Source: a virus
IMG/VR virus record: IMGVR_UViG_3300026311_000001
Location: 1-64,000 of that record
DNA length: 64,000 bases
Direction: 5' to 3' (one strand)
Shown here: positions 1 to 64,000 of the stretch, in pieces
Position numbering within the stretch: the stretch's first letter is position 1
Layout of the letters: each line of letters begins with the position of its first letter
Program-made: the position numbers and the translations under genes
Notes under the pieces: model-generated
Seen by the model: the letters and a program-made list of their open reading frames with translations, nothing else
Told to the model about the DNA's origin: nothing
Databases searched by the model: none

Positions 1-112
1 AATCTCCCTGCGAGACTAATCCAAGTCTTTCTTTACACTCGTCAAGTATTTCTATTGTATCTTCAATGGAGAGTTGTTGAATATTATATTTTTGTTTTTC
101 TGTAAGTGCCAT
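1..112 (-). CDS. hypothetical protein, N-terminal part only (runs off window)
   Basis: ATG at 112-110, open to base 1 (MALTEKQKYNIQQLSIEDTIEILDECKERLG...). It follows a cassette junction. Confidence 0.3.
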   Translation of the reverse strand, partial: MALTEKQKYNIQQLSIEDTIEILDECKERLGLVSQGD

Positions 113-176
113 TGTTACTGTATTACATGATTATTTACGTCTGTAAAGTGCGCTTATACATATGTTGTGCGCAATA

Positions 177-437
177 CTAAATTGACTCAAAGTTGTCATT
201 AAAGTATTGTTCAGCAACCAACCATTGGTCATTATGGTTTTTAGGGTTTCTAGCAATCATATCGCCACTTTTAGGAGAACCATTAGCCAAATCTTCAACC
301 GAAATTGATACCTTAACAACTCTTTTTTTATTCATTACGATTAGTTCACCAGCGTGCTTGTTGTAAACTTCAACATCGTAATCTGTAACAGGTCTCATTT
401 CTGCAACTTGCGTTCTTCTGTATTTTTTAAAACTCAT
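177..437 (-). CDS. hypothetical early cassette protein
   Basis: Track ORF 177..458; the likely ATG is at 437 (MSFKKYRRTQ...). The upstream TTG-extended part is the translated GTTA-box repeat. Confidence 0.5.
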   Translation of the reverse strand: MSFKKYRRTQVAEMRPVTDYDVEVYNKHAGELIVMNKKRVVKVSISVEDLANGSPKSGDMIARNPKNHNDQWLVAEQYFNDNFESI

Positions 438-440
438 AAA

Positions 441-579
441 GTACTGCGCACAACACAAAATAAAAAACAGTGGGTGTTGTGCGGCTTTTTAGCCACTGTG
501 CCTTGTAGTTAAGTTTTAGCGGTTGGATAGGTCAAGACTTTCAAATCCCACCGATTTTTTATTCAAACCGTTATAGGGC
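441..579 (-). repeat. cassette junction element (attC-like), minus-strand array
   Basis: Minus strand: GCCCTATAACGG (568-579), then arm GGTTTGAATAAAAAATCGGTGGG, loop, arm CCCACTGTTTTTTATTTTGT, then GTTGTGCGCAGTAC (441-454). Confidence 0.6.
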
Positions 580-581
580 AT

Positions 582-758
582 TTAAGAACGCTCGATAACT
601 TTCCAACTTTCATAACCGAAAGGTAGCGAACCGCCAGCCCTTTGGGTTACTATTCTCTTTGCTTTTGCGATGATGTATTCATCTTCATCATTTTCATCGC
701 AATTAACCTGAACCTCGCCTGAGTAGGTTGCTACCTGATACTTTACTGTTGCTATCAT
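582..758 (-). CDS. hypothetical early cassette protein
   Basis: Track ORF 582..812; likely ATG at 758 (MIATVKYQ...). It is flanked by GTTATAGGGC (778-787) and GCCCTATAAC (568-579). Confidence 0.45.
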   Translation of the reverse strand: MIATVKYQVATYSGEVQVNCDENDEDEYIIAKAKRIVTQRAGGSLPFGYESWKVIERS

Positions 759-777
759 TTTGACTTGAATTAAAAAC

Positions 778-918
778 GCCCTATAACATTGTATAACCGC
801 AAGTGGGGGCATCGTGCCAAATGCAAGTTATTTGCTCCTAATTTAGTTTAGCGTCAAAGTGAATGTTCGGAGCTTTCAATCCCCCACCTGACGGTTATAC
901 TTTGCCGTTATGCACAAG
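778..918 (-). repeat. cassette junction element (attC-like), minus-strand array
   Basis: Minus strand: CTTGTGCATAACGG (905-918), arm AAAGTATAACCGTCAGGTGGGGG, loop, arm CCCCCACTTGCGGTTATACAAT, then GTTATAGGGC (778-787). Confidence 0.65.
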
Positions 919-921
919 TGG

Positions 922-1116
922 CTACATCCGTTCCTTTTTCAACTTTAGTCCTAATTCATCAGGCTCTAAATAAAAAACAGGTGCTCTAAATCCGCAAGCA
1001 CACCAAACACCATAGCAATCTTCATAACCTTCAGGGCCATGTAATTCATGTCCGCTTTCTTTTTCCAAATGCGAGTAAGGGCATTCGTATTTACTATAAT
1101 CTGCTTTGTTTTTCAT
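922..1116 (-). CDS. hypothetical Cys/His-rich small protein
   Basis: Track ORF 922..1155; likely ATG at 1116 (MKNKADYSKYECPYSH...CYGVWCACG). Confidence 0.45.
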   Translation of the reverse strand: MKNKADYSKYECPYSHLEKESGHELHGPEGYEDCYGVWCACGFRAPVFYLEPDELGLKLKKERM

Positions 1117-1140
1117 ATTCTCATTTTTAATCCGCCACCA

Positions 1141-1280
1141 GATGCATAACAGCACCTATAAAAAATAGCGGGGTTGTTGTTAATATTTAAGTTTGTATTT
1201 CAATTTTACTTTGTTTTTAATTCGATAGTCCGTGCTTTATAATCCGCTACTTTTCATAGCTGCATTACGTTAGCCACAAT
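1141..1280 (-). repeat. cassette junction element (attC-like), minus-strand array
   Basis: Minus strand: ATTGTGGCTAACG (1268-1280, with the stop TAA inside the box), arm GCAGCTATGAAAAGTAGCGGATTA, loop, arm CCCCGCTATTTTTTATAGGTGCT, then GTTATGCATC (1141-1150). Confidence 0.65.
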
Positions 1281-1575
1281 TATTGGCTTTTAAAAATCTT
1301 TCTACTGATGTTTTTGATACATATTCATATGGTTCTTGATTGTTGTAATAATCTACGAAAGCCAATAACAGTTCGCTTTGCTGGCTAACAAGCGATATAT
1401 TGTAGTTGCTCTCGCCATGTTCAACACCGTTCGCTAACCGTTCTTTAATAAGATTGATACATACTTCTAATCCAATTTTCACTCCTCTCCAATATGTGTC
1501 ATTTTCAATATCCTCTTTATGTTCAATTGTAATTTGTTCTATCTGTTTCTCTAAATTGTTTAATAATGTTTTCAT
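1270..1575 (-). CDS. hypothetical protein whose ORF spans a cassette junction
   Basis: 101-aa ORF. The right arm plus GTTAGCCAGC box (1380-1389) lie at about codon 63, so the N-terminal third is encoded inside the junction loop. Confidence 0.5.
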   Translation of the reverse strand: MKTLLNNLEKQIEQITIEHKEDIENDTYWRGVKIGLEVCINLIKERLANGVEHGESNYNISLVSQQSELLLAFVDYYNNQEPYEYVSKTSVERFLKANNCG

Positions 1576-1674
1576 AATCGCTCACTATTTAAGTTATTTA
1601 ACATTTCTTTATTTAATCAAAGTCATTAGTTTTACAACCGCAACCACAACATATCGCCAAACGTTAGCAACAAG
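1380..1674 (-). repeat. cassette junction element with long coding loop, minus-strand array
   Basis: Minus strand: CTTGTTGCTAACG (1662-1674), arm TTGGCGATATGTTGTGGTTGC, about 250-nt loop, arm GCAACTACAATATATCGCTT, then GTTAGCCAGC (1380-1389). Confidence 0.55.
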
Positions 1675-1684
1675 GCTGCATTCC

Positions 1685-1864
1685 GTTACATTTCAAAACT
1701 ATCTTTCATTAATTGTTGTATTTCCTCAATACCCTCCATTATTTTTTTAAAAGGCTCATCAAGTTTTTCTGGTGGATAGTGGTAAATATGACCATAGTCT
1801 TGTAATCCTTCTAAAAAATCATACATTTCGCTAACCTCTGTACTTTTAATTTCTTTTATATCCA
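1685..1864 (-). CDS. hypothetical small protein (59 aa, below the track cutoff)
   Basis: Hand translation: MDIKEIKSTEVSEMYDFLEGLQDYGHIYHYPPEKLDEPFKKIMEGIEEIQQLMKDSFEM*. Bracketed by GTTAGCAAC and GTTGCTAAC. Confidence 0.35.
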
Positions 1865-1890
1865 TTTACTTATTGTTTTTAAAACCGCCC

Positions 1891-1999
1891 AGTTGCTAAC
1901 AAGCGGTCATAGTTAATAAAGCCGTGATATTGTTTAGTTCTTCGATTCAGCAGTAATGGCACGGCTTTACTAACCATACCACCAAACGTTATGTACAAG
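1891..1999 (-). repeat. cassette junction element (attC-like), minus-strand array
   Basis: Minus strand: CTTGTACATAACG (1987-1999), arm GGTGGTATGGTTAGTAAAGCCGTG, loop, arm CACGGCTTTATTAACTATGACCGCTT, then GTTAGCAAC (1891-1899). Confidence 0.6.
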
Positions 2000-2014
2000 C
2001 GCAAGCCTGCACTT

Positions 2015-2227
2015 CTAATCAGGTTCAGTGGGAGTAATTTTATTATTTTTTTGCCCACCCGCTTCGGCTTTATCAAGCCGTTTGGAAATCACCTTATTCA
2101 TAGCTTTCAGCAAATCATCTATAAATTGCTTATGAATTTTAGGTATTGAATTTCTTCTCACAGTTTGGCGTGAGCCTGCCAGAAAACGGCTAAGCTCACC
2201 CCAATTAATTAAATCTTCGGCTTTCAT
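2015..2227 (-). CDS. hypothetical protein
   Basis: Track ORF with a 4-nt overlap to the upstream ORF (operon-like packing). Confidence 0.5.
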   Translation of the reverse strand: MKAEDLINWGELSRFLAGSRQTVRRNSIPKIHKQFIDDLLKAMNKVISKRLDKAEAGGQKNNKITPTEPD

Positions 2228-2457
2228 TGTTCTAAAATTTCATTCTTTAAATCATCAGCTATTCTTTTTTGGTCTATTTTGGGGCTGTCAGTTATTTCAT
2301 ATCCTAAAATTTCACACAATCTACGATAGTAGAAATTTTCTGTTTTGAAGGGATTTAAACACGTAGCCATTTCGTTAGTATAATTTTGAGCTATGACATT
2401 AAATGTTTTTATGTCTTTTTCTTTTAGCTCATTAAATAATTGCTTTATTGTTTTCAT
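2224..2457 (-). CDS. hypothetical protein
   Basis: Track ORF, tightly packed and co-directional. Confidence 0.5.
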   Translation of the reverse strand: MKTIKQLFNELKEKDIKTFNVIAQNYTNEMATCLNPFKTENFYYRRLCEILGYEITDSPKIDQKRIADDLKNEILEQ

Positions 2458-2462
2458 TGCTT

Positions 2463-2813
2463 TTATTTATTAAGTTTTGAACAAATATTAGTTATTATAG
2501 TGCCATTGTTTATCTTTTCATTCATCATTTTATTTACAAACCATTTAGGAATAATATTATCTTTTACAACTGAAACTGGAACCCAAAATGTAAAATGGCT
2601 GTATAATTTACCATCTTCACGTGTATCATATTCGCAAAATATTAAAACTTTCATTGCTTTACCGCTTTCTGATAAACCTTGATTAACATAATAATCAGTG
2701 TTTAAATCTCTTGCAAAATCTTTTGAAGGGTTTTGCATATAAGTGTTAAAACTTCTTTGAAATTCTTTTGCCCTTTTTTCTTGAGCTCTTTTTATGTAAT
2801 CAAATTTGGTCAT
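2463..2813 (-). CDS. hypothetical protein
   Basis: Track ORF of 116 aa; no motif recognised. Confidence 0.55.
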   Translation of the reverse strand: MTKFDYIKRAQEKRAKEFQRSFNTYMQNPSKDFARDLNTDYYVNQGLSESGKAMKVLIFCEYDTREDGKLYSHFTFWVPVSVVKDNIIPKWFVNKMMNEKINNGTIITNICSKLNK

Positions 2814-2834
2814 TGTCTTATGTTTTAAATATTT

Positions 2835-2990
2835 TCATTCTTCAGGAATATCCCTCAGTAATTTATCCGAATAATCGTAAAGCAATTTAGAAAGGTTCTT
2901 GTAGTAACCTGTTAACCGTTTTCTTTTATCAGGTTCTATCCTGAAAGCTATCCTATCCGTTCTAGGATTTTCTTTAAAAGGTCGTGCCAT
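2835..2990 (-). CDS. possible ribbon-helix-helix DNA-binding protein
   Basis: MARPFKENPRTDRIAFRIEPDKRKRL resembles the GRP...R..FRL..E N-terminus of Arc/MetJ-type RHH proteins. Internal ATG chosen. Confidence 0.35.
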   Translation of the reverse strand: MARPFKENPRTDRIAFRIEPDKRKRLTGYYKNLSKLLYDYSDKLLRDIPEE

Positions 2991-3106
2991 ATATATCAAA
3001 ATTAAAGATTTCTTCACCGTTGTGGTTTATCGGGGCTGTTAGCCGTACCCCCGCTTCAATGATAACCGTAACCAATAATCCTAAACAGATTATCAAAAGT
3101 AGAATT

Positions 3107-3379
3107 TCAAAAAAGTTCATGGGATTGAGGTTTAATGAGATCACGCAGACTAATGTTCGGGTGTACCCGTTCATCTACCGGCAGTAAAGCGTAGCCGTAG
3201 AGAGCTTCACCGGAAGGGCTTAACCGTACCAGTTCCTCATCCGGCTTAATCGTCTGAAGCATCTGTTCCAGCATTTCAATATCATCCTGAATAAGCCGTT
3301 TCATGGCTATATCAACCTGATATTTTACGTTCTGGCAGAACTGAATATTTTCCTTTAATTCTTTGACTGAATATTGCAT
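3107..3379 (-). CDS. hypothetical protein
   Basis: Track ORF of 90 aa. Confidence 0.45.
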   Translation of the reverse strand: MQYSVKELKENIQFCQNVKYQVDIAMKRLIQDDIEMLEQMLQTIKPDEELVRLSPSGEALYGYALLPVDERVHPNISLRDLIKPQSHELF

Positions 3380-3628
3380 AAGTCAGTTAATTTTAGTAAA
3401 TTACATGATGTTCTTTGACATGAATATAATCAAATTATCGGAACCGGCGCAAAGTATATTGGCCGTCCGGAGAACCGGTTTATAACCGTTGAGAGTTTAG
3501 CCGTCTGACATATTACTGAAAACACATTCAAAATAAAGCGAATTTAAGGCTATTAGCTAATAAAAACCTTCAGACAATGAATTGGCCGTTTTATTACTTC
3601 GTAGCCTTAAATCGCTTTAAAATGAGTT

Positions 3629-3922
3629 TTATTCACCTCCTAAGTTTTGTTCAAAAGGTGAAAGATCACGTAATATTTCCCGCGGATCAGTTTTAGAGTA
3701 GTAAAGATCATATTCAGCGTTCTTCATTCTCAGAGAATCGGAATAGATTAATTCTTTTCCTACATCGCTAAATACTTCTTTTGCCCGTTCAGCTTGTTCC
3801 TGTAAAACGGGTAAAATTTGCCTTACCTGGTAGTTTAAGTCAACGTATTTGTAGGTTATGAATATTGAGTAGATAACCGTACCCGTTGCCAGTAACCAGG
3901 CTATTAGTTCACGTTTCTTCAT
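3629..3922 (-). CDS. hypothetical N-terminally membrane-anchored protein
   Basis: The segment LIAWLLATGTVIYSIFITY is hydrophobic. Confidence 0.5.
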   Translation of the reverse strand: MKKRELIAWLLATGTVIYSIFITYKYVDLNYQVRQILPVLQEQAERAKEVFSDVGKELIYSDSLRMKNAEYDLYYSKTDPREILRDLSPFEQNLGGE

Positions 3923-3940
3923 TGTATTGTGTTTTTGGTT

Positions 3941-4026
3941 TGTTCCTGTCCGGGGAATCGAACCCCGGAGAAACCATTCAGGAGATTTTAGAGTTAGAAA
4001 ACTTATCGAGTGTTAAAAACACAGGA
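3941..4026 (-). other. tRNA-like fragment (canonical T-arm and acceptor 3' strand, degenerate 5' half)
   Basis: Minus strand reads ...CGGGGTTCGATTCCCCG-GACAGGA-A with a partial 5' acceptor TCCTGTG. The D-loop lacks GG, and the anticodon region has only a 4-bp stem with an 8-nt loop. Confidence 0.3.
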
Positions 4027-4176
4027 TAAAAGCACACCGCACAAGCGGAAACAATTAGTATAAAGATCATGGTTAACAATATATTGGTAGTTCAATAAAA
4101 CCATTTTCAGCCCATTCCTGAAGGATCATTTCATCAGTTTGATAGTGTTCAGTTTTCATATAAGTAAAATTTAGGT

Positions 4177-4722
4177 TTATTTATGCGCTCTTAAAATTCG
4201 TCTGTATTTTGCATGCGGCCATCTTTTGTCGTTCTGCAATTTCCTGTACATTTTATCTATTTCAGCTAATCTTTTAGAATAATCAGAATTGATAGAATCG
4301 GATGCAATTTGTTGTTTTATTGCGTCTCTTTTCTTTTTGCTTTCAGGCATGAAGCTAGCATAATCAGAAGACAAGGAACCAAGAGAAATTAATTGCAGCC
4401 AATTATGCCGGGCCAGTTTGTTGAGCTGTTCCAGGATCGCAATGTTTTTTTCAGTTAAATCTACAGTGTATTGCAATTGTATGTTACAATCATTTGAGGT
4501 GTTTACGTGCTTTTTCTCAGGTAAGTAACCGAATTGAATTCGTAACCAATTAAGCGCGTATTTTGTGCAATGTATTTTGAATTGCATATCACCGCCGGTA
4601 AATCTACCCGTTGAATAGGTATATTTAGGCGAACATTTGAACTCAGATACTTGAAAATAAATACTAATAGGGTCATTCACATACACTTTGCAGAGGTGAA
4701 TGTAATTATCTAACGTTTTCAT
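4177..4722 (-). CDS. hypothetical protein
   Basis: Track ORF 4177..4746; likely ATG at 4722 (MKTLDNYIHL...). Confidence 0.55.
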   Translation of the reverse strand: MKTLDNYIHLCKVYVNDPISIYFQVSEFKCSPKYTYSTGRFTGGDMQFKIHCTKYALNWLRIQFGYLPEKKHVNTSNDCNIQLQYTVDLTEKNIAILEQLNKLARHNWLQLISLGSLSSDYASFMPESKKKRDAIKQQIASDSINSDYSKRLAEIDKMYRKLQNDKRWPHAKYRRILRAHK

Positions 4723-4759
4723 AATAAAAAAAATTAGGTTTAACAAACTGTTTTCAATG

Positions 4760-4794
4760 CCAAAACCGGGATAACCTTTCGGTCATTGCCCGGC
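4760..4794 (-). terminator. rho-independent terminator (minus strand)
   Basis: Minus strand: GCCGGGCAATGACCGAAAGGTTATCCCGGTTTTGG, directly after the stop of 4801..5001. A near-identical copy lies at 6570-6602. Confidence 0.5.
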
Positions 4795-4800
4795 AAATGA

Positions 4801-5001
4801 TTACATGTGAAATATTTTATCGTATGCTGTTTTTATTGCTTCTACGTGTTTTTTTGATGGGAGCACACAAACAAAATTGCCTTGATCTGTATACCCTATA
4901 TTTTCCTCTTCTAGAGTGCATTCGATTTCATAATCAAATCTTTTCTTTTCTCCGGCAATGGTTAACCAGATTTTTGTTTTTAATATGCCTTTCATGGTCA
5001 A
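4801..5001 (-). CDS. hypothetical protein
   Basis: Track ORF of 66 aa, followed by a terminator. Confidence 0.45.
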   Translation of the reverse strand: MTMKGILKTKIWLTIAGEKKRFDYEIECTLEEENIGYTDQGNFVCVLPSKKHVEAIKTAYDKIFHM

Positions 5002-5006
5002 TTGTG

Positions 5007-5363
5007 TTAAAGGGAGTTAAAATAATTAAACTCGGTTTTTGTTATATCGGTAAACGTATCAGTGTTTGCCTTGTATAATCTATAAACAGTCTTAAATATG
5101 CCTTGTTTGAGCGTTTCTTTTGCTTGTAGCCATTCTTTTGTGTCTGGGTGTTGATCGTTGCCAAAAGGGATTTTCCACGCCCTGTCTTTAATCCATTGTT
5201 CTAATTTGTCTTCTGCCGCCCTGTTCCTTTGTTTTTCCTCACTTACGGTTGAACCGTTTCTTTTCTGTATTGATAGCCATTCAGCCCTTGTTAAAACGCC
5301 TTCAGGATAACGAAAAACCTGTTTTAGTGTAAATTCTTTTTTATAGTCTTGTATTGTTTTCAT
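5007..5363 (-). CDS. hypothetical protein
   Basis: Track ORF of 118 aa. Confidence 0.55.
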   Translation of the reverse strand: MKTIQDYKKEFTLKQVFRYPEGVLTRAEWLSIQKRNGSTVSEEKQRNRAAEDKLEQWIKDRAWKIPFGNDQHPDTKEWLQAKETLKQGIFKTVYRLYKANTDTFTDITKTEFNYFNSL

Positions 5364-5379
5364 AATATTTAATATTTGG

Positions 5380-5562
5380 TTAATTCATACATACATCAAT
5401 TATCTCCGCTAATATCCTTCCGCCTCCAATAAACTTAATACGGATAGGATATTCTTGTGATTCTAGTTTAACAGGTATTGTCTTATCGTTAAATTGGATA
5501 GGCATAATACTTGTCTTTTTGTAGGCTTCGTAATCCATAATTTTAATTTTTGATTGGTTCAT
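5380..5562 (-). CDS. hypothetical protein
   Basis: Track ORF 5380..5616; likely ATG at 5562 (MNQSKIKIMDYEAY...). Confidence 0.4.
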   Translation of the reverse strand: MNQSKIKIMDYEAYKKTSIMPIQFNDKTIPVKLESQEYPIRIKFIGGGRILAEIIDVCMN

Positions 5563-5616
5563 TACAGGGCTTTCACACCCTGTTCTCTGAATTGTGTACG
5601 GACTTGAAACCGGCAA

Positions 5617-6027
5617 TCAATTATCAAACATCCGACAAACCTCCTCAGCCGCAAACCAGGCCATTAAATTGGGTATAGTTGTTTCCTTGCATTTACCGCC
5701 ACCAAGATAACAATACAAGTCTTTTCTGTCATCGTTATCCATTGGGTTATTACGGAACACACCAAAACCGGATACCATTTTTACAACGTCTTCGCCAAGT
5801 TGTTCGGCCATCTCTTCAAGTAGTTGTACAATATGTTTTCTGTGTTTCATCGCAAAGGGCACGGTGTCGGAATAATAAGTGAAACCAGGAAAGCCGCCAT
5901 CAACGCCGTGATTAACAATATCCATTACATAATCAGTGCCTCCAAGTTGCCTTATCACTGCATTTATCAGATTTTTATAATCTGGATTGTCTTGTAATAC
6001 CTGTTTTTGTGTTTTCATTTTTTTCAT
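5617..6027 (-). CDS. hypothetical protein
   Basis: Track ORF of 136 aa (..GVDGGFPGFTYYSDTVPF..). Its 5' leader TTTAACCAATTAAAACTTAATACG-ATG is duplicated at 6899-6924. Confidence 0.6.
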   Translation of the reverse strand: MKKMKTQKQVLQDNPDYKNLINAVIRQLGGTDYVMDIVNHGVDGGFPGFTYYSDTVPFAMKHRKHIVQLLEEMAEQLGEDVVKMVSGFGVFRNNPMDNDDRKDLYCYLGGGKCKETTIPNLMAWFAAEEVCRMFDN

Positions 6028-6208
6028 CGTATTAAGTTTTAATTGGTTAAATTTGTACCCTTAACCGGTCACGAATCGGTTGACAGTCTTAAGCTGATTA
6101 AGGGTAAAATATCACAAGTAAACAACTAAGCTACAAATTGAGAGAGTAAAAGTCACCGCGCGACCGCTATTTTACCCGGTCAATTTGCCTTGTGCTTGTC
6201 AGTACGTC

Positions 6209-6273
6209 AAAGAGCTTGTAATAATTTGATGAAGTAAATGTACATACATTATTATTACTGTGCAAATATTTAT
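6209..6273 (-). repeat. 65-nt direct repeat, copy 1 (promoter-like region)
   Basis: Identical to 6922-6986 by eye (AAAGAGCTTGTAATAATTTGATGAAGTAAATGTACATACATTATTATTACTGTGCAAATATTTAT). Confidence 0.7.
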
Positions 6274-6278
6274 ACAAT

Positions 6279-6564
6279 GGAGCGTAAAACCCATTGGTCA
6301 CGAAGTGCCGATGGGATGTAAGCGACCTCCTTTTTTTCGCTTGCATTTTTGAAATAATTGTTGTATCTTTGTAGTGAAGTTCTTTGTTTGTGCAAATTAA
6401 GTTCACCTCCGGGACAGAGGGTTGAGCGCATCGAGCCGTCCTGCACAACAGGTTGTAAAACCTGAAAAGGAGGCGTTGAAGTGCGAAAAGTTCAATATGT
6501 AAAGTTAATGCTTGCATTCGCTTTCTTTTGAAGCCCATCAATCTTTAGTTGATGGGTAGTTCAC
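6279..6564 (+). mobile_element. tnpB-less IS605-family mini-element (left-end palindrome, promoter, omega-RNA-like right end)
   Basis: 6279-6330 GGAGCGTAAAACCCATTGGTCA..TGCCGATGGGATGTAAGCGACCTCC has the same architecture as the left ends upstream of the tnpB copies. A TATCTTTG box lies at 6364-6371. 6530-6564 GAAGCCCATCAATCTTTAGTTGATGGGTAGTTCAC matches the termini downstream of tnpB. No ORF is present. Confidence 0.45.
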
Positions 6565-6569
6565 ACTGA

Positions 6570-6602
6570 CAAAACCGGGATAGCTTTCACCATTGCCCGG
6601 TA
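6570..6602 (-). terminator. rho-independent terminator (minus strand)
   Basis: Minus strand: ACCGGGCAATGGTGAAAGCTATCCCGGTTTTGT; a paralogue of 4760-4794. Confidence 0.45.
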
Positions 6603-6731
6603 AAGGATTAATAAATATCAGTTCCGTATTGTTCAAGACTTTTTGCTGCTCTTGTGGCTTGTATAATATCTTTACCACAATCCAGATGATAAACGTAACC
6701 GCGCATTTTATCGTATACTATTTCACTGCCT

Positions 6732-6899
6732 TTAATTGCGATGAATAGTCTTCCCCTTGTATTGTACTTCATCCGCGTAAATTGAGGTATTGCCTACGTA
6801 CCAAATCAGAGTGACATCTTCATCACCATCTATATCCCAATAGTACTCAGGAGAGCGGCATACGTCTTTTGCCTTGTGTGATTCTTTATAAGCTACCAT
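6732..6899 (-). CDS. hypothetical protein (possibly frameshifted with a downstream 6603-6740 reading frame)
   Basis: Likely ATG at 6899 (MVAYKESHKAKDV...). A second frame (..IKGSEIVYDKMRGYVYHLDCGKDIIQATRAAKSLEQYGTDIY*) continues to about 6603. Confidence 0.4.
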   Translation of the reverse strand: MVAYKESHKAKDVCRSPEYYWDIDGDEDVTLIWYVGNTSIYADEVQYKGKTIHRN

Positions 6900-6921
6900 C
6901 GTATTAAGTTTTAATTGGTTA

Positions 6922-6986
6922 AAAGAGCTTGTAATAATTTGATGAAGTAAATGTACATACATTATTATTACTGTGCAAATATTTAT
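6922..6986 (-). repeat. 65-nt direct repeat, copy 2
   Basis: See 6209-6273. Confidence 0.7.
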
Positions 6987-7352
6987 TCAATTATTTTCGA
7001 TGAACATTATCACCGCAAACAGGTGATTTAAATCATCAAAAGTTAATAAGATAAATCATCTTTTTCTTGCTAATTAGTTAGAAATGATTATATTTGTATG
7101 TTTTCATGGTTAGACAAAAAGGAAAGGCGGGCCGGACAACCATTTTGCAGGATCAAGGTGAAGACAGTTCGGCCCTCTTTTTAAACCAAGTACATTGAAA
7201 CCTTAACTAGGTTAGTAACGTATATATATGGGCAACCAAAAAAAATACGTTATGAAACACAGAAAAGGTAACAGCGAATTAAAAAATCACCTACTTTTCA
7301 AACTCTTTTTTATAGGTGTAAAACTAAAGAGTTACAAAAGAAGAATACTAAA

Positions 7353-7619
7353 GTGAAAAAAGATCATCTCATAAGATCCCTTAAGCTAATTCCAGGCAAT
7401 CCGGACATATTTGTTCGGATAATGAGAAGAAACGAGCCGTCAGACCAAACGACAGTATTCTCGTTGTGTACAACAACCAACAATAACCCTGAATATTTCA
7501 TTCTTGTTGACTTAACTAATCAATTGAGGCAAGAAAACGAAGAAAAAACGGAAGAAACCCAGGAACTAAACCCGGAACCGAACACAAAACAAGTTAATCC
7601 ATTCGATACATTGATATGA
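7353..7619 (+). CDS. hypothetical protein
   Basis: Track ORF of 88 aa in an otherwise gene-poor region. Confidence 0.35.
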   Translation: MKKDHLIRSLKLIPGNPDIFVRIMRRNEPSDQTTVFSLCTTTNNNPEYFILVDLTNQLRQENEEKTEETQELNPEPNTKQVNPFDTLI

Positions 7620-7625
7620 AATATC

Positions 7626-7895
7626 ATGAATGTACTCTTAGTTGATATATTAACAGGAGAAGCCGGAATAAGATCAAAAACAGATACTGCTAAACATCTT
7701 AAGCTATCCCTTAACTTTCTTAATAAGCTAATCAAAAAAAAAGTAAAGATAATAGACCATTATTTTATTACTACCAATATAACCTTTTATAAACAGAACA
7801 AAGGTTCAAATCTTGTCGCTATTAATAATTTCCGCAAACAGCACGCCCTAAACCGTATTAAAATATCGGATAATGTAACAAATGTCACAATTTAA
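7626..7895 (+). CDS. hypothetical protein
   Basis: Track ORF of 89 aa, 6 nt after the previous ORF. Confidence 0.35.
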   Translation: MNVLLVDILTGEAGIRSKTDTAKHLKLSLNFLNKLIKKKVKIIDHYFITTNITFYKQNKGSNLVAINNFRKQHALNRIKISDNVTNVTI

Positions 7896-8479
7896 CCCAT
7901 GTAAACTAGTTTTTTCTGTAAACTTGGGGAGGGATTTATTTGTTTTAAACAGAAATAAACTACTTATCCTACCACATTACTAGGATAAATTAACTTGTCG
8001 TATAAGTAATATTATGTTAAATAGAATTGTAACTATTTGAGTATCAATATATCTATTCTAACGTGTTGCTTGTATGTGTTTAATATGATAGTAATTCGGA
8101 CACAATGACAGTAAAATATAAGGTATAATAGGCATATGTACATAGCTTCATACACCATATCATATCATACACCATATCATATATACATAACCCGTCTGTA
8201 AGCGCGCTAATAAAAGGATTGAAGGCAATTGGATCAACCCCAGGGGGGTGAAATGAATGCGATTTTCTGGAGGGATGGCCCCGTCAATACGATATATTTG
8301 ATTCCCCCGAACGTTTATATTTCGCAAAGACCCCATATATCAACCCTCGCATACATATAATTCTCAAAGGTTATTTCAGGGAAAAACATAAAAAAAGATA
8401 TAATTATTGGTGAAAAATGTTTGGTGGGATAAAAAATAGTTGTTATATTTGGCAAGTTAATAACATTTATACGGGTAGA

Positions 8480-8671
8480 ATGGCAATTTTCGATAGATTA
8501 GTAGAATTAAGGAAGGAAAAAAGAATAAGTCAGAGGAATATGGCTATAAAATTAGGGATGAAAGCGGGACGGTTAAACAGGTATGAAAAGGGAGATAGAA
8601 AGATAAGCATTGAATTTGTTGAGGATTATGCAGATAAGTTAGGATACGAGATAAGATTAATGGTAAAATAA
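8480..8671 (+). CDS. XRE-family helix-turn-helix regulator
   Basis: MAIFDRLVELRKEKRISQRNMAIKLGMKAGRLNRYEKGDRKISIEF matches the classic HTH_3 pattern. Internal ATG of track ORF 8417..8671. Confidence 0.7.
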   Translation: MAIFDRLVELRKEKRISQRNMAIKLGMKAGRLNRYEKGDRKISIEFVEDYADKLGYEIRLMVK

Positions 8672-9156
8672 TGGTTTATAAAAAGATTTGTGAGTATTGT
8701 GGAAAAGAATATATTGGTAGTGTCAAGAACCAAAAATATTGCTCTCATAAATGTAGTTCAGATTTTCAAAGAGATAAATATGAGAGTACTCCTGATGCTG
8801 TAATGAGGTTTTGGGTATTCGAGAGGGATAATTTTAAATGCATATATTGTGGAAGAAGTTCTATAGAACATGGGGTAACATTGCATTTAGATCATGTATT
8901 TCCTAAGTATTCTGGCGGACTTAATACATTTTACAATGTAGTTACTTCATGTGGGCGATGTAATTTTGAAAAAGGATCAAGTAAAATATCAAAGAAAAAC
9001 ATTTTGCGAATATGGAGCAAAAATAAAAAACTAGGAGTTCGAACTCCTTATAAATATGCAGACGAGATAATAGAGGAATTCGAAGAAAGGTATCCAACAA
9101 GAACTCTTGATCTCATGCAATATTTTAATATAAAAAAGAAAGAGTTTAGTAATTAA
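8671..9156 (+). CDS. HNH endonuclease
   Basis: CIYCGRSS..HLDHVFPKYSGG..N..TSCGRCNFEKG carries the HNH and Zn-finger signature. Its start abuts the stop of the XRE gene. Confidence 0.8.
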   Translation: MVYKKICEYCGKEYIGSVKNQKYCSHKCSSDFQRDKYESTPDAVMRFWVFERDNFKCIYCGRSSIEHGVTLHLDHVFPKYSGGLNTFYNVVTSCGRCNFEKGSSKISKKNILRIWSKNKKLGVRTPYKYADEIIEEFEERYPTRTLDLMQYFNIKKKEFSN

Positions 9157-9307
9157 ACAAATAATAAAGTTCTTTGAAAGACACTGACTGGAAGCCTGAA
9201 TAGGTGGATGGTCGGTTAGTTCTGAGGTGTGGCGGAAGCGATCACGGATGATCCGGTTGGACATGCAAAATCCGTGATTGATAAGTAGACGTTTTGATCC
9301 AGCGTAA

Positions 9308-9694
9308 CTACCACCTTGTTACGCCGTTATATAACTCCGAAGTGGTATGTAGGATTACCAGTATCGAATCTGGTCGCTTCAGGACATTTTTAAGAAGCGT
9401 AGATGAATGCAATAACCAAATTTGACGAGTGGATTCTTGTTTAAGCCTACGAACCATTTGAGATATAGACAAACGAGGGATGTAACGAATTAAGAAATGA
9501 ATGTGATCTTTGTCTGTTTCCATAACCTCAATTTCAAAATCAGAACCATCTGCAATAGATTGAAAGATTCGCTTAATATCATCATTTAACTGACCAATTA
9601 ACATTGGCTTACGATACTTACAAACAAAGATTAAATGACATTTGAGGTAATGTTTAGACCGATTTGTTGTGATGTAATTAGATTTTTTGGACAT
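9308..9694 (-). CDS. tnpA: IS200/IS605-family Y1 (HUH) transposase TnpA, C-terminus atypical
   Basis: CHLIFVCKYRKPML...DKDHIHFLIRYIPRLSISQMVRRLKQESTRQIW contains the HUH (HIH) motif and conserved helix. The last ~35 aa do not look like the usual FW..GYF...Y tail, so the protein may be decayed. Confidence 0.65.
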   Translation of the reverse strand: MSKKSNYITTNRSKHYLKCHLIFVCKYRKPMLIGQLNDDIKRIFQSIADGSDFEIEVMETDKDHIHFLIRYIPRLSISQMVRRLKQESTRQIWLLHSSTLLKNVLKRPDSILVILHTTSELYNGVTRW

Positions 9695-9735
9695 AAAACT
9701 TGTATAGTATGTGGTTTATTATTATCTTTGCTGAA

Positions 9736-10047
9736 ATGAGAAAACAACTAGAAAAGTTAGATGGTCAGCGTATAAAGTTGACTGCGGTTATTGATAGGTT
9801 TGGCACTAAACGAAATTATCATGGGTTTCCTGAAAACACCGTATGCTTCAAGAATGTACAGGATTTAGATGGTAACTTACTAACAGACCATATCTGGTTT
9901 ACAGTAGGCAAGACAATAGCAAACCTAACCCTTAAAGAAGGGGATAGAATAATGTTTGAAGCCCGTGTATCAGGCTACATAAAGGGGTACTATAATGACC
10001 AGTTCGATTATAAGTTAAACAATATATCAAGATTACAACATGCTTAA
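9736..10047 (+). CDS. hypothetical protein
   Basis: Track ORF 9700..10047; likely ATG at 9736 (MRKQLEKLDGQ...). Confidence 0.5.
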   Translation: MRKQLEKLDGQRIKLTAVIDRFGTKRNYHGFPENTVCFKNVQDLDGNLLTDHIWFTVGKTIANLTLKEGDRIMFEARVSGYIKGYYNDQFDYKLNNISRLQHA

Positions 10048-10150
10048 AGTTTACATATACGGGTTGAAATGTCCTGAAAAAGGAATTGTCAGATACGTTG
10101 GAAAAAGCAAAAACCCAAAGAAAAGACTTCAAAACAACGCGAAAGAATAG
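10040..10150 (+). pseudogene. GIY-YIG homing-endonuclease N-terminal remnant
   Basis: MLKVYIYGLKCPEKGIVRYVGKSKNPKKRLQNN carries the GIY..YVG motif, then stops at TAG after 36 codons. Confidence 0.5.
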
Positions 10151-10238
10151 AAAAACGGCATAAGCGAGAGATACTTAGAAAACTTAACCATAAAAAATGC
10201 AGATAGTTGTTTTCATGGGTTAATTAGGTTAAAGGTTG

Positions 10239-10273
10239 AACCCCCGGCGTGATGAACCGGGGGTTTTGTTTTT
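10239..10273 (+). terminator. rho-independent terminator
   Basis: AACCCCCGG-cgtgatga-ACCGGGGGTT followed by TTGTTTTT. Confidence 0.6.
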
Positions 10274-10296
10274 CCAAAAATTATTCATAAATATTT

Positions 10297-10350
10297 CGGC
10301 AAGGAAACCCATTGGTCAGCTTTGCTGCCGATGGGAGGAATTGCCGCCTC
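10297..10350 (+). repeat. IS left-end-like palindrome
   Basis: CGGCAAGGAAACCCATTGGTCAGCTTTGCTGCCGATGGGAGGAATTGCCGCCTC is nearly identical to the reverse complement of 48300-48353 (upstream of tnpB 47075..48229). Confidence 0.6.
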
Positions 10351-10388
10351 AAAGTTAAATTAAATTTGGTTGTTTCAAACAAATGAAC

Positions 10389-10396
10389 TATATTTG
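10389..10396 (+). promoter_or_regulatory. Bacteroidota-type -7 box TATATTTG
   Basis: Matches TAnnTTTG, with TTTG about 20 nt upstream (aaatTTGGttg...). Confidence 0.4.
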
Positions 10397-10397
10397 T

Positions 10398-10530
10398 GCA
10401 GTGAAAGACCATAGAGAAAAAAGACAAAAAGTTAGGAGTTCTATTCAACGAAAAGGCACAAGGTCGTCTAAGCGACTTTTGAAACGGCTTTCTGGTCGTG
10501 AAAGAACTTTTGGCACAATCACCAATAAAT
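10398..10530 (+). pseudogene. tnpB internal fragment
   Basis: Translates to ..REKRQKVRSSIQRKGTRSSKRLLKRLSGRERT.., which aligns with REHRQKVRSSIQAKADTSKRSTKRNCRKLSKRLSGKERT of TnpB 47075..48229. The RuvC domains are absent. Confidence 0.55.
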
Positions 10531-10764
10531 ACACATTTTATGCAGGCATCGAGGATTGAGGTATTTCCCGGTCGGTTATACATTGAAAGAGAGAAGATAC
10601 CGGAAGGTATAATAAAAAATCCTCTTTACAAGAAAAGGTATGAGAACCGGAGAAGGAACAAAGGTAAGGTACTGAAAGCCCATAAGGACAGTATCTTTAA
10701 AGAAAACGACGATGTATTTTTCAGGGCAAGAAATGGGTTAATCATAGGCGATAATGCCGTAATA

Positions 10765-11052
10765 ATGGAAAAAGATGTAATACTTAAAAATATGGAATTA
10801 ATAGGAGACAGGATATTAGTAGAGCCGATAGAACCAGAAAAGGTAACAGAGGGCGGGTTAATAGTGCCTGATACGGTTGAGTTAAGACCTCAGATGGGTT
10901 ATGCAAGGGCGATAGGTGAAGGAGTAAGGTCGGGTAAGGTAAAAGAAGGAGATAAGCTGTTGTTCTCAAAAGATGCCGGGATAAATTTCGAGCATGAAGG
11001 TAAGAGGATGATCATTGTCCAGTTCGAGAAGGAAGTAATCGCGATACTATAA
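10765..11052 (+). CDS. groES: GroES-like co-chaperonin (Cpn10)
   Basis: MELIGDRILVEPIEPEKVTEGGLIVPDTV..PQMGYARAIGEG.......VKEGDKLLFSKDAGINFEHEGKRMIIVQFEKEVIAIL follows the GroES consensus (LGDRVLV, TAGGIVLPD, VGDKVLFSKYAG). The start is 10765 or 10792. Confidence 0.8.
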   Translation: MEKDVILKNMELIGDRILVEPIEPEKVTEGGLIVPDTVELRPQMGYARAIGEGVRSGKVKEGDKLLFSKDAGINFEHEGKRMIIVQFEKEVIAIL

Positions 11053-11054
11053 AA

Positions 11055-11306
11055 CCAATAACGATTAAACAAAAACATCGTAATAATAGAGCAATTCAAT
11101 TAAATAGAAAAGGATTTAAACCATCAATAAGAAAACAACGATATAATATTCAACCAAAAGATTTAATATGGATAAATGGTAAAAAATATGTAACAAGTGG
11201 AACACATTGTAATGGTAAAAGAATAATACTTGAAAAAACAAAAAAATCAATTAACATTAATAATATTGAAAAAGTGTTTAATTTTGGTAGTTTTGTTTGG
11301 AATTAA
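11055..11306 (+). pseudogene. IscB-like C-terminal fragment
   Basis: ..RKQRYNIQPKDLIWINGKKYVTSGTHCNGKRIILEKTKKSININNIEKVFNFGSFVWN* resembles the C-terminal beta-rich tail of IscB-type proteins. It has no start and no HNH or RuvC part. Confidence 0.35.
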
Positions 11307-11324
11307 TAATTATAATTTAAATAT

Positions 11325-11374
11325 GGAGCGACAATTCCTCCCACAAACTAAAAGATTTGTGGGTTTCCTTGTCG
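11325..11374 (-). repeat. IS left-end-like palindrome (inverted relative to 10297-10350)
   Basis: GGAGCGACAATTCCTCCCACAAACTAAAAGATTTGTGGGTTTCCTTGTCG shares its flanks with 48300-48353. Confidence 0.55.
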
Positions 11375-11552
11375 AAAAGATTATAAAATATATTATCCTC
11401 TGGACTCCTGTTCTTGGTGGGATATTATATCTGTTGAAACTTTTGGATGATTTTTTTGAACCGGTAGACCAAAAGAAAGTATTCTGGCAGATATGGAAGG
11501 TATATCAGTCAGTAGTCATTTCCGGTGGTGTTTTGGTTAGTTACATCAACCT

Positions 11553-12401
11553 ATGCTTTTAAAGGATATCAACACCTCAAAATTCGTATTTGACCCTAAG
11601 TCAAAAGACTTTGAGGAAAAGGTATTATTAGAAGTAGATTCGGCAGACCTTTCAAAAGGTCGCAAGAAATGGTTTACTTACTTGTCAATAGTATATGATC
11701 CTGCAAGTGAGATAAGAAGGAACTACAGGGAGTATATCCAGAGAAAGTTTATAGCTGCACAGATTGCCGGGTTTGAGTTAGATGAATCGGGGAGGTTCTC
11801 AAATAAAACTGAAGAGAAACTATTAAAGCAAGACCGTAACTTCAATAAGGTAGTATGTAATTTTTGCCGGGTAATACTCAATAAAGATTACGAGCTGTAC
11901 GAACTGCTCATAGAGAAATTTAACCTTGAAATACGCAAGAGGCAGGATTCCGGTGAGCCGTTAGATGAGACAGGAAGGAAGAACCTTCAGGCGATGAAAG
12001 CGGATATTGAAGAACTGGAAATAAAGATATTCGGTGGTGAAGAATCGGTAGGGTTAAAAGACCAATTGTACAATCACCTGTTAGAGTTTTTACTTGATAA
12101 GTACCATCAGGGTATAGAAGTACATAAGAATTCAGACAAGTCGCTATCTAATAAAGACAGGCAGTTATTGCAGAATATTAAGTCAGATATAGAAATCCTT
12201 GAAAAAACGATATTAGGAATTGTGGAAGTAGATCTGAAAAAGCAGCTTTATGAGGGCGTCGATTCGGTAAAAGATCCGTTACCGAGGAAAGAGGTAGAGA
12301 TGGTAGAGTTCGAGAAGAACGGGTTAATGCCGTATAGTCCTTACGGGCTTACATATAAACCAGACAAGCTAAGGTTTGTCGGAGATAAAATACCACAATA
12401 A
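11553..12401 (+). CDS. hypothetical protein with internal duplication
   Basis: 282-aa ORF. Two similar segments: RKNLQAMKADIEELEIKIFGG..LKDQLYNHL and RQLLQNIKSDIEILEKTILG..LKKQLYEGV. Confidence 0.6.
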   Translation: MLLKDINTSKFVFDPKSKDFEEKVLLEVDSADLSKGRKKWFTYLSIVYDPASEIRRNYREYIQRKFIAAQIAGFELDESGRFSNKTEEKLLKQDRNFNKVVCNFCRVILNKDYELYELLIEKFNLEIRKRQDSGEPLDETGRKNLQAMKADIEELEIKIFGGEESVGLKDQLYNHLLEFLLDKYHQGIEVHKNSDKSLSNKDRQLLQNIKSDIEILEKTILGIVEVDLKKQLYEGVDSVKDPLPRKEVEMVEFEKNGLMPYSPYGLTYKPDKLRFVGDKIPQ

Positions 12402-12665
12402 ATGAAAGCATTTTTATTTTTTTACAACAAACAGGAGTGGCTTAGAGATAGTCCGAGTGAAAAATCTATTATAATTGGAGCAGGAATAAAGATAGGATTT
12501 AATAAATCTTATTTTGAATATTTTAATCCAGGAAAGGAAATATGGCCAAATGGAGGTAAAAAAGGTAAATATATATTTCATGTTTATCTTTTCTTTTCAA
12601 GATGGAATGTTGATATAATATTTTACAAAAAAGATGATAGGAAAAGCACTAAGTCCGGTACTTGA
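12402..12665 (+). CDS. hypothetical protein
   Basis: Track ORF starting 1 nt after the previous stop. Confidence 0.35.
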   Translation: MKAFLFFYNKQEWLRDSPSEKSIIIGAGIKIGFNKSYFEYFNPGKEIWPNGGKKGKYIFHVYLFFSRWNVDIIFYKKDDRKSTKSGT

Positions 12666-12912
12666 AGAAATAGAGAGAAAATTATGGCAATTTGAGGCCA
12701 ACGGAGGAGATAAGCCTAATTATGATTTAGCCGGGTTCAGAGCTTCCATGAAAATATTTATGAGTACATTACTCGATAAGATGTGTGAATTACAGGAGAA
12801 GGAAGGTATGAGTATTGAGGACAGGGGTAATATGGCTGAAAAAGTAGGATTAGAGTTAAGAAAATTAGTAAAGACGTACACTGATATAGACACCATTGAA
12901 CTTTTCAAATGA
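12634..12912 (+). CDS. hypothetical protein
   Basis: Track ORF of 92 aa. Confidence 0.5.
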   Translation: MIGKALSPVLEEIERKLWQFEANGGDKPNYDLAGFRASMKIFMSTLLDKMCELQEKEGMSIEDRGNMAEKVGLELRKLVKTYTDIDTIELFK

Positions 12913-13121
12913 CTTGGCACGAGAAAAATAAAGAACACGTAAGGGCGTATCAAAAAGCGTACAGAGATACCGACCACGAGTTATATCTGGCAATGAGGAA
13001 AGCGTACTATCAGAAGAACAGAGAAAAGCTACTCAAAAGGCAGCGAGAATATTATCAAAGAACCCGTGAGGAAAGAATCAAATATCAGAAACAATGGATA
13101 CAAAACCAGAAGGCAGCGTGA
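12909..13121 (+). CDS. hypothetical basic Tyr/Lys/Arg-rich protein
   Basis: Track ORF with a 4-nt overlap to the previous ORF; contains repeated Y..(K/R)..E.. spacing. Confidence 0.5.
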   Translation: MTWHEKNKEHVRAYQKAYRDTDHELYLAMRKAYYQKNREKLLKRQREYYQRTREERIKYQKQWIQNQKAA

Positions 13122-13196
13122 AATTAACCGATAAATAGTAATTATCGGCAAAATAACCGAATATGGTGGCGTGAAAAAGCGAAATTTTAGAATGAT

Positions 13197-13204
13197 TATA
13201 TTTG
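13197..13204 (+). promoter_or_regulatory. Bacteroidota-type -7 box TATATTTG
   Basis: GATTATATTTGTGCAG is the same context as 10389-10396. Confidence 0.35.
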
Positions 13205-13316
13205 TGCAGTTAAAAAAGCTGCGATAAAAATATTTTATTTGTTCATTCAAATAAATCCTGGCTAAAGTTCTTTCTACTTCGCAGTTTTTTGACTAAGCCA
13301 GGATTTTTTATTATAT

Positions 13317-14051
13317 ATGGTAAGAATTTGCGTAGACTATATTGATCAGATCAAGGACAATCATAATAAGATGAATGCTTTTGCTTTATGGTTGAAGTTG
13401 AAGATTCGTTACCGCAATGGAGTTATCTACGATTACACACCGGAAAAAATATCAAATACCTTTAAAGTTTCAGTATATCATGTAAAAAAGTTAATCCCTA
13501 TTCTTGAAAATATGGGATTAGTGAAAATTTGTAATTACAAAAATGAGGTAAGAATAATAATTGAAAGTTTTAGAAAGATATCTACAGGAAACAATCTCAA
13601 AAAAAATGCAGACATACACATGACGGATAGTCTTGATGTGGTTGTAGCAAAACTGAGGGCTATCCTGTTTTTGTTTACTATTAACCGGCAGCGCAAATTA
13701 GTTGATGTAACAACAAATTTAAAAGAGCTCAAATTAAAGTGGAGAACCTTAAAAAGGTTAACACTGAAATATCAAAAGACCCGTAACGGTCTTGATAATG
13801 TTGATACAAACATCTATTCCGGCTACCGGTTATTAGCAAACGCTTGTGGAATTAGTATAGCAAGTACAAAAAAAATGTTGTTGTATTTTGTCAAGTTCGG
13901 TATTATTAAGCAATTCAAGCGGTACATTATCGAAGCCGATGAAACACACAACGAATTTTTACTTGCTGAGAAATACTCACTCCATAAGGGATATTACTTT
14001 TCAAAGAACAAAACAGTCTACAAGCATTTAGGTACTATATTCGTATTCTAA
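13317..14051 (+). CDS. putative DNA-binding protein (possible small terminase; uncertain)
   Basis: 244-aa ORF directly upstream of the large terminase. Two HTH-like stretches (ISNTFKVSVYHVKKLIPILENMGLV; LLANACGISIASTKKMLLYFVKFGII). The call rests on position only. Confidence 0.3.
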   Translation: MVRICVDYIDQIKDNHNKMNAFALWLKLKIRYRNGVIYDYTPEKISNTFKVSVYHVKKLIPILENMGLVKICNYKNEVRIIIESFRKISTGNNLKKNADIHMTDSLDVVVAKLRAILFLFTINRQRKLVDVTTNLKELKLKWRTLKRLTLKYQKTRNGLDNVDTNIYSGYRLLANACGISIASTKKMLLYFVKFGIIKQFKRYIIEADETHNEFLLAEKYSLHKGYYFSKNKTVYKHLGTIFVF

Positions 14052-14153
14052 TAAAAGCTCTATAGATTGTTCAAGTTTTTCATATACAAATATATGGAAA
14101 GTTTTTTTCTTTTGCAAATATTGATATATTCACATATTGAGATACTTACATAA

Positions 14154-16472
14154 ATGAAGTACGCTAAAGACTATCTACCACACGATCAATATCTAGTAAT
14201 AAACGATAACGACACATCGCTACGCCCTGTAGTATTAAAACTTCCTGATCCCCCGGATTTAAAACTAATAGATGGTTACGGACTACCGATACACGAACAA
14301 TACTTTATAAGAAAAGAGACTCCCGATAAATTACTTCAGGTAGAAAAGAGGGCCAGAAAGGAAATAGAGAAGCAAAACGAAAAGAGTTCCAACAACAGGT
14401 TCAATGGGTATCACATTCAAAAAGAGTTCTGGAAAATAATAGAAGAAGAAAGAGACAGCCTACAGGAGGAAATAAAGTGGATGTGGGCTAATCACTGGTA
14501 TCTGAGGTATGGGTACTGGTTTTACAACTGCGGTAAGCCTACGTATATATCACCGTGGCACTTCTATTTTCTTAACTTCCATTATCTCAATGAAGGTAAA
14601 TGTTACCCTGACTACAGAGATGTGGACAGGAGAAATAATCTTGCTAAGTGGTATGCGTATACGTGTATGGAAACATTTTCAGAGATTGACAACGAAGGCA
14701 ATCCGGTAAGTTTGGATATGAAAGATGTCGGCAGGAGATTATTTTTCGGAGAGATAAAGCCCAAACGGAGGAGGGAGGGGGCATCGAACCAAGCGTTATC
14801 AGTAGGGAAATGGATACTCATGAATAACAAATCAGCGTTTTGTGATATTGTTGCGGATGAAGGAGACCATGCGGAAGGATTATTCAAAGACAAGCTGGCT
14901 CCGTCATGGTTTTATACTCCGTTATGGCTTAAGCCTATTTGGGACGGTAATGAGATACCTACATCCGGGATAAACCTTTCACAACCCAAGACGGCATTAA
15001 AAGAAGATTGTTTAATGTCATACTTTGGGTTTACTAAAAAGTCAACAGACAGGGCGTTAGACTCAGGACAGTATATGTTTGTATTATCTGATGAGAGTGG
15101 TAAGGGACGTGTTAGGGGTAACGTTTCAAGTGCTTGGGCCATTATTAAAGAAACACTTGCGCAAGACTTAATTATTCACGGGTGGAGTTCTCATCCATCA
15201 ACGGTAGAAGAAATAGAATCAGGTGGGGGAGAATATAGAACAATGTTCGAGTTATCAGATTTCTATAAAAGAAAACCTTCAGGACAGACATTATCAGGAT
15301 TATTCAGAATATTCAATCCTGCTTATGATGGCATGGACGGTTTTATAGATAGGTGGGGATATTCAGTAATAGAAAAGCCTACGGAACTACAGTTAAAGTA
15401 CCCTGCATTAAAAAACCCTATATACGCACACGAGAATAAAGGGGCGAAAGAATCCCTTCAAAACGAACTCAATGCGTACCTTAATGACGGTAGTTACGAG
15501 AAGTTAAAAGAATACCGCCAATTGTTAAGAAAAAAACCGATGTGTCTTACGGATTGTTGGAGAGGATCAGCAGGAGACATGGGTTATAATATAATTAAGA
15601 TAGACAAGGCGATAGTCGATGCAAAGAACACTAAAACATATAGGGGTAACTTTTATTGGGCTATCCCCGATCAGATAGTAGGTTGGATAAATGACCCTAA
15701 AGGCCGTTGGATAGTATCTGATTTTCTTATCGGAAGGTGTAATAAGTGGAAATATACGATATCTAACCATACAGATCCGGCAACGGGTAAAAGGGTAAAA
15801 GCGAAAGCCCCGATGAATTCTTTAATATGTACTGCCGGTATAGACCCTTACAGAAGTAGAACTGCATCGCAGGCACAGAGTAAAGAATACGGTGAAAATA
15901 CTAACCTGTCAGATGGAGGCGGGGCGATACTATTAAATCCTGATTCGGTATTAAATGGGGACTTGCCGGACGATCAGTGGCCAACCCCTAAATTTATATG
16001 CACGTACAGGAACCGTATGAACACGTTAAAAGAGTACGCTGAAGATATGCTTATGATGTGTTTCTATTATGGTGCGCCGTGTATGGGAGAAAGAAATACG
16101 GAGTATGTAATAGACTATTTTATAGAAAGGGGTTACGCCGGGTATTTAATATACCTGATGGGCGCAACGGGTAAAATAGCACCTCAACCGTGGGTATTCT
16201 CAGGCGGTCAGAATAATACCGCAAAAGGCGATATGATCAATTTTACGGCAGAGCATATTGAGAAACACGTACAGAATGAATGTCACGTGGACTTACTAAC
16301 AGAATGGAAAAGTATAAGCTGCCCGGAGGATTATCATAAGAAAGACTTAGCTACAGCAGCCGGATGGGCTTTATTCGGATACCAGAAAGGATACCAGAAG
16401 AAGATCGACAGGATAGAAAGGGGTAGGGTTATAGATTTAAGTAAATCATGGTTAAGGCCACATAGTATTTGA
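14154..16472 (+). CDS. terminase large subunit (putative)
   Basis: 772 aa and the first gene of a terminase-portal-scaffold-capsid order. It has a Walker-B-like FVLSDESG and an acidic nuclease-like AGIDPY motif. No database confirmation. Confidence 0.65.
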   Translation: MKYAKDYLPHDQYLVINDNDTSLRPVVLKLPDPPDLKLIDGYGLPIHEQYFIRKETPDKLLQVEKRARKEIEKQNEKSSNNRFNGYHIQKEFWKIIEEERDSLQEEIKWMWANHWYLRYGYWFYNCGKPTYISPWHFYFLNFHYLNEGKCYPDYRDVDRRNNLAKWYAYTCMETFSEIDNEGNPVSLDMKDVGRRLFFGEIKPKRRREGASNQALSVGKWILMNNKSAFCDIVADEGDHAEGLFKDKLAPSWFYTPLWLKPIWDGNEIPTSGINLSQPKTALKEDCLMSYFGFTKKSTDRALDSGQYMFVLSDESGKGRVRGNVSSAWAIIKETLAQDLIIHGWSSHPSTVEEIESGGGEYRTMFELSDFYKRKPSGQTLSGLFRIFNPAYDGMDGFIDRWGYSVIEKPTELQLKYPALKNPIYAHENKGAKESLQNELNAYLNDGSYEKLKEYRQLLRKKPMCLTDCWRGSAGDMGYNIIKIDKAIVDAKNTKTYRGNFYWAIPDQIVGWINDPKGRWIVSDFLIGRCNKWKYTISNHTDPATGKRVKAKAPMNSLICTAGIDPYRSRTASQAQSKEYGENTNLSDGGGAILLNPDSVLNGDLPDDQWPTPKFICTYRNRMNTLKEYAEDMLMMCFYYGAPCMGERNTEYVIDYFIERGYAGYLIYLMGATGKIAPQPWVFSGGQNNTAKGDMINFTAEHIEKHVQNECHVDLLTEWKSISCPEDYHKKDLATAAGWALFGYQKGYQKKIDRIERGRVIDLSKSWLRPHSI

Positions 16473-16521
16473 GTGAAATTTCAGTTTTACAGAAATCTTA
16501 TTTTTACAGAAAAATAAGTAA

Positions 16522-18897
16522 ATGCCAAATATTCCGAATGTTGATATTCAGCAGAGAGATGGGCTGTTATTCCCCGATATGGAAAGGATACCTTACTCTC
16601 AGAAGAACACTCCTGAATATGCCAGACAACTTATAAAAGCAGTATACGGACAGTATACAAATAATCAGGGCGATATACCGTATACAGGATGGGATGAAAG
16701 AGTAGAAAAACTACGCAAGATAGCAAGAGGGCGACAATCTCCTGAACAGTACCGTGATTATTTTGCAGGGGGGGAACTTCCTACACTTAATGTCCTTAAT
16801 GATCTTGATACTACACCTAAAAGCAATGCAGAAGCATCACGCAAAGGATGGTTTACCGGTTTTTTTGAAGAAGTAGTAAGTCCTATGCCCAATATGCTAA
16901 GAAAGGCTAAAGGAGACTTTTTAAGCAGGGACGTAGATGTGAAGCTTAACAGTGTTGATTCAGATGCGACCAGCAGGGAATTGTTAAGGATGAACAAGGA
17001 ATGGGCAAAGTTCAAGACAAACAGAGTAATTAATGATATAAAAAAACGTGCCGGATTGCCTACCAGGGAAGAAGTATTGACGGATTCTTATGAAGCGTTA
17101 ATGGATATTAAGAATGAAGGAGGTTTTAAAGACAGGCTGATGATAGCAATGGAGCAAGCTATCACGCATACTGAAGATATATCAAATTGGTCGCAATCAC
17201 TAAAAGAAAAACTATTCGATGATATATGGTCTAACGGGGTAGCTTTTGGTGTAGCTGAATATGATGAAAGCCAGTGCAAAGTAGTATGGAGATATAAAGA
17301 TATAAGAAACGTAGGCTGTCAATACTCATGGGAGAAAGATTACGATGGATGTCAGGCATTTTACTGGTTTGAAGAAGTCCCGTTAAACAGGATAAGGGAA
17401 ATTCAGGACAGGATGACGGACGGTACAAAGATGGGATTATCCAATGAAGATTTTAAAAAAATAGGAAATCGTTACAGGACATATTCAGATAATGTTAAAT
17501 CAGTATGGTATACAAATACAGACTACATGTCTAACGCCATTGATGTTAATGTATGCGTTATGCACCTTAGAATTATGGACGTTATCAAAGAAAAAGAATT
17601 AGAATATAGTACCGGGACAAAAAAATCACGGGTAGCTTATACTGATAACTATAACAAGAAAAAATACAAACTAATAGAAACAAGGAGGTTAGCCCGTTAT
17701 GATGTTTCATGGTTAGTAGGGACTGAGTTTATATTTGATTGGGGATGGGCTAAAAATCAGGCTTATATTAATGGAGTCCCTTCACTTGGTTTTGCGGGGT
17801 TCAAGCTTATGGAAAAAAGTCCCGTAGAATCACTTGTGCCTATTGCTCATTTATTTTCAATACATTGGATAAAGTTCGTCAATACACTTGCTAAAGCACA
17901 ACCGGACTTCCCGGCCATAGACATATCTAAATTAGCTGAATATGGGGATGGTGATAATAAATATGATCCGTTGATGGGGTTAAAGGTATTGAGGCAGGAA
18001 CTTGCATTATTATACGTAGGGGAAAATGCTACCGGTCAGGGAGGGGATAATATACCGGTTAAATTTATACAGAGTACTGCGTATAAAAGTCTTACGGAGC
18101 AGCTTAGTATTATGGAGGGATTATTAAGGCAGGCTGAGATATTAACAGGGATAAGCCCTATGTATTACGGAGCGGCACCGGATAAAGGACAGCCGGTAAG
18201 AACATCATTAGCAAGTCTTAATTCAACAAATACATCAATGGGATATCTGATGCATGCCGTAATGAGGATAAAGATAAAGTTAGCGGAGCAGACAGTTCCA
18301 ATGATTGCTAACCTAATAGATATAGATGAGGTTTCAAGGGAGAACTATTCAACGGTCATAGGAGAAGATGATGTCCAGTCGATCATTGACAATATGGGAC
18401 AGATGGATAAGCTAGGGCTTAAATTTTATCCAAGACCTACAGATGAGATGAAAGACCGGGTAGTCCAAAATATGCAGTTCTATGTGGCGCAAGGGTTCCT
18501 TGACCCCGTTACTGCAATGAATATGGAATATCATTTATACAGGGGCGGTAATTTTATGGAGATACTTCATAAGGTAGACTTTAAAGTACGTCAGGAAAAG
18601 AAAAGGCTTCATGCTGAGAAGATGGAAATGATAAGAGAGCAGGGAAGAGCCAATGAGAAGGCTGCACAGGTAGAAATACAGGGTAATCTTAAAGAAAAAC
18701 AGATGGATGCTCAGATACAGCAACAGAACGCATTTTCAAAAGGATTATCGCAAACGGCAATAGATGAAAATAAAATGCTTAATGACGTAAAAAAGATGCT
18801 TGTAGAGAAAATGATAGAAAGGGGAGAGGACACTACTAATGTAATAACTGATTTACAGGAGATTGCCAATGCCAGAAAGCAGCAATTAACTGTATGA
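16522..18897 (+). CDS. portal protein (putative)
   Basis: 791 aa, between terminase and scaffold, with a charged coiled C-terminus. Call rests on synteny. Confidence 0.6.
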   Translation: MPNIPNVDIQQRDGLLFPDMERIPYSQKNTPEYARQLIKAVYGQYTNNQGDIPYTGWDERVEKLRKIARGRQSPEQYRDYFAGGELPTLNVLNDLDTTPKSNAEASRKGWFTGFFEEVVSPMPNMLRKAKGDFLSRDVDVKLNSVDSDATSRELLRMNKEWAKFKTNRVINDIKKRAGLPTREEVLTDSYEALMDIKNEGGFKDRLMIAMEQAITHTEDISNWSQSLKEKLFDDIWSNGVAFGVAEYDESQCKVVWRYKDIRNVGCQYSWEKDYDGCQAFYWFEEVPLNRIREIQDRMTDGTKMGLSNEDFKKIGNRYRTYSDNVKSVWYTNTDYMSNAIDVNVCVMHLRIMDVIKEKELEYSTGTKKSRVAYTDNYNKKKYKLIETRRLARYDVSWLVGTEFIFDWGWAKNQAYINGVPSLGFAGFKLMEKSPVESLVPIAHLFSIHWIKFVNTLAKAQPDFPAIDISKLAEYGDGDNKYDPLMGLKVLRQELALLYVGENATGQGGDNIPVKFIQSTAYKSLTEQLSIMEGLLRQAEILTGISPMYYGAAPDKGQPVRTSLASLNSTNTSMGYLMHAVMRIKIKLAEQTVPMIANLIDIDEVSRENYSTVIGEDDVQSIIDNMGQMDKLGLKFYPRPTDEMKDRVVQNMQFYVAQGFLDPVTAMNMEYHLYRGGNFMEILHKVDFKVRQEKKRLHAEKMEMIREQGRANEKAAQVEIQGNLKEKQMDAQIQQQNAFSKGLSQTAIDENKMLNDVKKMLVEKMIERGEDTTNVITDLQEIANARKQQLTV

Positions 18898-18953
18898 AAA
18901 AGTGATATTTTGAATTATATATATTTGCAGAGACCAACAAAACAAAATTAATT

Positions 18954-20120
18954 ATGGCAGACGATATAAAAGATTTACTGTTTTTGAAACAGGAAGCACA
19001 ACCGGCAGCAACGGAAACTGTGAAAGCAGAAATTCCTCCGGTAGAAGTAAGTGCTACTGAAGTAAACACAAGGGAAGCAACATCTGAAACTCCTAAAGTG
19101 GAGGTAACACAAACTGAACTGCCGGAATATTTAAAAAAGGTCAGTGAGTATTCAGGAAGGGAATTTAAAAGTGATGATGAATTAAAAACGTTCTTTGAAC
19201 AATACGATATAATCTCAAAGGAACATTCCGATTTAAAGGGTGCTACCGAGAAGAATAAAGTTATCGAGGAATTTATCAGGGAGAAAGGGAAGTTGTATGA
19301 TCCCGTAGCTATGTTTGGAGGAAAGGACAACTACAGAAAACTACAGATAGCTACAGAGCTTGCTAAAAGTGGTGACAGGACGATGGCGATGGAGTTAGTC
19401 TCGTCAGACCTTGATAAAGTTCACGATCTTGACCTGATGGGTAAGTTTGCCCAATATAAGACTCCCGGACTTGATGGAGGATTAAAAGGAGGAATAGAAG
19501 CGTACCTTGAAAGTATAGGGGTAAATACGGATGATATCGAGGATTGGAACACCGCTAAAGAACTGTTTGAAAAACTACCTTCAAAGAAAAGAAGTGTAGT
19601 ACAGTTAAAAGCGGCAGAATTACGGGATAGTTTAAAGAAATCTATTCAGTCTGTAAATGTCCCTGATGCAGAGAACCCTATAACAGAGATTATATCGAAA
19701 TATGACGAACAGACAAAGAATATAGAAGCCTTACAAGGTCAGTGGAATCAAAAAGAGGTGATGACTCAGATAACTGACAGCCTTAAAAAGTTACCATTAC
19801 CAAAGTACGGATTCGACTTTGAAATAAAAGAGGATGTCTCGCAGATCGTAAACGATTATCTTGCTTCCGCAGCACGGAGAGGCGTACAACCTGATGAGGC
19901 CGGAAGGCTGAAGGTGCTGAAAGCTATCCAGGAAGAGATATTTAGCAGGAACAGGTACCAGATCATTGATGCTATAGTATCTCATAAGGAAGCGGAGATA
20001 AGAGCTGAACTTCAAAAGAAGTACGAGAACAAGACTCCGATAAGCACACCACAGGCTCCTAAATTGGACGATGCAGCGAAAGCGGCTAACGCACAATGGA
20101 GGAAGGTTGTAGGGGTGTAA
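18954..20120 (+). CDS. scaffolding protein (putative)
   Basis: 388 aa, acidic, helical and low in complexity, directly upstream of the capsid gene. Confidence 0.5.
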   Translation: MADDIKDLLFLKQEAQPAATETVKAEIPPVEVSATEVNTREATSETPKVEVTQTELPEYLKKVSEYSGREFKSDDELKTFFEQYDIISKEHSDLKGATEKNKVIEEFIREKGKLYDPVAMFGGKDNYRKLQIATELAKSGDRTMAMELVSSDLDKVHDLDLMGKFAQYKTPGLDGGLKGGIEAYLESIGVNTDDIEDWNTAKELFEKLPSKKRSVVQLKAAELRDSLKKSIQSVNVPDAENPITEIISKYDEQTKNIEALQGQWNQKEVMTQITDSLKKLPLPKYGFDFEIKEDVSQIVNDYLASAARRGVQPDEAGRLKVLKAIQEEIFSRNRYQIIDAIVSHKEAEIRAELQKKYENKTPISTPQAPKLDDAAKAANAQWRKVVGV

Positions 20121-20145
20121 ATGTGAAACTTTAAAAAATAATAAA

Positions 20146-21624
20146 ATGCCGACTACAGCAACAATCGGTGGAGCGGCCGTAACGACCCCCACCAGTAATA
20201 TGACGGTAGGAAATACCGGAGCGACTTGGCTTTCCTGGATGGCCAATGTAGCAGGAGTTACTGATCCTAATACTTATCCGCAGATCTACAAGAAATACGG
20301 AAAGACAGCATACCCATTATTCAGGGATATCATCCGTGCAAAAGGGCAGGAAATGGGAGGCCCGGCACAGGACTTAAATGTTCTGGAAGAAACAGCATAT
20401 TGGAGACCTATTGTTACACGTGAAATAATTTCAGCCGGGGAAGCCGGGGCAGCTATCACTGTTTATCTGCATTCGAGTAATTACGAGAGTACCAAATCAC
20501 CGGTACAGGAGCGTGATGTTATTCTTATCCCGGCCAAATATCTGAAGGCAGGACAGAATAAATCAGCAGAATATGTTGTGATGAAATTGGGAACAGATGC
20601 ACTTACAAACGACACTCTTACTTGCTATCCGAAAAATACAGCTACGGATATTGACACAGATATTCCGGCAGGAGTTGAACTGGCAGTAGGGCCTAACACA
20701 TGGGCGGTAGGTGAAGGACAGCCGAAAGGTAAGAACAACTTCCCTGTAGACTACACCTATACTCGTGGTATTATCAAAGCTACCGTAGGTATTGAGCAGG
20801 ATTCTGTTGCTACCAAATTTGAGCCTGTAGAATTTAATGGAAACCGTTGGCTTATCAACGACCTTACTATTAAAATGGAAAGGGACATTGAATTCATGGA
20901 AGACTGGATGTTTTTCAGGGGAGAAAAAAACAGCAACCAATCCGTTCTTTTAGGTACTTCAGGGATCACAGGAGATAATGGGATACTTCGTTCATGTGAC
21001 GGTCTGACGACCCTTATGGATGATTATTCACTTAACGATACCTATGACACTACATTCGATGAATCACATCTGGATAATGTAACCGAAGGGCTTATCGCAA
21101 TGGGCAACCCGTCAAGGGACGTAGCAGTGTACTGCGGCCATATGTTCCGCAAGGATATGAACGATGTGTTCAGGGATTACATGGAGAAATATTCTTCTTC
21201 CGATCTGTATGACCGGGTTAAGAATATGCTAGGGGTAACCCCGGATGTATTGAACTGGAATGGTGTAAACTTCTATTTCCAGATACTTCACACGCTTAGC
21301 AATCCTTCAGTAACCGGTATTACCGCAAGTGGAGATTATCTGTATGAAGAACCTTATATGGCTATTTTCATCCCTGATAACCCTATCACGGTATCTAAGT
21401 TCGGGGAACAGGTAAATGCTTCTATACCGAATATCGGAGTTCAGTATACCAATTACAATGGCGAGAACAATGGTAAGGTGTTCAACATACTGAAAGGTAT
21501 GACAAACCTTGAAGGAGGTAACCTGGGTACTGACAAAGCAGGTGTATTCTACTACATGATGTCAGAATCTAAGTTCTTCGGTGGAGCCTGGGAGCAGAAA
21601 TTCCTTTACAGGAAACAGAAATAA
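20146..21624 (+). CDS. major capsid protein (putative)
   Basis: 492 aa, after the scaffold, with high-expression-like codon and aa composition. Call rests on synteny. Confidence 0.6.
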   Translation: MPTTATIGGAAVTTPTSNMTVGNTGATWLSWMANVAGVTDPNTYPQIYKKYGKTAYPLFRDIIRAKGQEMGGPAQDLNVLEETAYWRPIVTREIISAGEAGAAITVYLHSSNYESTKSPVQERDVILIPAKYLKAGQNKSAEYVVMKLGTDALTNDTLTCYPKNTATDIDTDIPAGVELAVGPNTWAVGEGQPKGKNNFPVDYTYTRGIIKATVGIEQDSVATKFEPVEFNGNRWLINDLTIKMERDIEFMEDWMFFRGEKNSNQSVLLGTSGITGDNGILRSCDGLTTLMDDYSLNDTYDTTFDESHLDNVTEGLIAMGNPSRDVAVYCGHMFRKDMNDVFRDYMEKYSSSDLYDRVKNMLGVTPDVLNWNGVNFYFQILHTLSNPSVTGITASGDYLYEEPYMAIFIPDNPITVSKFGEQVNASIPNIGVQYTNYNGENNGKVFNILKGMTNLEGGNLGTDKAGVFYYMMSESKFFGGAWEQKFLYRKQK

Positions 21625-21679
21625 AAAACGGAGGGGGTAATACCCCTCCTTTCATAATACCAACACAAAACAAAACAAA

Positions 21680-22738
21680 ATGATAGTCGTAGATAAGAAA
21701 GAATTGAATTTAGACACGCCGGTAACGCATAATGAACTATTGGTGTCTAAATGGATCTCAGATCAAAAAGAAAAAAGAGGTAATGATGCAGTCATAAAAC
21801 TCATCGACATAACGCCTCTGAAGAAAAATCAACTTGTATTTAAGCAGCCGAAAGGATTTGACGTATCAGGGCATAAGGTAAACAGTAAGACCGGTGTGAA
21901 AGAATACTGGATATACTGTGACCAGAATCCTAAAGTGTTGAAAAACGGAGAAAAGTATTATCCAAAGAAACATTTAAGGTTTTTCCGGGAAGCAAGTTTC
22001 TCTTTAAACGGAGATGCCGCATTGCTATATTTCTTACTTGAAGTAGTAGATGTAAAACAGTTCGGTTTTATCGTAGAGGACAAAGAGGCAATGGCAAAGA
22101 AAAAGCTTGACATGAGAAGAAATGCCTCTATTGTTGAGAACATAATCCTTGAAAAGTTAACGAAAGAAGATGTCGTTAAGTTTGCCGGACGTTGGGGGAT
22201 AAAAGTAGATGGCAAAGGAGATAACGAACTTCGTGATGAACTATGGGAAGCCATAAAAGTGATGAATGAAAAGGCAAGGAAATCCGGTGACGATGATAAC
22301 AAGATTTTCAGGCAGTTTATTGCCGAGGCTAACAGTGACGGGACAATTGTAAAGGTAGGAATGTACTTCTATAAAGCTTTAAAAGATAAGCTTATCTCGT
22401 TCAATCCGAACAACAGGACATATTTCTGGACGGACAGCCATGAAGTATTAGGAGGATATATCCCGCCGAATATGATCCATTCAAAGGAAGAATATATTAT
22501 CAACTTATTGACCAATGATGAAAAAGAAAGAAACCAATTTATGATGGTTTTAGGGGGAGAAGTCGATAAGGTAGCTGCTGACGCCGGGGATTATAAAATG
22601 ATCAAATCGCCTATGGCAAAAAAGGCATGGGCTAAAAAACATCTCGGATTAGAAATTCCTTTGGTAAGACTTGAAGAAGGGGATAAGCTAATCGAGGAAT
22701 TTTTGAATAAGAGCAAAGAACAAGTTCCGACAGAATAG
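21680..22738 (+). CDS. hypothetical structural-module protein
   Basis: 352-aa ORF after the capsid gene, followed by a terminator. Confidence 0.5.
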   Translation: MIVVDKKELNLDTPVTHNELLVSKWISDQKEKRGNDAVIKLIDITPLKKNQLVFKQPKGFDVSGHKVNSKTGVKEYWIYCDQNPKVLKNGEKYYPKKHLRFFREASFSLNGDAALLYFLLEVVDVKQFGFIVEDKEAMAKKKLDMRRNASIVENIILEKLTKEDVVKFAGRWGIKVDGKGDNELRDELWEAIKVMNEKARKSGDDDNKIFRQFIAEANSDGTIVKVGMYFYKALKDKLISFNPNNRTYFWTDSHEVLGGYIPPNMIHSKEEYIINLLTNDEKERNQFMMVLGGEVDKVAADAGDYKMIKSPMAKKAWAKKHLGLEIPLVRLEEGDKLIEEFLNKSKEQVPTE

Positions 22739-22758
22739 TGTTTTGTTTTCGTTGGTTG

Positions 22759-22796
22759 TCAGTCCTCTTGTCTTTAAGATAAGGGGACTTTTTTGT
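22759..22796 (+). terminator. rho-independent terminator
   Basis: AGTCCTCTT-gtctttaagat-AAGGGGACT followed by TTTTTTG. Confidence 0.55.
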
Positions 22797-22849
22797 AATA
22801 AAAATCCACGGTTCAGTTGACCGGGGATAAACTAACCGTTCCTTCAAAG

Positions 22850-23974
22850 TTATGAAATCTTACCAAGGTTAAATTCCATTACTTCTTCTGGTTTGCAACA
22901 GGCACCGTAGAGTCCTGTAATAAATCGCAACAAAATATTCAAGGATGCATTCAAATCTGCGTTGTCCTCGTGGCTACATTTAAGACACCTGAATATCTCT
23001 AAGTTTCGATTCATCCTATCAGAATAACCACATTTCGGACAGGTTGTACTTGTATAAAACGGAGCTACAGTGCGAAACTTAACACGGTTAAGTTCACATG
23101 CCATTTCAAGCCGTTTCAACCAATACTTCCAATTCCAAATTCCAATAGAGCGTCTAATATTTTTAGTCAATAGACGTTTGACCTTTGTATTCTTTCCAAG
23201 ATCCTTCAATTTTTCAACTACAATCATATCAGGATCAAGTTTAATTATCTCTTGGACTACTTCATCTATTCTTTGTTTTAAAGCTCTACGAGCCTGTTTC
23301 TGACCGTTTGAGCCATGCTTACATCTCTTTACTCTTTCAATACATGATTTAATGTCAGTACCAAGCTGTGTTCTATTTGAAAGAGATGCTAAAGCATTAA
23401 TACCAGTATCAATACCCAAAACCTTGTTACCTTCTTTTTTAGGTAAAGTTTCAATTTCAAAACTAAACTGAACATATCTATCTGTAATGATATATGAATT
23501 CAATCGTTTACCTTGCAGACTCAACTTATTAAAATGTTTGTGATATCTAATTGGTAAATCCATTATATGTTTACCACCAACAGAAGCAACGTGCAACCAA
23601 GCATCAAATTCAACAGACTCCTTTGAATCTATCAAATCAGCGATAGTACAAGAAACATACATTCTTTTGCCTTTGTGAACAGGCATTACCATCTTATTTG
23701 GTTTATCTTTCCACCTTTCACGAGTAGCTTTGATCATATCAATCGCTTCACGGGCACAAACTTTCCGCAATCTTGCCGATAGCCACGTATCCTTTGGAAG
23801 ATCAACTATATCTTTAAGCAATTCAGATTTGGATGGTAAGTTGCCATTCTCCCAGAAGTGCTTAATAAAGACATTACAAACCTTACCATATTCAGTAAGT
23901 ATAGTTTGTAATTCTTCGATTTTAGATTTAGTAGCAAACTTTAAGCTACATTTAGTTGATCTTATCAGTTTCAT
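22850..23974 (-). CDS. tnpB: TnpB (RuvC-like RNA-guided nuclease family, IS607-associated)
   Basis: LGIDTGIN (RuvC-I D), IVVEKLKDL (E), CPKCGY...FRCLKCSHEDNADLNASLNI (Zn finger plus RuvC-III D). Confidence 0.85.
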   Translation of the reverse strand: MKLIRSTKCSLKFATKSKIEELQTILTEYGKVCNVFIKHFWENGNLPSKSELLKDIVDLPKDTWLSARLRKVCAREAIDMIKATRERWKDKPNKMVMPVHKGKRMYVSCTIADLIDSKESVEFDAWLHVASVGGKHIMDLPIRYHKHFNKLSLQGKRLNSYIITDRYVQFSFEIETLPKKEGNKVLGIDTGINALASLSNRTQLGTDIKSCIERVKRCKHGSNGQKQARRALKQRIDEVVQEIIKLDPDMIVVEKLKDLGKNTKVKRLLTKNIRRSIGIWNWKYWLKRLEMACELNRVKFRTVAPFYTSTTCPKCGYSDRMNRNLEIFRCLKCSHEDNADLNASLNILLRFITGLYGACCKPEEVMEFNLGKIS

Positions 23975-24156
23975 ACATATACAACGTCTTTAAGACCACC
24001 TATATGTTGGTGTTGATTCACATCGGGATTGTTACAATCCAGTACTTTATCCACAACACTGAGAGTTTCCTCTCTGTTTAATTGTGAATTTGTAGAGCAA
24101 AGAACTTGTGAAGCATTCTCTGGTACGTTTTTTAACTCTAATTGTAACTTCTGCAT
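23971..24156 (-). pseudogene. IscB N-terminal leader fragment fused upstream of tnpB
   Basis: MQKLQLELKNVPENASQVLCSTNSQLNREETLSV.. parallels MQKFKKKLKNTPGDTSQVLCSVNSQLNKEETLSV.. of 45536..45877, which continues into a PLMP motif. Here the frame ends at ..VVYV. Confidence 0.4.
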
Positions 24157-24223
24157 AAATTTTAATTTTTAAGCTCCCTAATCAACTCTTACGTTGTGCA
24201 TCACTACACAAGCCCCTTGATCT

Positions 24224-24706
24224 TCAGTCAAGGGGTAATTGACTTTGTTTCTTTTTCCTATTTTCAGCACTTCTTTTGCCATAAACTTTTGATGATGTTG
24301 AAGCAACCAATGACATAATATCTTCAACCAATTCAGCTTCAAAAGACTTTGGTAATGTTTCTTCTAATATAACAACATCTACTCCATGACTACTGAAAAA
24401 CCTTTGATAAACTGCAAAGTTAAACCTTGTCAATCTATCTTTATGTTCAACAATAACTTTATTAATCTTGTGTTTTTCTGCAATATCTAATAGTTTATGT
24501 AATTTAACTCTTGTATCTGACATTCCAGAACCAACTTCTTCAAAGATGAAATCAACTTGATATTTCTTTTTAACGCAATATTCAAGCAGTCTACCTTTCT
24601 GTCTATCTAAATCACCTTTTTGTTTCTGTTCATGGGAAGATACTCTACAATAAACCCTTATTTCTTGTTTGCGCCGGTAACTTTTGCGGCCATGTTCAAT
24701 ACAAAA
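24224..24706 (-). pseudogene. tnpA: IS607-type serine recombinase TnpA lacking the N-terminal HTH domain
   Basis: Hand translation upstream of the track ORF gives ..RVYCRVSSHEQKQKGDLDRQKGRLLEYC..GSGMSDTRVKLHKLL..DRLTRF. The catalytic-Ser motif is present, but there is no ATG and no MerR-like domain before it (in-frame TGA at about 24707). Confidence 0.65.
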
Positions 24707-24978
24707 TCATCCCATGTCCAATCTGTTTCCTTTGCAATTTTCTGTCCTAACCTTACAACAGCCTGAAGTGCTTCTTTTGCTTCGGGATTCAATTCATCCA
24801 TCTTACCCAGGTAGTCAGAAACAATAGCGTTGTAATCAGAAATACTCGAAACAACATTGTTGTCAACTTCTGTTTTGGTTTTGTCGATAATGAAAGCTCC
24901 GACAATAAGCAGATCTTGTCCAATTTCGCTATTAAGAATAGCTTTAAATTCTTCGGGAGTTAATTTAATCTTACCCAT
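24658..24978 (-). CDS. hypothetical protein
   Basis: Track ORF of 106 aa. Its 3' end overlaps the recombinase fragment. Confidence 0.5.
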   Translation of the reverse strand: MGKIKLTPEEFKAILNSEIGQDLLIVGAFIIDKTKTEVDNNVVSSISDYNAIVSDYLGKMDELNPEAKEALQAVVRLGQKIAKETDWTWDDFVLNMAAKVTGANKK

Positions 24979-25161
24979 AAAAGTACTTTTTTGATTATTA
25001 ATAGAAATTATAGATCGTTATAACGTGTACAAGGTACGAAAAAAATTGAATAAATAGTTTGTTTATGTAAAAAATGTATTATAGTTGTGTCGTTATAGCA
25101 CACATATTAATGAGAAGATTTCGTGAAGATTTCTTGTAATATATTAAGCCTTATTGATTTT

Positions 25162-25449
25162 TCAGTAAGGCTTTTTAATGTTTTTATTAATAGAATCGTT
25201 AACCTTTCGTATAATTGACTTGTCAGATTTAAGATCCCGGTGTATAATTCCTACGCCTCCCAAGATTGTAAATCCGAAGTTCATCGCTTCCAGAACATCG
25301 GGATCAACATTGTTTTTTACGACTGCCAATTGACAGGCTCCTAATCCGATAATGGATATTGCAGATTTTTTACCATTAAACCATCTGCCAGCTTTTACAA
25401 CACCTGACCAAACTTTCTGACCAAATGTCTTTTGGGGTTCTTGTGTCAT
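25162..25449 (-). CDS. small membrane protein (holin candidate)
   Basis: Two hydrophobic segments (SAISIIGLGACQLAVV; FGFTILGGVGIIH), and a 4-nt overlap with the endolysin gene. Confidence 0.4.
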   Translation of the reverse strand: MTQEPQKTFGQKVWSGVVKAGRWFNGKKSAISIIGLGACQLAVVKNNVDPDVLEAMNFGFTILGGVGIIHRDLKSDKSIIRKVNDSINKNIKKPY

Positions 25450-26033
25450 ATATTAAAATATTTAAGTTGTCCTGAAATGAATAGTTCAGCTTCGGATTGC
25501 CTTCGGTACGTTAGTCCGGGAAGTACTTTTAATACTCCATTAGTCCTAATTTTATTCCACATTAGAAATGCCTCGTAAATCCTTCCGGGAGAATCTTTAA
25601 GTTTAACCCTTTTTAATAATGAACTGGAACCAAAATTTCCGATGCCTATGTTGTACACAATTGATACAAGTGCATCAAATTGATTTTGGTTAATGGGTAA
25701 ATTAAGGCTATTTACCATGATTTCCCTTTTATCACAATCTTCGTCCAACCAATCTACAGCTTTGCTTTCTGTCAGCCCTTCGCAAAGTTTATAGGCAAGT
25801 TTTTTGTCTTTCTCACCTTTCAGGAATGATCCGGTTTCAGGATTCCTCAATGCCCTGCCATATCCACCTGTCCAGATACCTTTCGGGCAGGTTTTGGGCT
25901 GTAGTCCTATCATATGAAGATCTCCGTCATGAAGTCCTTCATAATGCTTGATAAGATCAAGTCCTTGAGTACTGATTTTAAATGAGGTCATTGTTTCATT
26001 TTTATTAAATCCTTTATATCGTCTAATCTGCAA
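25446..26033 (-). CDS. endolysin, GH24 (T4/lambda-type phage lysozyme fold)
   Basis: GLDLIKHYEGL...WTGGYGR...NQNQFDALVSIVYNIGIGNF..SSLLKRV...GLTYRRQSEAELF matches the Phage_lysozyme motif order. Confidence 0.85.
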   Translation of the reverse strand: MQIRRYKGFNKNETMTSFKISTQGLDLIKHYEGLHDGDLHMIGLQPKTCPKGIWTGGYGRALRNPETGSFLKGEKDKKLAYKLCEGLTESKAVDWLDEDCDKREIMVNSLNLPINQNQFDALVSIVYNIGIGNFGSSSLLKRVKLKDSPGRIYEAFLMWNKIRTNGVLKVLPGLTYRRQSEAELFISGQLKYFNI

Positions 26034-26338
26034 GCGAAATCTTCAAATCTCGCACTTACAAAGCAACGAAATTGTTCTATCGTGTCCTTAAAATCGTTTT
26101 TCACGTTAGCAAGGTCACGTTCACCTTCCTTGCTCATATTATCAATTTTATCGGTTAAATCTTTTTTTATCTCATCAAGTGCCGATTTATCTGCTTTCTT
26201 ATCAAGAGCTTCACGGGTTTCTTTTTTTGATGCTAATATCGCACCCCCAATTGACAATAATAAAGTTACCAATATAGAACCTATTTTTATCCACATATCA
26301 TGCGAAGCAGAAGCCGAAATAACAGTATCAAGATACAT
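25988..26338 (-). CDS. N-terminally anchored coiled-coil protein (lysis-associated candidate)
   Basis: TM segment IGSILVTLLLSIGGAILA followed by a charged helical region. Sits in the lysis neighbourhood. Confidence 0.35.
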   Translation of the reverse strand: MYLDTVISASASHDMWIKIGSILVTLLLSIGGAILASKKETREALDKKADKSALDEIKKDLTDKIDNMSKEGERDLANVKNDFKDTIEQFRCFVSARFEDFACRLDDIKDLIKMKQ

Positions 26339-26622
26339 AAGGCCATAAATATTATAAATTCATACAAAAACTTCCATCCATATTTAATTGCCATCAGATT
26401 ATAGAGAAATATACAAAAATACCCCAACTGCACCAACCCGACAATCAATATAATCCGGCCTTTTAATGTGTCTGTGCTTAAAGCTACCAATACAATACCT
26501 GTTCCGGCACAAGTAAACAGATAATGGATCGGAGATAGATCAGTAATCAAAAATAGCGGATAGGATGCAAAGATTAACAATGCACCTATCACAGCTATAG
26601 TATTTCTAAACCTCTCACTCAT
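26287..26622 (-). CDS. polytopic membrane protein (holin candidate)
   Basis: 3-4 hydrophobic helices across 111 aa. Confidence 0.4.
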   Translation of the reverse strand: MSERFRNTIAVIGALLIFASYPLFLITDLSPIHYLFTCAGTGIVLVALSTDTLKGRIILIVGLVQLGYFCIFLYNLMAIKYGWKFLYEFIIFMALCILILLFRLLLRMICG

Positions 26623-27110
26623 TATTTTGGAGGTTTTGGAGGATCAGGCGGTGGCGGTATTGTGTCATGCCCGGCGGTGATCATACTTGTCAGTCCTTGC
26701 GCTGCCGAAGCTATTGCGACAAAAGCGTCCTTTGCATCTTTGACCTCGCTCTGTGGCTTTAGTTCAGATTCATTGAGCCATAGAGGGGAGTTATAAAACT
26801 TGATTGTCCCGTCGTAGTACTCGATCAGAGGACACCAACCATAAATAGATTTCTTCAGTGCCGATATCAGGCTGATGTTGTCAATCGTATACTCATAAAT
26901 AAAAAGTTTAACCAGGTATTCAAAAAGCACATCACCGGAACCGCCTAACATACTTTTGATTTCAAATTCAGGAAGCTGGTTATTCAGAATTTCAATCACA
27001 CTTCCCTGAGTTGTGATATTCGAAATGTTATTCGAATTATCCGCATCGTGGAAATTGAACTCGATGTTCTTGTTTTCGTAAAGGGTTATATTTTTTATTC
27101 CTGCTTGCAT
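26622..27110 (-). CDS. hypothetical protein with Pro-rich C-terminus
   Basis: Track ORF ending in IPPPPDPPKPPK. Confidence 0.5.
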   Translation of the reverse strand: MQAGIKNITLYENKNIEFNFHDADNSNNISNITTQGSVIEILNNQLPEFEIKSMLGGSGDVLFEYLVKLFIYEYTIDNISLISALKKSIYGWCPLIEYYDGTIKFYNSPLWLNESELKPQSEVKDAKDAFVAIASAAQGLTSMITAGHDTIPPPPDPPKPPK

Positions 27111-27251
27111 AGCTTGAATTCGTTTCCTAAGTTACACCCCGGACAATCCTCATTCAACAGCCTCTGAAAATTCATGCACTTTGAACAATCAATTCCCTTC
27201 AGCTTTCTTTTAGCTTCCCGGAGTTGTTTTGGTGTGAGGTGGAGGGTCATT
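27093..27251 (-). CDS. small CxxC...CxxC protein (not in track, <60 aa)
   Basis: Hand translation: MTLHLTPKQLREAKRKLKGIDCSKCMNFQRLLNEDCPGCNLGNEFKLCKQE*. It fills the gap between two ORFs. Confidence 0.3.
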
Positions 27252-28616
27252 TTATTCAGTTACAGTTAATGTTAATTCAGCAGTTGTCCAAATACCTTGT
27301 AATGTTGTCACTTTACTAGCCGTGGCTGCTTCCATATCATCCCCACTAATATTTAACGTGCAATTTGCGGTTGGCGCATTAGTGGTATAATATGCAATCA
27401 TAGCATCCAACAAGGCATCTACTTTTAGCGATGGAAAAGCATTGTTTTCAATCCTCATCAAGGTCATACCAGTTCGGAAAGTGGTTAAATTATCAGCATT
27501 CGTGAAATCACAGTTGTATGCCCGGTAATTCAAGGCGTTAGTAGCATGAGGAGTAATTTGAGGAATACCCCCGTACAAACTCGTGGAATAGATATACACT
27601 ATGGTAGCTGATGCCGGTAGAATCCAATCAGAACAATCCCCGGTTAACTGTGGATTGTTATACAAATATATCTTGTCTATAGTTGCAGGAACAGTCCACG
27701 TACTTAAATCACTTGTATACCCATTATTGCCACAATATAAATTAACTAAACCGGGTAATAATGGTAAAGGTAAATGATTAATAAACCCATTACCACTCCC
27801 TGATGTAAATTGAGTGACGGCCTCAAATCCATCCTCACTGGTAGCAACAATCCATCCGTATTTACAAGTGATAGCCGGTAAATCATTTTGAGTAACAACA
27901 TCCCCTTCATCATACCCCACCATCCACCGTATAGTTTCCCCTGTCTTTGTATTGGTTTGGGTATTGATATTGGTAGCGGTATTTGAATTTTCAAGAAATA
28001 ACAGGAAATCACAACTATCTTTGTTTAATCCATCAGGCCCAAATGTGGTTAAGACGTAAGATGACCCAAGTATCCTTTCAATGGTGTCTTTTTGAGCTTG
28101 TGAAAAAGTATACATCTCATCATTAATATCCACATAACTGAGCATCATGGTATGCGCCCACGTTGTACCAACCTCCACCTCTCCCCCATACGCCACTACT
28201 TCCCGTCCCGTCCGGCCTCCGGTCAAAGCCTTTGGAGTAACTCTCACAAGAGGAAAGTATGTACTTGCCGTGTCTGGCAGGGTTAATGAATCATCTGTTT
28301 CTCCCGTCAGGATTAAAGCGTTTGCAAGGGTGCTGTCAGGGGTTAAGTACCATTGGTAAAGATGTGTTCCCGCTGAATCGTTTTCCCTGTCCTCATAAGT
28401 AGGATTAGCGGTTAATGTTTCTCCGGGTATGTTATCTCCTGTAATAGTTACTGAACTGAAGTAAGGATATTGATTGTAACGTATATCATTATCAATTATA
28501 ATAAGCGATTGCCCTTCTCCATTATACCAATAGATTGTATCAGGCGGGATTAGATATGTCTGTCCGAATACGGACAACGGGAAAAGTAATAGTATGAGTA
28601 GTTTACTGTTTTTCAT
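27252..28616 (-). CDS. fibre/receptor-binding-like protein with signal peptide and LRR-like C-terminal region
   Basis: MKNSKLLILLLFPLSVFGQ is a Sec-type leader. There are repeated L..N..LTG-like units (YLYNNPQLTGDCSDW...). Confidence 0.45.
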   Translation of the reverse strand: MKNSKLLILLLFPLSVFGQTYLIPPDTIYWYNGEGQSLIIIDNDIRYNQYPYFSSVTITGDNIPGETLTANPTYEDRENDSAGTHLYQWYLTPDSTLANALILTGETDDSLTLPDTASTYFPLVRVTPKALTGGRTGREVVAYGGEVEVGTTWAHTMMLSYVDINDEMYTFSQAQKDTIERILGSSYVLTTFGPDGLNKDSCDFLLFLENSNTATNINTQTNTKTGETIRWMVGYDEGDVVTQNDLPAITCKYGWIVATSEDGFEAVTQFTSGSGNGFINHLPLPLLPGLVNLYCGNNGYTSDLSTWTVPATIDKIYLYNNPQLTGDCSDWILPASATIVYIYSTSLYGGIPQITPHATNALNYRAYNCDFTNADNLTTFRTGMTLMRIENNAFPSLKVDALLDAMIAYYTTNAPTANCTLNISGDDMEAATASKVTTLQGIWTTAELTLTVTE

Positions 28617-29103
28617 AAGCTCCTATATCTGGTGTTCCATTCATTGTATTTTCCAAAATATCCCAAGTTTGACCCCAATCATTTCCTGTATTAATAAGAT
28701 CAGAGCCAGTTACTAATCTATAATCATTAGTTGCAGCATCCTCAAAGTCAGATGCGCATGTATCAATATCTGCATGATATGTTACTGCGGTATGTTCATC
28801 AATATTACCTATATGCATGTAAACGCCCGTAAAGCCAGGGACGTCCTTAAGCATAATATGCCACTTGAACCATGAATATTTGACACGGTACTTTATAGTA
28901 AGCGGAGACGGCTTTCCATTAACCAGCGTTTTATTCAGCACTAACCTGTACCTTCCTTCAGGGACACGCGTTTCCTTTTTAACCTTCACAGCATGAAATT
29001 CATCTTCCAGGATAAATGCATCGGGGTATGATAGATCGAAGGCGAAGAACAGCCCGTAGGTATAGTCTTCAGCATGAGCAAAACGGTGGAGAAATACTTC
29101 CAT
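28603..29103 (-). CDS. DUF5675-like N-terminal domain fused to a beta-helix-protein C-terminal motif
   Basis: The N-terminal part resembles ..TYG.F......ILEDE......K.ETR.PEG.Y.L..........HIML.DVPGF.GV..H.GN. The tail reads DYRLVTGSDLINTG...DIGAYE. Confidence 0.4.
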   Translation of the reverse strand: MEVFLHRFAHAEDYTYGLFFAFDLSYPDAFILEDEFHAVKVKKETRVPEGRYRLVLNKTLVNGKPSPLTIKYRVKYSWFKWHIMLKDVPGFTGVYMHIGNIDEHTAVTYHADIDTCASDFEDAATNDYRLVTGSDLINTGNDWGQTWDILENTMNGTPDIGAYEKQ

Positions 29104-29388
29104 TTATCCAAAAATTAATTTAAAAGCGATTGAAAACCCTATTGTAATTACAGCGGCGGCACCTAATATCCATGCACGATCCGTATTATAACGTTCCCTT
29201 AGTTTTGTGATTTCCTGCTTATTATCTGAAACCTCATGAATCAACCCTTTCCCTTGCGTATATTCTGAACCAAGTAATTCCCTCTTAATGTCAGTTACAT
29301 CTTGTGGAACATCTTTCAGGGCATTAACAATTGTTCTGAAATTGTCAATTTCATCCTTCATAATGCAAGCGCCGTTTTTAGTAGTCAT
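29104..29388 (-). CDS. C-terminally anchored small protein
   Basis: C-terminal TM segment AWILGAAAVITIGFSIAFKLIF. Confidence 0.45.
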   Translation of the reverse strand: MTTKNGACIMKDEIDNFRTIVNALKDVPQDVTDIKRELLGSEYTQGKGLIHEVSDNKQEITKLRERYNTDRAWILGAAAVITIGFSIAFKLIFG

Positions 29389-29426
29389 AGCAAATCATTA
29401 TTAAAGTGATTATTAATGTAGTCATA

Positions 29427-31952
29427 TTAATTTGCTTCAATTGCCTCAACCCAGTTATCTTTAATTATCTGATCTCCAGTATCATTGGGGTGTACCCCAT
29501 CCCCTGAATCAAAAGCCTCATCTAAATACTCATCTTCATCCAAATCAAGCCCCGTGGTGTTCGCGGTCATCACATAATCAATTCCTGTGATTGTACTGCT
29601 TATTGCGGCATTTAAAGCCAACCATTTCGTATGATTTACCTCACCCTCTGCTGTGGGCGTCAATGTCGCTGCAATAATTATAGCTTCCGGCGCATCGGTA
29701 TTTAGTTGATCAACCAAAATTTGATAATGGCCAGGACCGTCTGCTTCGGCACCAAGATCGTTAAGACCTATTTGTAAGCATATATATTCAAACGATTGTT
29801 GGGCCGAATCACTTAGTGCGTCCCACGCTGTTTTTTGTTGAAGAATTGTGTGGCCTGAAACCGCAATATTTGTTATCACATAAGGTTCGTCGTCGGCAAT
29901 AAACAAATCATCAATAGGGGCCATAGTGCTATTCCCGAGTAACAATACTTCCGATTGATCAATTTCAACCGTGAACCTTACACCAATATATCCACCATCG
30001 TAATCAGCCGAATACCTTACAAAAAGATACCTCCCTGAGCTTGTATATGGACCCAGGCTTGATATATCACCAATGGGACCCTCTTTCAGTTCAAGAAAAT
30101 TATTATCAGTTTGGTTCCCATCAAGTATATGGATTCTATCACCGTTGCCTATTCCGCCAGCGGTAAAGTCTACCGTTGCAGTATTCCCCTCACCGGCATC
30201 TATCAGCCATGTTTCATCAAATCCATCAAGGACAAAACCATAGTCACTGCTTTGATAAGTATTTTCTTCTGTGATCAAGTGATCGTATTTTAAATTTTTA
30301 TTCTGAATTGGTTGCGGAGTTTTTAAAAATGGATTTGCGTGCAATGCTTGCGTTCCCCAGGTCGGATCATCTTCCAGTGTGAATAGCTTGAAATTATCAA
30401 GTATAACATAGCATCCATCGTCTGAAGGAGCATAATATTCTCCAGTACCGCCATGAAAGCTACATATAATCACTCCGTCAATACCCCATGCCGGATCATC
30501 AACCTCCATATATTTTATCTCATCATCTTCAAGTACTTTATGCCCATCTGCCCATACCTCATGTATGCCATCTGTGTTTGCATCCCCACCTGTAAAAGTA
30601 TTGATGGCCACCCTTTGAACTACCTCGTATTCATTGCCATAAACCATGAAAATAGTATCCAGCCAATCCGTATTAGCCCATCCGCACCATATTTTATCGT
30701 GTGAATATTCATAAGTATACCATTCCCCAGCCTGTTCAAAGTTAACTTTAGCTATAAAGCCATCACTGCCCTCCGGGCATTCTCCCGGTGAAAATCCTTT
30801 TGGCTTTGCCGAAAACCCCGGCATTTTACCGCCACCGGAACTGTTATAGTTCCATGAATATTTTATATGAAAGCTGAGATAGTACTCTCGCGCATCAGGG
30901 ACCACCACTGATACCTCAAAGCCTCCGATAGTAGCCCCCGGCGGGCTATAAACTTTCAATGCTTTGGAAATCTCACCGTCGATAGTGTCGAGAACTATTG
31001 AAGATACCGGTACGCCTAAATATACATTGACGTTGTTATAGTTAGTTTCGGGCCAATATTTAACAGAACTATCATAACTAAACACGCCAAGGTTCATTCG
31101 GCTGAAATCTTCTTCCCATATTATATTATCTTCTGGTTCAGGAACGACTTTTTGTGGTTTACCTTTTTTCCTGAATAGATTTTTCTGGACATACGATGAA
31201 CCGACCTTCCTGTATCTGTCTTTCAGCACATTGTTTCGATATGTGTTTTTTTCTATGCGTGTTTCTACCACGAACGGATAAGAAATACCATTATATAAAC
31301 TACTGGCCTCATCTGTCGTCAGTACACGACTCCACATACCAACTTCGTCAATTAATCCATTGAAATCTCTTAATGTCGATGAACTAGTATATGTCCCTAT
31401 TATATTTGAGCTGCTCCCATTGGTAACATTTGCTGTTAGTGTAAACGTTCCCGCAGGTGATCCGTTTATATAATATGTTCCAGTGTTTGCTGTTGTATTA
31501 AATGTGACTAATATATAATGCCAGTTATTAACAGATATAGTACTTGTACTTTGATCTGCCTCTGACACGTTCACGATAACAAATTGTATCGCCCCATTAT
31601 TTCTTACAACCAAAGATGCTGCACCTGTTTCACCCCCCACAACGGCAATAAATGAACTCTCATAACTAATGACTTTCACCCATGCACCTATAGATAGGTT
31701 TCCAGTTAATTGTATCCGGGCATTATCCGGGAGTGTAATGAATTGTGAACTACCATTAAATGAGTACGCATTCCCTATATGTCCTGACACTCCCTGTGTA
31801 GCCCCTGTTACTGTTCCGTTGTTATATCCTGTTGCGTCAATAGCATTCCCCGAAGACTCATCCAACTTCCAATACCCGTTTATATCAGTCAGTAAGCTAG
31901 ACTGAGAATACGCATTAACACAAACCAATAAGCATATAATTATTTTTCGCAT
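29427..31952 (-). CDS. large fibre/spike-like protein: signal peptide, LamG/concanavalin-like N-terminal region, C-terminal SGNH/GDSL esterase domain
   Basis: N-terminus MRKIIICLLVCVNAYSQ. ..WKLDESSGNAIDATG..GTV.GA...G.IGNAYSF.G is LamG-like. C-terminal blocks LLLGNSTM (I), GLNDL (III) and DGVHPND (V) are SGNH-like. Confidence 0.6.
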   Translation of the reverse strand: MRKIIICLLVCVNAYSQSSLLTDINGYWKLDESSGNAIDATGYNNGTVTGATQGVSGHIGNAYSFNGSSQFITLPDNARIQLTGNLSIGAWVKVISYESSFIAVVGGETGAASLVVRNNGAIQFVIVNVSEADQSTSTISVNNWHYILVTFNTTANTGTYYINGSPAGTFTLTANVTNGSSSNIIGTYTSSSTLRDFNGLIDEVGMWSRVLTTDEASSLYNGISYPFVVETRIEKNTYRNNVLKDRYRKVGSSYVQKNLFRKKGKPQKVVPEPEDNIIWEEDFSRMNLGVFSYDSSVKYWPETNYNNVNVYLGVPVSSIVLDTIDGEISKALKVYSPPGATIGGFEVSVVVPDAREYYLSFHIKYSWNYNSSGGGKMPGFSAKPKGFSPGECPEGSDGFIAKVNFEQAGEWYTYEYSHDKIWCGWANTDWLDTIFMVYGNEYEVVQRVAINTFTGGDANTDGIHEVWADGHKVLEDDEIKYMEVDDPAWGIDGVIICSFHGGTGEYYAPSDDGCYVILDNFKLFTLEDDPTWGTQALHANPFLKTPQPIQNKNLKYDHLITEENTYQSSDYGFVLDGFDETWLIDAGEGNTATVDFTAGGIGNGDRIHILDGNQTDNNFLELKEGPIGDISSLGPYTSSGRYLFVRYSADYDGGYIGVRFTVEIDQSEVLLLGNSTMAPIDDLFIADDEPYVITNIAVSGHTILQQKTAWDALSDSAQQSFEYICLQIGLNDLGAEADGPGHYQILVDQLNTDAPEAIIIAATLTPTAEGEVNHTKWLALNAAISSTITGIDYVMTANTTGLDLDEDEYLDEAFDSGDGVHPNDTGDQIIKDNWVEAIEAN

Positions 31953-33694
31953 TTCTCAAGATATTGTTTCAAAAGCAATTGTTCAAGTACTGAAACCCTA
32001 TTTCTTAACTCTTCAAGTTCTATATCTTGCTGTTCATTCTGTTTCAGCAAAAACTCATTCATAGCCTGTAATCTCGGAATAGCAGATTTCCATGAGTTTC
32101 CAATTGTATAATGTTTTTTACCGTTTATATCATACCATGCTATTTCCCCACCGTAAGTATCCGACAACATATCTTTCGCCTTCTTTAGTGGTGCTTTTAA
32201 CGCCCATCCGGCATCTGGCAGTGAGTCTGTTATTATGGCGCCAGTGGCACTTAACCCCAACGACATATCACCATTTATAGAACCTATAAGGTATGGGAGG
32301 TAAACTGAATCCCCGGTAGCTATTATGGTGCCATTTAATGAAACAGAATCTTCGTCCATATAAGTATTGGACGACCCCGTTATCGTACTTGATGACGAGA
32401 AATATGTTATTTGGTTTAGGTCTGGTGATCCAGTAGTTGCCATACCCCCACCAAACGTAGATGACGCAGCTAATGATATACTACCATCTGGAGCCACAAT
32501 CGGTACCGAATATACTTCCGGTGCTGAAGTAAACGATACAAGGTTTACGTGTGTCCCATTTGCTGTTATAACAGACCCGGCATGTACACGTGTCGCACTT
32601 AATCCCGTGACAACTGCCGAATCCATTAGATTATTTATCTTTTTGCTTAATCCTGAATTATATTCTGAGGTAAATGTAGATTGCGCTCCTGCTACTAATC
32701 CTAGCTTGTCTGCGGACACCCATGAGTAACCGGTGTTAGCATCACTGTAATTTGGTCGTATAGGAGCCGATGTAGACGTTGGACTTGTATTCAAAACAAC
32801 GGCATTTTTTGTATAAAATCCTCCATCCACACTACCTGCTATTATAGTAACCCCGTAACCACCTGCATATTCAAAATAAAAGATACCATTTGAAGGCCCA
32901 TTACTCCTAATTCTTTTCGACCCAGAAGGATTAAATAATAAAGTGTCAATTGTTACCGAAGTCCAGCTACTATCCCCTGATGGATCAACCCCATCCACGG
33001 CACTAGCTATCAATGACTCTATTTCTGCCGGATACATATAAGTTAATGTATCCCTGTAATTATCTATAGCTGTAGCCACATCATCATCACTGGCTGAATT
33101 ATCCGTTATAAGAGTTATTAACTGACTTATCGTTAATGTAGAATCCCCAATCCATCCCCTTATCGTACTTTCTATATCCGGTATTACATTTAACGTATCC
33201 CTGAAATTATCCAAATTAGTGTTTAGTGTTTCAAGGTTTATTGAATACGATTCCACAATATCAATTACAGCTTGTTCATCTACCCCGCTTGCATCTATCA
33301 TATCCTGGATCTGACTTGATGTTAATATGTTTGATGCATTAAGCCATGTTACCCCGTCATCAAAGGATATAGAATCTACCTTAAGACTGCTTAATGCTGA
33401 TAAAGCTATGTCAGGCGCAATATGCTGTTTGCCATATAATGTATTGAAAGCTGTCATCGCAGAATCCATTAACCCACTTCTCCCTGTCAATGCACCCAAT
33501 AAATACAAGTCCATGAGCGTGTTGCCTTGTTCGAGTATTTTTTGTGAGTTTAATGCTTTTGATAAATTATTATTATCTGCATAATTCTTGTACTGTGCGT
33601 AGTTTCGGTAAAGTGTGGTGAGTACTGAGTTTTGGGAATATCCGTATAATGTGATTATACTTAATCCGATAAACAATATTAATCGTTTCATCAC
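31940..33694 (-). CDS. fibre-like protein with signal peptide and C-terminal coiled coil
   Basis: MMKRLILFIGLSIITLYGYSQ leader, a Ser/Thr/Gly-rich beta-type body, and the tail ..QQDIELEELRNRVSVLEQLLLKQ. Confidence 0.45.
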   Translation of the reverse strand: MMKRLILFIGLSIITLYGYSQNSVLTTLYRNYAQYKNYADNNNLSKALNSQKILEQGNTLMDLYLLGALTGRSGLMDSAMTAFNTLYGKQHIAPDIALSALSSLKVDSISFDDGVTWLNASNILTSSQIQDMIDASGVDEQAVIDIVESYSINLETLNTNLDNFRDTLNVIPDIESTIRGWIGDSTLTISQLITLITDNSASDDDVATAIDNYRDTLTYMYPAEIESLIASAVDGVDPSGDSSWTSVTIDTLLFNPSGSKRIRSNGPSNGIFYFEYAGGYGVTIIAGSVDGGFYTKNAVVLNTSPTSTSAPIRPNYSDANTGYSWVSADKLGLVAGAQSTFTSEYNSGLSKKINNLMDSAVVTGLSATRVHAGSVITANGTHVNLVSFTSAPEVYSVPIVAPDGSISLAASSTFGGGMATTGSPDLNQITYFSSSSTITGSSNTYMDEDSVSLNGTIIATGDSVYLPYLIGSINGDMSLGLSATGAIITDSLPDAGWALKAPLKKAKDMLSDTYGGEIAWYDINGKKHYTIGNSWKSAIPRLQAMNEFLLKQNEQQDIELEELRNRVSVLEQLLLKQYLEKCEK

Positions 33695-33734
33695 TATTTT
33701 TTCTCAAAAATAGCAATTCTATTAAACTGGATTT

Positions 33735-34406
33735 TCAAACGGTTTTTGCGGCGATCTTACACCTTTGGCAGTAGTAATATTTTTTACCTAATATTTTGTA
33801 AATATCATTCTCCAACTCAGGTGCGAACTTATTAAATTCATCGGTGAATATTACCTTATCCCCTTTTTTTACATCTATCCCTTCATCGGCATTTTCTAAC
33901 GTACTCTTGGTATAATAATAATTTGGATAAGATGTGTATTCTATAACGCCGTAACGGTAATCAATGACTTTTAAAGATGGTGCAGCTAAGTTTAGTTTTG
34001 TTTTGTATGTTTGGTATACCGGGGTAAAAAGCAGATATCCATTAACAGGGATGATCTTTTCTTTTCTTAATGCCGCAATGATATGATAATAAAGTATCAT
34101 CCGATATTCTTTCCCGTCTGCCGTTTTTATTACTTTTGCGAATAACGAATCATGATATTGTACGAATATTTTATCTCCTTTTTTTAAGTCTATCTTTGTT
34201 TTCCAGTATCCTCTTACTTCAGTTAGTTCTTCAGGAAGTTCAGCTACTTCAAATACACGTTCTACATTTTGCGTTAAATACTGGTCTCTATGATAAGATT
34301 CCGCTACCCTCTGAAGCCCTCCTTTAGTTTTTTCCTGAAAGTTATTTTTGATCCTTAAACATAACACATAATTGTTCTGAGGTTTCAATCCTTTTATCGT
34401 ATCCAT
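33735..34406 (-). CDS. hypothetical protein
   Basis: Track ORF 33735..34442; likely ATG at 34406 (MDTIKGLKPQ...). Confidence 0.5.
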   Translation of the reverse strand: MDTIKGLKPQNNYVLCLRIKNNFQEKTKGGLQRVAESYHRDQYLTQNVERVFEVAELPEELTEVRGYWKTKIDLKKGDKIFVQYHDSLFAKVIKTADGKEYRMILYYHIIAALRKEKIIPVNGYLLFTPVYQTYKTKLNLAAPSLKVIDYRYGVIEYTSYPNYYYTKSTLENADEGIDVKKGDKVIFTDEFNKFAPELENDIYKILGKKYYYCQRCKIAAKTV

Positions 34407-34752
34407 CCTTATTACCTCGTGGATTTCTCTTTGGGTTTGCATAATTGTATCTCCCTCTGTATTTATATTTTTTTATTACTTTCTCATCAAGATAAAGCCT
34501 TCTTCTTAATACTATTGCATCTATCGCTTCTAAGGTTTCTTCGCACTCTTTTTTTAGGGCGATCTTTTCATTGGTTTGTTTTAAGAATTCTATCCTGATT
34601 ATTTTTTCTTCAGTCTTAGTCTTGACTGTCTCGATGGTATTATTCACAAAGTTTGTTATCAGGTCGTCAAATTCACTTTCGTCCGCGAAATTTCTTGTGG
34701 ATATGATAGCCAGTAATTCGCTAACCGTATTTCCTACTTCGATGATATACAA
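34342..34752 (-). CDS. hypothetical protein
   Basis: Track ORF of 136 aa. Confidence 0.45.
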   Translation of the reverse strand: MYIIEVGNTVSELLAIISTRNFADESEFDDLITNFVNNTIETVKTKTEEKIIRIEFLKQTNEKIALKKECEETLEAIDAIVLRRRLYLDEKVIKKYKYRGRYNYANPKRNPRGNKDGYDKRIETSEQLCVMFKDQK

Positions 34753-34820
34753 AATATTATATGATATGTAATGTAAAAATAAGTAAATTATACTATATTT
34801 GAAAAAAATTTCGTAACATT

Positions 34821-35012
34821 ATGCCAGATTTTGAAAAAAACGAAATCTATTTTATCAATTTCCTTCATGATTTACAATCCGAAATATCAGATTTTTTCTA
34901 TGACATAGCAATGGGTGAAGAATATAACGAAGATACCGCAGGGAGGTTATTCAGGTTCTATAAACTAAACCAACAATTACAGGCTGACAACCAACGAAAA
35001 ACCCCGGCTTAG
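34821..35012 (+). CDS. hypothetical small protein
   Basis: Track ORF of 63 aa, ending inside a bidirectional terminator. Confidence 0.35.
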   Translation: MPDFEKNEIYFINFLHDLQSEISDFFYDIAMGEEYNEDTAGRLFRFYKLNQQLQADNQRKTPA

Positions 35013-35030
35013 TTCCGGGGTTTTGCTTTT
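34997..35030. terminator. bidirectional rho-independent terminator
   Basis: AAAACCCCGG-cttagtt-CCGGGGTTTT between convergent ORFs. Confidence 0.6.
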
Positions 35031-35313
35031 AAGTAGTATTATCCGAATCCTCTATCGCGGCTACTGTTTCTGTACACCACAAATCGAGATAATCACTTGG
35101 CCCATCACCTACGTCTATTCTGACACGGGAATTTGTGATACCATCAACGATACCATCTTTCTTACACACCGAAGGAATAATAGATATTACCTTATCGGTA
35201 TTAATTGCCCATACTTCAGATGCATAGTTTACTGCCCTTCTCATCTTCTGACGAGCGCGGGTTACTGTTACGCTTTGTAAACTCATTTCTATTTTATTTT
35301 TAATGTTTGTCAA
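35029..35313 (-). CDS. hypothetical protein
   Basis: Track ORF of 94 aa. Confidence 0.5.
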   Translation of the reverse strand: MTNIKNKIEMSLQSVTVTRARQKMRRAVNYASEVWAINTDKVISIIPSVCKKDGIVDGITNSRVRIDVGDGPSDYLDLWCTETVAAIEDSDNTT

Positions 35314-35373
35314 ATATATATATTTGTTTTTTGGCGTTTTTTATGTACATTTATGCCATAATTCAGTTAGTTT

Positions 35374-35931
35374 ATGGGTAAAATATTAGGGGTCGATGAG
35401 AACGGTGTATACGTTATCGACAAATCACAGCCGGTAAAACTCGATTTAGGTAGTGGATTAAATCAGATGCCTCATGAAGACGGGTGGATTCACCAGGATG
35501 TATCTTCAGCAAATGGAATAGAGATTGTATGTGAGTGGAAAAAAATACCATTAGAATCGGGAATAGTTGATATATGCAGAATGGGAGACATAATAGAGCA
35601 TATATTCCCGGATGATAAGGATACCATATTGAAAGAATGGAATAGGATTTTAAAAATAGGGGCAAAAGTACATCTTACAACTCCAAACTTTGACTATTCA
35701 TGCAGGGAATACACTCTTGGAAGAATGACGTTACATGAAGCACAACAAAATCTTTACGGCGACAGGATGAACCAATGGTCAATTCATTGGGGAACATATA
35801 CATTATCAACACTAAGAGAAACTTTAGAAAAATACGGATTTGGAGAAATAGACTTTAGTGAATCTCCGGGAGAAAAAAATTGTCCGTGGTGGATTGTTGC
35901 CAACTTTATTAAGATTAATAATGTTCACTAA
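35374..35931 (+). CDS. class I SAM-dependent methyltransferase
   Basis: VKLDLGSGLN (motif I), DICRMGDIIEHI, LKEWNRILKIGAKVHLTTPN (post-II/III). Confidence 0.7.
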   Translation: MGKILGVDENGVYVIDKSQPVKLDLGSGLNQMPHEDGWIHQDVSSANGIEIVCEWKKIPLESGIVDICRMGDIIEHIFPDDKDTILKEWNRILKIGAKVHLTTPNFDYSCREYTLGRMTLHEAQQNLYGDRMNQWSIHWGTYTLSTLRETLEKYGFGEIDFSESPGEKNCPWWIVANFIKINNVH

Positions 35932-35940
35932 TATCTAAGA

Positions 35941-36597
35941 ATGTCTAAAACAATAGCACTTATCATTAATTGGAATAGGCTTGAATATCCTAAAAACATG
36001 GCCGACTGGCTGGCTGAAAACGGGACTGTTGAACCAATAATAGTAGACAATGGCAGCACTTATCCACCGCTTTTAGAATATTACAAAAAATGTCCTCACA
36101 AAGTAGAGATGCTTAACGCCAATTGGGGGCCTGCCGGAATATTTTTATGTGGTGTCCTTGAAAAGTACGGAGTATCAGAAAATTTCATAATAACTGATTC
36201 TGATCTCGATTTAACCGGAGTACCAAGTGATTTTTTACACATCCTACGACTAGGATTAGACAGGTATAGTTTTGCTCATAAATCAGGATTCTCTTTAAAA
36301 ATAGATGATTTACCTGAAAACGAACTAAAAGAATATGTCCTTCAATGGGAGCGACCGGCGTGGGGCAATAAATTAGATAGTCAATTTTATTCAGCATATA
36401 TTGACACTACTTTTTGTCTTTGCAGAAAGATTTATAATGATTTCCCATCGGTAAGATCGGCTCCGCCGTATCAGGTTCGACATTTACCGTGGTATTTAAC
36501 CAAAGAAAACATCCCTCATGACGAAAAATACTACCTTGAACATACATCGTCATGTAGTGCATATGCAGAAAGATTAAAACTAATGTTAGGAATATGA
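35941..36597 (+). CDS. glycosyltransferase family 2-like
   Basis: ALIINWNRLEYPKNMADWL....EPIIVDNGSTY is the typical GT2 N-terminus. Confidence 0.55.
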   Translation: MSKTIALIINWNRLEYPKNMADWLAENGTVEPIIVDNGSTYPPLLEYYKKCPHKVEMLNANWGPAGIFLCGVLEKYGVSENFIITDSDLDLTGVPSDFLHILRLGLDRYSFAHKSGFSLKIDDLPENELKEYVLQWERPAWGNKLDSQFYSAYIDTTFCLCRKIYNDFPSVRSAPPYQVRHLPWYLTKENIPHDEKYYLEHTSSCSAYAERLKLMLGI

Positions 36598-45972: not shown

Positions 45973-47046
45973 GGCCATTACAAATTTTCCATTTTTTAGC
46001 ATATAAAACGTATCTGCCTTTATCTTTTTACCATCAACCTTTGCGGTCTTTACCGATTTTAACTCCCATCCATAACTATTTTGAACCCATTCTGAAAGCG
46101 TTATCCAACAATTTAACGGTGCTTTAGCTTTGTTTTTTATCCCGAATCCTACTGCCATAGAATGATTACTATCAATTCCCGTGATAGATGATTCAGATTC
46201 ATAACCTGTCGTGGTCGATACAGTACCTATACCTGATGCCTGTGAGACTGAACTGTAACCTGATGCCTGTGAGGCTGAACTGTAACCTGATGCCTGTGAG
46301 GCTGACCTGTCACCTGATGCCTGTGAGGCTGACCTGTAACCTGATGCCTGTGAGGCTGAACTGTCACCTGATGCCTGTGAGGCTGACCTGTCACCTAATG
46401 CCTGTGAGGCTGACCTGTCACCTGATGCCTGTGAGGCTGACCTGCCACCTGATGCCTGTGAGGCTGAACTGTCACCTGATGCCTGTGAGGCTGACCTGTC
46501 ACCTGATGCCTGTGAGGCTGACCTGTCACCTGATGCCTGTGAGGCTGACCTGTCACCTGATGCCTGTGAGGCTGAACTGTCACCTGATGCCTGTGAGACT
46601 GAACTGTAACCTGATGCCTGTGAGGCTGAACTGTAACCTGATGCCTGTGAGGCTGACCTGTCACCTGATGCCTGTGAGGCTGACCTGTCACCTGATGTAC
46701 TGTTTTCTTTAGTCCATGTAACTTTATCAAATATAAATTTAATTGCACATTCGACTAATGTTTTTATACTTATCTCCGTTTCCACGTGTATCTTAGATGA
46801 AGCTATTTTTGAATCATCATTTCCTTTGTCAATCTTACCATCTACTTTACAAATGGCAAACCTGTTATTAGCCGGAGGATAATAATTGAACACATCCAAC
46901 GGATATTCGCATGAATGAAATCCTTTATTCGTACACTGTACTGGTGTTTCATCCATTTCATAAGTTTTACCAATTTCATACTGAAATTCATTCTCATTTG
47001 GAGAACATTTTAAATCTTTGGCAAATCCTTTGTACGTAGTTTTCAT
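45952..47046 (-). CDS. tandem-repeat protein (17 x 9-aa SASQASGDR-type units between globular N- and C-terminal domains)
   Basis: Likely start MKTTYKGFAKDLKC...; the repeats are SGDRSASQA/SGYSSASQA/SGDSSASQA; the C-terminus reads ..CWITLSEWVQNSYGWELKSVKTAKVDGKKIKADTFYML. Confidence 0.6.
   Translation of the reverse strand: MKTTYKGFAKDLKCSPNENEFQYEIGKTYEMDETPVQCTNKGFHSCEYPLDVFNYYPPANNRFAICKVDGKIDKGNDDSKIASSKIHVETEISIKTLVECAIKFIFDKVTWTKENSTSGDRSASQASGDRSASQASGYSSASQASGYSSVSQASGDSSASQASGDRSASQASGDRSASQASGDRSASQASGDSSASQASGGRSASQASGDRSASQALGDRSASQASGDSSASQASGYRSASQASGDRSASQASGYSSASQASGYSSVSQASGIGTVSTTTGYESESSITGIDSNHSMAVGFGIKNKAKAPLNCWITLSEWVQNSYGWELKSVKTAKVDGKKIKADTFYMLKNGKFVMAKSITLP
46231..46696 (-). 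repeat. 27-bp tandem repeat, about 17 copies, in frame
   Basis: Unit CCTGATGCCTGTGAGGCTGACCTGTCA, with variants at 2-3 positions (GAC/GAA, TCA/TAA/CCA). Confidence 0.9.
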
Positions 47047-47069
47047 AGTGTTATTGATTAAAGTTGTTT

Positions 47070-48353
47070 GTAAACTACCCACCCACGCAAAGCGATGGGA
47101 TGGGCTTTAAACCTGACAACGAATGCAAAGAGCAATACATAGTCGATTTTTCAGCAGAATTTACGGTCTGCCCAAGCAAAGAGATAACTTTAGAAGCGTT
47201 ATAATCAGCGTCTATGGTATCTACATTGCAGTTTGTGTTTGTGCATTTAAACACTTTGTTTGTTCGTTTGCCAATATGTTTACATTCACAGCAAGTCTGC
47301 GAACTGTAAGCAGGATTGACCACAACAAGTTTAATCCCATTGAGCAAAGCCTTATATTCAAGTTTTACTCTCAAATCTGCAAAGTTCCATTTATTAAGTT
47401 TTGTCCTAAACTTTTTGTTTCTCCGTTTAGAAGTAAACCTGATATTGGTAAGGTCTTCAATGGAAATACCTTTACCCTGTTCTTTTGCAGATGCTACAAT
47501 AGATTTACTTATTGTGTGGTTAATCAAATTAGCCGTTGTTCTTTCCTTGCCACTAAGCCGTTTAGACAACTTCCTGCAATTCCTTTTAGTGGAACGCTTA
47601 GAAGTGTCTGCCTTTGCCTGAATAGAACTACGAACTTTTTGCCGATGTTCACGATAAGTATTAAGCCACTCGGCAGAATGGTTAATACCATCAGAAGTTG
47701 CTATAATCGTTGTCAAACCAAAATCACAACCGATAAATTCCTCAATGTCTTTAACATCTTCTTCGGGAACGTCAACGGTCTGAAACAGGTAAAACTTGCC
47801 TTTCTTATAAACCAAATCCGCTTCACCTTTAATGTAAGGCAGGTAGTTTCTATTATGGCAAACAAAGGGAACTTTAATCCTGCCACCGATAGCCCAAAGG
47901 GAAACAATATCGTTGGATTTGTAAGTCATAATCCTGCTATCATAACCAATGCTTCCAAGCGGTCTAAATTGTCTTTTGGTTTTCTTATCCAATTTGTAGC
48001 TATCAGCAACTTTTGCAATACATCTTACAAGAATTTGACTACTAAGTTTAAAAGTAGCCTTGTATTTATGATAAACCTCGTGATGCAATTTAAAATTATT
48101 GAAAATACGCTTCTCACAAGCCACATCAGAAATGGCATTGCAAACAGCATTAGCTTCCTTCATCGTGTCGAGAAGCAAGTTAGCCTGTTCATCGGCAGGC
48201 AAAAGCTTTATTTTCAATGTCAACTTCATGGCACAAAGATACGAAATAATTTCACATATAAGAAAAATAATTACTAATTTTGTTAAACAATTTAATTATG
48301 GAGCGACAATTCCTTCCATCGGCAGCAAAGCTGACCAATGGGTTTCCTTGCCG
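47070..48353 (-). mobile_element. IS605-family tnpB-only element (second subfamily)
   Basis: Left-end palindrome at 48300-48353, TATCTTTG box at 48234-48241, tnpB, and a right end at 47070-47110 (..GCCCATCCCATCGCTTTGCGTGGGTGGGTAGTTTAC). Confidence 0.6.
47075..48229 (-). CDS. tnpB: TnpB (RuvC-like RNA-guided nuclease family)
   Basis: IGCDFGLT (D), ISIEDLTNI (E), CCECKH....FKCTNTNCNVDTIDADYNASKVI (Zn finger plus D). Confidence 0.85.
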   Translation of the reverse strand: MKLTLKIKLLPADEQANLLLDTMKEANAVCNAISDVACEKRIFNNFKLHHEVYHKYKATFKLSSQILVRCIAKVADSYKLDKKTKRQFRPLGSIGYDSRIMTYKSNDIVSLWAIGGRIKVPFVCHNRNYLPYIKGEADLVYKKGKFYLFQTVDVPEEDVKDIEEFIGCDFGLTTIIATSDGINHSAEWLNTYREHRQKVRSSIQAKADTSKRSTKRNCRKLSKRLSGKERTTANLINHTISKSIVASAKEQGKGISIEDLTNIRFTSKRRNKKFRTKLNKWNFADLRVKLEYKALLNGIKLVVVNPAYSSQTCCECKHIGKRTNKVFKCTNTNCNVDTIDADYNASKVISLLGQTVNSAEKSTMYCSLHSLSGLKPIPSLCVGG

Positions 48354-48507
48354 AAAAGCTTATGAATTTTTTAATGCTAATAGTTTCTAATATTTCACTC
48401 TCCTGTACGGCTATCTTAGATTCTATCCGTTCTATTATCCTCTGATAGGCGGTCTTGCCGTCTAAGCCTAATTGATAGGCGTCGGGTTTAGAATGAATCT
48501 TCTTCAT
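48292..48507 (-). CDS. hypothetical small protein, C-terminus replaced by IS-end sequence
   Basis: The last ~20 codons (..RKPIGQLCCRWKELSLHN) are a translation of the 48300-48353 palindrome. Confidence 0.3.
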   Translation of the reverse strand: MKKIHSKPDAYQLGLDGKTAYQRIIERIESKIAVQESEILETISIKKFISFSARKPIGQLCCRWKELSLHN

Positions 48508-49327
48508 TGGTTTTATTTTCCGATTCTGTTAAATATGGTATTCCGTATTGATCAATACAAAGCCAATATTCATTTATTTCAATATCCCTGAAATCTCTTG
48601 GAGTGACAACTGATATATTTTTATTTTCCCTATGTTTACTTATAAGTATTGTTGATTCTGCTAAATTTTGAAGTTCAGTGCCTAAATGACCTCTTGGCTT
48701 TTCCTCATCTCCTTTACGTAATGGATTTATGTGCAATACACAAGCAAAATGGCAATTCTTTCTGTCTGCCAATGCTAAAAGTTTATTAAGAAGTTTTATG
48801 CACTCTTTAAGATCATTAAAATCATAAATAAACCTATGAAGTGTATCAAGTATTATCAATCCAGGTTCTTCAGTATTATCAATCACATATTCCAATATCC
48901 TTACCCTGTCCTCTGGTGAATATCCTTTAACGGACAATATTTTCAGATTATCAGGGTGTTTATCCAATCCTAATTTTCTGCATATCCTATAAGCTATTCT
49001 GTTAACATAATACCTTGATTGCTCAGTGTCTATATAAAAATGAGTTTTACCAAAAGTATGACCTCTTAAATGCTCATCAACTATTCCGTTTTTAATTGCC
49101 GCGCTCATAATCAAACTAAGAAGAAATGTTTTACGGCTTTTCTGCTTACCTAAAATTCCTGAAATTCCACCATAATTCATAAACAATTTTTCTGTAGCCC
49201 CTTCAATTACAGTTATGCAAGGCTCTGGTTTTTGAAATTTATCTCCAAATTGAACGGTAGCCTCTTTAATGAGTTCAGCTATATCTATTTCCTTTACATT
49301 CTCAGGAATGTTAATCTTTAACTGCAT
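48488..49327 (-). CDS. RecA-fold P-loop ATPase (DnaB-C/RepA/AAA_25-like), replication-associated
   Basis: Walker A-like GILGKQKSRKTFL, Walker B GLIILDTL, and a replication-module neighbourhood. Confidence 0.55.
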   Translation of the reverse strand: MQLKINIPENVKEIDIAELIKEATVQFGDKFQKPEPCITVIEGATEKLFMNYGGISGILGKQKSRKTFLLSLIMSAAIKNGIVDEHLRGHTFGKTHFYIDTEQSRYYVNRIAYRICRKLGLDKHPDNLKILSVKGYSPEDRVRILEYVIDNTEEPGLIILDTLHRFIYDFNDLKECIKLLNKLLALADRKNCHFACVLHINPLRKGDEEKPRGHLGTELQNLAESTILISKHRENKNISVVTPRDFRDIEINEYWLCIDQYGIPYLTESENKTNEEDSF

Positions 49328-49734
49328 TTTGCAATGTATTCTTTTAATTCATTAATATCATTAGGTTTCCTATCGTACTCAAATTCAAACTGCATAATTA
49401 TGTTTTGGATACGAATAATATTTTCCACAGAGGGCTTTTTAGTAAGCTGTAACCTGTTATCAAATAAAAATTTTAAAGTCTCGTAATTAACTAGCCTGAA
49501 ATCACTTTGGCAATAATCGTATATGCCAAGAACTAAAATGTATTTATCAAGCTCTGTGTCTACTTCACCGGGAAGTATATTGAATTTCCTTGATATAAGT
49601 TTATCTATATCATCGGATTGGTTATTAATAACATCTACCAATCCAGACAGTAGCTTAATGGCATAATTCTTCTGTCTTTCTGATTGAAAGTTATCGAATA
49701 ATTCTATCAATTTATCTACTTTACTTTGCATCAC
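49318..49734 (-). CDS. hypothetical protein
   Basis: Track ORF overlapping both neighbours (operon). Confidence 0.5.
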   Translation of the reverse strand: MMQSKVDKLIELFDNFQSERQKNYAIKLLSGLVDVINNQSDDIDKLISRKFNILPGEVDTELDKYILVLGIYDYCQSDFRLVNYETLKFLFDNRLQLTKKPSVENIIRIQNIIMQFEFEYDRKPNDINELKEYIAKCS

Positions 49735-50431
49735 TTAAAGGATAAAAATCTTTCCAACCACAAGTAATTGCTTTGTTTATTATTTCAATAGCATCAGAAG
49801 GAGTTTTAGCATACTCTTTTAATTTTTTTAATAATCTATCGGAAATACGATCAGAGTTTTGACATTTTAATTTTGGTCTTAAAGTAAGGTATTCAATAAA
49901 GGCTTTGTTAACTTCTGCGTTCTGAGAATAAATTTCCTTTATCTTATATTTTTCTAATCTGTCATTACTACTACTTAACTTAGTATCTTCTTCTTTACCT
50001 AAACCATTACCTTTACCATTACCATTACCTGTGCCCCTCCGAAGCCCCTCCGAAGCCCCTTTGATAAAGGCGTCAATATTGGCAATCCCGAACTTCATAG
50101 AATATTGTTCAAATCGCCTTACAATTCCTCTATGAGACGGATTTTTTATAGGGTCTAATGGAAGGTTTTTTTGATGTTTTAAAAAATTATTTATATACAA
50201 ACAATCACCTGTTATAGAATATGTTAAGCCCCTTTGAAGCCCCTTTAAAGCCCCTTCAATTATAATATTTGTAGTAACAATATCTGTGGCCCATCTTTTC
50301 ACATTCAGTTCAATGAATCCACCTATATCACAATTATCACATAAATAGTTAAAAAGCAGTTTTTCCATAGGTTTTAAATTGGAATACCAACAGTCCGACC
50401 ATTTATCTGTATTTGTGTATCTGTATGCCAT
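49721..50431 (-). CDS. putative replication initiation/replisome-organizer protein
   Basis: The N-terminus YRYTNTDKWSDCWYSNLKPMEKLLFNYLCDNCDIGGFIEL resembles phage replisome-organizer N-domains. Gly/Asn linker GNGNGKGNG. Confidence 0.4.
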   Translation of the reverse strand: MAYRYTNTDKWSDCWYSNLKPMEKLLFNYLCDNCDIGGFIELNVKRWATDIVTTNIIIEGALKGLQRGLTYSITGDCLYINNFLKHQKNLPLDPIKNPSHRGIVRRFEQYSMKFGIANIDAFIKGASEGLRRGTGNGNGKGNGLGKEEDTKLSSSNDRLEKYKIKEIYSQNAEVNKAFIEYLTLRPKLKCQNSDRISDRLLKKLKEYAKTPSDAIEIINKAITCGWKDFYPLSDAK

Positions 50432-50442
50432 TTATGAATTAT

Positions 50443-51636
50443 TTATGCTCCATTTTGTGAACTACCCACCCACGCTAAAGCGATGGGATGGGCTTCATGG
50501 GTCAAAGCTCCTTCTAACGAAGGCAACGTACCATGATTTTTAAGTGTATGTTCCGTACACAATTTATTTAATGCGAAATTTTTAATATTAACGGAAGCGT
50601 TAAGATCACGATTAAAAACAGAACCACATTCAGGACAAACCCATTCACGGTCTTTGAGTGTAAGTTCTTTGTTAATGTATCCGCACGCTGAACATGTTTT
50701 AGAGCTTGGTTCAAATCTCCCAATCCTTAGAATGTTTACACCGTTCCATTTTGCTTTATATTCAAGCATAGCAACAAACATTCCCCATGATACGTCAGAA
50801 ATTGAACCTGCTAAACAGTGGTTCTTTAACATTCCAGAAATATTTAAGTCTTCCAAAGCAATAGATTGGTTCTCTCTTATTAACTCTGTACTGACCTTGT
50901 GCAAAAAGTCTTTTCTTTGGTTGGCTACTTTCTCATGTAGAATAGCTAACCGATGTTTACGCTTATTTGATTTGTGTCTTGAAAATTGTCGTTGCTGGTA
51001 TTTTAAGCGATCTATTGATTTACGTAAGTACTTTGGATTGTCGTATTCTTTGCCATTTGAGGCAACAAGAAAAGATTTAATTCCTAAATCCACCCCTACT
51101 GTTGTTTCTTCATTAACTGGTTTTGATTGTTTTTCTACCTCGCCAGTTTCGCAAAGAATAGATACAAAATATTTACCTGTTGGCGTTCTACTTATCGTAG
51201 CTTGTTTTATTTCTCCCTTTATCTGCCTATGTAATACAATATCAACACCCTTTTTAAACTTAGGAATAATAAGTTTGTCGTTATCAATTTTTATACTTTG
51301 TGGAATATTGAAAGACTGTTTTCCTCTACCCTTTTTCTTAAATTTAGGGAAATCAGTACGCCCCTTAAAGAAGTTTTCAAAAGCAGTGTTCATATTAACA
51401 ATAGATTGTTGCAAAGACTGGCTATTAACTTCTTTTAACCATTCATTTTCTTTTTTTAAATCAGGGAGTCGTTTAACAAGGCTATACCAAGAATGGTTGG
51501 TTTTGTCTTTAGCGTATTCTGATTGTTTAAAAGCCAAAGCATTGTTATACACAAAGCGAGCGCAACCAATATGTTTATTGATTAACTCAGCTTGTGGTGC
51601 TGTAGGATTCAAACGATATTTAAACGCTTTTAACAT
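50443..51636 (-). CDS. tnpB: TnpB (IS605 OrfB-type), paralogue of 44322..45500
   Basis: Long identical runs with the other copy (ATISRTPTGKYFVSILCETGEVEKQS; HKVSTELIRENQSIALEDLNI). D/E/D and the Zn finger are intact. Confidence 0.9.
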   Translation of the reverse strand: MLKAFKYRLNPTAPQAELINKHIGCARFVYNNALAFKQSEYAKDKTNHSWYSLVKRLPDLKKENEWLKEVNSQSLQQSIVNMNTAFENFFKGRTDFPKFKKKGRGKQSFNIPQSIKIDNDKLIIPKFKKGVDIVLHRQIKGEIKQATISRTPTGKYFVSILCETGEVEKQSKPVNEETTVGVDLGIKSFLVASNGKEYDNPKYLRKSIDRLKYQQRQFSRHKSNKRKHRLAILHEKVANQRKDFLHKVSTELIRENQSIALEDLNISGMLKNHCLAGSISDVSWGMFVAMLEYKAKWNGVNILRIGRFEPSSKTCSACGYINKELTLKDREWVCPECGSVFNRDLNASVNIKNFALNKLCTEHTLKNHGTLPSLEGALTHEAHPIALAWVGSSQNGA

Positions 51637-51734
51637 ATTGCAAATATACAATTTTTATATTAATTGTTATCTTTGTATAAGATTATTAACCATGCCTTAC
51701 ATCCAACCGACTGAAGATCGGTTGGTTTTACGGC
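50457..51734 (-). mobile_element. IS605-family tnpB-only element, paralogue of 44317-45622
   Basis: Right end at 50457-50496 (..GGGTGGGTAGTTCAC). Left-end hairpin at 51694-51734 (minus strand: GCCGTAAAACCAACCGATCTTCAGTCGGTTGGATGTAAGGC). Confidence 0.65.
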
Positions 51735-51881
51735 ATAAATTATAAAATTTCATCGTCCCCAAAAATCCTCCTGAACATAGACCACAAAAACCTTATCCCT
51801 ATGTAGAGATACCAAGAAAAGCAAAGGATTATCAAAATAATCCAGACAATTAATAGGATTGAAAGTGCTTGTATCATATAC

Positions 51882-52349
51882 TTAATCTTTTGGTAGTCCT
51901 AATAATAACCTTATTGCTGTTTTTCTGTACAGACCTATATTGATTTGTTGTCTTTCTTCAAGGATTTCATCAACAATTCTATCTATTGGTTGTTTTGATT
52001 TTAACGAATCAAACTCATATACTAAAGGCTGAAGTATCTTATATGCTTTTAAACACAGATATTTTAAATACACGGATTCTTTATAATAAACCGAGCAATA
52101 ATTATCAACCTTTTTAATACCTATAAAAACAGAAGCATGACTACCGTAGTTGACACGATTAGCAATGATTTTTTTAGATAACCGGTTTTGAACATACTTA
52201 TAAAATATATTTATTGCGGTATATCTTGCTAATGCAATTGGGTTAGTTTCCCTGAGCTGTTGTTTTGAACAGAAATTATCATTCTGTGAATAAAAATGAA
52301 ATGTCAATTTCAGGATCTTGTCAAAGGCTAATAAAAATTTTTCTTCCAT
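51882..52349 (-). CDS. DnaA-domain-IV-like HTH protein
   Basis: PIALARYTAINIFYKYV...LSKKIIANRVNYGSHASVFIGIKKVDN resembles the Bac_DnaA_C pattern (IA.aRqiAMYL...S...IG..fg.rdHStV..a..ki). Confidence 0.45.
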   Translation of the reverse strand: MEEKFLLAFDKILKLTFHFYSQNDNFCSKQQLRETNPIALARYTAINIFYKYVQNRLSKKIIANRVNYGSHASVFIGIKKVDNYCSVYYKESVYLKYLCLKAYKILQPLVYEFDSLKSKQPIDRIVDEILEERQQINIGLYRKTAIRLLLGLPKD

Positions 52350-52386
52350 GATGTATTACTTTTTCTTCCATGATGTAATTTTACGA

Positions 52387-52911
52387 TCACTTACCAAGCG
52401 TAATTTTCACGTACGAATTTGAAGTTCTTACCGGTGGATTAATTTTCTCACCTGTAACCTTATCGTAAGTTTCCGTTTCCGCTTTTTCAATCGTTTTCAA
52501 AGCGTCCTCAGTCTTTTTAATCTGATCGAGTAGTTCTTTCCTCTTAGCGTAAAGATCATTCAGTACGCTTGAATTACACCCGGAGAAATCATATTTAACT
52601 CCGGTTTCTGCCCTTTCAACTTTTGCACCCTTATATGAAAATACTTTCTGTGGATCTTTTTCAACTTCCGTCATAATTCTGTCACGGACTAATTCATCAG
52701 CCCGGAGTATCTTAATGAGTTCTTCCATTGCCTTAAGTTGAATAGCAACATCAAGTGGGTTAATATACCCTGCATCGAGTTCGGCTCTGAACCGTTCAAC
52801 AAAAGTATTTATCTGACTTTTATTTGACGGTAATACTGTTAGTTGTGAACTTGCTTTTTCTGGTAATCCGCTAATTACTTGATTATCAGAATGGTAAGTC
52901 ATCTGCTCCAT
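52387..52911 (-). CDS. hypothetical protein
   Basis: Track ORF 52387..52995; an internal ATG (MEQMTYHS..) is chosen to limit overlap with the upstream gene. Confidence 0.45.
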   Translation of the reverse strand: MEQMTYHSDNQVISGLPEKASSQLTVLPSNKSQINTFVERFRAELDAGYINPLDVAIQLKAMEELIKILRADELVRDRIMTEVEKDPQKVFSYKGAKVERAETGVKYDFSGCNSSVLNDLYAKRKELLDQIKKTEDALKTIEKAETETYDKVTGEKINPPVRTSNSYVKITLGK

Positions 52912-53644
52912 CAGGTGTTGTTTTTGTGTTTTTCTTTTCTTCAAATCGCTGGTCAATATCCGAATACATTGTTTCAGTATCCGTTTTCGTATCATCGTAT
53001 TTTACATCCTGTACATCTTCAATGCTTGAATTTACAATTTCTTCTTCTTTCTGAGAGAAGTAATGTTTAAGGTATTCCTGAAGTTGCCGGTCAAGTTCTG
53101 TAGCCTGTTTAATGTCGATGTCCCTTAATTTTACTGCTTTAAACACAGGTCTTTTGAAAGAAACGGATCCACTACTATCTTCAACAGTTTCAAGTACCGA
53201 AACTCCAAATTTTTCTTTGTCTCCTTTGTAATCAAACCAAGGGGAACGGCTTGCACCGTGAAACTGGAAATTAACAAGTTCCATAGGTTTGTCTTTTACA
53301 ATAAGTCCTGCATAAACTGACTTTGAATAGTGTCCCTGTATTCTTTCAACTTCTCCTTTGATCTTTTCCCAGGTTCCTACTAACTTGATGTCGGTTTTAA
53401 AGACCCTTACTGAAAGAAGTTCTTCTTTGATGTTTCTTACTTCATTTGAAACAATACCGGCTTTATAGTTCTTGTTGTACCCTTTAACGGTATGCAATTC
53501 ATCAAGAACTACAAAGTAAATTGGTAAGGGCAGTGTGATGTTCTTTTCAGTTTCTTTATCATAATACTGAAATGTTCCCGATTCTCCTTTAAATTCTAAG
53601 AATTTAACTGTCGGATTTTTTACTCTTGGATTACTGAAGCTCAT
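52886..53644 (-). CDS. single-stranded DNA-binding protein (putative)
   Basis: Acidic C-terminal tip ..PDGADDLPF*, like the SSB/gp2.5 interaction tail (D-D-D-I-P-F type). Replication-module context. Confidence 0.5.
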   Translation of the reverse strand: MSFSNPRVKNPTVKFLEFKGESGTFQYYDKETEKNITLPLPIYFVVLDELHTVKGYNKNYKAGIVSNEVRNIKEELLSVRVFKTDIKLVGTWEKIKGEVERIQGHYSKSVYAGLIVKDKPMELVNFQFHGASRSPWFDYKGDKEKFGVSVLETVEDSSGSVSFKRPVFKAVKLRDIDIKQATELDRQLQEYLKHYFSQKEEEIVNSSIEDVQDVKYDDTKTDTETMYSDIDQRFEEKKNTKTTPDGADDLPF

Positions 53645-53687
53645 AATTTATTATTTGTTTAATTAAAGTTATTTGAATTTAATGATT

Positions 53688-53885
53688 TTATGCCATTTGT
53701 GCAAGCAATTGTACCATTTGCCCTAATTGAAATAACATTGAATCATAAGTATATGAAATAACGGCTTTGGCGAGCTTACTACTTTCATAAGGTTCAGTGC
53801 CTTTGTATTCAATATTTAGTTCATTGCAGGCTTTTTCCAGTATTTGTATCCTACTTTTTTCAATTAATATTGTTGTGGTTGTCAT
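53688..53885 (-). CDS. hypothetical small protein
   Basis: First ORF of the minus-strand operon, 23 nt after a TATCTTTG box. Confidence 0.4.
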   Translation of the reverse strand: MTTTTILIEKSRIQILEKACNELNIEYKGTEPYESSKLAKAVISYTYDSMLFQLGQMVQLLAQMA

Positions 53886-53907
53886 TATGTAAATTCTAAT
53901 TCAAGGT

Positions 53908-53915
53908 CAAAGATA
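53908..53915 (-). promoter_or_regulatory. -7 box TATCTTTG (leftward operon)
   Basis: Plus-strand CAAAGATA in the divergent intergenic region. Confidence 0.4.
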
Positions 53916-53977
53916 GTCATTTTTTTGATTGTGCAAAGAATTTTCCACATTTTTTATACAGTTATTGATTTATTGTG

Positions 53978-53985
53978 TATATTTG
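53978..53985 (+). promoter_or_regulatory. -7 box TATATTTG (rightward early operon)
   Basis: TGTGTATATTTGTAGG, 30 nt upstream of the ATG at 54015. Confidence 0.4.
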
Positions 53986-54014
53986 TAGGAAATATTAAAA
54001 TATGAAAACTATCA

Positions 54015-54212
54015 TTGAAGATTTTATTAAAAATGAATGACGAGCAAGAGCCTGAGTTACCGGAAGGGACAACAATAAGGTTTGAAATAGGTGATCTAAG
54101 AATAAGTTGTAAGGCTGATGAAGAAGGTCTTGTCGTCCGCAAAACAAGTGTTACCGGCGAAGATAGGATTATTATAGTCGGAATGAGTGGAAATGTAATC
54201 ATAGTAAAATAA
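54015..54212 (+). CDS. hypothetical small protein
   Basis: Track ORF of 65 aa. Confidence 0.35.
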   Translation: MKILLKMNDEQEPELPEGTTIRFEIGDLRISCKADEEGLVVRKTSVTGEDRIIIVGMSGNVIIVK

Positions 54213-54219
54213 CGATAAA

Positions 54220-54489
54220 ATGAACCGAATACAAGAAGTATTAATTGAGCAGGGCAGAACGCAGGTATGGCTGTCCAAACAGCTTAACCGTAGCGATGAA
54301 ACAATAAGCCGGTATTGCACAAATAAAATACAGCCGGATAATATTTATATGGAAAAAATAGCAAGCCTGCTGAACGTCCCTGTTGAAGTTCTCATAGTCA
54401 AACCATGCCCTGATTGTATGGGTAATATGATCTATAATGTGATAGAAAAACATTGGATATGTTTGAATTGTAAAAATGTAGTGGAATGA
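54220..54489 (+). CDS. XRE-family HTH regulator with C-terminal CxxC..CxxC zinc ribbon
   Basis: IQEVLIEQGRTQVWLSKQLNRSDETISRYCTNKIQP (HTH_3), then CPDCMG....WICLNCKN. Confidence 0.7.
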   Translation: MNRIQEVLIEQGRTQVWLSKQLNRSDETISRYCTNKIQPDNIYMEKIASLLNVPVEVLIVKPCPDCMGNMIYNVIEKHWICLNCKNVVE

Positions 54490-54947
54490 AAAAGACACTA
54501 GCAAAGTATTTGAAAAAAGAAATGGTAAGCATAGACCCATTTGCGAACAAATGCAAATTAGCAAAAATTACCAATGATTTAAACCCTGAATACGATACGG
54601 ATTACCATTTAGACGCTGTTGATTTTTTAAAGCAGTTTGAGGATAATTCAATTGATTTCGTTTTTTATGACCCACCATATTCATTAAGGCAGGTAAGCGA
54701 ATGCTATAAAAATGTTGGAATACCTGTTACAATGGAAACCACGCAAAGCAGTTGGAGAACAAAGCACATAAACGAAATTAGTCGAATACTAAAACCAAAC
54801 GGGATTGTAATGTGCTTTGGGTGGAATAGTTCGGGTGTGGGTAAAAAACGAGGCACTGAATTAATCGAAGTGTTATTGGTTGCTCACGGTGGTAGCCACA
54901 ATGATACAATTTGCACCGTAGAACGTAAGCCACCAAAGCTGTTTTAA
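54486..54947 (+). CDS. compact DNA (amino) methyltransferase, DPPY motif
   Basis: SIDFVFYDPPYSLRQ and ..RILKPNGIVMCFGWN. Confidence 0.65.
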   Translation: MKKTLAKYLKKEMVSIDPFANKCKLAKITNDLNPEYDTDYHLDAVDFLKQFEDNSIDFVFYDPPYSLRQVSECYKNVGIPVTMETTQSSWRTKHINEISRILKPNGIVMCFGWNSSGVGKKRGTELIEVLLVAHGGSHNDTICTVERKPPKLF

Positions 54948-55001
54948 CATTGCTGGTAATGTATCAAGTGTATATGACGTAAAAAAAGCTAACACCAAAC
55001 T

Positions 55002-55946
55002 ATGAACGAAGCACTAAAGGCATTTGAATTTAAAACCGAAGGGGAGGGAATTAATGTACTATCTCTTTTCGATGGGATGTCGTGTGGGCAAATTGCATTG
55101 CAGAAACTTGGTGTAAAAGTTAAAAACTATTTTGCCTCTGAGATTAAACCACACGCCATAAAAGTAACTCAACACAATTTCCCTGATACAATCCAGGTAG
55201 GTGATGTTACAAAACTACACGGTGAGTCATTTCCAAAAATAGACTTGCTAATAGGTGGCTCACCTTGTCAGGATTTTAGCAGGGGTAATGCAATACGTGA
55301 TGGATTGAATGGGATTAAATCAGGGCTTTTCTTTGAATACTTACGGCTAAAAGCTGAATTAAATCCTACCTATTGGCTACTTGAAAATGTAGTGATGAGT
55401 GATGCTGATTATTTCACCATTAGCAACTACATGAAAACCGAACCAGTAAGGATTAATTCGGCTTTGATTTCTGCTCAATTACGTGACCGCCTTTATTGGA
55501 CAAACGTAGGTCCGGAATACTTCGACTTATTTGGTAGCCGTAAGTGTGTAATACCACAACCAAAAGATAAAGGAATACTACTTAAACACATTTTAGAAAG
55601 TGGATATACTGATAGAGAAAAAAGCAGAGCATTACTTGAAAGTGATAGCCGACCATTACGGACACTTGAAAAAATGTGGCATAGATATTCTGATACAGGA
55701 TTTACAACTGTGGTATTTGAAAGCCCTGATTTAGATTGGCAAAAAGGATTGAGATACTTTACACAAACTGAATTAGAAAGACTACAAACTGTACCCGAAG
55801 GATACACCTCAATTTTGAAACGTAATGACGCAGCGTGTTTACTTGGTGATGGTTGGACTGTTGATGTTATTGCTCATATCTTGTCTTTCATGCGCGTGGG
55901 GGTTTTAAATTCAAATGCCTTACCCGAACTACAATATGAAACATGA
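55002..55946 (+). CDS. DNA (cytosine-5) methyltransferase
   Basis: VLSLFDGMSCG (motif I), GGSPCQDFS (IV, PC), LLENV (VI), TELERLQTVPEGYT (IX-like), LGDGWTVDVIAHI (X). Confidence 0.9.
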   Translation: MNEALKAFEFKTEGEGINVLSLFDGMSCGQIALQKLGVKVKNYFASEIKPHAIKVTQHNFPDTIQVGDVTKLHGESFPKIDLLIGGSPCQDFSRGNAIRDGLNGIKSGLFFEYLRLKAELNPTYWLLENVVMSDADYFTISNYMKTEPVRINSALISAQLRDRLYWTNVGPEYFDLFGSRKCVIPQPKDKGILLKHILESGYTDREKSRALLESDSRPLRTLEKMWHRYSDTGFTTVVFESPDLDWQKGLRYFTQTELERLQTVPEGYTSILKRNDAACLLGDGWTVDVIAHILSFMRVGVLNSNALPELQYET

Positions 55947-56110
55947 ACTCAATAGCTTTTTTTATGGCATATACACGTTGTTATGTGCTGTAAACCGTGA
56001 GCGTATGGCAAGCCCAACATGTGCGGTGGGAATGGATTTGAAGCATTGCATATACGGCTGGTATATGCTGTGCGGCCTCCGGCAGGGGTTGGGCTTATTG
56101 AGGAGGTTTA

Positions 56111-56249
56111 TTGCACATAACGTTGAGTGTAACCGCATGTAGCGGATTAGAAAGTAATAACCTATCAAATTATACGAATATGAATAAAGAGCAGAACACT
56201 TCGCAAACCACAGAACCCGCTATTGCGGTTGACACTGTGTTAGGCAACG
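56111..56249 (+). repeat. cassette junction element J1
   Basis: TTGCACATAAC (pairs with GTTATGTGC at 55980), arms AGTGTAACCGCATGTAGCGG / CCGCTATTGCGGTTGACACT, ATG 56180 in the loop, then GTTAGGCAACG. Confidence 0.65.
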
Positions 56250-56437
56250 TACTTTATTTACCTGAATTGGTAATGAGTTGGAAATCTTTAAATGTAGATA
56301 ATTTTGGTGTTAAACTACCAATTACAACATATCCAGGGATGGGTAAATATTGGATACCTGTATTTGAAAGCATTGAAGAATGCAAAAAAGAATATCCTGA
56401 CAGTAAGGTGATAATTATAAAACAAGGGCAATGGTAG
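56180..56437 (+). CDS. hypothetical cassette protein
   Basis: ATG in the J1 loop (MNKEQNTSQTTEPAIAVDTVLGNV...), in frame through the GTTA-box. Confidence 0.5.
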   Translation: MNKEQNTSQTTEPAIAVDTVLGNVLYLPELVMSWKSLNVDNFGVKLPITTYPGMGKYWIPVFESIEECKKEYPDSKVIIIKQGQW

Positions 56438-56440
56438 TAT

Positions 56441-56499
56441 GTTGCCTAACGGTTAGTATAAACGGTCGTTTTAATGCCGTTTATACATTGTTGTGTGTC
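56441..56499 (+). repeat. cassette junction element J2 (minimal, 59 bp)
   Basis: GTTGCCTAAC-GGTTAGTATAAACGGTC-gttttaat-GCCGTTTATACATT-GTTGTGTGTC. Confidence 0.7.
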
Positions 56500-56604
56500 T
56501 GTGGGCGGTGATTTAGTACTAAACTTTATTTGAAATACTGAACAAAAAAGAAAAAAGGGAGGGGGAAAACTTTATAGAGTACCCATTTATATAAATCTGA
56601 TACA

Positions 56605-56913
56605 ATGAAAGTATTAACAGAAGGTCACAAGTACCAATTAAGCGGTTTTGAGAACGCTGAAAACACTCAAGAAATCCAATTCATTGAGAAAACGCCAATT
56701 GAAGGCACAACCGAATTGAAAACGGTAAATGATGGAACAACTAACGAGGAACTTCTTGAAGTCTTAATTGACCGAATGAACTACTTACAAGGAAAATTCC
56801 CTTGCCGTGAAAATGCAATTGTAATTACTAAACTTCAAGAATCTTTGATGTGGTTAGAAAAAAGAACGTCTGACCGTAAAAAGAGAAATGTAGAAGGTAA
56901 ACAATTGGCTTAA
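56605..56913 (+). CDS. hypothetical cassette protein
   Basis: Track ORF of 102 aa. Confidence 0.55.
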   Translation: MKVLTEGHKYQLSGFENAENTQEIQFIEKTPIEGTTELKTVNDGTTNEELLEVLIDRMNYLQGKFPCRENAIVITKLQESLMWLEKRTSDRKKRNVEGKQLA

Positions 56914-56986
56914 ATTTTTGTGAGCGTGGGCTTTTTCTTTTTTGATTATTAGCAGAAATGTTGATTTGAAAAACGGATTTAGCCCA

Positions 56987-57291
56987 TTGCACACAACAAG
57001 GCTGGCGGTATGGGTATGTTTGCCCAACGCACCGCACCGGACTTGAATTGAAATACTTAACTTAAAAATACGAGCGATGGCATATTATTCATTGAATACA
57101 CAAATAAACAAAGGGAAATACAAAGGGAAAAAAGTAGAGGAACTTATTAAAAGTACCGAAGGGCAAAAATATCTTCTTGCCTTACATATTGGAAACTATA
57201 ATGTGTTTTTAAACCCAGAAGTATTCAGAGCGTTGGCAGATTACACTCGAACAAAGAACGGCAAATTACCTATACCGCATGTTAGCGATAC
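56987..57291 (+). repeat. cassette junction element J3 (long coding loop)
   Basis: TTGCACACAAC, arm GCGGTATGGGTA ... arm TACCTATACCGC, then GTTAGCGATAC. The loop contains the first ~68 codons of ORF 57077. Confidence 0.55.
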
Positions 57292-57388
57292 GGTTTGCGA
57301 TAATCCGCATTGCGTAGACGGTGTAGTAGCTGAAATATATGGCGAAAAAGTTTACTGCGATAAATGTCAATCGCAAACTGGACGCTAA
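57077..57388 (+). CDS. hypothetical Cys-rich protein spanning a junction
   Basis: 103 aa. ..GKLPIPHVSDTVCDNPHCVDG...CDKCQ. The stop TAA lies inside the TAAC-box GACGCTAAC. Confidence 0.5.
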   Translation: MAYYSLNTQINKGKYKGKKVEELIKSTEGQKYLLALHIGNYNVFLNPEVFRALADYTRTKNGKLPIPHVSDTVCDNPHCVDGVVAEIYGEKVYCDKCQSQTGR

Positions 57389-57510
57389 CGTTTGACGGTA
57401 TCAGCAGTATTTGCTTCACTAAATTTAATTTTAAACACAAATGACAAAATTAGCAGAAAATAATCCACAAGGCACGGCAAATATTGCTGATGACTGTGTG
57501 TTAGCCACCG
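57381..57510 (+). repeat. cassette junction element J4
   Basis: GACGCTAAC, arms ATCAGCAGTATTTGC / GCAAATATTGCTGAT, ATG 57441 in the loop, then GTTAGCCACCG. Confidence 0.65.
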
Positions 57511-57767
57511 TACTTTTATGTGATTGCGGGTCGGCGGAGCATCAAATAATAATACATAAAGACAAAGATTTTTCAGAAGGATATAGAGAAGTGATACTTT
57601 GTCCACACTTAATCACATACCGTAATATTTTCAAACGGGTATTGGTTGCTTTTAAATACATATTTGGTTATAAATGCAAATATGGTGCGTGGGATAGTAT
57701 CATAGTTTCGAAACAAAATTATCTACCATTAAAAGAAGCTGTGGAGTTTCTTGAGTATGGTGGCTAA
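57441..57767 (+). CDS. hypothetical cassette protein
   Basis: 108 aa. Stop inside GGTGGCTAAC. Confidence 0.5.
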   Translation: MTKLAENNPQGTANIADDCVLATVLLCDCGSAEHQIIIHKDKDFSEGYREVILCPHLITYRNIFKRVLVAFKYIFGYKCKYGAWDSIIVSKQNYLPLKEAVEFLEYGG

Positions 57768-57894
57768 CGGACGAGCGTATGAGTAGTGGCGGATAGAATG
57801 CAACTACCTTTCGTAAAGCACAAAGATTGAAAAGAGAACTAAACTTAAATATTAACACAAAAACCGCCATTACTTATACGCATTGTTAGCGGTA
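57759..57894 (+). repeat. cassette junction element J5
   Basis: GGTGGCTAAC, arms GCGTATGAGTAGTGGCGG / CCGCCATTACTTATACGC, then GTTAGCGGTA. Confidence 0.7.
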
Positions 57895-57921
57895 TGTATG
57901 GGCGGATTAGAAGTACAAAAG

Positions 57922-58476
57922 ATGAAAAAATACGAAATAATTTACGCAGATCCAGCTTGGCAATATAAGACCAAAGAAAGCCTTGCAAAAACAAGTATTT
58001 TGAATGGGGAGCTTAACACCCATTATGGAACGATGACTATTGCTGAGTTGGGTGGGTTGCCGTTGGGGAGCATTTCAGATAAAAACTCTATGCTGTTTAT
58101 GTGGGTGGTTAGCCCGATGCTTGATGATGGAATTGAACTTATGAAAAAATGGGGCTTTAAATATAGCACAATAGCTTTTATTTGGCACAAACAAAGGGCT
58201 AACCCTGGACATTATACTATGAGCGAATGTGAAATATGTTTAGTTGGAAGGCGGGGTAAAATACCAACTCCAAGAGGGGCAAGAAATGTTCGTCAGTTTT
58301 TATCTGAAATGCGTGGAAAACACTCTGCTAAACCAACTGAAATAAGAAATAGAATTGAACTTATGTTTCCAACACAAACAAAATTAGAAATGTTTGCAAG
58401 GCAGAGTGCGAAGGGTTGGGATGCGTGGGGAAACGAGGTTGAAAATAGCATTGACCTTAGCCCATATTACCGCTAA
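57922..58476 (+). CDS. MT-A70-family DNA N6-adenine methyltransferase
   Basis: IIYADPAWQY (DPPW-type motif IV), MLFMWV, KWGFKY, HSAKP. Confidence 0.9.
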   Translation: MKKYEIIYADPAWQYKTKESLAKTSILNGELNTHYGTMTIAELGGLPLGSISDKNSMLFMWVVSPMLDDGIELMKKWGFKYSTIAFIWHKQRANPGHYTMSECEICLVGRRGKIPTPRGARNVRQFLSEMRGKHSAKPTEIRNRIELMFPTQTKLEMFARQSAKGWDAWGNEVENSIDLSPYYR

Positions 58477-58569
58477 CGGCTTGTGGTATGAAATCGAAAC
58501 CGACACCACCACAGCCTGAACAATGCGACTAAGCAACCAGAGGTTTTGTTTTATACCACTTGTTAGCCA
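58468..58569 (+). repeat. cassette junction element J6
   Basis: TACCGCTAAC (pairs with GTTAGCGGTA at 57885), arms GTGGTATGAAATCGAAACC / GGTTTTGTTTTATACCAC, then GTTAGCCA. Confidence 0.7.
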
Positions 58570-58611
58570 TCTGGTGCGGTCAATTAGTAATAAACTTAAT
58601 TTGAAAACGAA

Positions 58612-59019
58612 ATGGAAGCAAAAAATTTTAGAATTGGAAATTTACTTACAAGCAAAGGATGGGGAAATGTTGGGGCAATTGAAGGGATTGAAATTACACA
58701 AGATGGTTTTGAATTGAAAGTAAAAGGGTATGTGCATCCTTGGGAAAAAGACAAATATTTTGATTTAGCCCCAATTGAATTAGATGAAGAATGGCTTACA
58801 AAATTTGGATTTATTGAAGAAACTCCAAACGAGTTTATACTACGGAAACATCCGATAATTTTTAACATTCATAGAAATTTAGTCACTGGTGAGTTTATGT
58901 CCAGAATGAACCCGAATTATTCAATATTAGTTAAATCTGTTCATCAATTGCAGAATTTATTTTTTGCGCTTACAAAAGATGAACTTGAATTGAAAACGGA
59001 ATGTAGCACTTGTGGCTAA
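58612..59019 (+). CDS. hypothetical cassette protein
   Basis: 135 aa. Stop inside TGTGGCTAAC. Confidence 0.55.
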   Translation: MEAKNFRIGNLLTSKGWGNVGAIEGIEITQDGFELKVKGYVHPWEKDKYFDLAPIELDEEWLTKFGFIEETPNEFILRKHPIIFNIHRNLVTGEFMSRMNPNYSILVKSVHQLQNLFFALTKDELELKTECSTCG

Positions 59020-59112
59020 CGGTCGGGTATTGGCGATGCCCGCACTTAGAAACTTTAAATTATAAACAAGCTGTCCAGCGGGTATTGCCAATACCTTGTT
59101 AGCAGCAGTAAC
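59010..59112 (+). repeat. cassette junction element J7
   Basis: TTGTGGCTAAC, arms GGGTATTGGCGATGCCCGC / GCGGGTATTGCCAATACC, then GTTAGCAGCAGTAAC. Confidence 0.7.
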
Positions 59113-59124
59113 GGATTAAAAAAA

Positions 59125-59313
59125 ATGGAACAGTCAAAACAAGAAAAAGAAATTTATGAGTTAGCAGAACTTTTGATGCAGTCTGAAAACTTAGAAGCAA
59201 GTGCAACTATCCTTCGTGATTTTGCTGAAAAGTGTTATCAAGAAGGGGCGGTTGATGCTCAAAAAGATGCAGCGGAAGAAATACGTGAACACTATGTCGA
59301 AGGTGGTCGGTAG
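59125..59313 (+). CDS. hypothetical acidic small protein
   Basis: Track ORF of 62 aa. Confidence 0.5.
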   Translation: MEQSKQEKEIYELAELLMQSENLEASATILRDFAEKCYQEGAVDAQKDAAEEIREHYVEGGR

Positions 59314-59457
59314 TTATTGCTGCTAACGGTTGATTATATGAAACGGTGGGGATTTAAAGCCTTACATTTTCGCATCGTAATAAACTAACAACAAGGCAGG
59401 TGGGCTAAAAAGACGTATGACACCCCACTGTTTTATATAATGTGTTGTGCGCAGTAC
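59313..59457 (+). repeat. cassette junction element J8
   Basis: GTTATTGCTGCTAAC (14 of 15 complementary to 59098-59112), arms ATTATATGAAACGGTGGGG / CCCCACTGTTTTATATAAT, then GTTGTGCGCAGTAC. Confidence 0.7.
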
Positions 59458-59461
59458 GGTT

Positions 59462-59662
59462 ATGAAATTTGCAGTAACAGTTTTTAATACTGAAAGAGTT
59501 TCTTACGAAGAAATAAAAGACGTAGGACACACGAAAATTTTTAATGACACTGATAGTTTGAAAGATATAATTGAATGGGGAAACTCTATTCGTGCAAAAA
59601 CCTATGATGGGCCAAAAACAGTTGATATAACAGAATTAAGATTCAGCAAGTTGTGTGAGTAG
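59462..59662 (+). CDS. hypothetical cassette protein
   Basis: Likely ATG at 59462 (MKFAVTVFNTE...). Confidence 0.5.
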   Translation: MKFAVTVFNTERVSYEEIKDVGHTKIFNDTDSLKDIIEWGNSIRAKTYDGPKTVDITELRFSKLCE

Positions 59663-59763
59663 TATTGCGCACAACGGATGGGTATATGAAAAGTAGCCCA
59701 ACCGCAAACTTTGAACAACGCACGAACCTTTCATGGGCTATTTTTTATATACCGTGTTAGCTG
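59662..59763 (+). repeat. cassette junction element J9
   Basis: GTATTGCGCACAAC, arms GGTATATGAAAAGTAGCCCA / TGGGCTATTTTTTATATACC, then GTTAGCTG. Confidence 0.7.
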
Positions 59764-59795
59764 TCTGGTGCGGATTTTAAAAACAAAACTTTAAT

Positions 59796-60629
59796 ATGAA
59801 AAACGAACGTAGTAATAATATTTTTTTGAGCGGTGGCAAAAATGGTTTTGAAAAAAACAAAAACATCCTTTGGTATGGTGAATGCCTTCAGATGATGAAG
59901 CAAATACCTGACCAGAGTATAAACCTAATCTGCTGTGATTTACCCTATGGTGTGACTAAAAATAAATGGGATTCATTAATTGACTTGGATTTGCTTTGGG
60001 AGCAATACGAAAGAGTAATAGTTGAAAATGGTGCAATAGTTCTTTTTGGACAAGATAAATTTTCTGCAAGGTTGATGCTTTCAAATGAGAAGCTACATAG
60101 ATATAACTTGATATGGCAGAAAACCACACCAACAGGACATTTGAACGCTAAAAGAATGCCCTTAAGAAGCCACGAAGATATATTGGTGTTTTACAAGAAA
60201 TTACCAACATATAACCCACAAAAAACGACTGGACACAAAAGGAAGGTAAGCACAGCAAAGCATAAGCGAAACTCAAAAAAGACAACCAATTACGGTGAAC
60301 ACGGATTGACAACTTATGATAGTACCGAACGCTACCCGAAAAGTGTTTTGACCTTTGCAACTGATAAACAGAAATCAGCATTACATCCAACACAAAAACC
60401 GCTGGAGTTGATTAAATATCTTGTAAAAACATATTCAAATGAAAATGATTGGGTACTTGATAATACTTGCGGAAGTAACACAACTGGACTTGCTTGCTTT
60501 GAATTAAACCGAAACTATATTGGAATTGAGAATGATTTTGATATGTACGAAATTTCAAAAGAGCGGGTGGGAGAAAAAAATATTATTACGGCTGATATGC
60601 ACGAACCTTCAATTAAAACTGGAACGTAG
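59796..60629 (+). CDS. DNA methyltransferase, N6/N4 (PF01555-like, beta-class order)
   Basis: LICCDLPYGV (motif IV variant), ...HPTQKPLELIKYLVKTYS....VLDNTCGSNTTG (motif I). Confidence 0.85.
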   Translation: MKNERSNNIFLSGGKNGFEKNKNILWYGECLQMMKQIPDQSINLICCDLPYGVTKNKWDSLIDLDLLWEQYERVIVENGAIVLFGQDKFSARLMLSNEKLHRYNLIWQKTTPTGHLNAKRMPLRSHEDILVFYKKLPTYNPQKTTGHKRKVSTAKHKRNSKKTTNYGEHGLTTYDSTERYPKSVLTFATDKQKSALHPTQKPLELIKYLVKTYSNENDWVLDNTCGSNTTGLACFELNRNYIGIENDFDMYEISKERVGEKNIITADMHEPSIKTGT

Positions 60630-60632
60630 CAC

Positions 60633-60773
60633 TTGCAGCTAACGGATTACGGCTATGAAGCGTTGCCGAGTAAAACGCCCTAACTTTCAAATTAAAAATA
60701 AAATGAATAAAGAGAACAAAACTTCGGATAAGCACGAACACGGCAATGATTTTATAGCCGATGTTATGCAACG
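60633..60773 (+). repeat. cassette junction element J10
   Basis: TTGCAGCTAAC (pairs with GTTAGCTG at 59756), arms CGGCTATGAAGCGTTGCCG / CGGCAATGATTTTATAGCCG, ATG 60703 in the loop, then GTTATGCAACG. Confidence 0.65.
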
Positions 60774-60921
60774 TTTTTTAATTTATGCTGATGACTACAT
60801 CACTTGGAACAAACAAAAAAATGACTGGAATCATTCTGATGAATTTACAGGCACTTACTTAGACGCTCACGAATATGCCCGTTCAAAATATGGTAAGCGT
60901 TATACTTTAAATGTTGCATAA
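60703..60921 (+). CDS. hypothetical cassette protein
   Basis: MNKENKTSDKHEHGNDFIADVMQRF... Stop inside GTTGCATAAC. Confidence 0.5.
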   Translation: MNKENKTSDKHEHGNDFIADVMQRFLIYADDYITWNKQKNDWNHSDEFTGTYLDAHEYARSKYGKRYTLNVA

Positions 60922-61049
60922 CGTGTTGCAAATAAATATAGTACGATTATGAAAGAAAAAATTATCGAAATAGTAGGATTTAACATGGAACCCGAAAGGG
61001 CTGAACTTATTGCGCAGCGAGTATTGGATTTATTTGCTGTTATGCGACG
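60913..61049 (+). repeat. cassette junction element J11
   Basis: GTTGCATAAC (10 of 10 with GTTATGCAAC at 60763), arms GCAAATAAATATAGTAC / GTATTGGATTTATTTGC, ATG 60949 in the loop, then GTTATGCGACG. Confidence 0.65.
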
Positions 61050-61254
61050 TTTTAATTTTAGAATTGTAAAAGACGTGAATAGAGATAAAAAACACCCAGG
61101 ATGGGAAATGATTAATTACGGATTAGAAATTGATAATGAAATAGTATGTTGGTTTGCTTATGAACATCCACAAATGACATTAGAAGAAATTAAGTTGCAA
61201 CAAAATAAAAGAGAATTATATGAAGAAATTGTGCGCAGGGTAAATGGCGCATAA
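60949..61254 (+). CDS. hypothetical cassette protein
   Basis: 101 aa. Stop inside GGCGCATAAC. Confidence 0.5.
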   Translation: MKEKIIEIVGFNMEPERAELIAQRVLDLFAVMRRFNFRIVKDVNRDKKHPGWEMINYGLEIDNEIVCWFAYEHPQMTLEEIKLQQNKRELYEEIVRRVNGA

Positions 61255-61349
61255 CGGTTGAGGCTAAGAAACGTAGCCTTGTAATCACGTTTCAAAATAG
61301 GCAGGAACTTGTCAGGCTATGTTTTTTAGCCTTTGTTACCGCCAGTTAA
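61246..61349 (+). repeat. cassette junction element J12
   Basis: GGCGCATAAC, arms GGCTAAGAAACGTAGCCT / AGGCTATGTTTTTTAGCC, then GTTACCGCCAGTTAA. Confidence 0.7.
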
Positions 61350-61360
61350 TTTTAAAAGTC

Positions 61361-61618
61361 ATGAGTAATTATTTGGAATTTCAAGAAATTAAATCAGATT
61401 ATTTTAATGCTGATGGTGAATTTTACGGAGGATTCACAGGATGCTCGCCTGTAAAAAATATTATGGAAAAAATGAACAAAACTATTGAGGAAATGGCAGA
61501 ACATTCAAAACGCCTTGTTGCTCAAATTGAATCTTTTGACTTTATAAACAAAGAACCATTAAATTTAAAAGATAGTGAACATTTTATTAACTTAAAAAAA
61601 TATATAGATTATGTGTAA
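61361..61618 (+). CDS. hypothetical cassette protein
   Basis: Likely ATG at 61361 (MSNYLEFQEIK...). Confidence 0.5.
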   Translation: MSNYLEFQEIKSDYFNADGEFYGGFTGCSPVKNIMEKMNKTIEEMAEHSKRLVAQIESFDFINKEPLNLKDSEHFINLKKYIDYV

Positions 61619-61817
61619 ATATAAAAAATCAAACCCGCAACCTAAAAACATTCCATATCCAAGAGTTCAATTTGAATCTGAGTGTGGATTTAAACTTATG
61701 TTAACAGAAGGATATGACCAAGATTGGCATAACCACAAAAAATACGGACAGCCATTATTGCCAAAAGGTAAATGCTTAAAGTGTCAGTCTGAAATTGAAG
61801 TAGTGCCGTCTTTTTAA
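61611..61817 (+). CDS. hypothetical small protein (CxxC)
   Basis: 68 aa. Overlaps the previous ORF by 8 nt, so there are two ORFs in one cassette. Confidence 0.45.
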   Translation: MCKYKKSNPQPKNIPYPRVQFESECGFKLMLTEGYDQDWHNHKKYGQPLLPKGKCLKCQSEIEVVPSF

Positions 61818-61959
61818 TTGGCGGTAACGGTGGGTGTAGCTGCCAGTGGCGGCAAGTAACCGAAAAGCATAATTAGAATTATAAACTTTAAAATACTTAC
61901 AAAATGTCAAACGAAGAACAACACCAGCCATTGCAGCTACACGATGTTAGCCGCTGCCC
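61814..61959 (+). repeat. cassette junction element J13
   Basis: TTAATTGGCGGTAAC (14 of 15 with 61335-61349), arms GTGTAGCTGCCAGTGGC / GCCATTGCAGCTACAC, ATG 61904 in the loop, then GTTAGCCGCTGCCC. Confidence 0.7.
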
Positions 61960-62275
61960 TTCTGATGTTGAAATGATTGAATCATTAAATAAGAAGGTTG
62001 AAGAAAAACAACGAAAACTTAATGACCTGGAAAACAAATTCAGGGAATGCCGGGAAGAGTACAGGCAACTTATATCTTTTCAAATCGCTCAATTAAGAGC
62101 AGTACAGATGCTTTACGATGTGATGAAAAACGGAAATACTCACTATCAAAAGGCTTTATTTGCTGAAATAGCTAAGGAATCGCTTGGCCGAGAAATAGGT
62201 TCACTTATTGAACGCTATCAAAACACTAAATGGAAATTTCGATTAGGTGACGAACCTGACGAACTACCGTTTTAG
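61904..62275 (+). CDS. coiled-coil protein with SSB-like acidic C-terminal tip
   Basis: Ends ..LGDEPDELPF*; compare the phage SSB candidate, which ends ..GADDLPF*. Confidence 0.5.
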   Translation: MSNEEQHQPLQLHDVSRCPSDVEMIESLNKKVEEKQRKLNDLENKFRECREEYRQLISFQIAQLRAVQMLYDVMKNGNTHYQKALFAEIAKESLGREIGSLIERYQNTKWKFRLGDEPDELPF

Positions 62276-62277
62276 GG

Positions 62278-62416
62278 TTGCGGCTAACGTTGGGTATATG
62301 ACCAGTAGCGGATTAAATAGTAATAACTTATCAAATTAGTAGAATGAATATAGAAAGCACAGAACTTCAAAACAGCACCGCCCCCGCTATTGGTTATATA
62401 CCGGGTTATGCACAGG
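62278..62416 (+). repeat. cassette junction element J14
   Basis: TTGCGGCTAAC, arms GGGTATATGACCAGTAGCGG / CCGCTATTGGTTATATACC, ATG 62344 in the loop, then GTTATGCACAGG. Confidence 0.7.
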
Positions 62417-63423
62417 TTTTTTCTCATCGTTTTCCTTATCGTTGGACTTTGAAAGATGCCAACTTTACAAAGGATAAGGGCAAAGTATTTAGTTGCTTTG
62501 CTTGTGGTGGTGGTTCAACAATGGGTTACAAATTAGCGGGGTTTGATGTGATAGGATGCAATGAGATTGACCCTAAAATGATGGAAGCATACCGAACTAA
62601 CCACAACCCCAAATACAGCTATTTAGAACCGATACAAACCTTTAAACTTAGAAAGGATTTACCAAAGGAATTATACAACCTTGATATTTTGGACGGTTCA
62701 CCACCTTGTAGCAGTTTTTCAATGGCTGGAAATAGAGAAAAAGACTGGGGTAAAGATAAGGTTTTTAGAGAAGGTCAAGCGATGCAAGTTTTAGATACTT
62801 TGTTTTTTGATTTTATTGATTTGGCGAAGAAATTACAGCCGAAAGTTGTGGTTGCTGAAAATGTGAAAGGGTTGCTTTTAGGCGAAGCGAAGAAATATGT
62901 AAGACAAATATACCGTGAGTTTGACCAAGCAGGATATTACTGCCAACATTGGCTTTTAGATGCTTCAAAAATGGGTGTACCTCAAAGACGTGAGCGAGTG
63001 TTTTTTATTTGTTTACGTAAAGATTTAGCTGAACCTTTTTTGTATCAGCAAGATTTGTTTACGGTTAATCCTAAATTGGAATTGAATTTTAATGAGCCGG
63101 AAATACCTATAAAGCAATTTGCAAAAGGTATTGCAAAAAAAGAAAGTCAAAATTATTCAGAAGATAGATTTGGCGATGTAATGTTAGACTTGAATAGAGC
63201 AAGCAACACAATAGCGACAGACATAAATAGATATTGGCTTGATGAAAATACGTTGATTGATAAAAACACAGTTAGCTTAATAGGTAGTTATCCTATTGAT
63301 TACAACCACTTGGAATTTAACAACCCTCAGTATTTAATCGGAATGAGCGTTCCGCCTGTAATGACAGCAAACATAGCGACTGAAATTTATTCGCAATGGC
63401 TCTCAAAATTGGCACGGTCTTAA
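62344..63423 (+). CDS. DNA (cytosine-5) methyltransferase
   Basis: FSCFACGGGSTMGY (I), DGSPPCSSFS (IV), VVAENVKGLL (VI), VPQRRERVFF (VIII), IGMSVPPVM (X). About 45 aa of N-terminal leader is encoded in the junction. Confidence 0.9.
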   Translation: MNIESTELQNSTAPAIGYIPGYAQVFSHRFPYRWTLKDANFTKDKGKVFSCFACGGGSTMGYKLAGFDVIGCNEIDPKMMEAYRTNHNPKYSYLEPIQTFKLRKDLPKELYNLDILDGSPPCSSFSMAGNREKDWGKDKVFREGQAMQVLDTLFFDFIDLAKKLQPKVVVAENVKGLLLGEAKKYVRQIYREFDQAGYYCQHWLLDASKMGVPQRRERVFFICLRKDLAEPFLYQQDLFTVNPKLELNFNEPEIPIKQFAKGIAKKESQNYSEDRFGDVMLDLNRASNTIATDINRYWLDENTLIDKNTVSLIGSYPIDYNHLEFNNPQYLIGMSVPPVMTANIATEIYSQWLSKLARS

Positions 63424-63424
63424 A

Positions 63425-63561
63425 CTTGTGCATAACGGCTGCGGGTATGACCAGTGGCGGATTACGAGTACAAAACTTTCAAAATACGATACAGAATGAA
63501 CGAAGCAAATAACTTTCAAATAGCAGAAAACCCGCCATTGGTTATACCCGATGTTAGCAAC
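63425..63561 (+). repeat. cassette junction element J15
   Basis: CTTGTGCATAAC (11 of 12 with 62405-62416), arms CGGGTATGACCAGTGGCGG / CCGCCATTGGTTATACCCG, ATG 63496 in the loop, then GTTAGCAAC. Confidence 0.7.
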
Positions 63562-64000
63562 TGCCCTTTTTCTATTGTCTTTAACGAGGATTGTGTGCAG
63601 GGTTTAAAACGCTTTGCAGATAATTACTTTGATTTGGCAATAGTTGACCCGCCTTATGGAATTGGAGCAGATAAAGCCCAAAATAACGCTGCTATGCAAA
63701 GAATAAAAGCAGAAGGTAAAAGCAAAGCTGGGAGAGGTTGGAAATTATACGCTGATACTGATTGGGATAATGAAATACCAACCTTTGAATATTGGGAGCA
63801 GTTGTTTAGGGTATCTAAAAATCAAATTGTGTGGGGTGGCAATTACTTTACGGAATATCTGCCCCCATCAATGGGTTGGGTAATGTGGGATAAAGGGCAA
63901 AGAGATTTTAGCCTTGCCGATGGGGAACTTGCATGGACAAGTTTTAACAAAGCCTTACGAATATTTGAAATGAGTAGAGGAAAGGCACTTGCTAAAAATA
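63496..64000 (+). CDS. DNA N6-adenine methyltransferase (partial, runs off window)
   Basis: FDLAIVDPPYGIGADK (motif IV) after a junction-encoded leader MNEANNFQIAENPPLVIPDVSNC. Confidence 0.8.
   Translation, partial: MNEANNFQIAENPPLVIPDVSNCPFSIVFNEDCVQGLKRFADNYFDLAIVDPPYGIGADKAQNNAAMQRIKAEGKSKAGRGWKLYADTDWDNEIPTFEYWEQLFRVSKNQIVWGGNYFTEYLPPSMGWVMWDKGQRDFSLADGELAWTSFNKALRIFEMSRGKALAKN

Follow-up and report, generated by a model that had tools for sequence, protein, structure and literature searches.

In integrons, as in the integrase-less integron clusters known as CALINs, single-gene cassettes stand in arrays split by imperfect palindromes of the form RYYYAAC...GTTRRRY. The two ends of a cassette are complementary, crossover falls within the conserved core, and complete arrays carry at one end a double-stranded site together with a tyrosine recombinase of the Xer/IntI clade. 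In CTX-phi, a Xer-type recombinase joins a folded single-stranded hairpin to a double-stranded site by single-strand exchange. The pdif modules of Acinetobacter plasmids are gene modules bounded by inverted Xer-type sites, and their cargo is re-assorted between replicons; pdif sites are 28-bp double-stranded XerC/D sites of alternating orientation, with no ~100-nt hairpin between them. In T4-type phages, the repeated stem-loops termed PeSL carry expression signals, flank small variable genes of plastic regions and mark the edges of gain and loss, and are thought to use homologous recombination between direct repeats (PMC2839356, PMC4122927). Integrase-less clusters have been reported in phages, including Polaribacter phage P12002L, whose cluster has methyltransferase cargo (Qi et al. 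2023, PMC9892861). The region described here resembles a bacterial integron in phage form. It shares with integrons the single-gene cassettes, the palindromes, the complementary cassette ends and methyltransferase cargo, its relatives end in a Xer/IntI-type recombinase gene and a candidate double-stranded site, and it is probably an integron-like array of gene cassettes subject to site-specific recombination in a Bacteroidota phage. A description of such a phage cassette platform as a system was not found in the literature searched.

The window (the whole 64,000-nt stretch analysed, from a contig of 64,095 nt) carries two cassette arrays, one of five cassettes on the minus strand and one of at least 15 on the plus strand, and the contig ends within the latter (Table 1). 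The sequence-only reading had taken the minus-strand array for a second, inverted copy of the plus-strand system. It does belong to the element family of the plus-strand array and runs in the opposite orientation, but the two have no cassette in common and one is not a duplication of the other. All of the boxes that had been listed for the minus strand are present, with two positions corrected by one nucleotide: GTTAGCAAC is at 1892-1900 (given earlier as 1891-1899) and TGGCTAAC at 1269-1276 (given earlier as 1270-1277). The boxes had been placed at gene boundaries, and they form a chain there except for GTTAGCCA (1382-1389), which is inside ORF 1270-1575. Its hairpin, M2, is of a long-loop type, and the loop encodes the start codon and first 62 residues of that ORF. 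The upstream edge of the minus-strand array is formed by the 5' arm of hairpin M1, for which no GTT-box partner of 8 nt or more was found within 3 kb. At the start of the plus-strand array, a reversed terminal site was considered and rejected, as CATATACACGTT, which precedes position 55980, is consistent with a truncated hairpin's 3' arm.

Table 1. Features of the two cassette arrays in the window. A caret marks the unit boundary at AAC.
Feature	Position	Strand	Description
Minus-strand array	164-1997	-	Five units, each with a 5' hairpin, a single ORF and a 3' box closing in AAC
Hairpin M1	1891-1997	-	Covariance-model match of 34.2 bits (E=1.4e-5), plus fold; 5' arm GTACATAAC (1989-1997)
Cassette 1	1663-1988	-	M1, box GTTAGCAAC (1892-1900), ORF 1686-1865 (59 aa), box GTTGCTAAC (1663-1671)
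Cassette 2	1269-1662	-	Long-loop hairpin M2 (1381-1671), ORF 1270-1575, closing box TGGCTAAC (1269-1276)
Cassette 3	907-1268	-	Hairpin M3 (1141-1278; covariance-model score 110 bits), box GTTATGCA (1143-1150), ORF 922-1116, closing box CTTGTGCATAAC (907-918)
Cassette 4	570-906	-	Hairpin M4 (778-916), box GTTATAGGGC (778-787), ORF 582-758 (or 582-812), closing box GCCCTATAAC (570-579)
Cassette 5	164-569	-	Hairpin M5 (445-579), box GTTGTGCGCAGTAC (441-454), ORF 177-437 (86 aa), closing box GTATTGCGCACAAC (164-177)
Array terminus	148-177	-	GTATTGCGCACAAC^ATATGTATAAGCGCAC; no hairpin beyond AAC
Plus-strand array	55966-64000	+	Same element family, at least 15 cassettes, runs off the contig end
First plus cassette	55980-56121	+	Without ORF; truncated hairpin
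Plus cassette with the box pair of cassette 5	59318-59675	+	Hairpin P8 (59318-59453), ORF 59462-59662, boxes 59444-59457 and 59662-59675
Reference mobile unit	61829-62288	+	Hairpin P13, ORF 61904-62275, closing box

The junctions between cassettes are attC-like hairpins with RYYYAAC, an asymmetric spacer, a stem of 17-20 bp and GTTRRRY. All 20 fold as R''-spacer-stem-loop-stem-R', span 57-303 nt and have a single orientation within an array. They show the architecture of an attC site, namely R'' (RYYYAAC), L'', a variable loop, L' and R' (GTTRRRY), where the AAC and GTT triplets are the only invariant ones. The fold covaries: an alignment of 55 non-redundant hairpins has compensatory changes in 18 of its 22 pairs, and its invariant columns read AACG...GTT. 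The consensus has an asymmetric spacer (4-6 nt vs 1 nt), conserved G.T positions and no predicted bulged base; in integron attC sites, extrahelical bases of the L box distinguish the bottom strand as the one recombined. A covariance model (R1) detected 16 hairpins in the window at 34-114 bits, every one inside the arrays and on the coding strand, including M1, M3, M4 and M5 of the minus-strand array; the best match on the opposite strand scored 20 bits. Strand asymmetry is also evident in the folding, the coding strand being the better-folding one in 19/20 hairpins. Orientation was assigned by the AACG/TGTT signature (agreement in 244/249 cases), folding energy alone having mis-set a few. ORFs frequently begin inside the hairpin, which often carries the start codon. 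A specific hairpin pattern matched over 120 contigs of Bacteroidota genomes and over 116 viral contigs. No Rfam family covers the junction hairpins, and a megablast search with one hairpin alone against isolated phages gave no match. R1 did not match phage P12002L either, because the site in that phage is of a short-loop type. The Rfam matches found elsewhere in the window are HEARO RNAs and one twister ribozyme.

Complementarity between boxes on either side of a gene, noted from the letters of the minus strand, proved to be significant. Across the 20 cassettes of both arrays, the two boxes belonging to one cassette have a mean perfect complementarity of 8.75 nt, compared with 3.98 nt for non-own pairings and 4.0 nt for the two boxes of one hairpin (p<5e-5; 0 of 20,000 permutations reached the observed value). 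The boxes form the core of an imperfect pairing between the two cassette ends that extends over 13-19 bp, its duplex energies lying between -10.5 and -18.8 kcal/mol. At 116 other loci, complementarity of at least 7 nt was found in 48% of consecutive hairpin pairs vs 2.6% of random pairings. This cross-gene rule is known as the signature of cassettes that can circularise and that have their site-specific crossover in a conserved AAC/GTT core. Cassette 5 (ORF 177-437) and the plus-strand cassette at 59444-59675 had been said to carry the same pair of boxes, and exact 14-mers are present at both: GTTGTGCGCAGTAC (441-454 and 59444-59457) and GTATTGCGCACAAC (164-177 and 59662-59675) each occur exactly twice in 64 kb. 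A third sequence, CTTGTGCATAACGG, likewise has just the two sites that had been noted, 905-918 and 63425-63438, and no copy of the shared 14-mers was found at a non-junction site in the 64 kb.

Judged by comparison between phages, the mobile unit is the segment AAC^, hairpin, GTT-box, ORF and complementary box-AAC^. It is so defined because cassettes recur at 100% identity in other phages with exact boundaries, and these boundaries place the hairpin 5' of its own gene, opposite to the order in classical integron cassettes. Cassette 5 (164-569) is 100% identical in a second phage (L123) from ATAAC^GG to CACAAC^, and the DNA flanking it on either side is unrelated. L326, L329 and the co-contextual L328/L330/L334 match segment 61825-62288 at 100% identity, and L327/L333, L332 and L335 match it at 98.6-99.8%. 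The flanks of this segment differ in each context, and the unit proper (61829-62288) recurs at 100% identity in at least five other phage contexts. In L327 and L333 it is directly abutted by window 60917-61258, so that the window has one extra cassette (61256-61828), a case of cassette gain or loss between genomes. For cassette 3, which is ~90% identical in L008 and L052, homology begins at the TAAC of the preceding box and ends just past the cassette's own AAC. Near hairpins, 64 ends of high-identity BLAST segments fall at the 5' AAC vs 4 at the 3' GTT, and between hairpins without other common sequence the boundaries fall exactly at AAC. The finding of whole units, letter for letter the same in unrelated phages and with exact boundaries, upholds the earlier preference for recombinational exchange over local duplication. 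Certain hairpins are conserved from one locus to another with different boxes on both sides (P10 vs L068, P5 vs L059), from which it follows that exchange at the GTT side or replacement of the hairpin also occurs. Megablast searches of both window ends against isolated phages returned methyltransferase genes only.

That boxes move independently of cargo, as had been suggested, is true over long timescales only; over short ones, boxes, cargo and upstream hairpin move as one unit. A check of other genomes for the same cargo with different boxes, and for the reverse, found both to be common: among 149 cassettes, related cargo was accompanied by different boxes in 87 pairs, and an identical 10-nt box by unrelated cargo in 58. 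Box identity is enriched ~20-fold when cargo is related (11% vs 0.5%). Much of the re-use of boxes can be attributed to a limited repertoire, with only 98 distinct boxes among the 149 cassettes. The two proteins encoded within the shared box pair (177-437 and 59462-59662) had appeared dissimilar, and BLASTP gave no alignment between them at E<=100, while their upstream hairpins (445-579 and 59318-59453) are ~70% alike. This points to a common hairpin-plus-box chassis in which the cargo may have been replaced, and exchange and convergence would both fit. Cargo of the plus-strand array includes MT-A70, N6_N4 and C5 DNA methyltransferases and an Acb2/Tad1-like protein. Pfam returned no match for four of the minus-array proteins or for six unannotated cargo proteins of the plus-strand array, and the fifth minus-array protein (177-437) was unmatched in the Pfam/PHROGs search of ORFs.

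In other phages, such arrays are strictly associated with a recombinase gene and a terminal site. In the 39 loci with the upstream region examined, the array ends against a dedicated gene for a 270-aa tyrosine recombinase, which is closest to archaeal XerA (4a8e, 5hxy), followed by IntI4 (2a3v); one such gene lies at 10001-10813 of L246 (IMGVR_UViG_3300025030_000041). The protein matches NF040815 and TIGR02249, in both cases under the cut-off (153-220 bits for TIGR02249, cut-off 265). Its matches to TIGR02249 and to 2a3v are each in two stretches, and the segment specific to IntI, which is the additional domain of integron integrases, is left unmatched. Among 80 viral loci fetched with the recombinase protein, and including up to 10 kb downstream, 229/229 R1 hairpin matches were on the recombinase strand and upstream of its gene. 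Most of the 39 loci have a site ..YTAAC^TAYYATATATA.. upstream of the recombinase start codon, usually 30-60 nt off; ..TAAC^TATTATATATAC.. is an example of this terminal site. The end of the minus-strand array in the window, CACAAC^ATATGTATAAGCGCAC (148-177), resembles this conserved double-stranded, putatively attI-like site, and no recombinase follows it. No tyrosine recombinase gene was found in the 64-kb window (Pfam and PHROGs, 104 ORFs), within 10 kb of the window's cassettes in nine other phage contexts, or beyond the minus-strand array in the related 83-kb contig L122, where a 43-aa ORF is followed by NinG and further genes. The enzyme would therefore act in trans or be encoded beyond the contig end, or else the arrays are relics. 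Long high-identity stretches common to the window cassettes and the recombinase-bearing loci were not found, so the link to the recombinase is one of hairpin-family membership. An IS200 TnpA and a resolvase fragment, located by eye in the window, were judged unrelated to the arrays.

These features suggest a mechanism in which cassettes can circularise as units and have their boundaries at the conserved AAC. When single-stranded or excised, the coding strand of the unit would fold to an attC-like site, with an R helix formed by its own two boxes, an asymmetric spacer and an L helix of 17-20 bp with conserved G.T pairs. A XerA/IntI-like tyrosine recombinase may then cut the folded strand at or next to AA^C. 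Strand exchange with another hairpin would excise or reshuffle cassettes, and exchange with the double-stranded site that terminates the array downstream would insert them; the single-strand exchange would then be resolved by replication, as it is in integrons and CTX-phi. The hairpin supplies the gene start and presumably expression signals too, which would make the cassette self-expressing. We infer the catalysis, the strand cut, the single-stranded substrate and the choice of recombinase serving this phage. Exchange between a hairpin and a double-stranded site, if it occurs as proposed, would be shared with CTX-phi and other Xer-exploiting elements, as is the accumulation of tandem arrays at the target. 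The units of the phage arrays differ in being single-gene cassettes of 0.3-1 kb, whereas CTX-phi is a whole phage at the chromosomal dif site, and complete phage arrays encode a dedicated recombinase. With pdif modules the arrays share discrete gene modules between inverted Xer-type sites and the re-assortment of cargo among replicons, but their junctions are hairpins of one orientation and not 28-bp double-stranded XerC/D sites.

Two alternatives keep the cassettes but change the enzyme. That the same mechanism is driven by host recombinases of the XerC/D type, with no dedicated phage enzyme, is doubtful. Most of the phage contexts that bear cassettes have no recombinase nearby, the associated phage enzyme is itself Xer-like, and boxes such as TTGCGCACAA and TTGTGCATAA resemble the XerC arm of E. 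coli dif (GGTGCGCATAA); against this, the ending of arrays at a dedicated recombinase gene in the loci examined points to a cognate enzyme. It is unlikely that the region is an ordinary CALIN, with classical attC sites recombined at G^TT on the bottom strand by a bacterial IntI, and cassettes consisting of an ORF and a 3' attC. The RYYYAAC...GTTRRRY layout is classical, as is the cross-gene rule, the loop of P12002L_attC1 is identical to window hairpin 56450-56490, and five and at least 15 clustered sites with no integrase in the window would make a CALIN in the loose sense, the formal one being two or more neighbouring attC sites called by the IntegronFinder model without a nearby intI. However, the hairpin moves with the downstream gene and not the upstream one, the ORFs begin inside it and would be split by a G^TT cut, and homology edges lie at the 5' AAC and not at R' G^TT. 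The AAC boundary equals the classical crossover rule only for a reading of the array on the opposite strand, so that on the conventional strand of an integron every phage cargo gene is inverted. The phage arrays differ further from integrons in their Bacteroidota phage hosts, in a stem with conserved G.T mismatches and no bulged base predicted for the consensus, and in a recombinase gene that lies downstream of the cargo and is co-directional with it, its product being under the integron-integrase cut-off with the IntI-specific segment unmatched. The single homologous site tested with IntI1, P12002L_attC1, was the only one of six that was not recombined, and it had been predicted by HattCI alone and not by the Infernal step (Qi et al., PMC9892861).

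Three alternatives remain. PeSL-like regulatory cassettes, in which genes are shuffled by homologous recombination between repeated promoter/stem-loop motifs, are very unlikely here. The hairpins do lie between small early-type genes of a variable region and carry start codons, and PeSL-mediated shuffling is documented (PMC2839356, PMC4122927), but the breakpoints are exact at AAC even between sequence-unrelated hairpins, the unit ends are inverted complements and not direct repeats, and a site-specific tyrosine recombinase is strictly associated. The exchange is thus not of the kind that homologous recombination within a repeated promoter/terminator motif would give. It is highly improbable that the hairpins are purely RNA-level elements of a polycistronic early transcript (processing sites, terminators or translational control hairpins) with no DNA mobility. 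The conserved G.T (G.U) pairs, the strict co-orientation with transcription and the loop start codons speak for this, but complementary ends across genes, letter-perfect units and the association with a recombinase and terminal site would be left unexplained. The hairpins may well have an RNA-level role as an additional function, and the conserved G.T pairs and co-orientation with transcription fit such a role equally well. Single-strand transposition of hairpin-ended units by a Y1 TnpA, as in the IS200/IS605 family, is barely credible, even though hairpins are used in that family too, with insertion 3' of a short target, and the window has four TnpB-like genes and an IS200-like TnpA remnant. 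The TnpA gene (9308-9694) appears by eye to be truncated past the HUH motif and is outside and far from the arrays, and the TnpB copies are not at array junctions. The recurrent neighbour of the arrays is the tyrosine recombinase, with no Y1 transposase among the recurrent families, and mobility by a Y1 (HUH) TnpA is not supported, either for the family itself or for non-autonomous derivatives.

The integron-like cassette array is therefore the preferred reading. We further favour, by a narrower balance of the evidence, the view that Bacteroidota phages possess an integron analogue of their own, with a XerA-like recombinase that lacks the IntI domain, a 5' site that doubles as a translation start, letter-perfect traffic between unrelated phages of cassettes for methyltransferases, an Acb2/Tad1-like sponge and many small uncharacterised proteins, and a bank of anti-defence genes that mirrors the defence banks of chromosomal integrons. 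If this is correct, the capture of cassettes through folded hairpins would extend beyond bacterial integrons, and phages would run a parallel system, related in mechanism and differing in its recombinase clade, with cassettes of inverted polarity and sites used in both recombination and translation. Such a system would serve as a natural experiment on strand and substrate choice by tyrosine recombinases of the Xer/IntI clade that have no IntI-specific domain. The hairpin model and the terminal site together would give a handle for mining thousands of small uncharacterised phage genes, probably under selection by host defences, and the cassettes would provide a concrete mechanism by which phage genomes rapidly turn over their early and anti-defence genes.

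The cassette array that the sequence-only reading reported at the start of the window is real. Its five minus-strand cassettes (see table) each carry a hairpin, a box of the GTTRRRY type, an ORF and a closing box of the RYYYAAC type, and an identical design is found on the plus strand, where at least 15 cassettes extend from nt 55980 to the contig end. All boxes quoted in that reading were found, two of them one base off, and a window-wide check showed that the quoted 14-mers are confined to junctions. Its cross-gene rule, by which the two boxes on either side of one ORF are complementary, was also borne out: mean complementarity was 8.75 nt for own pairs versus 3.98 nt for non-own pairs (0 of 20,000 permutations gave an own-pair mean as high), and 4.0 nt for the two boxes flanking a single hairpin. 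The boxes are the cores of an imperfect 13–19 bp pairing that joins the two ends of each cassette. At other loci (n = 116), complementarity of ≥7 nt was seen in 48% of 304 consecutive hairpin pairs versus 2.6% of random pairings. Both arrays head outward from the window centre in the direction of local transcription, with the sign of the GC skew switching to match, and no cassette is common to the two. The first plus-array unit (nt 55980–56121, +) has matched boxes (GTTATGTGC...GCACATAAC) and no ORF, and is preceded only by an apparent hairpin 3' arm (CATATACACGTT) immediately after a C5 methyltransferase gene; it may be a truncated array boundary.

Components of the minus-strand array, from its upstream edge (nt positions in the window)
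Element	Hairpin	Box after hairpin	ORF	Closing box	Strand
Upstream edge				R'' GTACATAAC (1997-1989)	minus
Cassette 1	M1	GTTAGCAAC	1865-1686	GTTGCTAAC	minus
Cassette 2	M2	GTTAGCCA	1575-1270 (remainder)	TGGCTAAC	minus
Cassette 3	M3	GTTATGCA	1116-922	TGCATAAC	minus
Cassette 4	M4	GTTATAGGGC	758-582	GCCCTATAAC	minus
Cassette 5	M5	GTTGTGCGCAGTAC	437-177	GTATTGCGCACAAC (177-164)	minus

The interval from AAC to the next GTT is an imperfect palindrome of 39–283 nt, with main classes at triplet-to-triplet distances of ~80 and ~117 nt. In a consensus built from 55 non-redundant copies from many contigs, TAACG pairs with TGTTA in the R helix, including a near-invariant G·T pair, and the internal loop is asymmetric (4–6 nt vs 1 nt); 17 of 17 predicted stem pairs covary, and 18 of 22 in the entire structure. 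The covariance model derived from this alignment detected 16 hairpins in the window (34–114 bits, partly by construction, as several of them were in the training set), all within the arrays and on the coding strand. The top opposite-strand match scored 20 bits, and the 54 kb separating the arrays gave nothing above E = 0.2. The model misses the short hairpin P2, P6 and the long-loop P3 (all plus-array) and M2. For 19 of 20 hairpins the coding strand is the more stable (−11.8 vs −8.6 kcal/mol, DNA parameters) because each stem contains 1–5 G·T pairs. The downstream ORF begins within the loop of about half of the hairpins and continues across the 3' arm and GTT box; the long-loop variants M2 and P3 contain 62 and 68 codons. 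Loops of the 117-nt class (e.g., nt 62310–62345; alignment A2 columns 45–115) show a near-invariant T in a CTTTCAAAT/CTATCAAAT-like motif, and several imperfect GCAC(A/T)AA...TT sub-repeats 5' of the start codon; they may act as expression signals or as sites for accessory proteins. A strong ~145-nt palindrome with AAC/GTT at its ends (nt 13685–13829, inside ORF 13317–14051) was flagged on both strands by an ad hoc hairpin detector (−12.8 and −16.0 kcal/mol), and the covariance model gave no match there.

Comparison with other contigs delimits the mobile unit. The segment at nt 570–164 (minus), from ATAAC^GG (^, unit boundary) through M5, the GTT box, ORF and closing box to CACAAC^, is 100% identical in contig L123, where the flanks are unrelated on both sides. 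L326, L329 and the co-contextual L328/L330/L334 carry another unit (nt 61825–62288) at 100% identity, and L327/L333, L332 and L335 carry it at 98.6–99.8%; its upstream boxes and downstream sequence differ from context to context. Its 123-aa product is found in 178 of the blocks on record in the collection. The segment at nt 60917–61258, also 100% identical in L327 and L333, directly abuts the 61825 unit there, so the window exceeds these contexts by exactly one cassette (nt 61256–61828). Among the ends of high-identity segments in an all-against-all comparison, 64 lie within 8 nt of a hairpin 5' AAC and 4 at a 3' GTT. These identity boundaries thus define the unit as AAC^ hairpin, GTT box, ORF and box ending in AAC^; with these limits, ORFs beginning inside hairpins stay whole. 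The comparisons settle the assignment of each hairpin to its downstream gene. A few hairpins are conserved although both adjoining boxes differ, and GTT-side exchange or hairpin replacement therefore occurs too, as a minority pattern.

Two cassettes sharing their pair of 14-nt boxes were said to carry unrelated cargo, and their encoded proteins indeed have no detectable similarity; the hairpins upstream of them are ~70% alike. The wider proposal, that box classes are independent of cargo, holds in the long term and fails in the short term. Across all loci, 149 cassettes had matched boxes, and these comprise 98 distinct 10-nt boxes; cargo is unrelated in 58 of 69 same-box pairs, boxes differ in 87 of 98 related-cargo pairs, and an identical box is found in 11% of related-cargo pairs versus 0.5% otherwise. 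Boxes therefore go with their cargo over the short term, and over the long term are re-assorted or come from a limited repertoire.

When ORFs from the fetched loci were clustered, a single recombinase family recurred, a tyrosine recombinase of ~270 aa. Its top NCBIfam match is NF040815, 'site-specific tyrosine recombinase/integron integrase' (168–208 bits for three of four scanned proteins, cut-off 220; 238 for the fourth, from a bacterial locus), followed by the integron-integrase model TIGR02249 (153–220 bits, cut-off 265, in two stretches), and the nearest solved structures are archaeal XerA (4a8e, 5hxy) and then IntI4 (2a3v, in two stretches). These matches place the enzyme within the Xer/IntI clade, and it appears to lack the IntI-specific insertion. 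In 80 viral loci fetched with the recombinase protein and scanned with the hairpin model (E ≤ 0.001), all 229 matches shared the strand of the recombinase gene and lay 5' of it, with none in ≤10 kb of downstream sequence where the contig allowed. At most of 39 loci examined, the last closing box is directly followed by a conserved site (..YTAAC^TAYYATATATA..), usually 30–60 nt 5' of the recombinase start codon, and a similar terminal motif is often present in arrays without a recombinase. The minus array in the window ends at CACAAC^ATATGTATAAGCGCAC (nt 177–148); in a related 83-kb contig this terminus is followed by a 43-aa ORF and then NinG. This NinG/Rap-type junction endonuclease gene lies at nt 10492–11175 of that contig (L122), and in Polaribacter phage P12002L (L117) another, at nt 36311–36973, is close to the cassettes for methyltransferases. 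No tyrosine recombinase gene is encoded in the window; the plus array continues beyond the contig end.

The window makes up nearly all of a 64,095-nt metagenomic contig (ENA ERZ27268617 k141_137771; G+C ~35%) and belongs to a phage, as terminase, portal and endolysin families were found. Matches to DNA of isolated phages, mostly Flavobacterium phages, were limited to methyltransferase genes. A specific window-derived hairpin pattern matched >120 genome contigs, almost all from Bacteroidota (an estimated four or so expected by chance), and a looser pattern matched >116 viral contigs. Four TnpB/Cas12f-like ORFs are present, two of them (nt 22850–23974 and 44322–45515) with a full-length HEARO RNA match (RF02033) just 5' (nt 24012–24243 and 45720–45970, both minus; 117 and 104 bits); the others are at nt 47075–48229 and 50443–51651. 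By eye, a resolvase-type serine recombinase fragment (nt 24224–24523, −) adjoins a TnpB-like gene, which suggests a decayed IS607-type element, and an IS200-like Y1 transposase ORF (nt 9308–9694, −) keeps its HUH motif but seems to end short of the catalytic tyrosine. A match to the type-P3 twister ribozyme (RF03154; nt 5550–5620, −; 48 bits, gathering score 39.9) lies amid small early-type genes. A sugar-nucleotide/glycosylation cluster (nt ~35374–43672, exact coordinates for two genes only) includes GDP-mannose dehydratase and epimerase family proteins, family-2 glycosyltransferases, a DegT-type aminotransferase and a hexapeptide acyltransferase, and two proteins (nt 10540–11049, +; 33738–34442, −) have a C-terminal GroES-like Cpn10 domain.

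Integrase-less attC clusters have been described in 17 phages, including P12002L with methyltransferase cargo (Qi et al. 2023, PMC9892861). P12002L_attC1 of that study was predicted by HattCI alone and was the only one of six sites without recombination by IntI1 (PMC9892861). This site was located at nt 30011–30053 of the P12002L genome, and its loop is identical to that of the window hairpin at nt 56450–56490. The HattCI-only prediction and the IntI1 failure fit a separate family of sites served by its own enzyme. Full-text literature searches, with subscription journals mostly outside coverage, returned no further accounts of phage integrons or similar systems. Read on the opposite strand, the recombinase arrays give the integrase, attI, cassettes order of classical integrons, with all cargo genes inverted. 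Recombinase clade, cassette polarity, site family and host all set the system apart from classical integrons.

Pfam gave no match for any of the five minus-array proteins. Plus-array cargo comprises MT-A70, N6_N4 and C5 DNA methyltransferases and a protein (nt 56605–56913, +) matching Pfam Acb2_Tad1_hairpin, the fold that phage sponges of cyclic-nucleotide defence signals adopt. On the best reading, the minus array and its plus-strand counterpart belong to an integron-like system of gene cassettes in Bacteroidota phages, with putative enzymatic steps; the plus-array cargo suggests a possible anti-defence role for the arrays.

Follow-up and report, generated by a model that had tools for sequence, protein, structure and literature searches.

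Among the attC sites of integrons, only the AAC and GTT triplets are universally conserved; a G follows the AAC, and the exchange point is the AAC box of the folding strand (Bouvier 2009, PMC2727003). In Bacteroidetes integrons are very rare (PMC9024848). For the cultured Polaribacter phage P12002L, HattCI predicted an attC site at a junction homologous to one described below. In an IntI1 assay, P12002L_attC2 was recombined and P12002L_attC1 was the sole failure among six phage sites (Qi et al. 2023, PMC9892861).

The window, a 64,000-nt stretch of DNA from a virus, carries two arrays in which genes are bracketed by complementary GTTA and TAAC boxes (Table 1). The phage carrying these arrays infects Bacteroidota. 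As in attC sites, AAC and GTT alone are universal, G comes next, and breaks lie at the AAC box of the folding strand; the unpaired spacer, the second helix and the variable loop are likewise attC-like. A unit corresponds to an integron cassette read on the bottom strand with its ORF on that same strand, whereas the ORFs of canonical cassettes have the reverse orientation. Unlike in integrons, most junction helices contain G·T wobbles and no extrahelical bases. The R′ box of P12002L_attC2, GTTAGGC, is the reverse complement of the terminal 3′ box of the P12002L array.

On the coding strand each unit reads spacer, junction (A) hairpin, 1–3 nt, 5′ box, cargo ORF and cognate 3′ box. The spacer ahead of the hairpin is 4–6 nt long and begins with G, the 5′ box consists of GTT, seven variable bases and G, and the 3′ box ends in AAC. 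The A hairpins have ∼19 bp with two G·T pairs five positions apart, the G always in arm 1, and loops of ∼35 or ∼71 nt that often contain a start codon and a short leader. The local pairing of the junction arms had been proposed from the sequence and is confirmed by continuous hairpins of 19–20 bp with z-scores of -3 to -7.7 on the + strand. The long form of the helix across the cargo (B helix) starts with GTT and seven Watson-Crick pairs that vary in sequence; position 11 is a G·T wobble, three to six more pairs follow, and the end is AAC. Short boxes, as read from the sequence, are bipartite, with 8 bp, an internal loop (TCT vs TG) and a GGTGC/GCACT pairing. Of the B helices in the window, seven of the right array and two of the left continue to 14–15 bp by way of a single G·T at position 11; read from the opposite strand, these nine end at 10 bp. 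The A helices are there broken by A·C mismatches and weaker by 0.5–10 kcal/mol. Both helices fold properly on the coding strand only, and they do so in both oppositely oriented arrays.

Table 1. Coordinates of the arrays, their units and neighboring features in the window.
Feature	Coordinates	Strand	Details
Sequence S	26..163	-	starts right after last AAC of left array
Left cassette array, 5 units	164..1990	-	same architecture; divergent to right array
Left-array B helices	1900/1663, 1389/1269, 1150/907, 787/570, 454/164	-	
Candidate promoter TATATTTG	53978..53985	+	fits Bacteroidota -7 motif TAnnTTTG
Right cassette array, 16 units	54941..64000	+	from sequence, box matrix and extension in L001, where it overruns the window end by about 250 nt
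Unit 0	54948..56121	+	arms 54968-54991 / 55953-55976, enclosing whole C5-methyltransferase ORF 55002-55946, which holds nested perfect 21-nt inverted repeat 55017-55037 / 55901-55921; B helix 55980-55988 / 56113-56121 spans 120 nt, no convincing ORF
Unit 1	56122..56450	+	B helix GTTAGGCAACGTACT (56239) / AGTATGTTGCCTAAC (56450), 15 bp, G·T position 11; ORF 56180-56437 starts inside junction loop; junction helix apparently pairs only with one base bulged out of each arm (hand alignment)
Unit 2	56451..56997	+	mini junction hairpin 39 nt (56451-56489), homologous to P12002L_attC1; B helix 56490/56997; ORF 56605-56913, weak Acb2/Tad1-like match
Unit 3	56998..57389	+	283-nt junction, loop contains codons 1–65 of ORF 57077-57388; B helix 57281/57389
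Unit 4	57390..57768	+	B helix GTTAGCCACCGTACT / AGTATGGTGGCTAAC; ORF 57441-57767; junction carries ATG (57441) and 20-codon leader; found in 11 different upstream contexts, all with TAAC at the end
Unit 5	57769..58477	+	arms 57775-57792 / 57864-57881, 71-nt loop; B helix 57885/58477; MT-A70 methyltransferase ORF; nested perfect 18-nt inverted repeat 58070-58087 / 58295-58312
Unit 6	58478..59020	+	bipartite B helix GTTAGCCA-TCT-GGTGC / GCACT-TG-TGGCTAAC; ORF 58612-59019 (135 aa)
Unit 7	59021..59327	+	arms 59026-59043 / 59078-59095; B helix 15 bp, 59098/59327; ORF 59125-59313
Unit 8	59328..59675	+	arms 59333-59351 / 59423-59441, 71-nt loop; B helix GTTGTGCGCAGTAC / GTATTGCGCACAAC; ORF 59462-59662; junction type and boxes recur at 574-164 (minus strand) around a different ORF
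Unit 9	59676..60643	+	arms 59681-59700 / 59734-59753, 33-nt loop; B helix 59756/60643; N6_N4 methyltransferase ORF 59796-60629; nested perfect 16-nt inverted repeat 59812-59827 / 60574-60589
Unit 10	60644..60922	+	B helix GTTATGCAACGTTT / AAATGTTGCATAAC; ORF end 60921
Unit 11	60923..61255	+	ORF 60949-61254; 5′ box 61039, 14 bp with preceding 3′ box vs 8 bp with its own
Unit 12	61256..61828	+	arms 61261-61279 / 61314-61332; B helix 15 bp, 61335/61828; two ORFs, 61361-61618 and 61611-61817
Unit 13	61829..62288	+	B helix 61946/62288; ORF 61904-62275
Unit 14	62289..63436	+	arms 62293-62311 / 62384-62402; B helix 15 bp, 62405/63436; C5 methyltransferase ORF 62344-63423
Unit 15 (cut by window end)	63437..64000	+	arms 63442-63463 / 63529-63550, 71-nt loop; 5′ box 63553; ATG at loop position 36; N6 methyltransferase ORF from 63497; 3′ box GTTGCTAAC beyond window, seen in L001

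The sequence-only reading had listed 15 box pairs and let the array begin at 55980. All 15 pairs are present at the positions listed; the start has to be moved to the TAAC that ends ORF 54486–54947. Counted inward from GTT/AAC with G·T permitted, the contiguous cognate helices of the right array measure 9, 15, 9, 7, 16, 10, 9, and 15 bp (pairs 1–8) and 14, 9, 14, 8, 15, 9, and 15 bp (pairs 9–15). In an all-versus-all box matrix the mean helix was 11.6 bp for cognate and 5.0 bp for non-cognate combinations, and row and column maxima both pointed to the cognate partner in 12 of 15 pairs. At positions 7–12, which lie outside the 6-nt core common to the boxes, cognate pairs gave 61 Watson-Crick matches out of 90 vs 31.5 ± 4.2 for permuted pairings; 61 was reached by none of 100,000 permutations. 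As had been claimed, the variable bases pair across the cargo and not across the junction, the two boxes of one junction matching at 1.6 of 6 positions. Covariation of this kind speaks against a motif that is merely linear and supports the complementary boxes around each cargo as cassette-specific. The array is thus confirmed, and is stronger than first described.

The helix signature is also found in unrelated viral contigs, in P12002L and in two bacterial-bin (MAG) contigs. Other contigs gave 43 further raw matches to the position-11 signature, and 82 distinct helices were left once duplicates and two doubtful loci had been dropped. Exactly one wobble, a G·T at position 11 whose G belongs to the 5′ strand, was seen in 34 of 50 helices of at least 13 bp drawn from 0.9 Mb of related loci, and a single position-11 G·T in 0 of 31 helices of a shuffled-sequence control. 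B-helix positions 4–10 vary freely and are fully compensated, and extra wobbles make up ∼1% of B-helix pairs. The design is thus conserved family-wide with covariation. The folding strand is the cargo ORF strand in 75 of the 82 helices, and these 75 make up all the clear phage cargos. In the two bacterial-bin contigs A and B structures of this kind enclose cargo that is encoded on the non-folding strand, as in canonical integrons. One of them (L177) is clearly chromosomal (Zunongwangia), with an endonuclease III-like gene. The other (L132), a 5.2-kb Melioribacteraceae contig with DUF3795 and AraC/GyrI/Cass2 protein cargo, may be a mis-binned phage. Because of this antisense cargo, the helices are not tied to sense mRNA.

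Units 99–100% identical to one another occur in permuted order or in new contexts. In L336 the unit 57390–57768 is fused directly to the unit 56122–56450 at 99.7% identity, with the crossover inside the TAACG common to both. Breaks at most ∼5 nt from AAC were found in L334, L341, L351, L006–L008 and L216/L301 and at the S repeat, and in ten metagenome contigs one junction follows a different sequence each time, and all ten of these end in TAAC. Unrelated units have no sequence in common except the TAACG and TGTTAG cores. As the breaks lie at the TAAC box, the hairpin moves with the downstream gene; the unit is upstream hairpin plus gene and not the assumed gene plus downstream hairpin. Breaks had been predicted at G|TTA; they fall mainly at TAAC|G, possibly AA|C, and older exchanges break at the GTTA core as well. 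These older events break at both cores and just 3′ of the 5′ box, so the junction hairpin is also a module of its own. The data support discrete exchangeable cassettes with attC-like geometry; of the suggested likeness to integron cassettes, the crossover at G|TT and the assignment of the hairpin to the upstream gene were not supported. No circular or excised unit was seen.

Judged by sequence similarity, the cargo comprises accessory, anti-defence-related genes, mostly DNA methyltransferases (five or six, plus one weak Acb2/Tad1-like match). Five 71-nt loops have a start codon close to their middle, loop leaders are in frame with at least six different cargos, and stop codons fall within the 3′ strand at two fixed offsets, 1 or 11–14 nt from the AAC end. 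The 71-nt length is also kept in 12 of 20 long loops without a read-through start codon. The loops had been said to carry start codons and expression signals. The start codons are there; a search of the junction loops for the Bacteroidota -7 motif TAnnTTTG found none. TATATTTG, which fits this motif, is likely the promoter of the right operon. A loop repeat, AACTTTC-N5-8-GCAC, is present in one to three copies ∼20 nt upstream of many ATGs and could be a phage-specific promoter. An Rfam search of the junctions gave no family matches. Between two cistrons of the other early operon lies a twister ribozyme, so intercistronic RNA cleavage does occur in this phage.

No tyrosine or serine recombinase was found among the ORFs scanned, and neither is annotated in the complete P12002L genome, in line with the earlier remark that no tyrosine integrase is visible. 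The only protein families common to array-bearing loci were cargo, and an 8-kb slice of the L177 contig contained no IntI. A gene for an HUH Y1 transposase (Y1_Tnp) lies at 9308–9694, and four TnpB-like genes are also present in the window.

We tentatively favor, with slightly less than even confidence, an attC-like cassette system that is bordered by structure, namely a fold of one DNA strand, has no assigned enzyme and exchanges its units at the cores. Once single-stranded, the coding strand would fold into the A hairpin and the B helix around the cargo; in both arrays it would be the lagging-strand template if the replication origin lay between them. Folding would bring together the AAC and GTT cores at the helix bases, and these, mainly TAAC|G, would be the sites of unit excision, insertion or swapping. 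Integron attC × attC recombination on the bottom strand would follow the same logic, except that here the folding strand carries the genes and IntI takes no part. A candidate catalyst is an enzyme of phage or host that has escaped recognition; alternatively, template switching promoted by the hairpins might act at the 5-nt TAACG microhomology. Both DNA as the acting form and this manner of strand exchange are what we infer, and the polycistronic mRNA probably owes part of its shape to these helices as well. As attC-like hairpins are present but an integrase is absent, the arrays may represent an undescribed route by which phages shuffle anti-defence genes. Against this stand the failure to assign a recombinase to the arrays, the absence of circular forms, the rarity of integrons in Bacteroidetes (PMC9024848), the failure of the homologous P12002L_attC1 with IntI1, and the fact that precise break points could arise without a site-specific enzyme. 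The expression-like design (cargo strand, loop starts, in-frame leaders, stop offsets) also speaks against it and leads to a possible, if rather doubtful, alternative in which the helices act in RNA. The early operon would be one long mRNA in which A hairpin and B helix make each cistron a folding domain, with the SD-less start region held open in the loop and the stop codon sequestered. The stems might serve in its processing or stabilisation, as RNase III stems do in T7 early mRNA or rRNA operons, and cassette exchange would be incidental, arising from the microhomology that the conserved helix bases provide. Folding on the coding strand only, which carries 75 of 82 cargos, the G·U compatibility of every conserved non-Watson-Crick pair, and the twister ribozyme are consistent with such a role; since the junction loops lack a host-type promoter motif, which is present upstream of the operon, polycistronic RNA could fold likewise. 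However, the antisense cargo of the bacterial-bin contigs and the 71-nt loops kept without start codons do not fit, and the extra wobbles are, by our estimate, few for RNA stems. The conserved AAC, GTT and following G, the very bases conserved in attC (PMC2727003), would also go unexplained, and the lack of an Rfam match to the junctions counts against it too.

The attC likeness can be taken literally, the arrays being true integron attC sites (a CALIN, an attC cluster lacking an integrase) mobilised by an IntI-type integrase of the host. The HattCI call and the recombination of the terminal box site by IntI1 (PMC9892861) agree with this, as do the triplets, the G after AAC, the inter-helix spacer, a topology equivalent to the integron bottom strand, and the canonically oriented L132 cargo with its Cass2-family protein. 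We nevertheless consider it unlikely, given that no IntI was found in the window, P12002L or the L177 slice, that Bacteroidetes are almost devoid of integrons (PMC9024848), that P12002L_attC1 was negative (PMC9892861), that most A helices lack extrahelical bases, and that phage ORFs lie on the strand opposite to that of canonical cassettes. A relationship to PeSLs, conserved promoter-terminator motifs that separate early genes in T4-type phages and incidentally offer homology for modular shuffling, would suit the accessory early genes, the recurrence of the junction module beside many neighbors and the loop motif upstream of many ATGs. We regard it as quite improbable: with loops of 33–72 nt and no U tract the hairpins are not terminators, the junction loops have no host-type promoter motif, and the covarying helix that brackets the cargo, defining here, is absent from PeSLs, which bears out the initial statement that the cross-gene co-variation is not attributable to them. 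It is hard to credit that the HUH Y1 transposase mobilises the units as single-strand elements of the IS200/IS605 type that insert 3′ of TAAC. The Y1_Tnp and TnpB-like genes, a hairpin near the left end of the unit and a border after a fixed tetranucleotide recall such elements, but the genome's own TnpB element ends carry quite different hairpins (CCCATC...GGGTGGGTAGTTCAC), and P12002L has the same arrays with no such transposase annotated. TnpA hairpins are moreover conserved in sequence, whereas the arms vary between units.

Sequence S contains the start codon of a 43-aa ORF and recurs, inverted but otherwise identical, behind the final AAC of the right array.

In the arrays, the 5′ box (GTT...) and the 3′ box (...AAC) of a unit pair over a long range and bracket the cargo; we call this helix B, and the hairpin between neighboring units A. 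Each of the 15 box pairs that had been picked out by eye in the sequence-only reading is present in its place. The same reading held that the variable bases are complementary between the two ends of the same gene, and this was borne out, as contiguous pairs average 11.6 between cognate boxes vs. 5.0 between non-cognate boxes. At helix positions 7–12, chosen because they lie outside the shared core, 61 of 90 cognate positions are Watson-Crick pairs, compared to 31.5 ± 4.2 in shuffled pairings, and 0 of 100,000 permutations reached 61. Within a single junction, the two boxes agree at just 1.6 of 6 positions, in line with the view that the covariation does not run between them.

In its long form, helix B consists of GTT, seven pairs that vary freely but always in a compensated way, a G·T wobble at position 11, whose G is on the 5′ strand, and a further three to six pairs. 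On the opposite strand the pairing ends at 10 bp. The 0.9 Mb of loci obtained via a distant cargo homolog contain 50 helices that reach 13 bp or more, of which 34 carry exactly the position-11 wobble vs. 0 of 31 in shuffled sequence. Wobbles other than that at position 11 make up only ∼1% of B-helix pairs. We also scanned the genome and viral contigs with TAACGG-N2-7-GGTATATGA; the matches were mostly due to chance and were filtered by the signature of a G·T at position 11. Other contigs add 43 raw matches to the B signature, and 82 distinct helices are left once duplicates and two doubtful loci are dropped. Locus L117, whose ORFs lie on the other strand, was discarded as a chance match, and a loose chain-based helix detector was abandoned since it produced too many false positives. 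The fourth base of the box varies (GTTA, GTTG, GTTT, GTTC) and a G follows AAC in 28 of 34 helices; GTT and AAC themselves were search anchors, and their presence in the hits is not an independent result. A second, short form of B has 8 bp, a small internal loop and GGTGC paired with GCACT, opening again with a G·T.

Extended pairing past the B helix was considered and rejected, as the pairing of cognate ORF ends has little advantage over that of non-cognate ends (−21.7 vs. −19.3 kcal/mol, sd 5.3). Three methyltransferase coding sequences hold perfect inverted repeats of a length far beyond chance, two of the pairs lying near both ends of the ORF, and such repeats are absent from all other cargo. 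Because cognate ORF ends barely exceed non-cognate ends in pairing, these nested repeats of 16–21 nt are not a general property of the units.

The local junction arms pointed out in the sequence-only reading form continuous hairpins of 19–20 bp with z-scores of −3 to −7.7. All 30 detected A helices are continuous and have two G·T wobbles instead of extrahelical bases, by a detection that demanded contiguous pairing and would miss bulged helices; in a hand alignment, the junction at 56126–56236 seems to require a bulged base on each arm. The inner helix measures 12–25 bp, its two G·T pairs are five positions apart with the G always in arm 1, and it is flanked by spacers of 4–6 nt on the 5′ side and 1–3 nt on the 3′ side. 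On the other strand the wobbles turn into A·C mismatches, with a loss of 0.5–10 kcal/mol. The loops span 4–237 nt and their lengths are quantised (71–72 nt in 10 of 30, 33–36 nt in 5 of 30). A loop motif, AACTTTC-N5-8-GCAC, is present in one to three copies spaced ∼37 nt apart and is kept at the nucleotide level across different reading frames. The arms and the 5′ box are also read in different frames in different units, and therefore selection acts on the nucleic acid. An Rfam search of the junctions at gathering and permissive thresholds gave nothing beyond chance microRNA-like hairpins. The same junction hairpin as at window position 57390 is found in the metagenome contig Ga0307375_10000028 (202,814 bp), which may belong to a jumbo phage or to a bacterial chromosome.

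Roughly half of the ORFs begin within the loop of the hairpin and extend across arm 2 and the 5′ box, and the remaining ORFs begin just past the 5′ box. The offset of the stop codon from the AAC end is 1 nt in six units, where the stop is the TAA of TAAC, and 11–14 nt in seven, with one exception. In 75 of the 82 helices the cargo is on the folding strand. The loops had been proposed to carry both start codons and expression signals; the start codons were found, but neither of the host-type elements TTG-N17-21-TAnnTTTG and TAnnTTTG occurs in the junction loops. In the related contig L006, the genes upstream of the array (600–1880) are linked in another way, by the very tight junction TAACCATG(C)C with stop and start almost overlapping, and thus two gene-junction styles occur within one operon.

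Near-identical copies in other assemblies place ∼20 break points at TAAC|G. The unit is therefore made up of spacer, hairpin, 5′ box, cargo and 3′ box, and the hairpin belongs to the downstream gene. This is the mirror image of the unit first proposed, in which the hairpin went with the upstream gene. The 86-aa unit of the left array is 100% identical in three other contigs (L006–L008) from the preceding TAAC to its own AAC, with unrelated flanks. In another contig, L336, the unit at 57390–57768 stands directly before that at 56122–56450, each 99.7% identical, in an order reversed relative to the window. Here the crossover is inside the shared TAACG, and the loci L334, L341 and L216/L301 break at the same place. 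When the first 30 nt of the unit at 57390 were compared to metagenome contigs, ten contigs showed ten different upstream sequences, each with a TAAC abutting the unit. Two cases end in ...AA| with T in place of C, which hints that the crossover is possibly at AA|C.

Relatives had been expected to break at G|TTA. The main breaks are at TAAC|G instead, and the GTTA core is seen in older events, the more diverged comparisons breaking also at this core or just past the 5′ box. One hairpin with its ATG and a 20-codon leader is fused in frame to at least six different cargos, and identical box pairs recur around different cargo. In contig L220, the 5′ box and start region of the N6 methyltransferase unit of the window, together with its first 15 codons, are fused to a C5 methyltransferase. 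As the two cores are the sole sequences common to unrelated units, a microhomology route is conceivable, and exchange at the two cores could yield the break points without a dedicated enzyme. Contig L220 also has an IS607-like gene (7757–8380) inserted at the end of its related array, truncating a unit; by eye, the insert shows a MerR-type N-terminus and a serine recombinase, followed by another ORF start.

The window is part of a tailed-phage genome, encodes a large terminase and a portal protein, and has a G+C content of 36%. No close relative was found among sequenced phages, the sole matches being methyltransferase genes compared to Flavobacterium phages. Positions 1–10437 match part of ERZ773285 NODE_480, a contig of 83,393 bp, at 100% identity, and the same holds for positions 52344–64000 and part of a 64,095-bp contig that came from another sample. 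The operon of the right array looks early and begins near 53,980; a host-type −7 motif lies at 53978, with no integrase beside it. The array is headed by the TAAC that ends an upstream ORF, the first hairpin surrounds a complete methyltransferase gene, and the 16th unit continues beyond the window end. Besides two C5, one MT-A70 and two or three N6 methyltransferases, the operon encodes one weakly matching Acb2/Tad1-like protein and small ORFs without matches. No tRNAs were found. Behind their last AAC, the two arrays share one sequence, S, whose copies are inverted relative to each other; it holds a 43-aa ORF, and the 64-kb MEGAHIT contig terminates exactly within it. The ∼19 kb between the arrays, flanked by the two copies of S, encode NinG and a 2182-aa LPD38 protein, and this segment might be invertible.

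Coordinates of the arrays and other features in the window (nt; other contigs where named)
Feature	Position	Strand	Remarks
Repeat S	26–166; contig L001, 11907–12047	− (window copy)	Inverted, at least 141 bp, 100% identity
Left array	1990–164	−	Five units
86-aa unit	574–164	−	
Type-P3 twister ribozyme	5550–5620	−	48.1 bits vs. gathering score 39.9
ORF before twister	5617–6027		
27-nt repeat	6025–6051; 6897–6923		Precedes two start codons
70-nt direct repeat	6209–6278; 6922–6991	−	98.6% identity
HNH endonuclease gene	8671–9156	+	
Y1_Tnp (HUH) gene	9308–9694	−	Solitary, IS200-like
79-nt repeat	10283–10361; 48289–48367		89% identity, inverted
TnpB/IsrB-like ORF	22850–23974		
First HEARO RNA	24012–24243	−	117 bits
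Sugar-modification gene block	35374–43672		
TnpB-like ORF	44322–45515		
Second HEARO RNA	45720–45970	−	104 bits
DUF7666 protein ORF	45952–47082		
27-nt tandem repeats	46225–46697		∼94% identity
TnpB-like ORF	47075–48229		
TnpB-like ORF	50443–51651		
−7 motif	53978		TATATTTG
ORF ending in head TAAC	54486–54947		
Right array	54941 to past window end	+	16 units
Methyltransferase repeat	55017–55037/55901–55921		Inverted, 21 nt
Methyltransferase repeat	58070–58087/58295–58312		Inverted, 18 nt
Methyltransferase repeat	59812–59827/60574–60589		Inverted, 16 nt

In the attC sites of integrons, conservation is limited to AAC and GTT, the base that follows AAC is usually G on the recombined bottom strand, the exchange point of that strand is within the AAC box, and strand choice is set by extrahelical bases (Bouvier et al., 2009; PMC2727003). 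The phage sites have AAC and GTT at the inner ends of the R″/R′ pair, a G after AAC, two helices with an unpaired central spacer, and a variable terminal loop. The cassette border coincides with the conserved triplet in one of the boxes, and the cargo is flanked by cognate boxes. As in integrons, small accessory genes form arrays, the sites are set by structure and not by sequence, folding is strand-specific, the stop codon is often within the box, and the border falls on the AAC box of the strand that folds. The phage unit is isomorphic to an integron cassette read on the bottom strand. The likeness to integrons put forward in the sequence-only reading held for the triplets, the two-helix geometry and the cassette-specific boxes, but not for unit polarity. 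The polarity is inverted, with the phage ORFs on the folding strand, and the canonical layout (ORF on the top strand, attC 3′ of the ORF) is seen only in L132 and L177, two contigs from bacterial genome bins. The outer helix is 14–17 bp with an invariant G·T at position 11, whereas that of attC is 7 bp, and most inner helices have two G·T wobbles where attC has extrahelical bases. Unlike in integrons, the loops are quantised (∼35 or ∼71 nt) and contain start codons, leaders and a repeated motif, and the hairpin is also exchanged alone.

An integron comprises IntI, attI and Pc, which the phage arrays appear to lack. As noted from the sequence, no integrase is visible; none was matched in Pfam or PHROGs among ∼50 larger ORFs of the window and contig L005, in a scan that covered all but ∼9.5 kb of the 83-kb genome. 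The complete genome of P12002L, a cultured Polaribacter phage with the same arrays, also has no integrase annotation. A recombinase shared between arrays was sought by ORF clustering of 35 array-bearing loci and not obtained; apart from cargo, the sole recurrent proteins are an HNH endonuclease (4 loci) and NinG (3 loci).

Bacteroidetes have almost no integrons (PMC9024848). A CALIN, i.e., an attC cluster without integrase, has been listed in P12002L, with CALINs occurring in virulent phages; IntI1 recombined P12002L_attC2, and attC1 was the only failure among six phage sites (Qi et al., 2023; PMC9892861). We find the full architecture on the minus strand of P12002L. Its attC1 is a mini junction hairpin, homologous to window 56441–56497 and with a loop nearly identical to 56451–56489, and attC2 is the reverse complement of the region after the last 3′ box of that array. 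Apart from the attC call for these two sites in one phage (PMC9892861), no description of this architecture was found in the literature searched. L177 lies in a clearly chromosomal part of a 104-kb Zunongwangia contig, where A and B structures bracket an endonuclease III-like gene on the opposite strand. In L132, from a Melioribacteraceae bin, the same structures bracket genes for a DUF3795 and an AraC/GyrI/Cass2 protein, again on the opposite strand. L132 could be a mis-binned phage, being only 5.2 kb and carrying PhoH and RadC genes. Close homologs of its AraC/Cass2 cargo have ordinary chromosomal surroundings, and no integrase or element of the present kind is found close to them.

The PeSL modules of T4-type phages combine a sigma-70 promoter with a terminator stem-loop (Arbiol et al., 2010; PMC2839356). 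Like the present junctions, they are conserved intergenic modules in plastic regions rich in non-essential early genes, and recombination at the modules shuffles genes among related phages. However, PeSLs have neither a covarying gene-bracketing helix nor a strand-specific wobble design, and the arrays have both; the sequence-only reading likewise did not attribute the cross-gene covariation to PeSLs. No PeSL-type host promoter was found in the junction loops, where a phage-specific promoter is possible, and the hairpins do not resemble a PeSL-type terminator, having loops of 33–72 nt and no U tract downstream.

IS200/IS605 elements also act on one folded DNA strand, with hairpins near their ends and a border beside a fixed tetranucleotide. 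They differ in that the hairpin sequences in the arrays are not conserved, and the IS ends found in the genome itself are dissimilar. A connection with the Y1 transposase in the window or with TnpB was rejected, as the ends of the TnpB elements carry hairpins unlike the cassette arms and P12002L has no annotated transposase. With four TnpB-like ORFs and HEARO RNAs, the genome is heavily colonised by IS200/IS605-type elements. The first HEARO is immediately upstream of the TnpB/IsrB-like ORF and the second is ∼200 nt upstream of a TnpB-like ORF. The Y1 gene adjoins the HNH endonuclease gene, and one copy of the 79-nt inverted repeat is beside a TnpB-like gene.

Overall, the feature is real, widespread and highly ordered, and follows an integron-like logic but lacks several defining features of integrons. 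We tentatively favor a structure-defined cassette system at the DNA level, a reading somewhat short of probable. The main rival, which we consider unlikely, is that the helices act at the mRNA level. The processing stems of 16S/23S rRNA and the RNase III sites of T7 early genes similarly hold a gene in the loop of a stem formed from its flanks, with ∼20-bp helices between cistrons of one long early transcript, and an RNase III-type comparison predicts stems of 19–21 bp on the sense strand here. The sense orientation of the phage cargos, the start codons in loops, the stop codons sequestered in the helix, the absence of internal host-type promoters and the twister ribozyme between cistrons of the other early operon would all fit such a role. 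In favor of a DNA role, the conserved bases are those of attC sites, the break points recur with precision, few extra wobble pairs are present, and loop length is kept even without a start codon. RNA processing stems offer no counterpart to the AAC/GTT cores or to the cassette exchange seen here, and they differ from the present structures in that copies of the latter occur with antisense cargo in contigs from bacterial genome bins; L177 and L132, where the cargo is on the opposite strand, add to the case for DNA.

The DNA and RNA roles may both be true. Replication genes are located near 48–50 kb, and a replication origin between the arrays is suggested; in that case the coding strand would be the lagging-strand template in both arrays, and strand choice therefore does not separate the two models. 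It is also possible, if on the doubtful side, that Bacteroidota phages and some hosts have a cassette exchange of their own, with attC-like single-stranded hairpin sites and no integron integrase. The signature of such a system would be an outer helix of 10+1+4 bp, in which one G·T is invariant, and an inner helix that has two G·T pairs. Either a new enzyme or template switching guided by the hairpins would act as the catalyst, and the system would use two kinds of module, a 5′ hairpin module (start codon and leader) and cargo modules (anti-defence genes).

Phages need quick renewal of their counter-defence genes, and the arrays represent a concrete, sequence-readable route to it, the evidence for turnover being units of 99–100% identity in different orders and contexts across metagenomes. 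If DNA structure drives the exchange and no integron integrase takes part, structure-specific recombination reaches a new phylum, lytic phages and perhaps a new enzyme, and such sites, not being sequence-dependent, could serve as engineering tools. If the helices act in RNA, they would show how genes without a Shine-Dalgarno sequence get insulated for plug-and-play expression. The pattern GTT-N7-G...T-N7-AAC is a searchable signature that marks accessory-gene islands in uncultured phages, which in the present phage are rich in DNA methyltransferases, and P12002L offers a cultured experimental system with the same arrays.

Some further features were observed outside the arrays. The twister self-cleaving ribozyme separates two ORFs of the early operon on the minus strand and follows immediately upon the stop of the first. 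The 70-nt direct repeat lies upstream of the two genes heading this operon, and both it and the 27-nt repeat may be phage promoters or start regions. The sugar-modification block contains two GDP-mannose dehydratase/epimerase-like genes, a DegT-type aminotransferase and glycosyltransferases; such genes are not usual phage cargo and might serve DNA or surface glycan modification. The 27-nt tandem repeats are within the ORF of the DUF7666 protein.

What the first reader, a model, noticed from the sequence alone, without database searches (positions are those of the whole stretch)
57759..63561. Junction arms show compensatory co-variation and fixed, strand-asymmetric G:T wobble positions
The arms follow a template: left ...GGTAT(A)TGAnnnnAGTRGCGG..., right ...CCGCYATTn'n'n'n'TTATA(T)ACC....

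The variable centres co-vary between the two arms:
- J9: GAAAAGTAGCCCA / TGGGCTATTTTTT
- J15: GACCAGTGGCGG / CCGCCATTGGTT
- J5: GAGTAGTGGCGG / CCGCCATTACTT
- J8: GAAACGGTGGGG / CCCCACTGTTTT

In every copy I inspected, the same two positions are G in the left arm opposite T in the right arm (TATGA over TTATA, and AGT over ATT). That includes the minus-strand copies when read on their coding strand. On the sense strand these are G:T (G:U) wobbles. On the complementary strand they would be C:A mismatches. The fold is therefore favoured on one strand only, either as the mRNA or as sense-strand ssDNA. The cross-gene box pairs show the same bias (CAG opposite TTG). Strand-selective folding is how integron attC sites choose their recombinogenic strand, and it is also what a functional RNA structure would show.
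Basis: seen in the sequence. Interest (0 to 1): 0.65.

Follow-up and report, generated by a model that had tools for sequence, protein, structure and literature searches.

The report
Integron-like gene cassette sites in phage
The hairpins between these phage genes are real, structure-conserved recombination sites that bound mobile single-gene cassettes (DNA methylases, an anti-defence sponge); in related phages a dedicated Xer/integron-type recombinase gene sits at the end of such arrays, so this looks like a phage counterpart of the bacterial integron.

Summary
The window holds about 21 junction hairpins in two arrays, 54.9-64 kb (+) and 2.0-0.17 kb (-). Each has a YAAC box, a 4-7 nt spacer, an arm, a loop, an arm, a 2-3 nt spacer and a GTTR box. 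The arms co-vary: 80.5% of cells pair against 59% in shuffles, 0/500. G(5' arm):T(3' arm) sits at fixed places, 15 and 10 nt from GTT.

In 214 orientable copies from 118 viral contigs, G:T is at position 15 in 76%. G:T outnumbers A:C 338 to 43, while T:G and C:A are equal. It is therefore a specific mark, not tolerated drift.

The elements bound mobile cassettes. Identity between related phages, including Polaribacter phages P12002L and P12002S, breaks just after the 5' box (..AAC|). The hairpin travels with the downstream gene. The box after each hairpin pairs with the box beyond the next gene.

In 54 of 58 loci found through a 270-aa Xer/IntI-like tyrosine recombinase alone, co-oriented arrays end 35-55 nt before that gene at a conserved ..AAC|TAnnATATAT site. 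The window has no recombinase, so its arrays are orphans.

Best reading: a phage integron analogue that uses the folded sense strand. Strand use and catalysis are inferred. An RNA role is not excluded.

The parts
54942..55988 (+). First element of the plus array. 5' box TTTTAAC; left arm 54968-54991; right arm 55953-55976 (24 nt: 22 matches, one G:T, one mismatch); 3' box GTTATGTGC. The 'loop' holds a whole C5-methylase gene (55002-55946).
56115..56245 (+). Junction hairpin, box to box. ORF 56180-56437 starts in the loop.
56443..56497 (+). Minimal junction: a 10-bp perfect stem with the conserved apical CGGTCGTTTTAATGCCG. It is the same type as 'P12002L_attC1' of Qi et al. 2023.
56991..57287 (+). 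Junction hairpin with a long loop. ORF 57077-57388 starts in the loop and reads through the right arm. The unit 56998-57390 is missing in contigs of two other metagenomes.
57383..57506 (+). Junction hairpin.
57762..57891 (+).
58471..58568 (+). Junction hairpin with two G:T and a bulged T in the left arm.
59014..59104 (+). Junction hairpin; two G:T at positions 12 and 15.
59321..59450 (+). Hairpin and downstream gene together are paralogous to the minus-strand cassette at 576-177.
59669..59762 (+). The covariance model scores 31.5 bits on + and 13.2 bits on -.
60637..60769 (+). Junction hairpin. ORF 60655-60921 overlaps it and extends past its 3' box.
60916..61045 (+). Weak, degenerate junction hairpin.
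61249..61341 (+). Junction hairpin. The covariance model scores 30.8 bits on + and 9.0 bits on -.
61822..61952 (+). Junction hairpin. RNA contigs begin in its loop at 61872-61910.
62282..62411 (+). Junction hairpin ahead of the C5-methylase cassette.
63430..63559 (+). RNA contigs begin here, at 63438-63547.
1894..1994 (-). Junction hairpin, first of the minus array.
1383..1669 (-). Junction hairpin with a long loop. ORF 1575-1270 starts in the loop.
1144..1275 (-). Junction hairpin.
781..913 (-). Junction hairpin. Its cassette (851-570) recurs at 100% identity in another metagenome and ends exactly at ..CTATAAC.
448..576 (-). Junction hairpin, last of the minus array.
1..166 (-). Array terminus: ..GCGCACAAC | ATATGTATAAGCGCAC.. 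The same sequence follows the last methylase cassette of the plus array in a sister contig. It resembles the attI-like ..AAC|TAnnATATAT site that precedes the recombinase gene in related phages.

Best explanation
The junction hairpins are attC-like recombination sites of a phage-borne integron analogue.

Each cassette consists of a spacer, the left arm, a loop (often with a promoter-like AAACTT[AT]AA motif and sometimes the start codon or a whole small gene), the right arm, the GTTR box, the gene, and a YAAC box.

When the sense strand is single-stranded the arms pair. In an excised cassette the two extended boxes also pair. This would give a two-arm duplex around an asymmetric bubble that mimics a Xer/dif-type core site.

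A Xer/IntI-clade tyrosine recombinase would cut the sense strand at the 5' box (..AA|C or ..AAC|). It would exchange it with another such site, or with the array-terminal ..AAC|TAnnATATAT site. Cassettes are thereby inserted, excised and reshuffled.

The fixed G:T wobbles mark the strand. They lie at position 15, at position 10 or 12 in the arm stem, and at position 11 in the box stem. The sense strand forms a continuous helix, whereas the antisense strand has A:C mismatches at the same places.

The window's phage has the arrays and a terminal site but no recombinase in the 73 kb seen. Its cassettes would have to be moved in trans or were moved in the past.

Shown here: the structure, the covariation, the asymmetry, the cassette boundaries, the shuffling between relatives, and the recombinase linkage.

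Inferred: single-stranded substrate, choice of strand, exact cleavage bond, and the role of the wobbles.
For: - Structure and covariation.
- Strand asymmetry in the window.
- Family-wide asymmetry, with orientation set independently of the wobble: G:T 338 against A:C 43, with T:G 47 against C:A 42. G:T is at position 15 in 163/214, at position 10 in 63 and at position 12 in 56. In recombinase-linked arrays G:T is at position 15 in 282/335.
- False-positive control: 222 elements against 8-15 in shuffles.
- Orientation is tied to the coding strand: 184/243 against 46/243.
- Cross-gene box pairing: 11.2/16 against 7.25/16.
- Boundaries just after the 5' box: locus L008; a deletion 56998-57390 in two other metagenomes; the same terminal sequence after two different last cassettes; P12002L against P12002S breakpoints, including an order swap; ends of shared segments between loci, 17 at the 5' box and none at the 3' box.
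- Recombinase: 267-271 aa, starting 40-52 nt after the last ..AAC on the same strand. It is Xer/IntI-clade.
- In 80 loci fetched by the protein alone, co-oriented elements pile up only upstream (82, 74, 53, 54 per kb against 0-3 downstream). 54 of 58 loci have one within 4 kb.
- Identical post-AAC sequence after different last cassettes in four sets of loci.
- Literature: IntI1 recombined the terminal P12002L site at G|TT of its predicted attC, which is the AA|C of the sense-strand 5' box (PMC9892861).
Against: - There is no recombinase in the window, in the 9.4 kb beyond it, or in the complete genomes of P12002L and P12002S. Activity on these particular arrays is therefore unproven.
- The linked recombinase lacks the IntI-specific insertion, so single-strand recognition cannot be assumed from homology.
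- The bulged base lies on the 5' arm of the proposed active strand, whereas attC extrahelical bases lie on the 3' arm. Read on the antisense strand, the A:C mismatches would sit where attC bulges do.
- One of five P12002L/S breakpoints lies inside the left arm, not at the box.
- The minimal site failed with IntI1 (PMC9892861).
- No excised circles or joints were seen, because only assembled contigs were available.
- The antisense strand still folds.
Confidence: 0.68

Rival explanations
1. The hairpins work as RNA. In read-through transcripts each gene is bracketed by a long-range stem (3' box of one junction with the 5' box of the next). Each junction forms an 18-22 bp hairpin. This resembles the RNase III processing stalks of rRNA operons or the T7 early RNase III sites. 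The stems would process or stabilise monocistronic mRNAs, and the G:U pairs are allowed or used as recognition points.
For: - Wobbles are on the sense strand only.
- Element orientation always follows the coding strand.
- RNA contigs span several junctions, and depth differs up to about 50-fold between cassettes.
- Gene-bracketing stems of 12-15 bp exist.
Against: - T:G is not enriched while G:T is, and only at fixed places. The wobble is therefore not merely tolerated.
- Loops appear to hold promoters. RNA contigs begin in loops, so many transcripts would lack the left arm.
- An RNA role does not explain DNA boundaries at the 5' box, the conserved terminal site, or the recombinase linkage.
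- It could still be a second function of the same elements.
Confidence: 0.12
2. No site-specific enzyme is involved. The conserved boxes and arm starts serve only as short homologies for the phage's own general recombination functions (Rad52/Erf-type annealase, exonuclease, NinG/Rap). This is how PeSL promoter/stem-loop motifs shuffle genes in T4-like phages. The recombinase at array ends would be an ordinary phage integrase.
For: - P12002L encodes a Rad52-family protein and NinG/Rap, and NinG lies next to the array terminus in the window's phage.
- Annealase, exonuclease and NinG families recur near arrays.
- One breakpoint lies within the arm, and ends of shared segments scatter 0-12 nt after AAC.
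- PeSL is a precedent (PMC2839356, PMC4122927).
Against: - Breakpoints use the 5' site and not the equally conserved inverted 3' site: 17 against 0, plus 2 in the right arm.
- Some cassettes abut unrelated DNA, or a common terminal sequence, exactly after AAC with no homology beyond.
- Homology does not require compensatory covariation or fixed wobbles.
- The recombinase is always directly behind the array and co-oriented.
Confidence: 0.12
3. The sites act as double-stranded dif-like core sites (arm, about 6 bp centre, arm) in alternating orientation, as in the Xer-dependent pdif modules of Acinetobacter plasmids. The apparent hairpins would then be a by-product of sites facing each other.
For: - The recombinase is closest to XerA/XerC/XerD.
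- The 5' box plus a 4-7 nt spacer plus the arm start has an 11-6-11-like layout, and boxes such as GCATAAC resemble Xer arms (my reading).
- The spacer segregated with either side in different events.
Against: - Junction-specific arms co-vary over 18-24 bp, far beyond a protein half-site.
- The two facing 'sites' differ in spacing (AAC-9-TATG against TATA-6-GTT) and at three fixed transition positions.
- Only one of the two is used as a boundary.
Confidence: 0.06

Closest known systems
Integrons (IntI integrase, attI, attC gene cassettes), including clusters of attC sites lacking an integrase (CALINs)
   Same: - Arrays of single-gene cassettes are separated by imperfect palindromes with conserved AAC/GTT outer triplets, an unpaired spacer and structure-conserved inner arms.
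- The outer box is complementary across the gene, not within the junction.
- One strand is favoured.
- The recombinase gene and a primary site sit at one end of the array. Read along the recombined strand the order is cassettes, primary site, recombinase, as in an integron.
- Orphan arrays exist.
- Qi et al. 2023 (PMC9892861) already called two such sites in Polaribacter phage P12002L a CALIN, and IntI1 recombined one of them.
   Different: - The boundary is at the 5' box on the gene's sense strand, so the hairpin precedes its gene instead of following it.
- The recombinase is co-directional with the cassettes and lacks the IntI-specific insertion (about 270 aa).
- Fixed G:T wobbles replace most extrahelical bases.
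- Loops seem to carry promoters and can hold whole genes.
- Hosts are Bacteroidota phages.
- Cargo is methylases and anti-defence genes.
PeSL (promoter-early stem-loop) cassettes of T4-like phages (Arbiol 2010, PMC2839356; Comeau 2014, PMC4122927)
   Same: Both are intergenic promoter-plus-stem-loop motifs in hyperplastic regions of lytic phages, and they bound small genes that are shuffled between relatives.
   Different: - PeSLs are sequence-conserved and are thought to act by homologous recombination.
- They have no outer AAC/GTT boxes, no compensatory covariation, no fixed wobbles and no linked recombinase.
Xer recombination on folded or modular sites (CTX phage attP(+) hairpin; pdif modules)
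   Same: A Xer-type recombinase would act on a core-site mimic made of two duplex arms around a partly unpaired centre. Genes are bracketed by inverted sites.
   Different: - Here the recombinase is element-encoded in some members.
- The sites form long arrays of single genes.
- The arms vary freely with compensation.

Membership tests
Integron (sensu Cury/Neron: IntI + attI + attC array) | Integron integrase with the IntI-specific insertion in the catalytic domain | tested here: not met
   There is no tyrosine recombinase in the window. The array-linked recombinase of related loci scores 150 bits against TIGR02249 (cut-off 265), in two stretches that skip model positions about 205-234. It matches IntI4 (2A3V) in two stretches and is closer to XerA.
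Integron (attC site) | Inverted outer boxes with conserved AAC ... GTT triplets, flanking imperfectly paired inner repeats conserved in structure rather than in sequence | tested here: met
   AAC and GTT are invariant in 19/19 copies. 16 of 18 stem pairs have compensatory changes. All four Watson-Crick pair types occur at most stem positions in 214 copies.
Integron (attC site) | Extrahelical bases on one arm that set strand choice | tested here: inconclusive
   A bulged T is in the left arm in 5 of 20 window copies and 26 of 214 family copies. Otherwise there are fixed G:T wobbles, which are A:C on the other strand. The bulge is on the opposite arm relative to the crossover box, compared with attC.
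Integron (cassette structure) | Crossover at G|TT of the 3' box, with the attC following its gene | tested here: not met
   Boundaries fall after the AAC of the 5' box, and the hairpin travels with the downstream gene.
Integron (platform) | Primary site (attI) next to the integrase gene, at the end of the array where cassettes enter | tested here: met
   A conserved ..AAC|TAnnATATAT sequence lies 35-55 nt before the recombinase ATG. The same sequence follows different last cassettes. The gene is co-directional with the cassettes rather than divergent. The window has a similar terminal sequence without the gene.
Integron (function) | Recombination of the site by an integron integrase | not testable with these tools
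   From the literature only: IntI1 recombined P12002L_attC2, the array-terminal site, with crossover at the sense-strand AA|C. It did not recombine P12002L_attC1, the minimal hairpin (PMC9892861).
PeSL cassettes | A conserved early promoter plus a stem-loop terminator as the shared sequence, with exchange by homology | tested here: inconclusive
   A sense-specific AAACTT[AT]AA motif is in the loops (40 against 2), and RNA contigs start in loops. However, the arms are not sequence-conserved and breakpoints are site-specific.
IS200/IS605 and REP/RAYT elements (Y1 HUH enzymes on hairpins) | An associated Y1 transposase | tested here: not met
   The only Y1_Tnp ORF (9308-9694, minus strand) matches model positions 3-81 of 121. 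It has no homologue in P12002L, P12002S or the 118 viral loci.
Known RNA families (Rfam 15) | A match to a curated covariance model | tested here: not met
   No junction matches any family at E <= 1.

The most novel reading that the evidence does not exclude
A second, independently organised integron-type system exists in phages of Bacteroidota and is widespread. A small Xer-like recombinase without the IntI insertion captures promoter-bearing anti-defence and methylase cassettes through folded sense-strand sites. Strand choice is written as fixed G:T wobbles rather than as extrahelical bases. The recombinase lies behind the array and is co-directional with it.
Probability: 0.5. Interest if true: 0.9.

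Novelty: new variant of a known kind. Interest (0 to 1): 0.8.

Why it matters
Integrons are the textbook device for gene capture in bacteria. They are thought to depend on the IntI-specific domain and on bulged bases in attC.

A phage system with the same logic but different solutions would matter in three ways:
- It would show that cassette capture on folded single strands arose, or diversified, beyond IntI. The different solutions are another branch of the Xer/IntI clade, wobble marks, a hairpin ahead of the gene, and own promoters.
- It would explain how lytic Bacteroidota phages swap methylases and anti-defence genes so quickly.
- It would give an experimentally simple rule to test: change one G:T and see whether strand choice changes.

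It also gives a way to find anti-defence genes: read what lies between the hairpins.

Tried and rejected
- **Rfam:** no family matches the junctions.
- **Generic inverted-repeat finder:** it missed most copies because it counts G:T as a mismatch.
- **Covariance model from loop-trimmed copies (R1):** it found only short-loop copies. I switched to my own scanners.
- **IS200-type Y1 transposase at 9308-9694 as the hairpin enzyme:** rejected. It is truncated and absent from all relatives.
- **TnpB/IsrB elements with HEARO RNAs:** unrelated to the arrays.
- **Integrase search in the window, the flank and P12002L/S:** nothing found.
- **Programmed translational bypass:** considered for ORFs that read through the right arm, then dropped. 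The take-off and landing codons do not match.
- **DNA contigs of other metagenomes and RNA contigs:** no circle junctions, and these assemblies cannot show rare forms.
- **Metagenome scan for the window's terminal 26-mer:** no hit.
- **Walking further along the genome:** not possible, because only window-encoded proteins can be looked up.
- **Literature searches:** only Qi et al. 2023 and the PeSL papers were relevant.

Full report
**What is in the window**

The window is about 35% G+C and comes from a bioreactor metagenome. I read it as phage DNA on these grounds: its methylase genes match Flavobacterium phage genes at 80-86%, it carries a phage lysozyme, and NinG and a very large LPD38 protein lie just beyond it. 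A sister contig is 83 kb long.

The window has two runs of short genes separated by similar intergenic elements. One runs from about 54.9 kb to beyond 64 kb on the plus strand. The other runs from about 2.0 kb to 0.17 kb on the minus strand.

Read on the coding strand, every element has these parts in order:
- the stop codon of the upstream gene, in or just before a box ending YAAC (mostly GCTAAC or GCATAAC);
- 4-7 unpaired bases;
- a left arm, typically ..GGTAT(A)TGAnnnnAGTnnnnn;
- a loop of 11 to about 240 nt (about 960 nt in one case);
- the complementary right arm (nnnnnATTnnnnTTATA(T)ACC..);
- 2-3 unpaired bases;
- a box beginning GTTR.

I count 15 such elements on the plus strand plus one with a gene-sized loop, and 5 on the minus strand.

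**Check of the observation**

On a MAFFT alignment of 19 loop-trimmed copies, the stated structure pairs 80.5% of cells against 59.3 +/- 1.8 in column shuffles (0 of 500). It has 106 doubly changed cells against 46. The covariation score is 0.539 against 0.177, and at most 0.213 when partners are slid by 1-3 columns. Sixteen of 18 stem pairs carry compensatory changes. This alignment leaves five bulged copies out of register, so the figures are conservative.

Because the right arm is gapless relative to the GTT box, positions can be counted from it. The two wobbles are at positions 10 and 15. G:U is the commonest pair there, at 11/19 and 15/19. Five copies have a bulged T in the left arm next to the second wobble. 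No A:C-type opposition occurs inside a stem.

With DNA parameters the sense strand folds better in 14 of 18 copies, by about 2.7 kcal/mol on average. The antisense strand still folds. A covariance model scores 31.5 and 30.8 bits on the sense strand against 13.2 and 9.0 bits on the antisense strand for the same two loci.

The box after hairpin j matches the box before hairpin j+1 at 11.2 of 16 positions. It matches its own junction's box, or any other junction's box, at 7.25. There is a G in the upstream box opposite a T in the downstream box at position 11.

**The elements are a large family with the same marks**

Polaribacter phage P12002L is a cultured lytic siphovirus. It carries at least ten copies of the same design on its coding strand, in two arrays, with the same two G:T places.

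The apical 17-mer of the minimal junction (window 56443-56497) occurs in more than 118 IMG/VR contigs. In 105 of 120 occurrences it lies in the YAAC..GTTR context. It also occurs in more than 120 genome contigs, mostly Bacteroidota. The hits outside Bacteroidota are chance matches in coding sequence.

I wrote a scanner that scores G:T and A:C alike. It finds 222 elements in those 1.02 Mb of viral DNA, against 8-15 in shuffles.

I oriented each element only by its spacer asymmetry. The wobble direction then agrees in 192 of 205 cases. G(5' arm):T(3' arm) totals 338 against 43 for A:C, while T:G (47) and C:A (42) are equal. G:T is at position 15 in 163 of 214 copies, at position 10 in 63 and at position 12 in 56. 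The other stem positions show all four Watson-Crick pairs.

The orientation is tied to the coding strand. An ORF of at least 50 codons ends at the 5' box on the element's sense strand in 184 of 243 cases, against 46 on the other strand.

The wobble is therefore a position- and arm-specific feature under selection. It is not merely a tolerated transition.

**The elements bound mobile cassettes, and the boundary is the 5' box**

- A contig from another metagenome is 100% identical to window 851-570 (minus strand) and diverges exactly after ..CCTATAAC into unrelated DNA without any hairpin.
- Contigs from groundwater and landfill metagenomes lack precisely 56998-57390. That unit runs from just after one AAC to the next AAC.
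- In a sister contig the last methylase cassette of the plus array ends ..GTTGCTAAC. It is followed by the very sequence (ATATGTATAAGCGCAC..) that follows ..GCGCACAAC at the end of the minus array.
- P12002L and P12002S are 97-99.9% identical in flanking DNA but differ by cassette insertions, a replacement and an order swap. Four of five breakpoints lie at AAC, AACG or AACGT of the 5' box, and one lies five bases into the left arm. Both arrays of P12002L end with the same sequence after AAC.
- Among all loci, internal ends of near-identical segments fall at the 5' box 17 times (-4 to +12 nt), never at the 3' box, and twice in the right arm.

The hairpin therefore travels with the downstream gene. 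The paralogous cassettes at 59321-59675 and 576-164 agree with this: hairpin and gene are related, and the next hairpin is not.

The cargo is four or five DNA methylases (MT-A70, two N6_N4, two C5), an Acb2/Tad1-like protein, and small proteins of unknown function.

Loops carry a sense-specific AAACTT[AT]AA motif (40 against 2). RNA contigs from four metatranscriptomes begin in loops (61872-61910 and 63438-63547), and depth differs up to about 50-fold between cassettes. The cassettes therefore probably carry their own promoters. This fits the ORFs that start in the loop and read through the right arm.

**A recombinase**

Neither the window, nor the 9.4 kb beyond it, nor P12002L/S encodes a tyrosine recombinase. 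The one IS200-type Y1 ORF is truncated and has no counterpart in relatives.

I clustered the ORFs that surround the 118 viral loci. This turned up a 267-271 aa tyrosine recombinase in four loci. Its gene starts 40-52 nt after the last cassette's ..AAC and is on the cassette strand. It has Phage_integrase and Phage_int_SAM_4 domains.

Its best curated matches all fall below the family cut-offs:
- archaeal XerA 'tyrosine recombinase/integron integrase' at 170 bits;
- 'integron integrase' TIGR02249 at 150 bits, in two stretches that skip the IntI-specific insertion;
- XerC/XerD at about 146 bits.

In the PDB the best matches are XerA 4A8E (155 bits), then IntI4 2A3V (131 bits, two stretches), then XerA 5HXY (121 bits) and XerD (111 bits).

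I then fetched 80 viral loci by this protein alone and oriented them by it. Co-oriented hairpin elements number 82, 74, 53, 54, 23, 19 and 11 in successive kilobases upstream of the gene, and 0-3 per kilobase downstream. Opposite-oriented elements total nine. Of 58 loci with enough upstream sequence, 54 have an element within 4 kb.

The stretch 35-55 nt before the start codon is a conserved ..YAAC|TA(T/G)nATATAT.. junction. In four sets of loci the same post-AAC sequence follows different last cassettes. In these 335 elements G:T is at position 15 in 282.

The window's terminal sequence (AAC|ATATGTATAAGC..) resembles this site, but no recombinase follows it.

**How it most likely works**

Read along the strand that is cut, an integron has the order cassettes, attI, intI. 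Each cassette there begins with the folded attC and ends in ..AA|C.

The phage arrays have the same order and the same AAC/GTT triplets. Here, however, that strand is the coding strand. So the hairpin precedes its gene and the recombinase is co-directional.

In an excised cassette the extended boxes (12-15 bp, one G:T) and the arms (18-24 bp, one or two G:T) would stack around an asymmetric bubble of 4-7 against 2-3 nt. This would be a mimic of a dif-type core site, as in attC or the CTX phage attP(+) hairpin.

The three wobbles all lie on the sense strand and would all be A:C mismatches on the other strand. They are the obvious candidates for strand discrimination, or for contacts at the outer edge of each protein-bound arm.

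Published work fits this. The P12002L terminal site was recombined by IntI1 at the triplet that corresponds to the sense-strand AA|C. The minimal hairpin was not recombined (PMC9892861).

The following are all inferred: single-strandedness, which strand is used, the exact bond cut, and the role of the wobbles.

**Rivals**

An RNA role, as processing or stabilising stalks, is compatible with the sense-strand wobbles and with read-through RNA. It does not explain the DNA boundaries, the terminal site or the recombinase, and many transcripts seem to start inside the loop.

Homology-driven shuffling as with PeSLs is possible for orphan arrays, since the phages encode annealases and NinG/Rap. It does not explain covariation, the fixed wobbles or the exclusive use of the 5' site.

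Double-stranded dif-like sites in alternating orientation do not explain 18-24 bp of junction-specific complementarity, nor the different spacing of the two facing sites.

**Novelty**

Qi et al. 2023 reported two predicted attC sites in P12002L as a CALIN. I found no description of the family, its polarity, its wobble marks, its promoter-bearing cassettes or its own recombinase.

It fails two defining integron tests, the IntI insertion and the G|TT boundary behind the gene. It should therefore be filed as an integron-like variant, not as an integron.

Noticed in passing
window 24012-24243 (-) and 45720-45970 (-): Two full-length HEARO (IscB/IsrB-type guide RNA) matches, at 117 and 104 bits. 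One lies upstream of a 374-aa ORF with a Cas12f1-like TNB domain (22850-23974). The other lies between the 397-aa ORF 44322-45515 and the 376-aa DUF7666 ORF 45952-47082. Two more TnpB-like ORFs are at 47075-48229 and 50443-51651. That makes four RNA-guided-nuclease-type genes in one phage window.
   Followed up: partly
window 5550-5620 (-): A type-P3 twister ribozyme (48 bits, gathering score 39.9). It sits directly between two small minus-strand genes, 5617-6027 and 5380-5616. This suggests self-cleavage of a polycistronic transcript.
   Followed up: no
window 9308-9694 (-): An IS200-type Y1 transposase ORF that matches only the first two thirds of the Pfam model, so it is probably decayed. 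It is not next to any TnpB gene.
   Followed up: yes
window 6207-6278 and 6920-6991: A direct repeat of about 70 nt at 98.6% identity (..AAATATTTGCACAGTAATAATAATGTATGTACATTTACTTCATCAAATTATTACAAGCTCTTT..) lies upstream of two minus-strand genes. It may be a duplicated promoter or leader.
   Followed up: no
window 37.6-43.7 kb: A sugar-nucleotide and glycosyltransferase cluster inside phage-like DNA. It includes GDP-mannose 4,6-dehydratase, an epimerase, a DegT-type aminotransferase fragment and three glycosyltransferases.
   Followed up: no
window 10498-11052 (+) and 33735-34442 (-): Two proteins with a C-terminal Cpn10 (GroES) domain behind an unrelated N-terminal part.
   Followed up: no
window 56605-56913 (+): One cassette encodes an Acb2/Tad1-hairpin-like protein, that is, a candidate sponge for cyclic-nucleotide immune signals. 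The Pfam score is 25.8 bits, just under the 27-bit cut-off. It matches PHROG 2428 at E = 2e-24.
   Followed up: partly
window 55921 / 54988-55017: A contig of the source run joins 55921 to the reverse complement of 55017-54988. This is a fold-back across the methylase gene that lies inside the long-loop element. It may be an inversion variant or an assembly artefact.
   Followed up: no
L010 (P12002L) about 47.4 kb against L011 (P12002S) 48.36-48.70 kb: A 343-nt insertion in P12002S is flanked not by hairpins but by an ..AACTTTAAAAA.. promoter-like motif on both sides. This is a second, PeSL-like kind of gene boundary in the same phages.
   Followed up: no
L132, L147, L160 and other Bacteroidota genome contigs: Stand-alone minimal hairpins whose two extended boxes pair with each other. 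They are often followed by a T-run 8-12 nt after the GTT box. They may be empty sites or terminator-like elements in chromosomes or prophages.
   Followed up: partly
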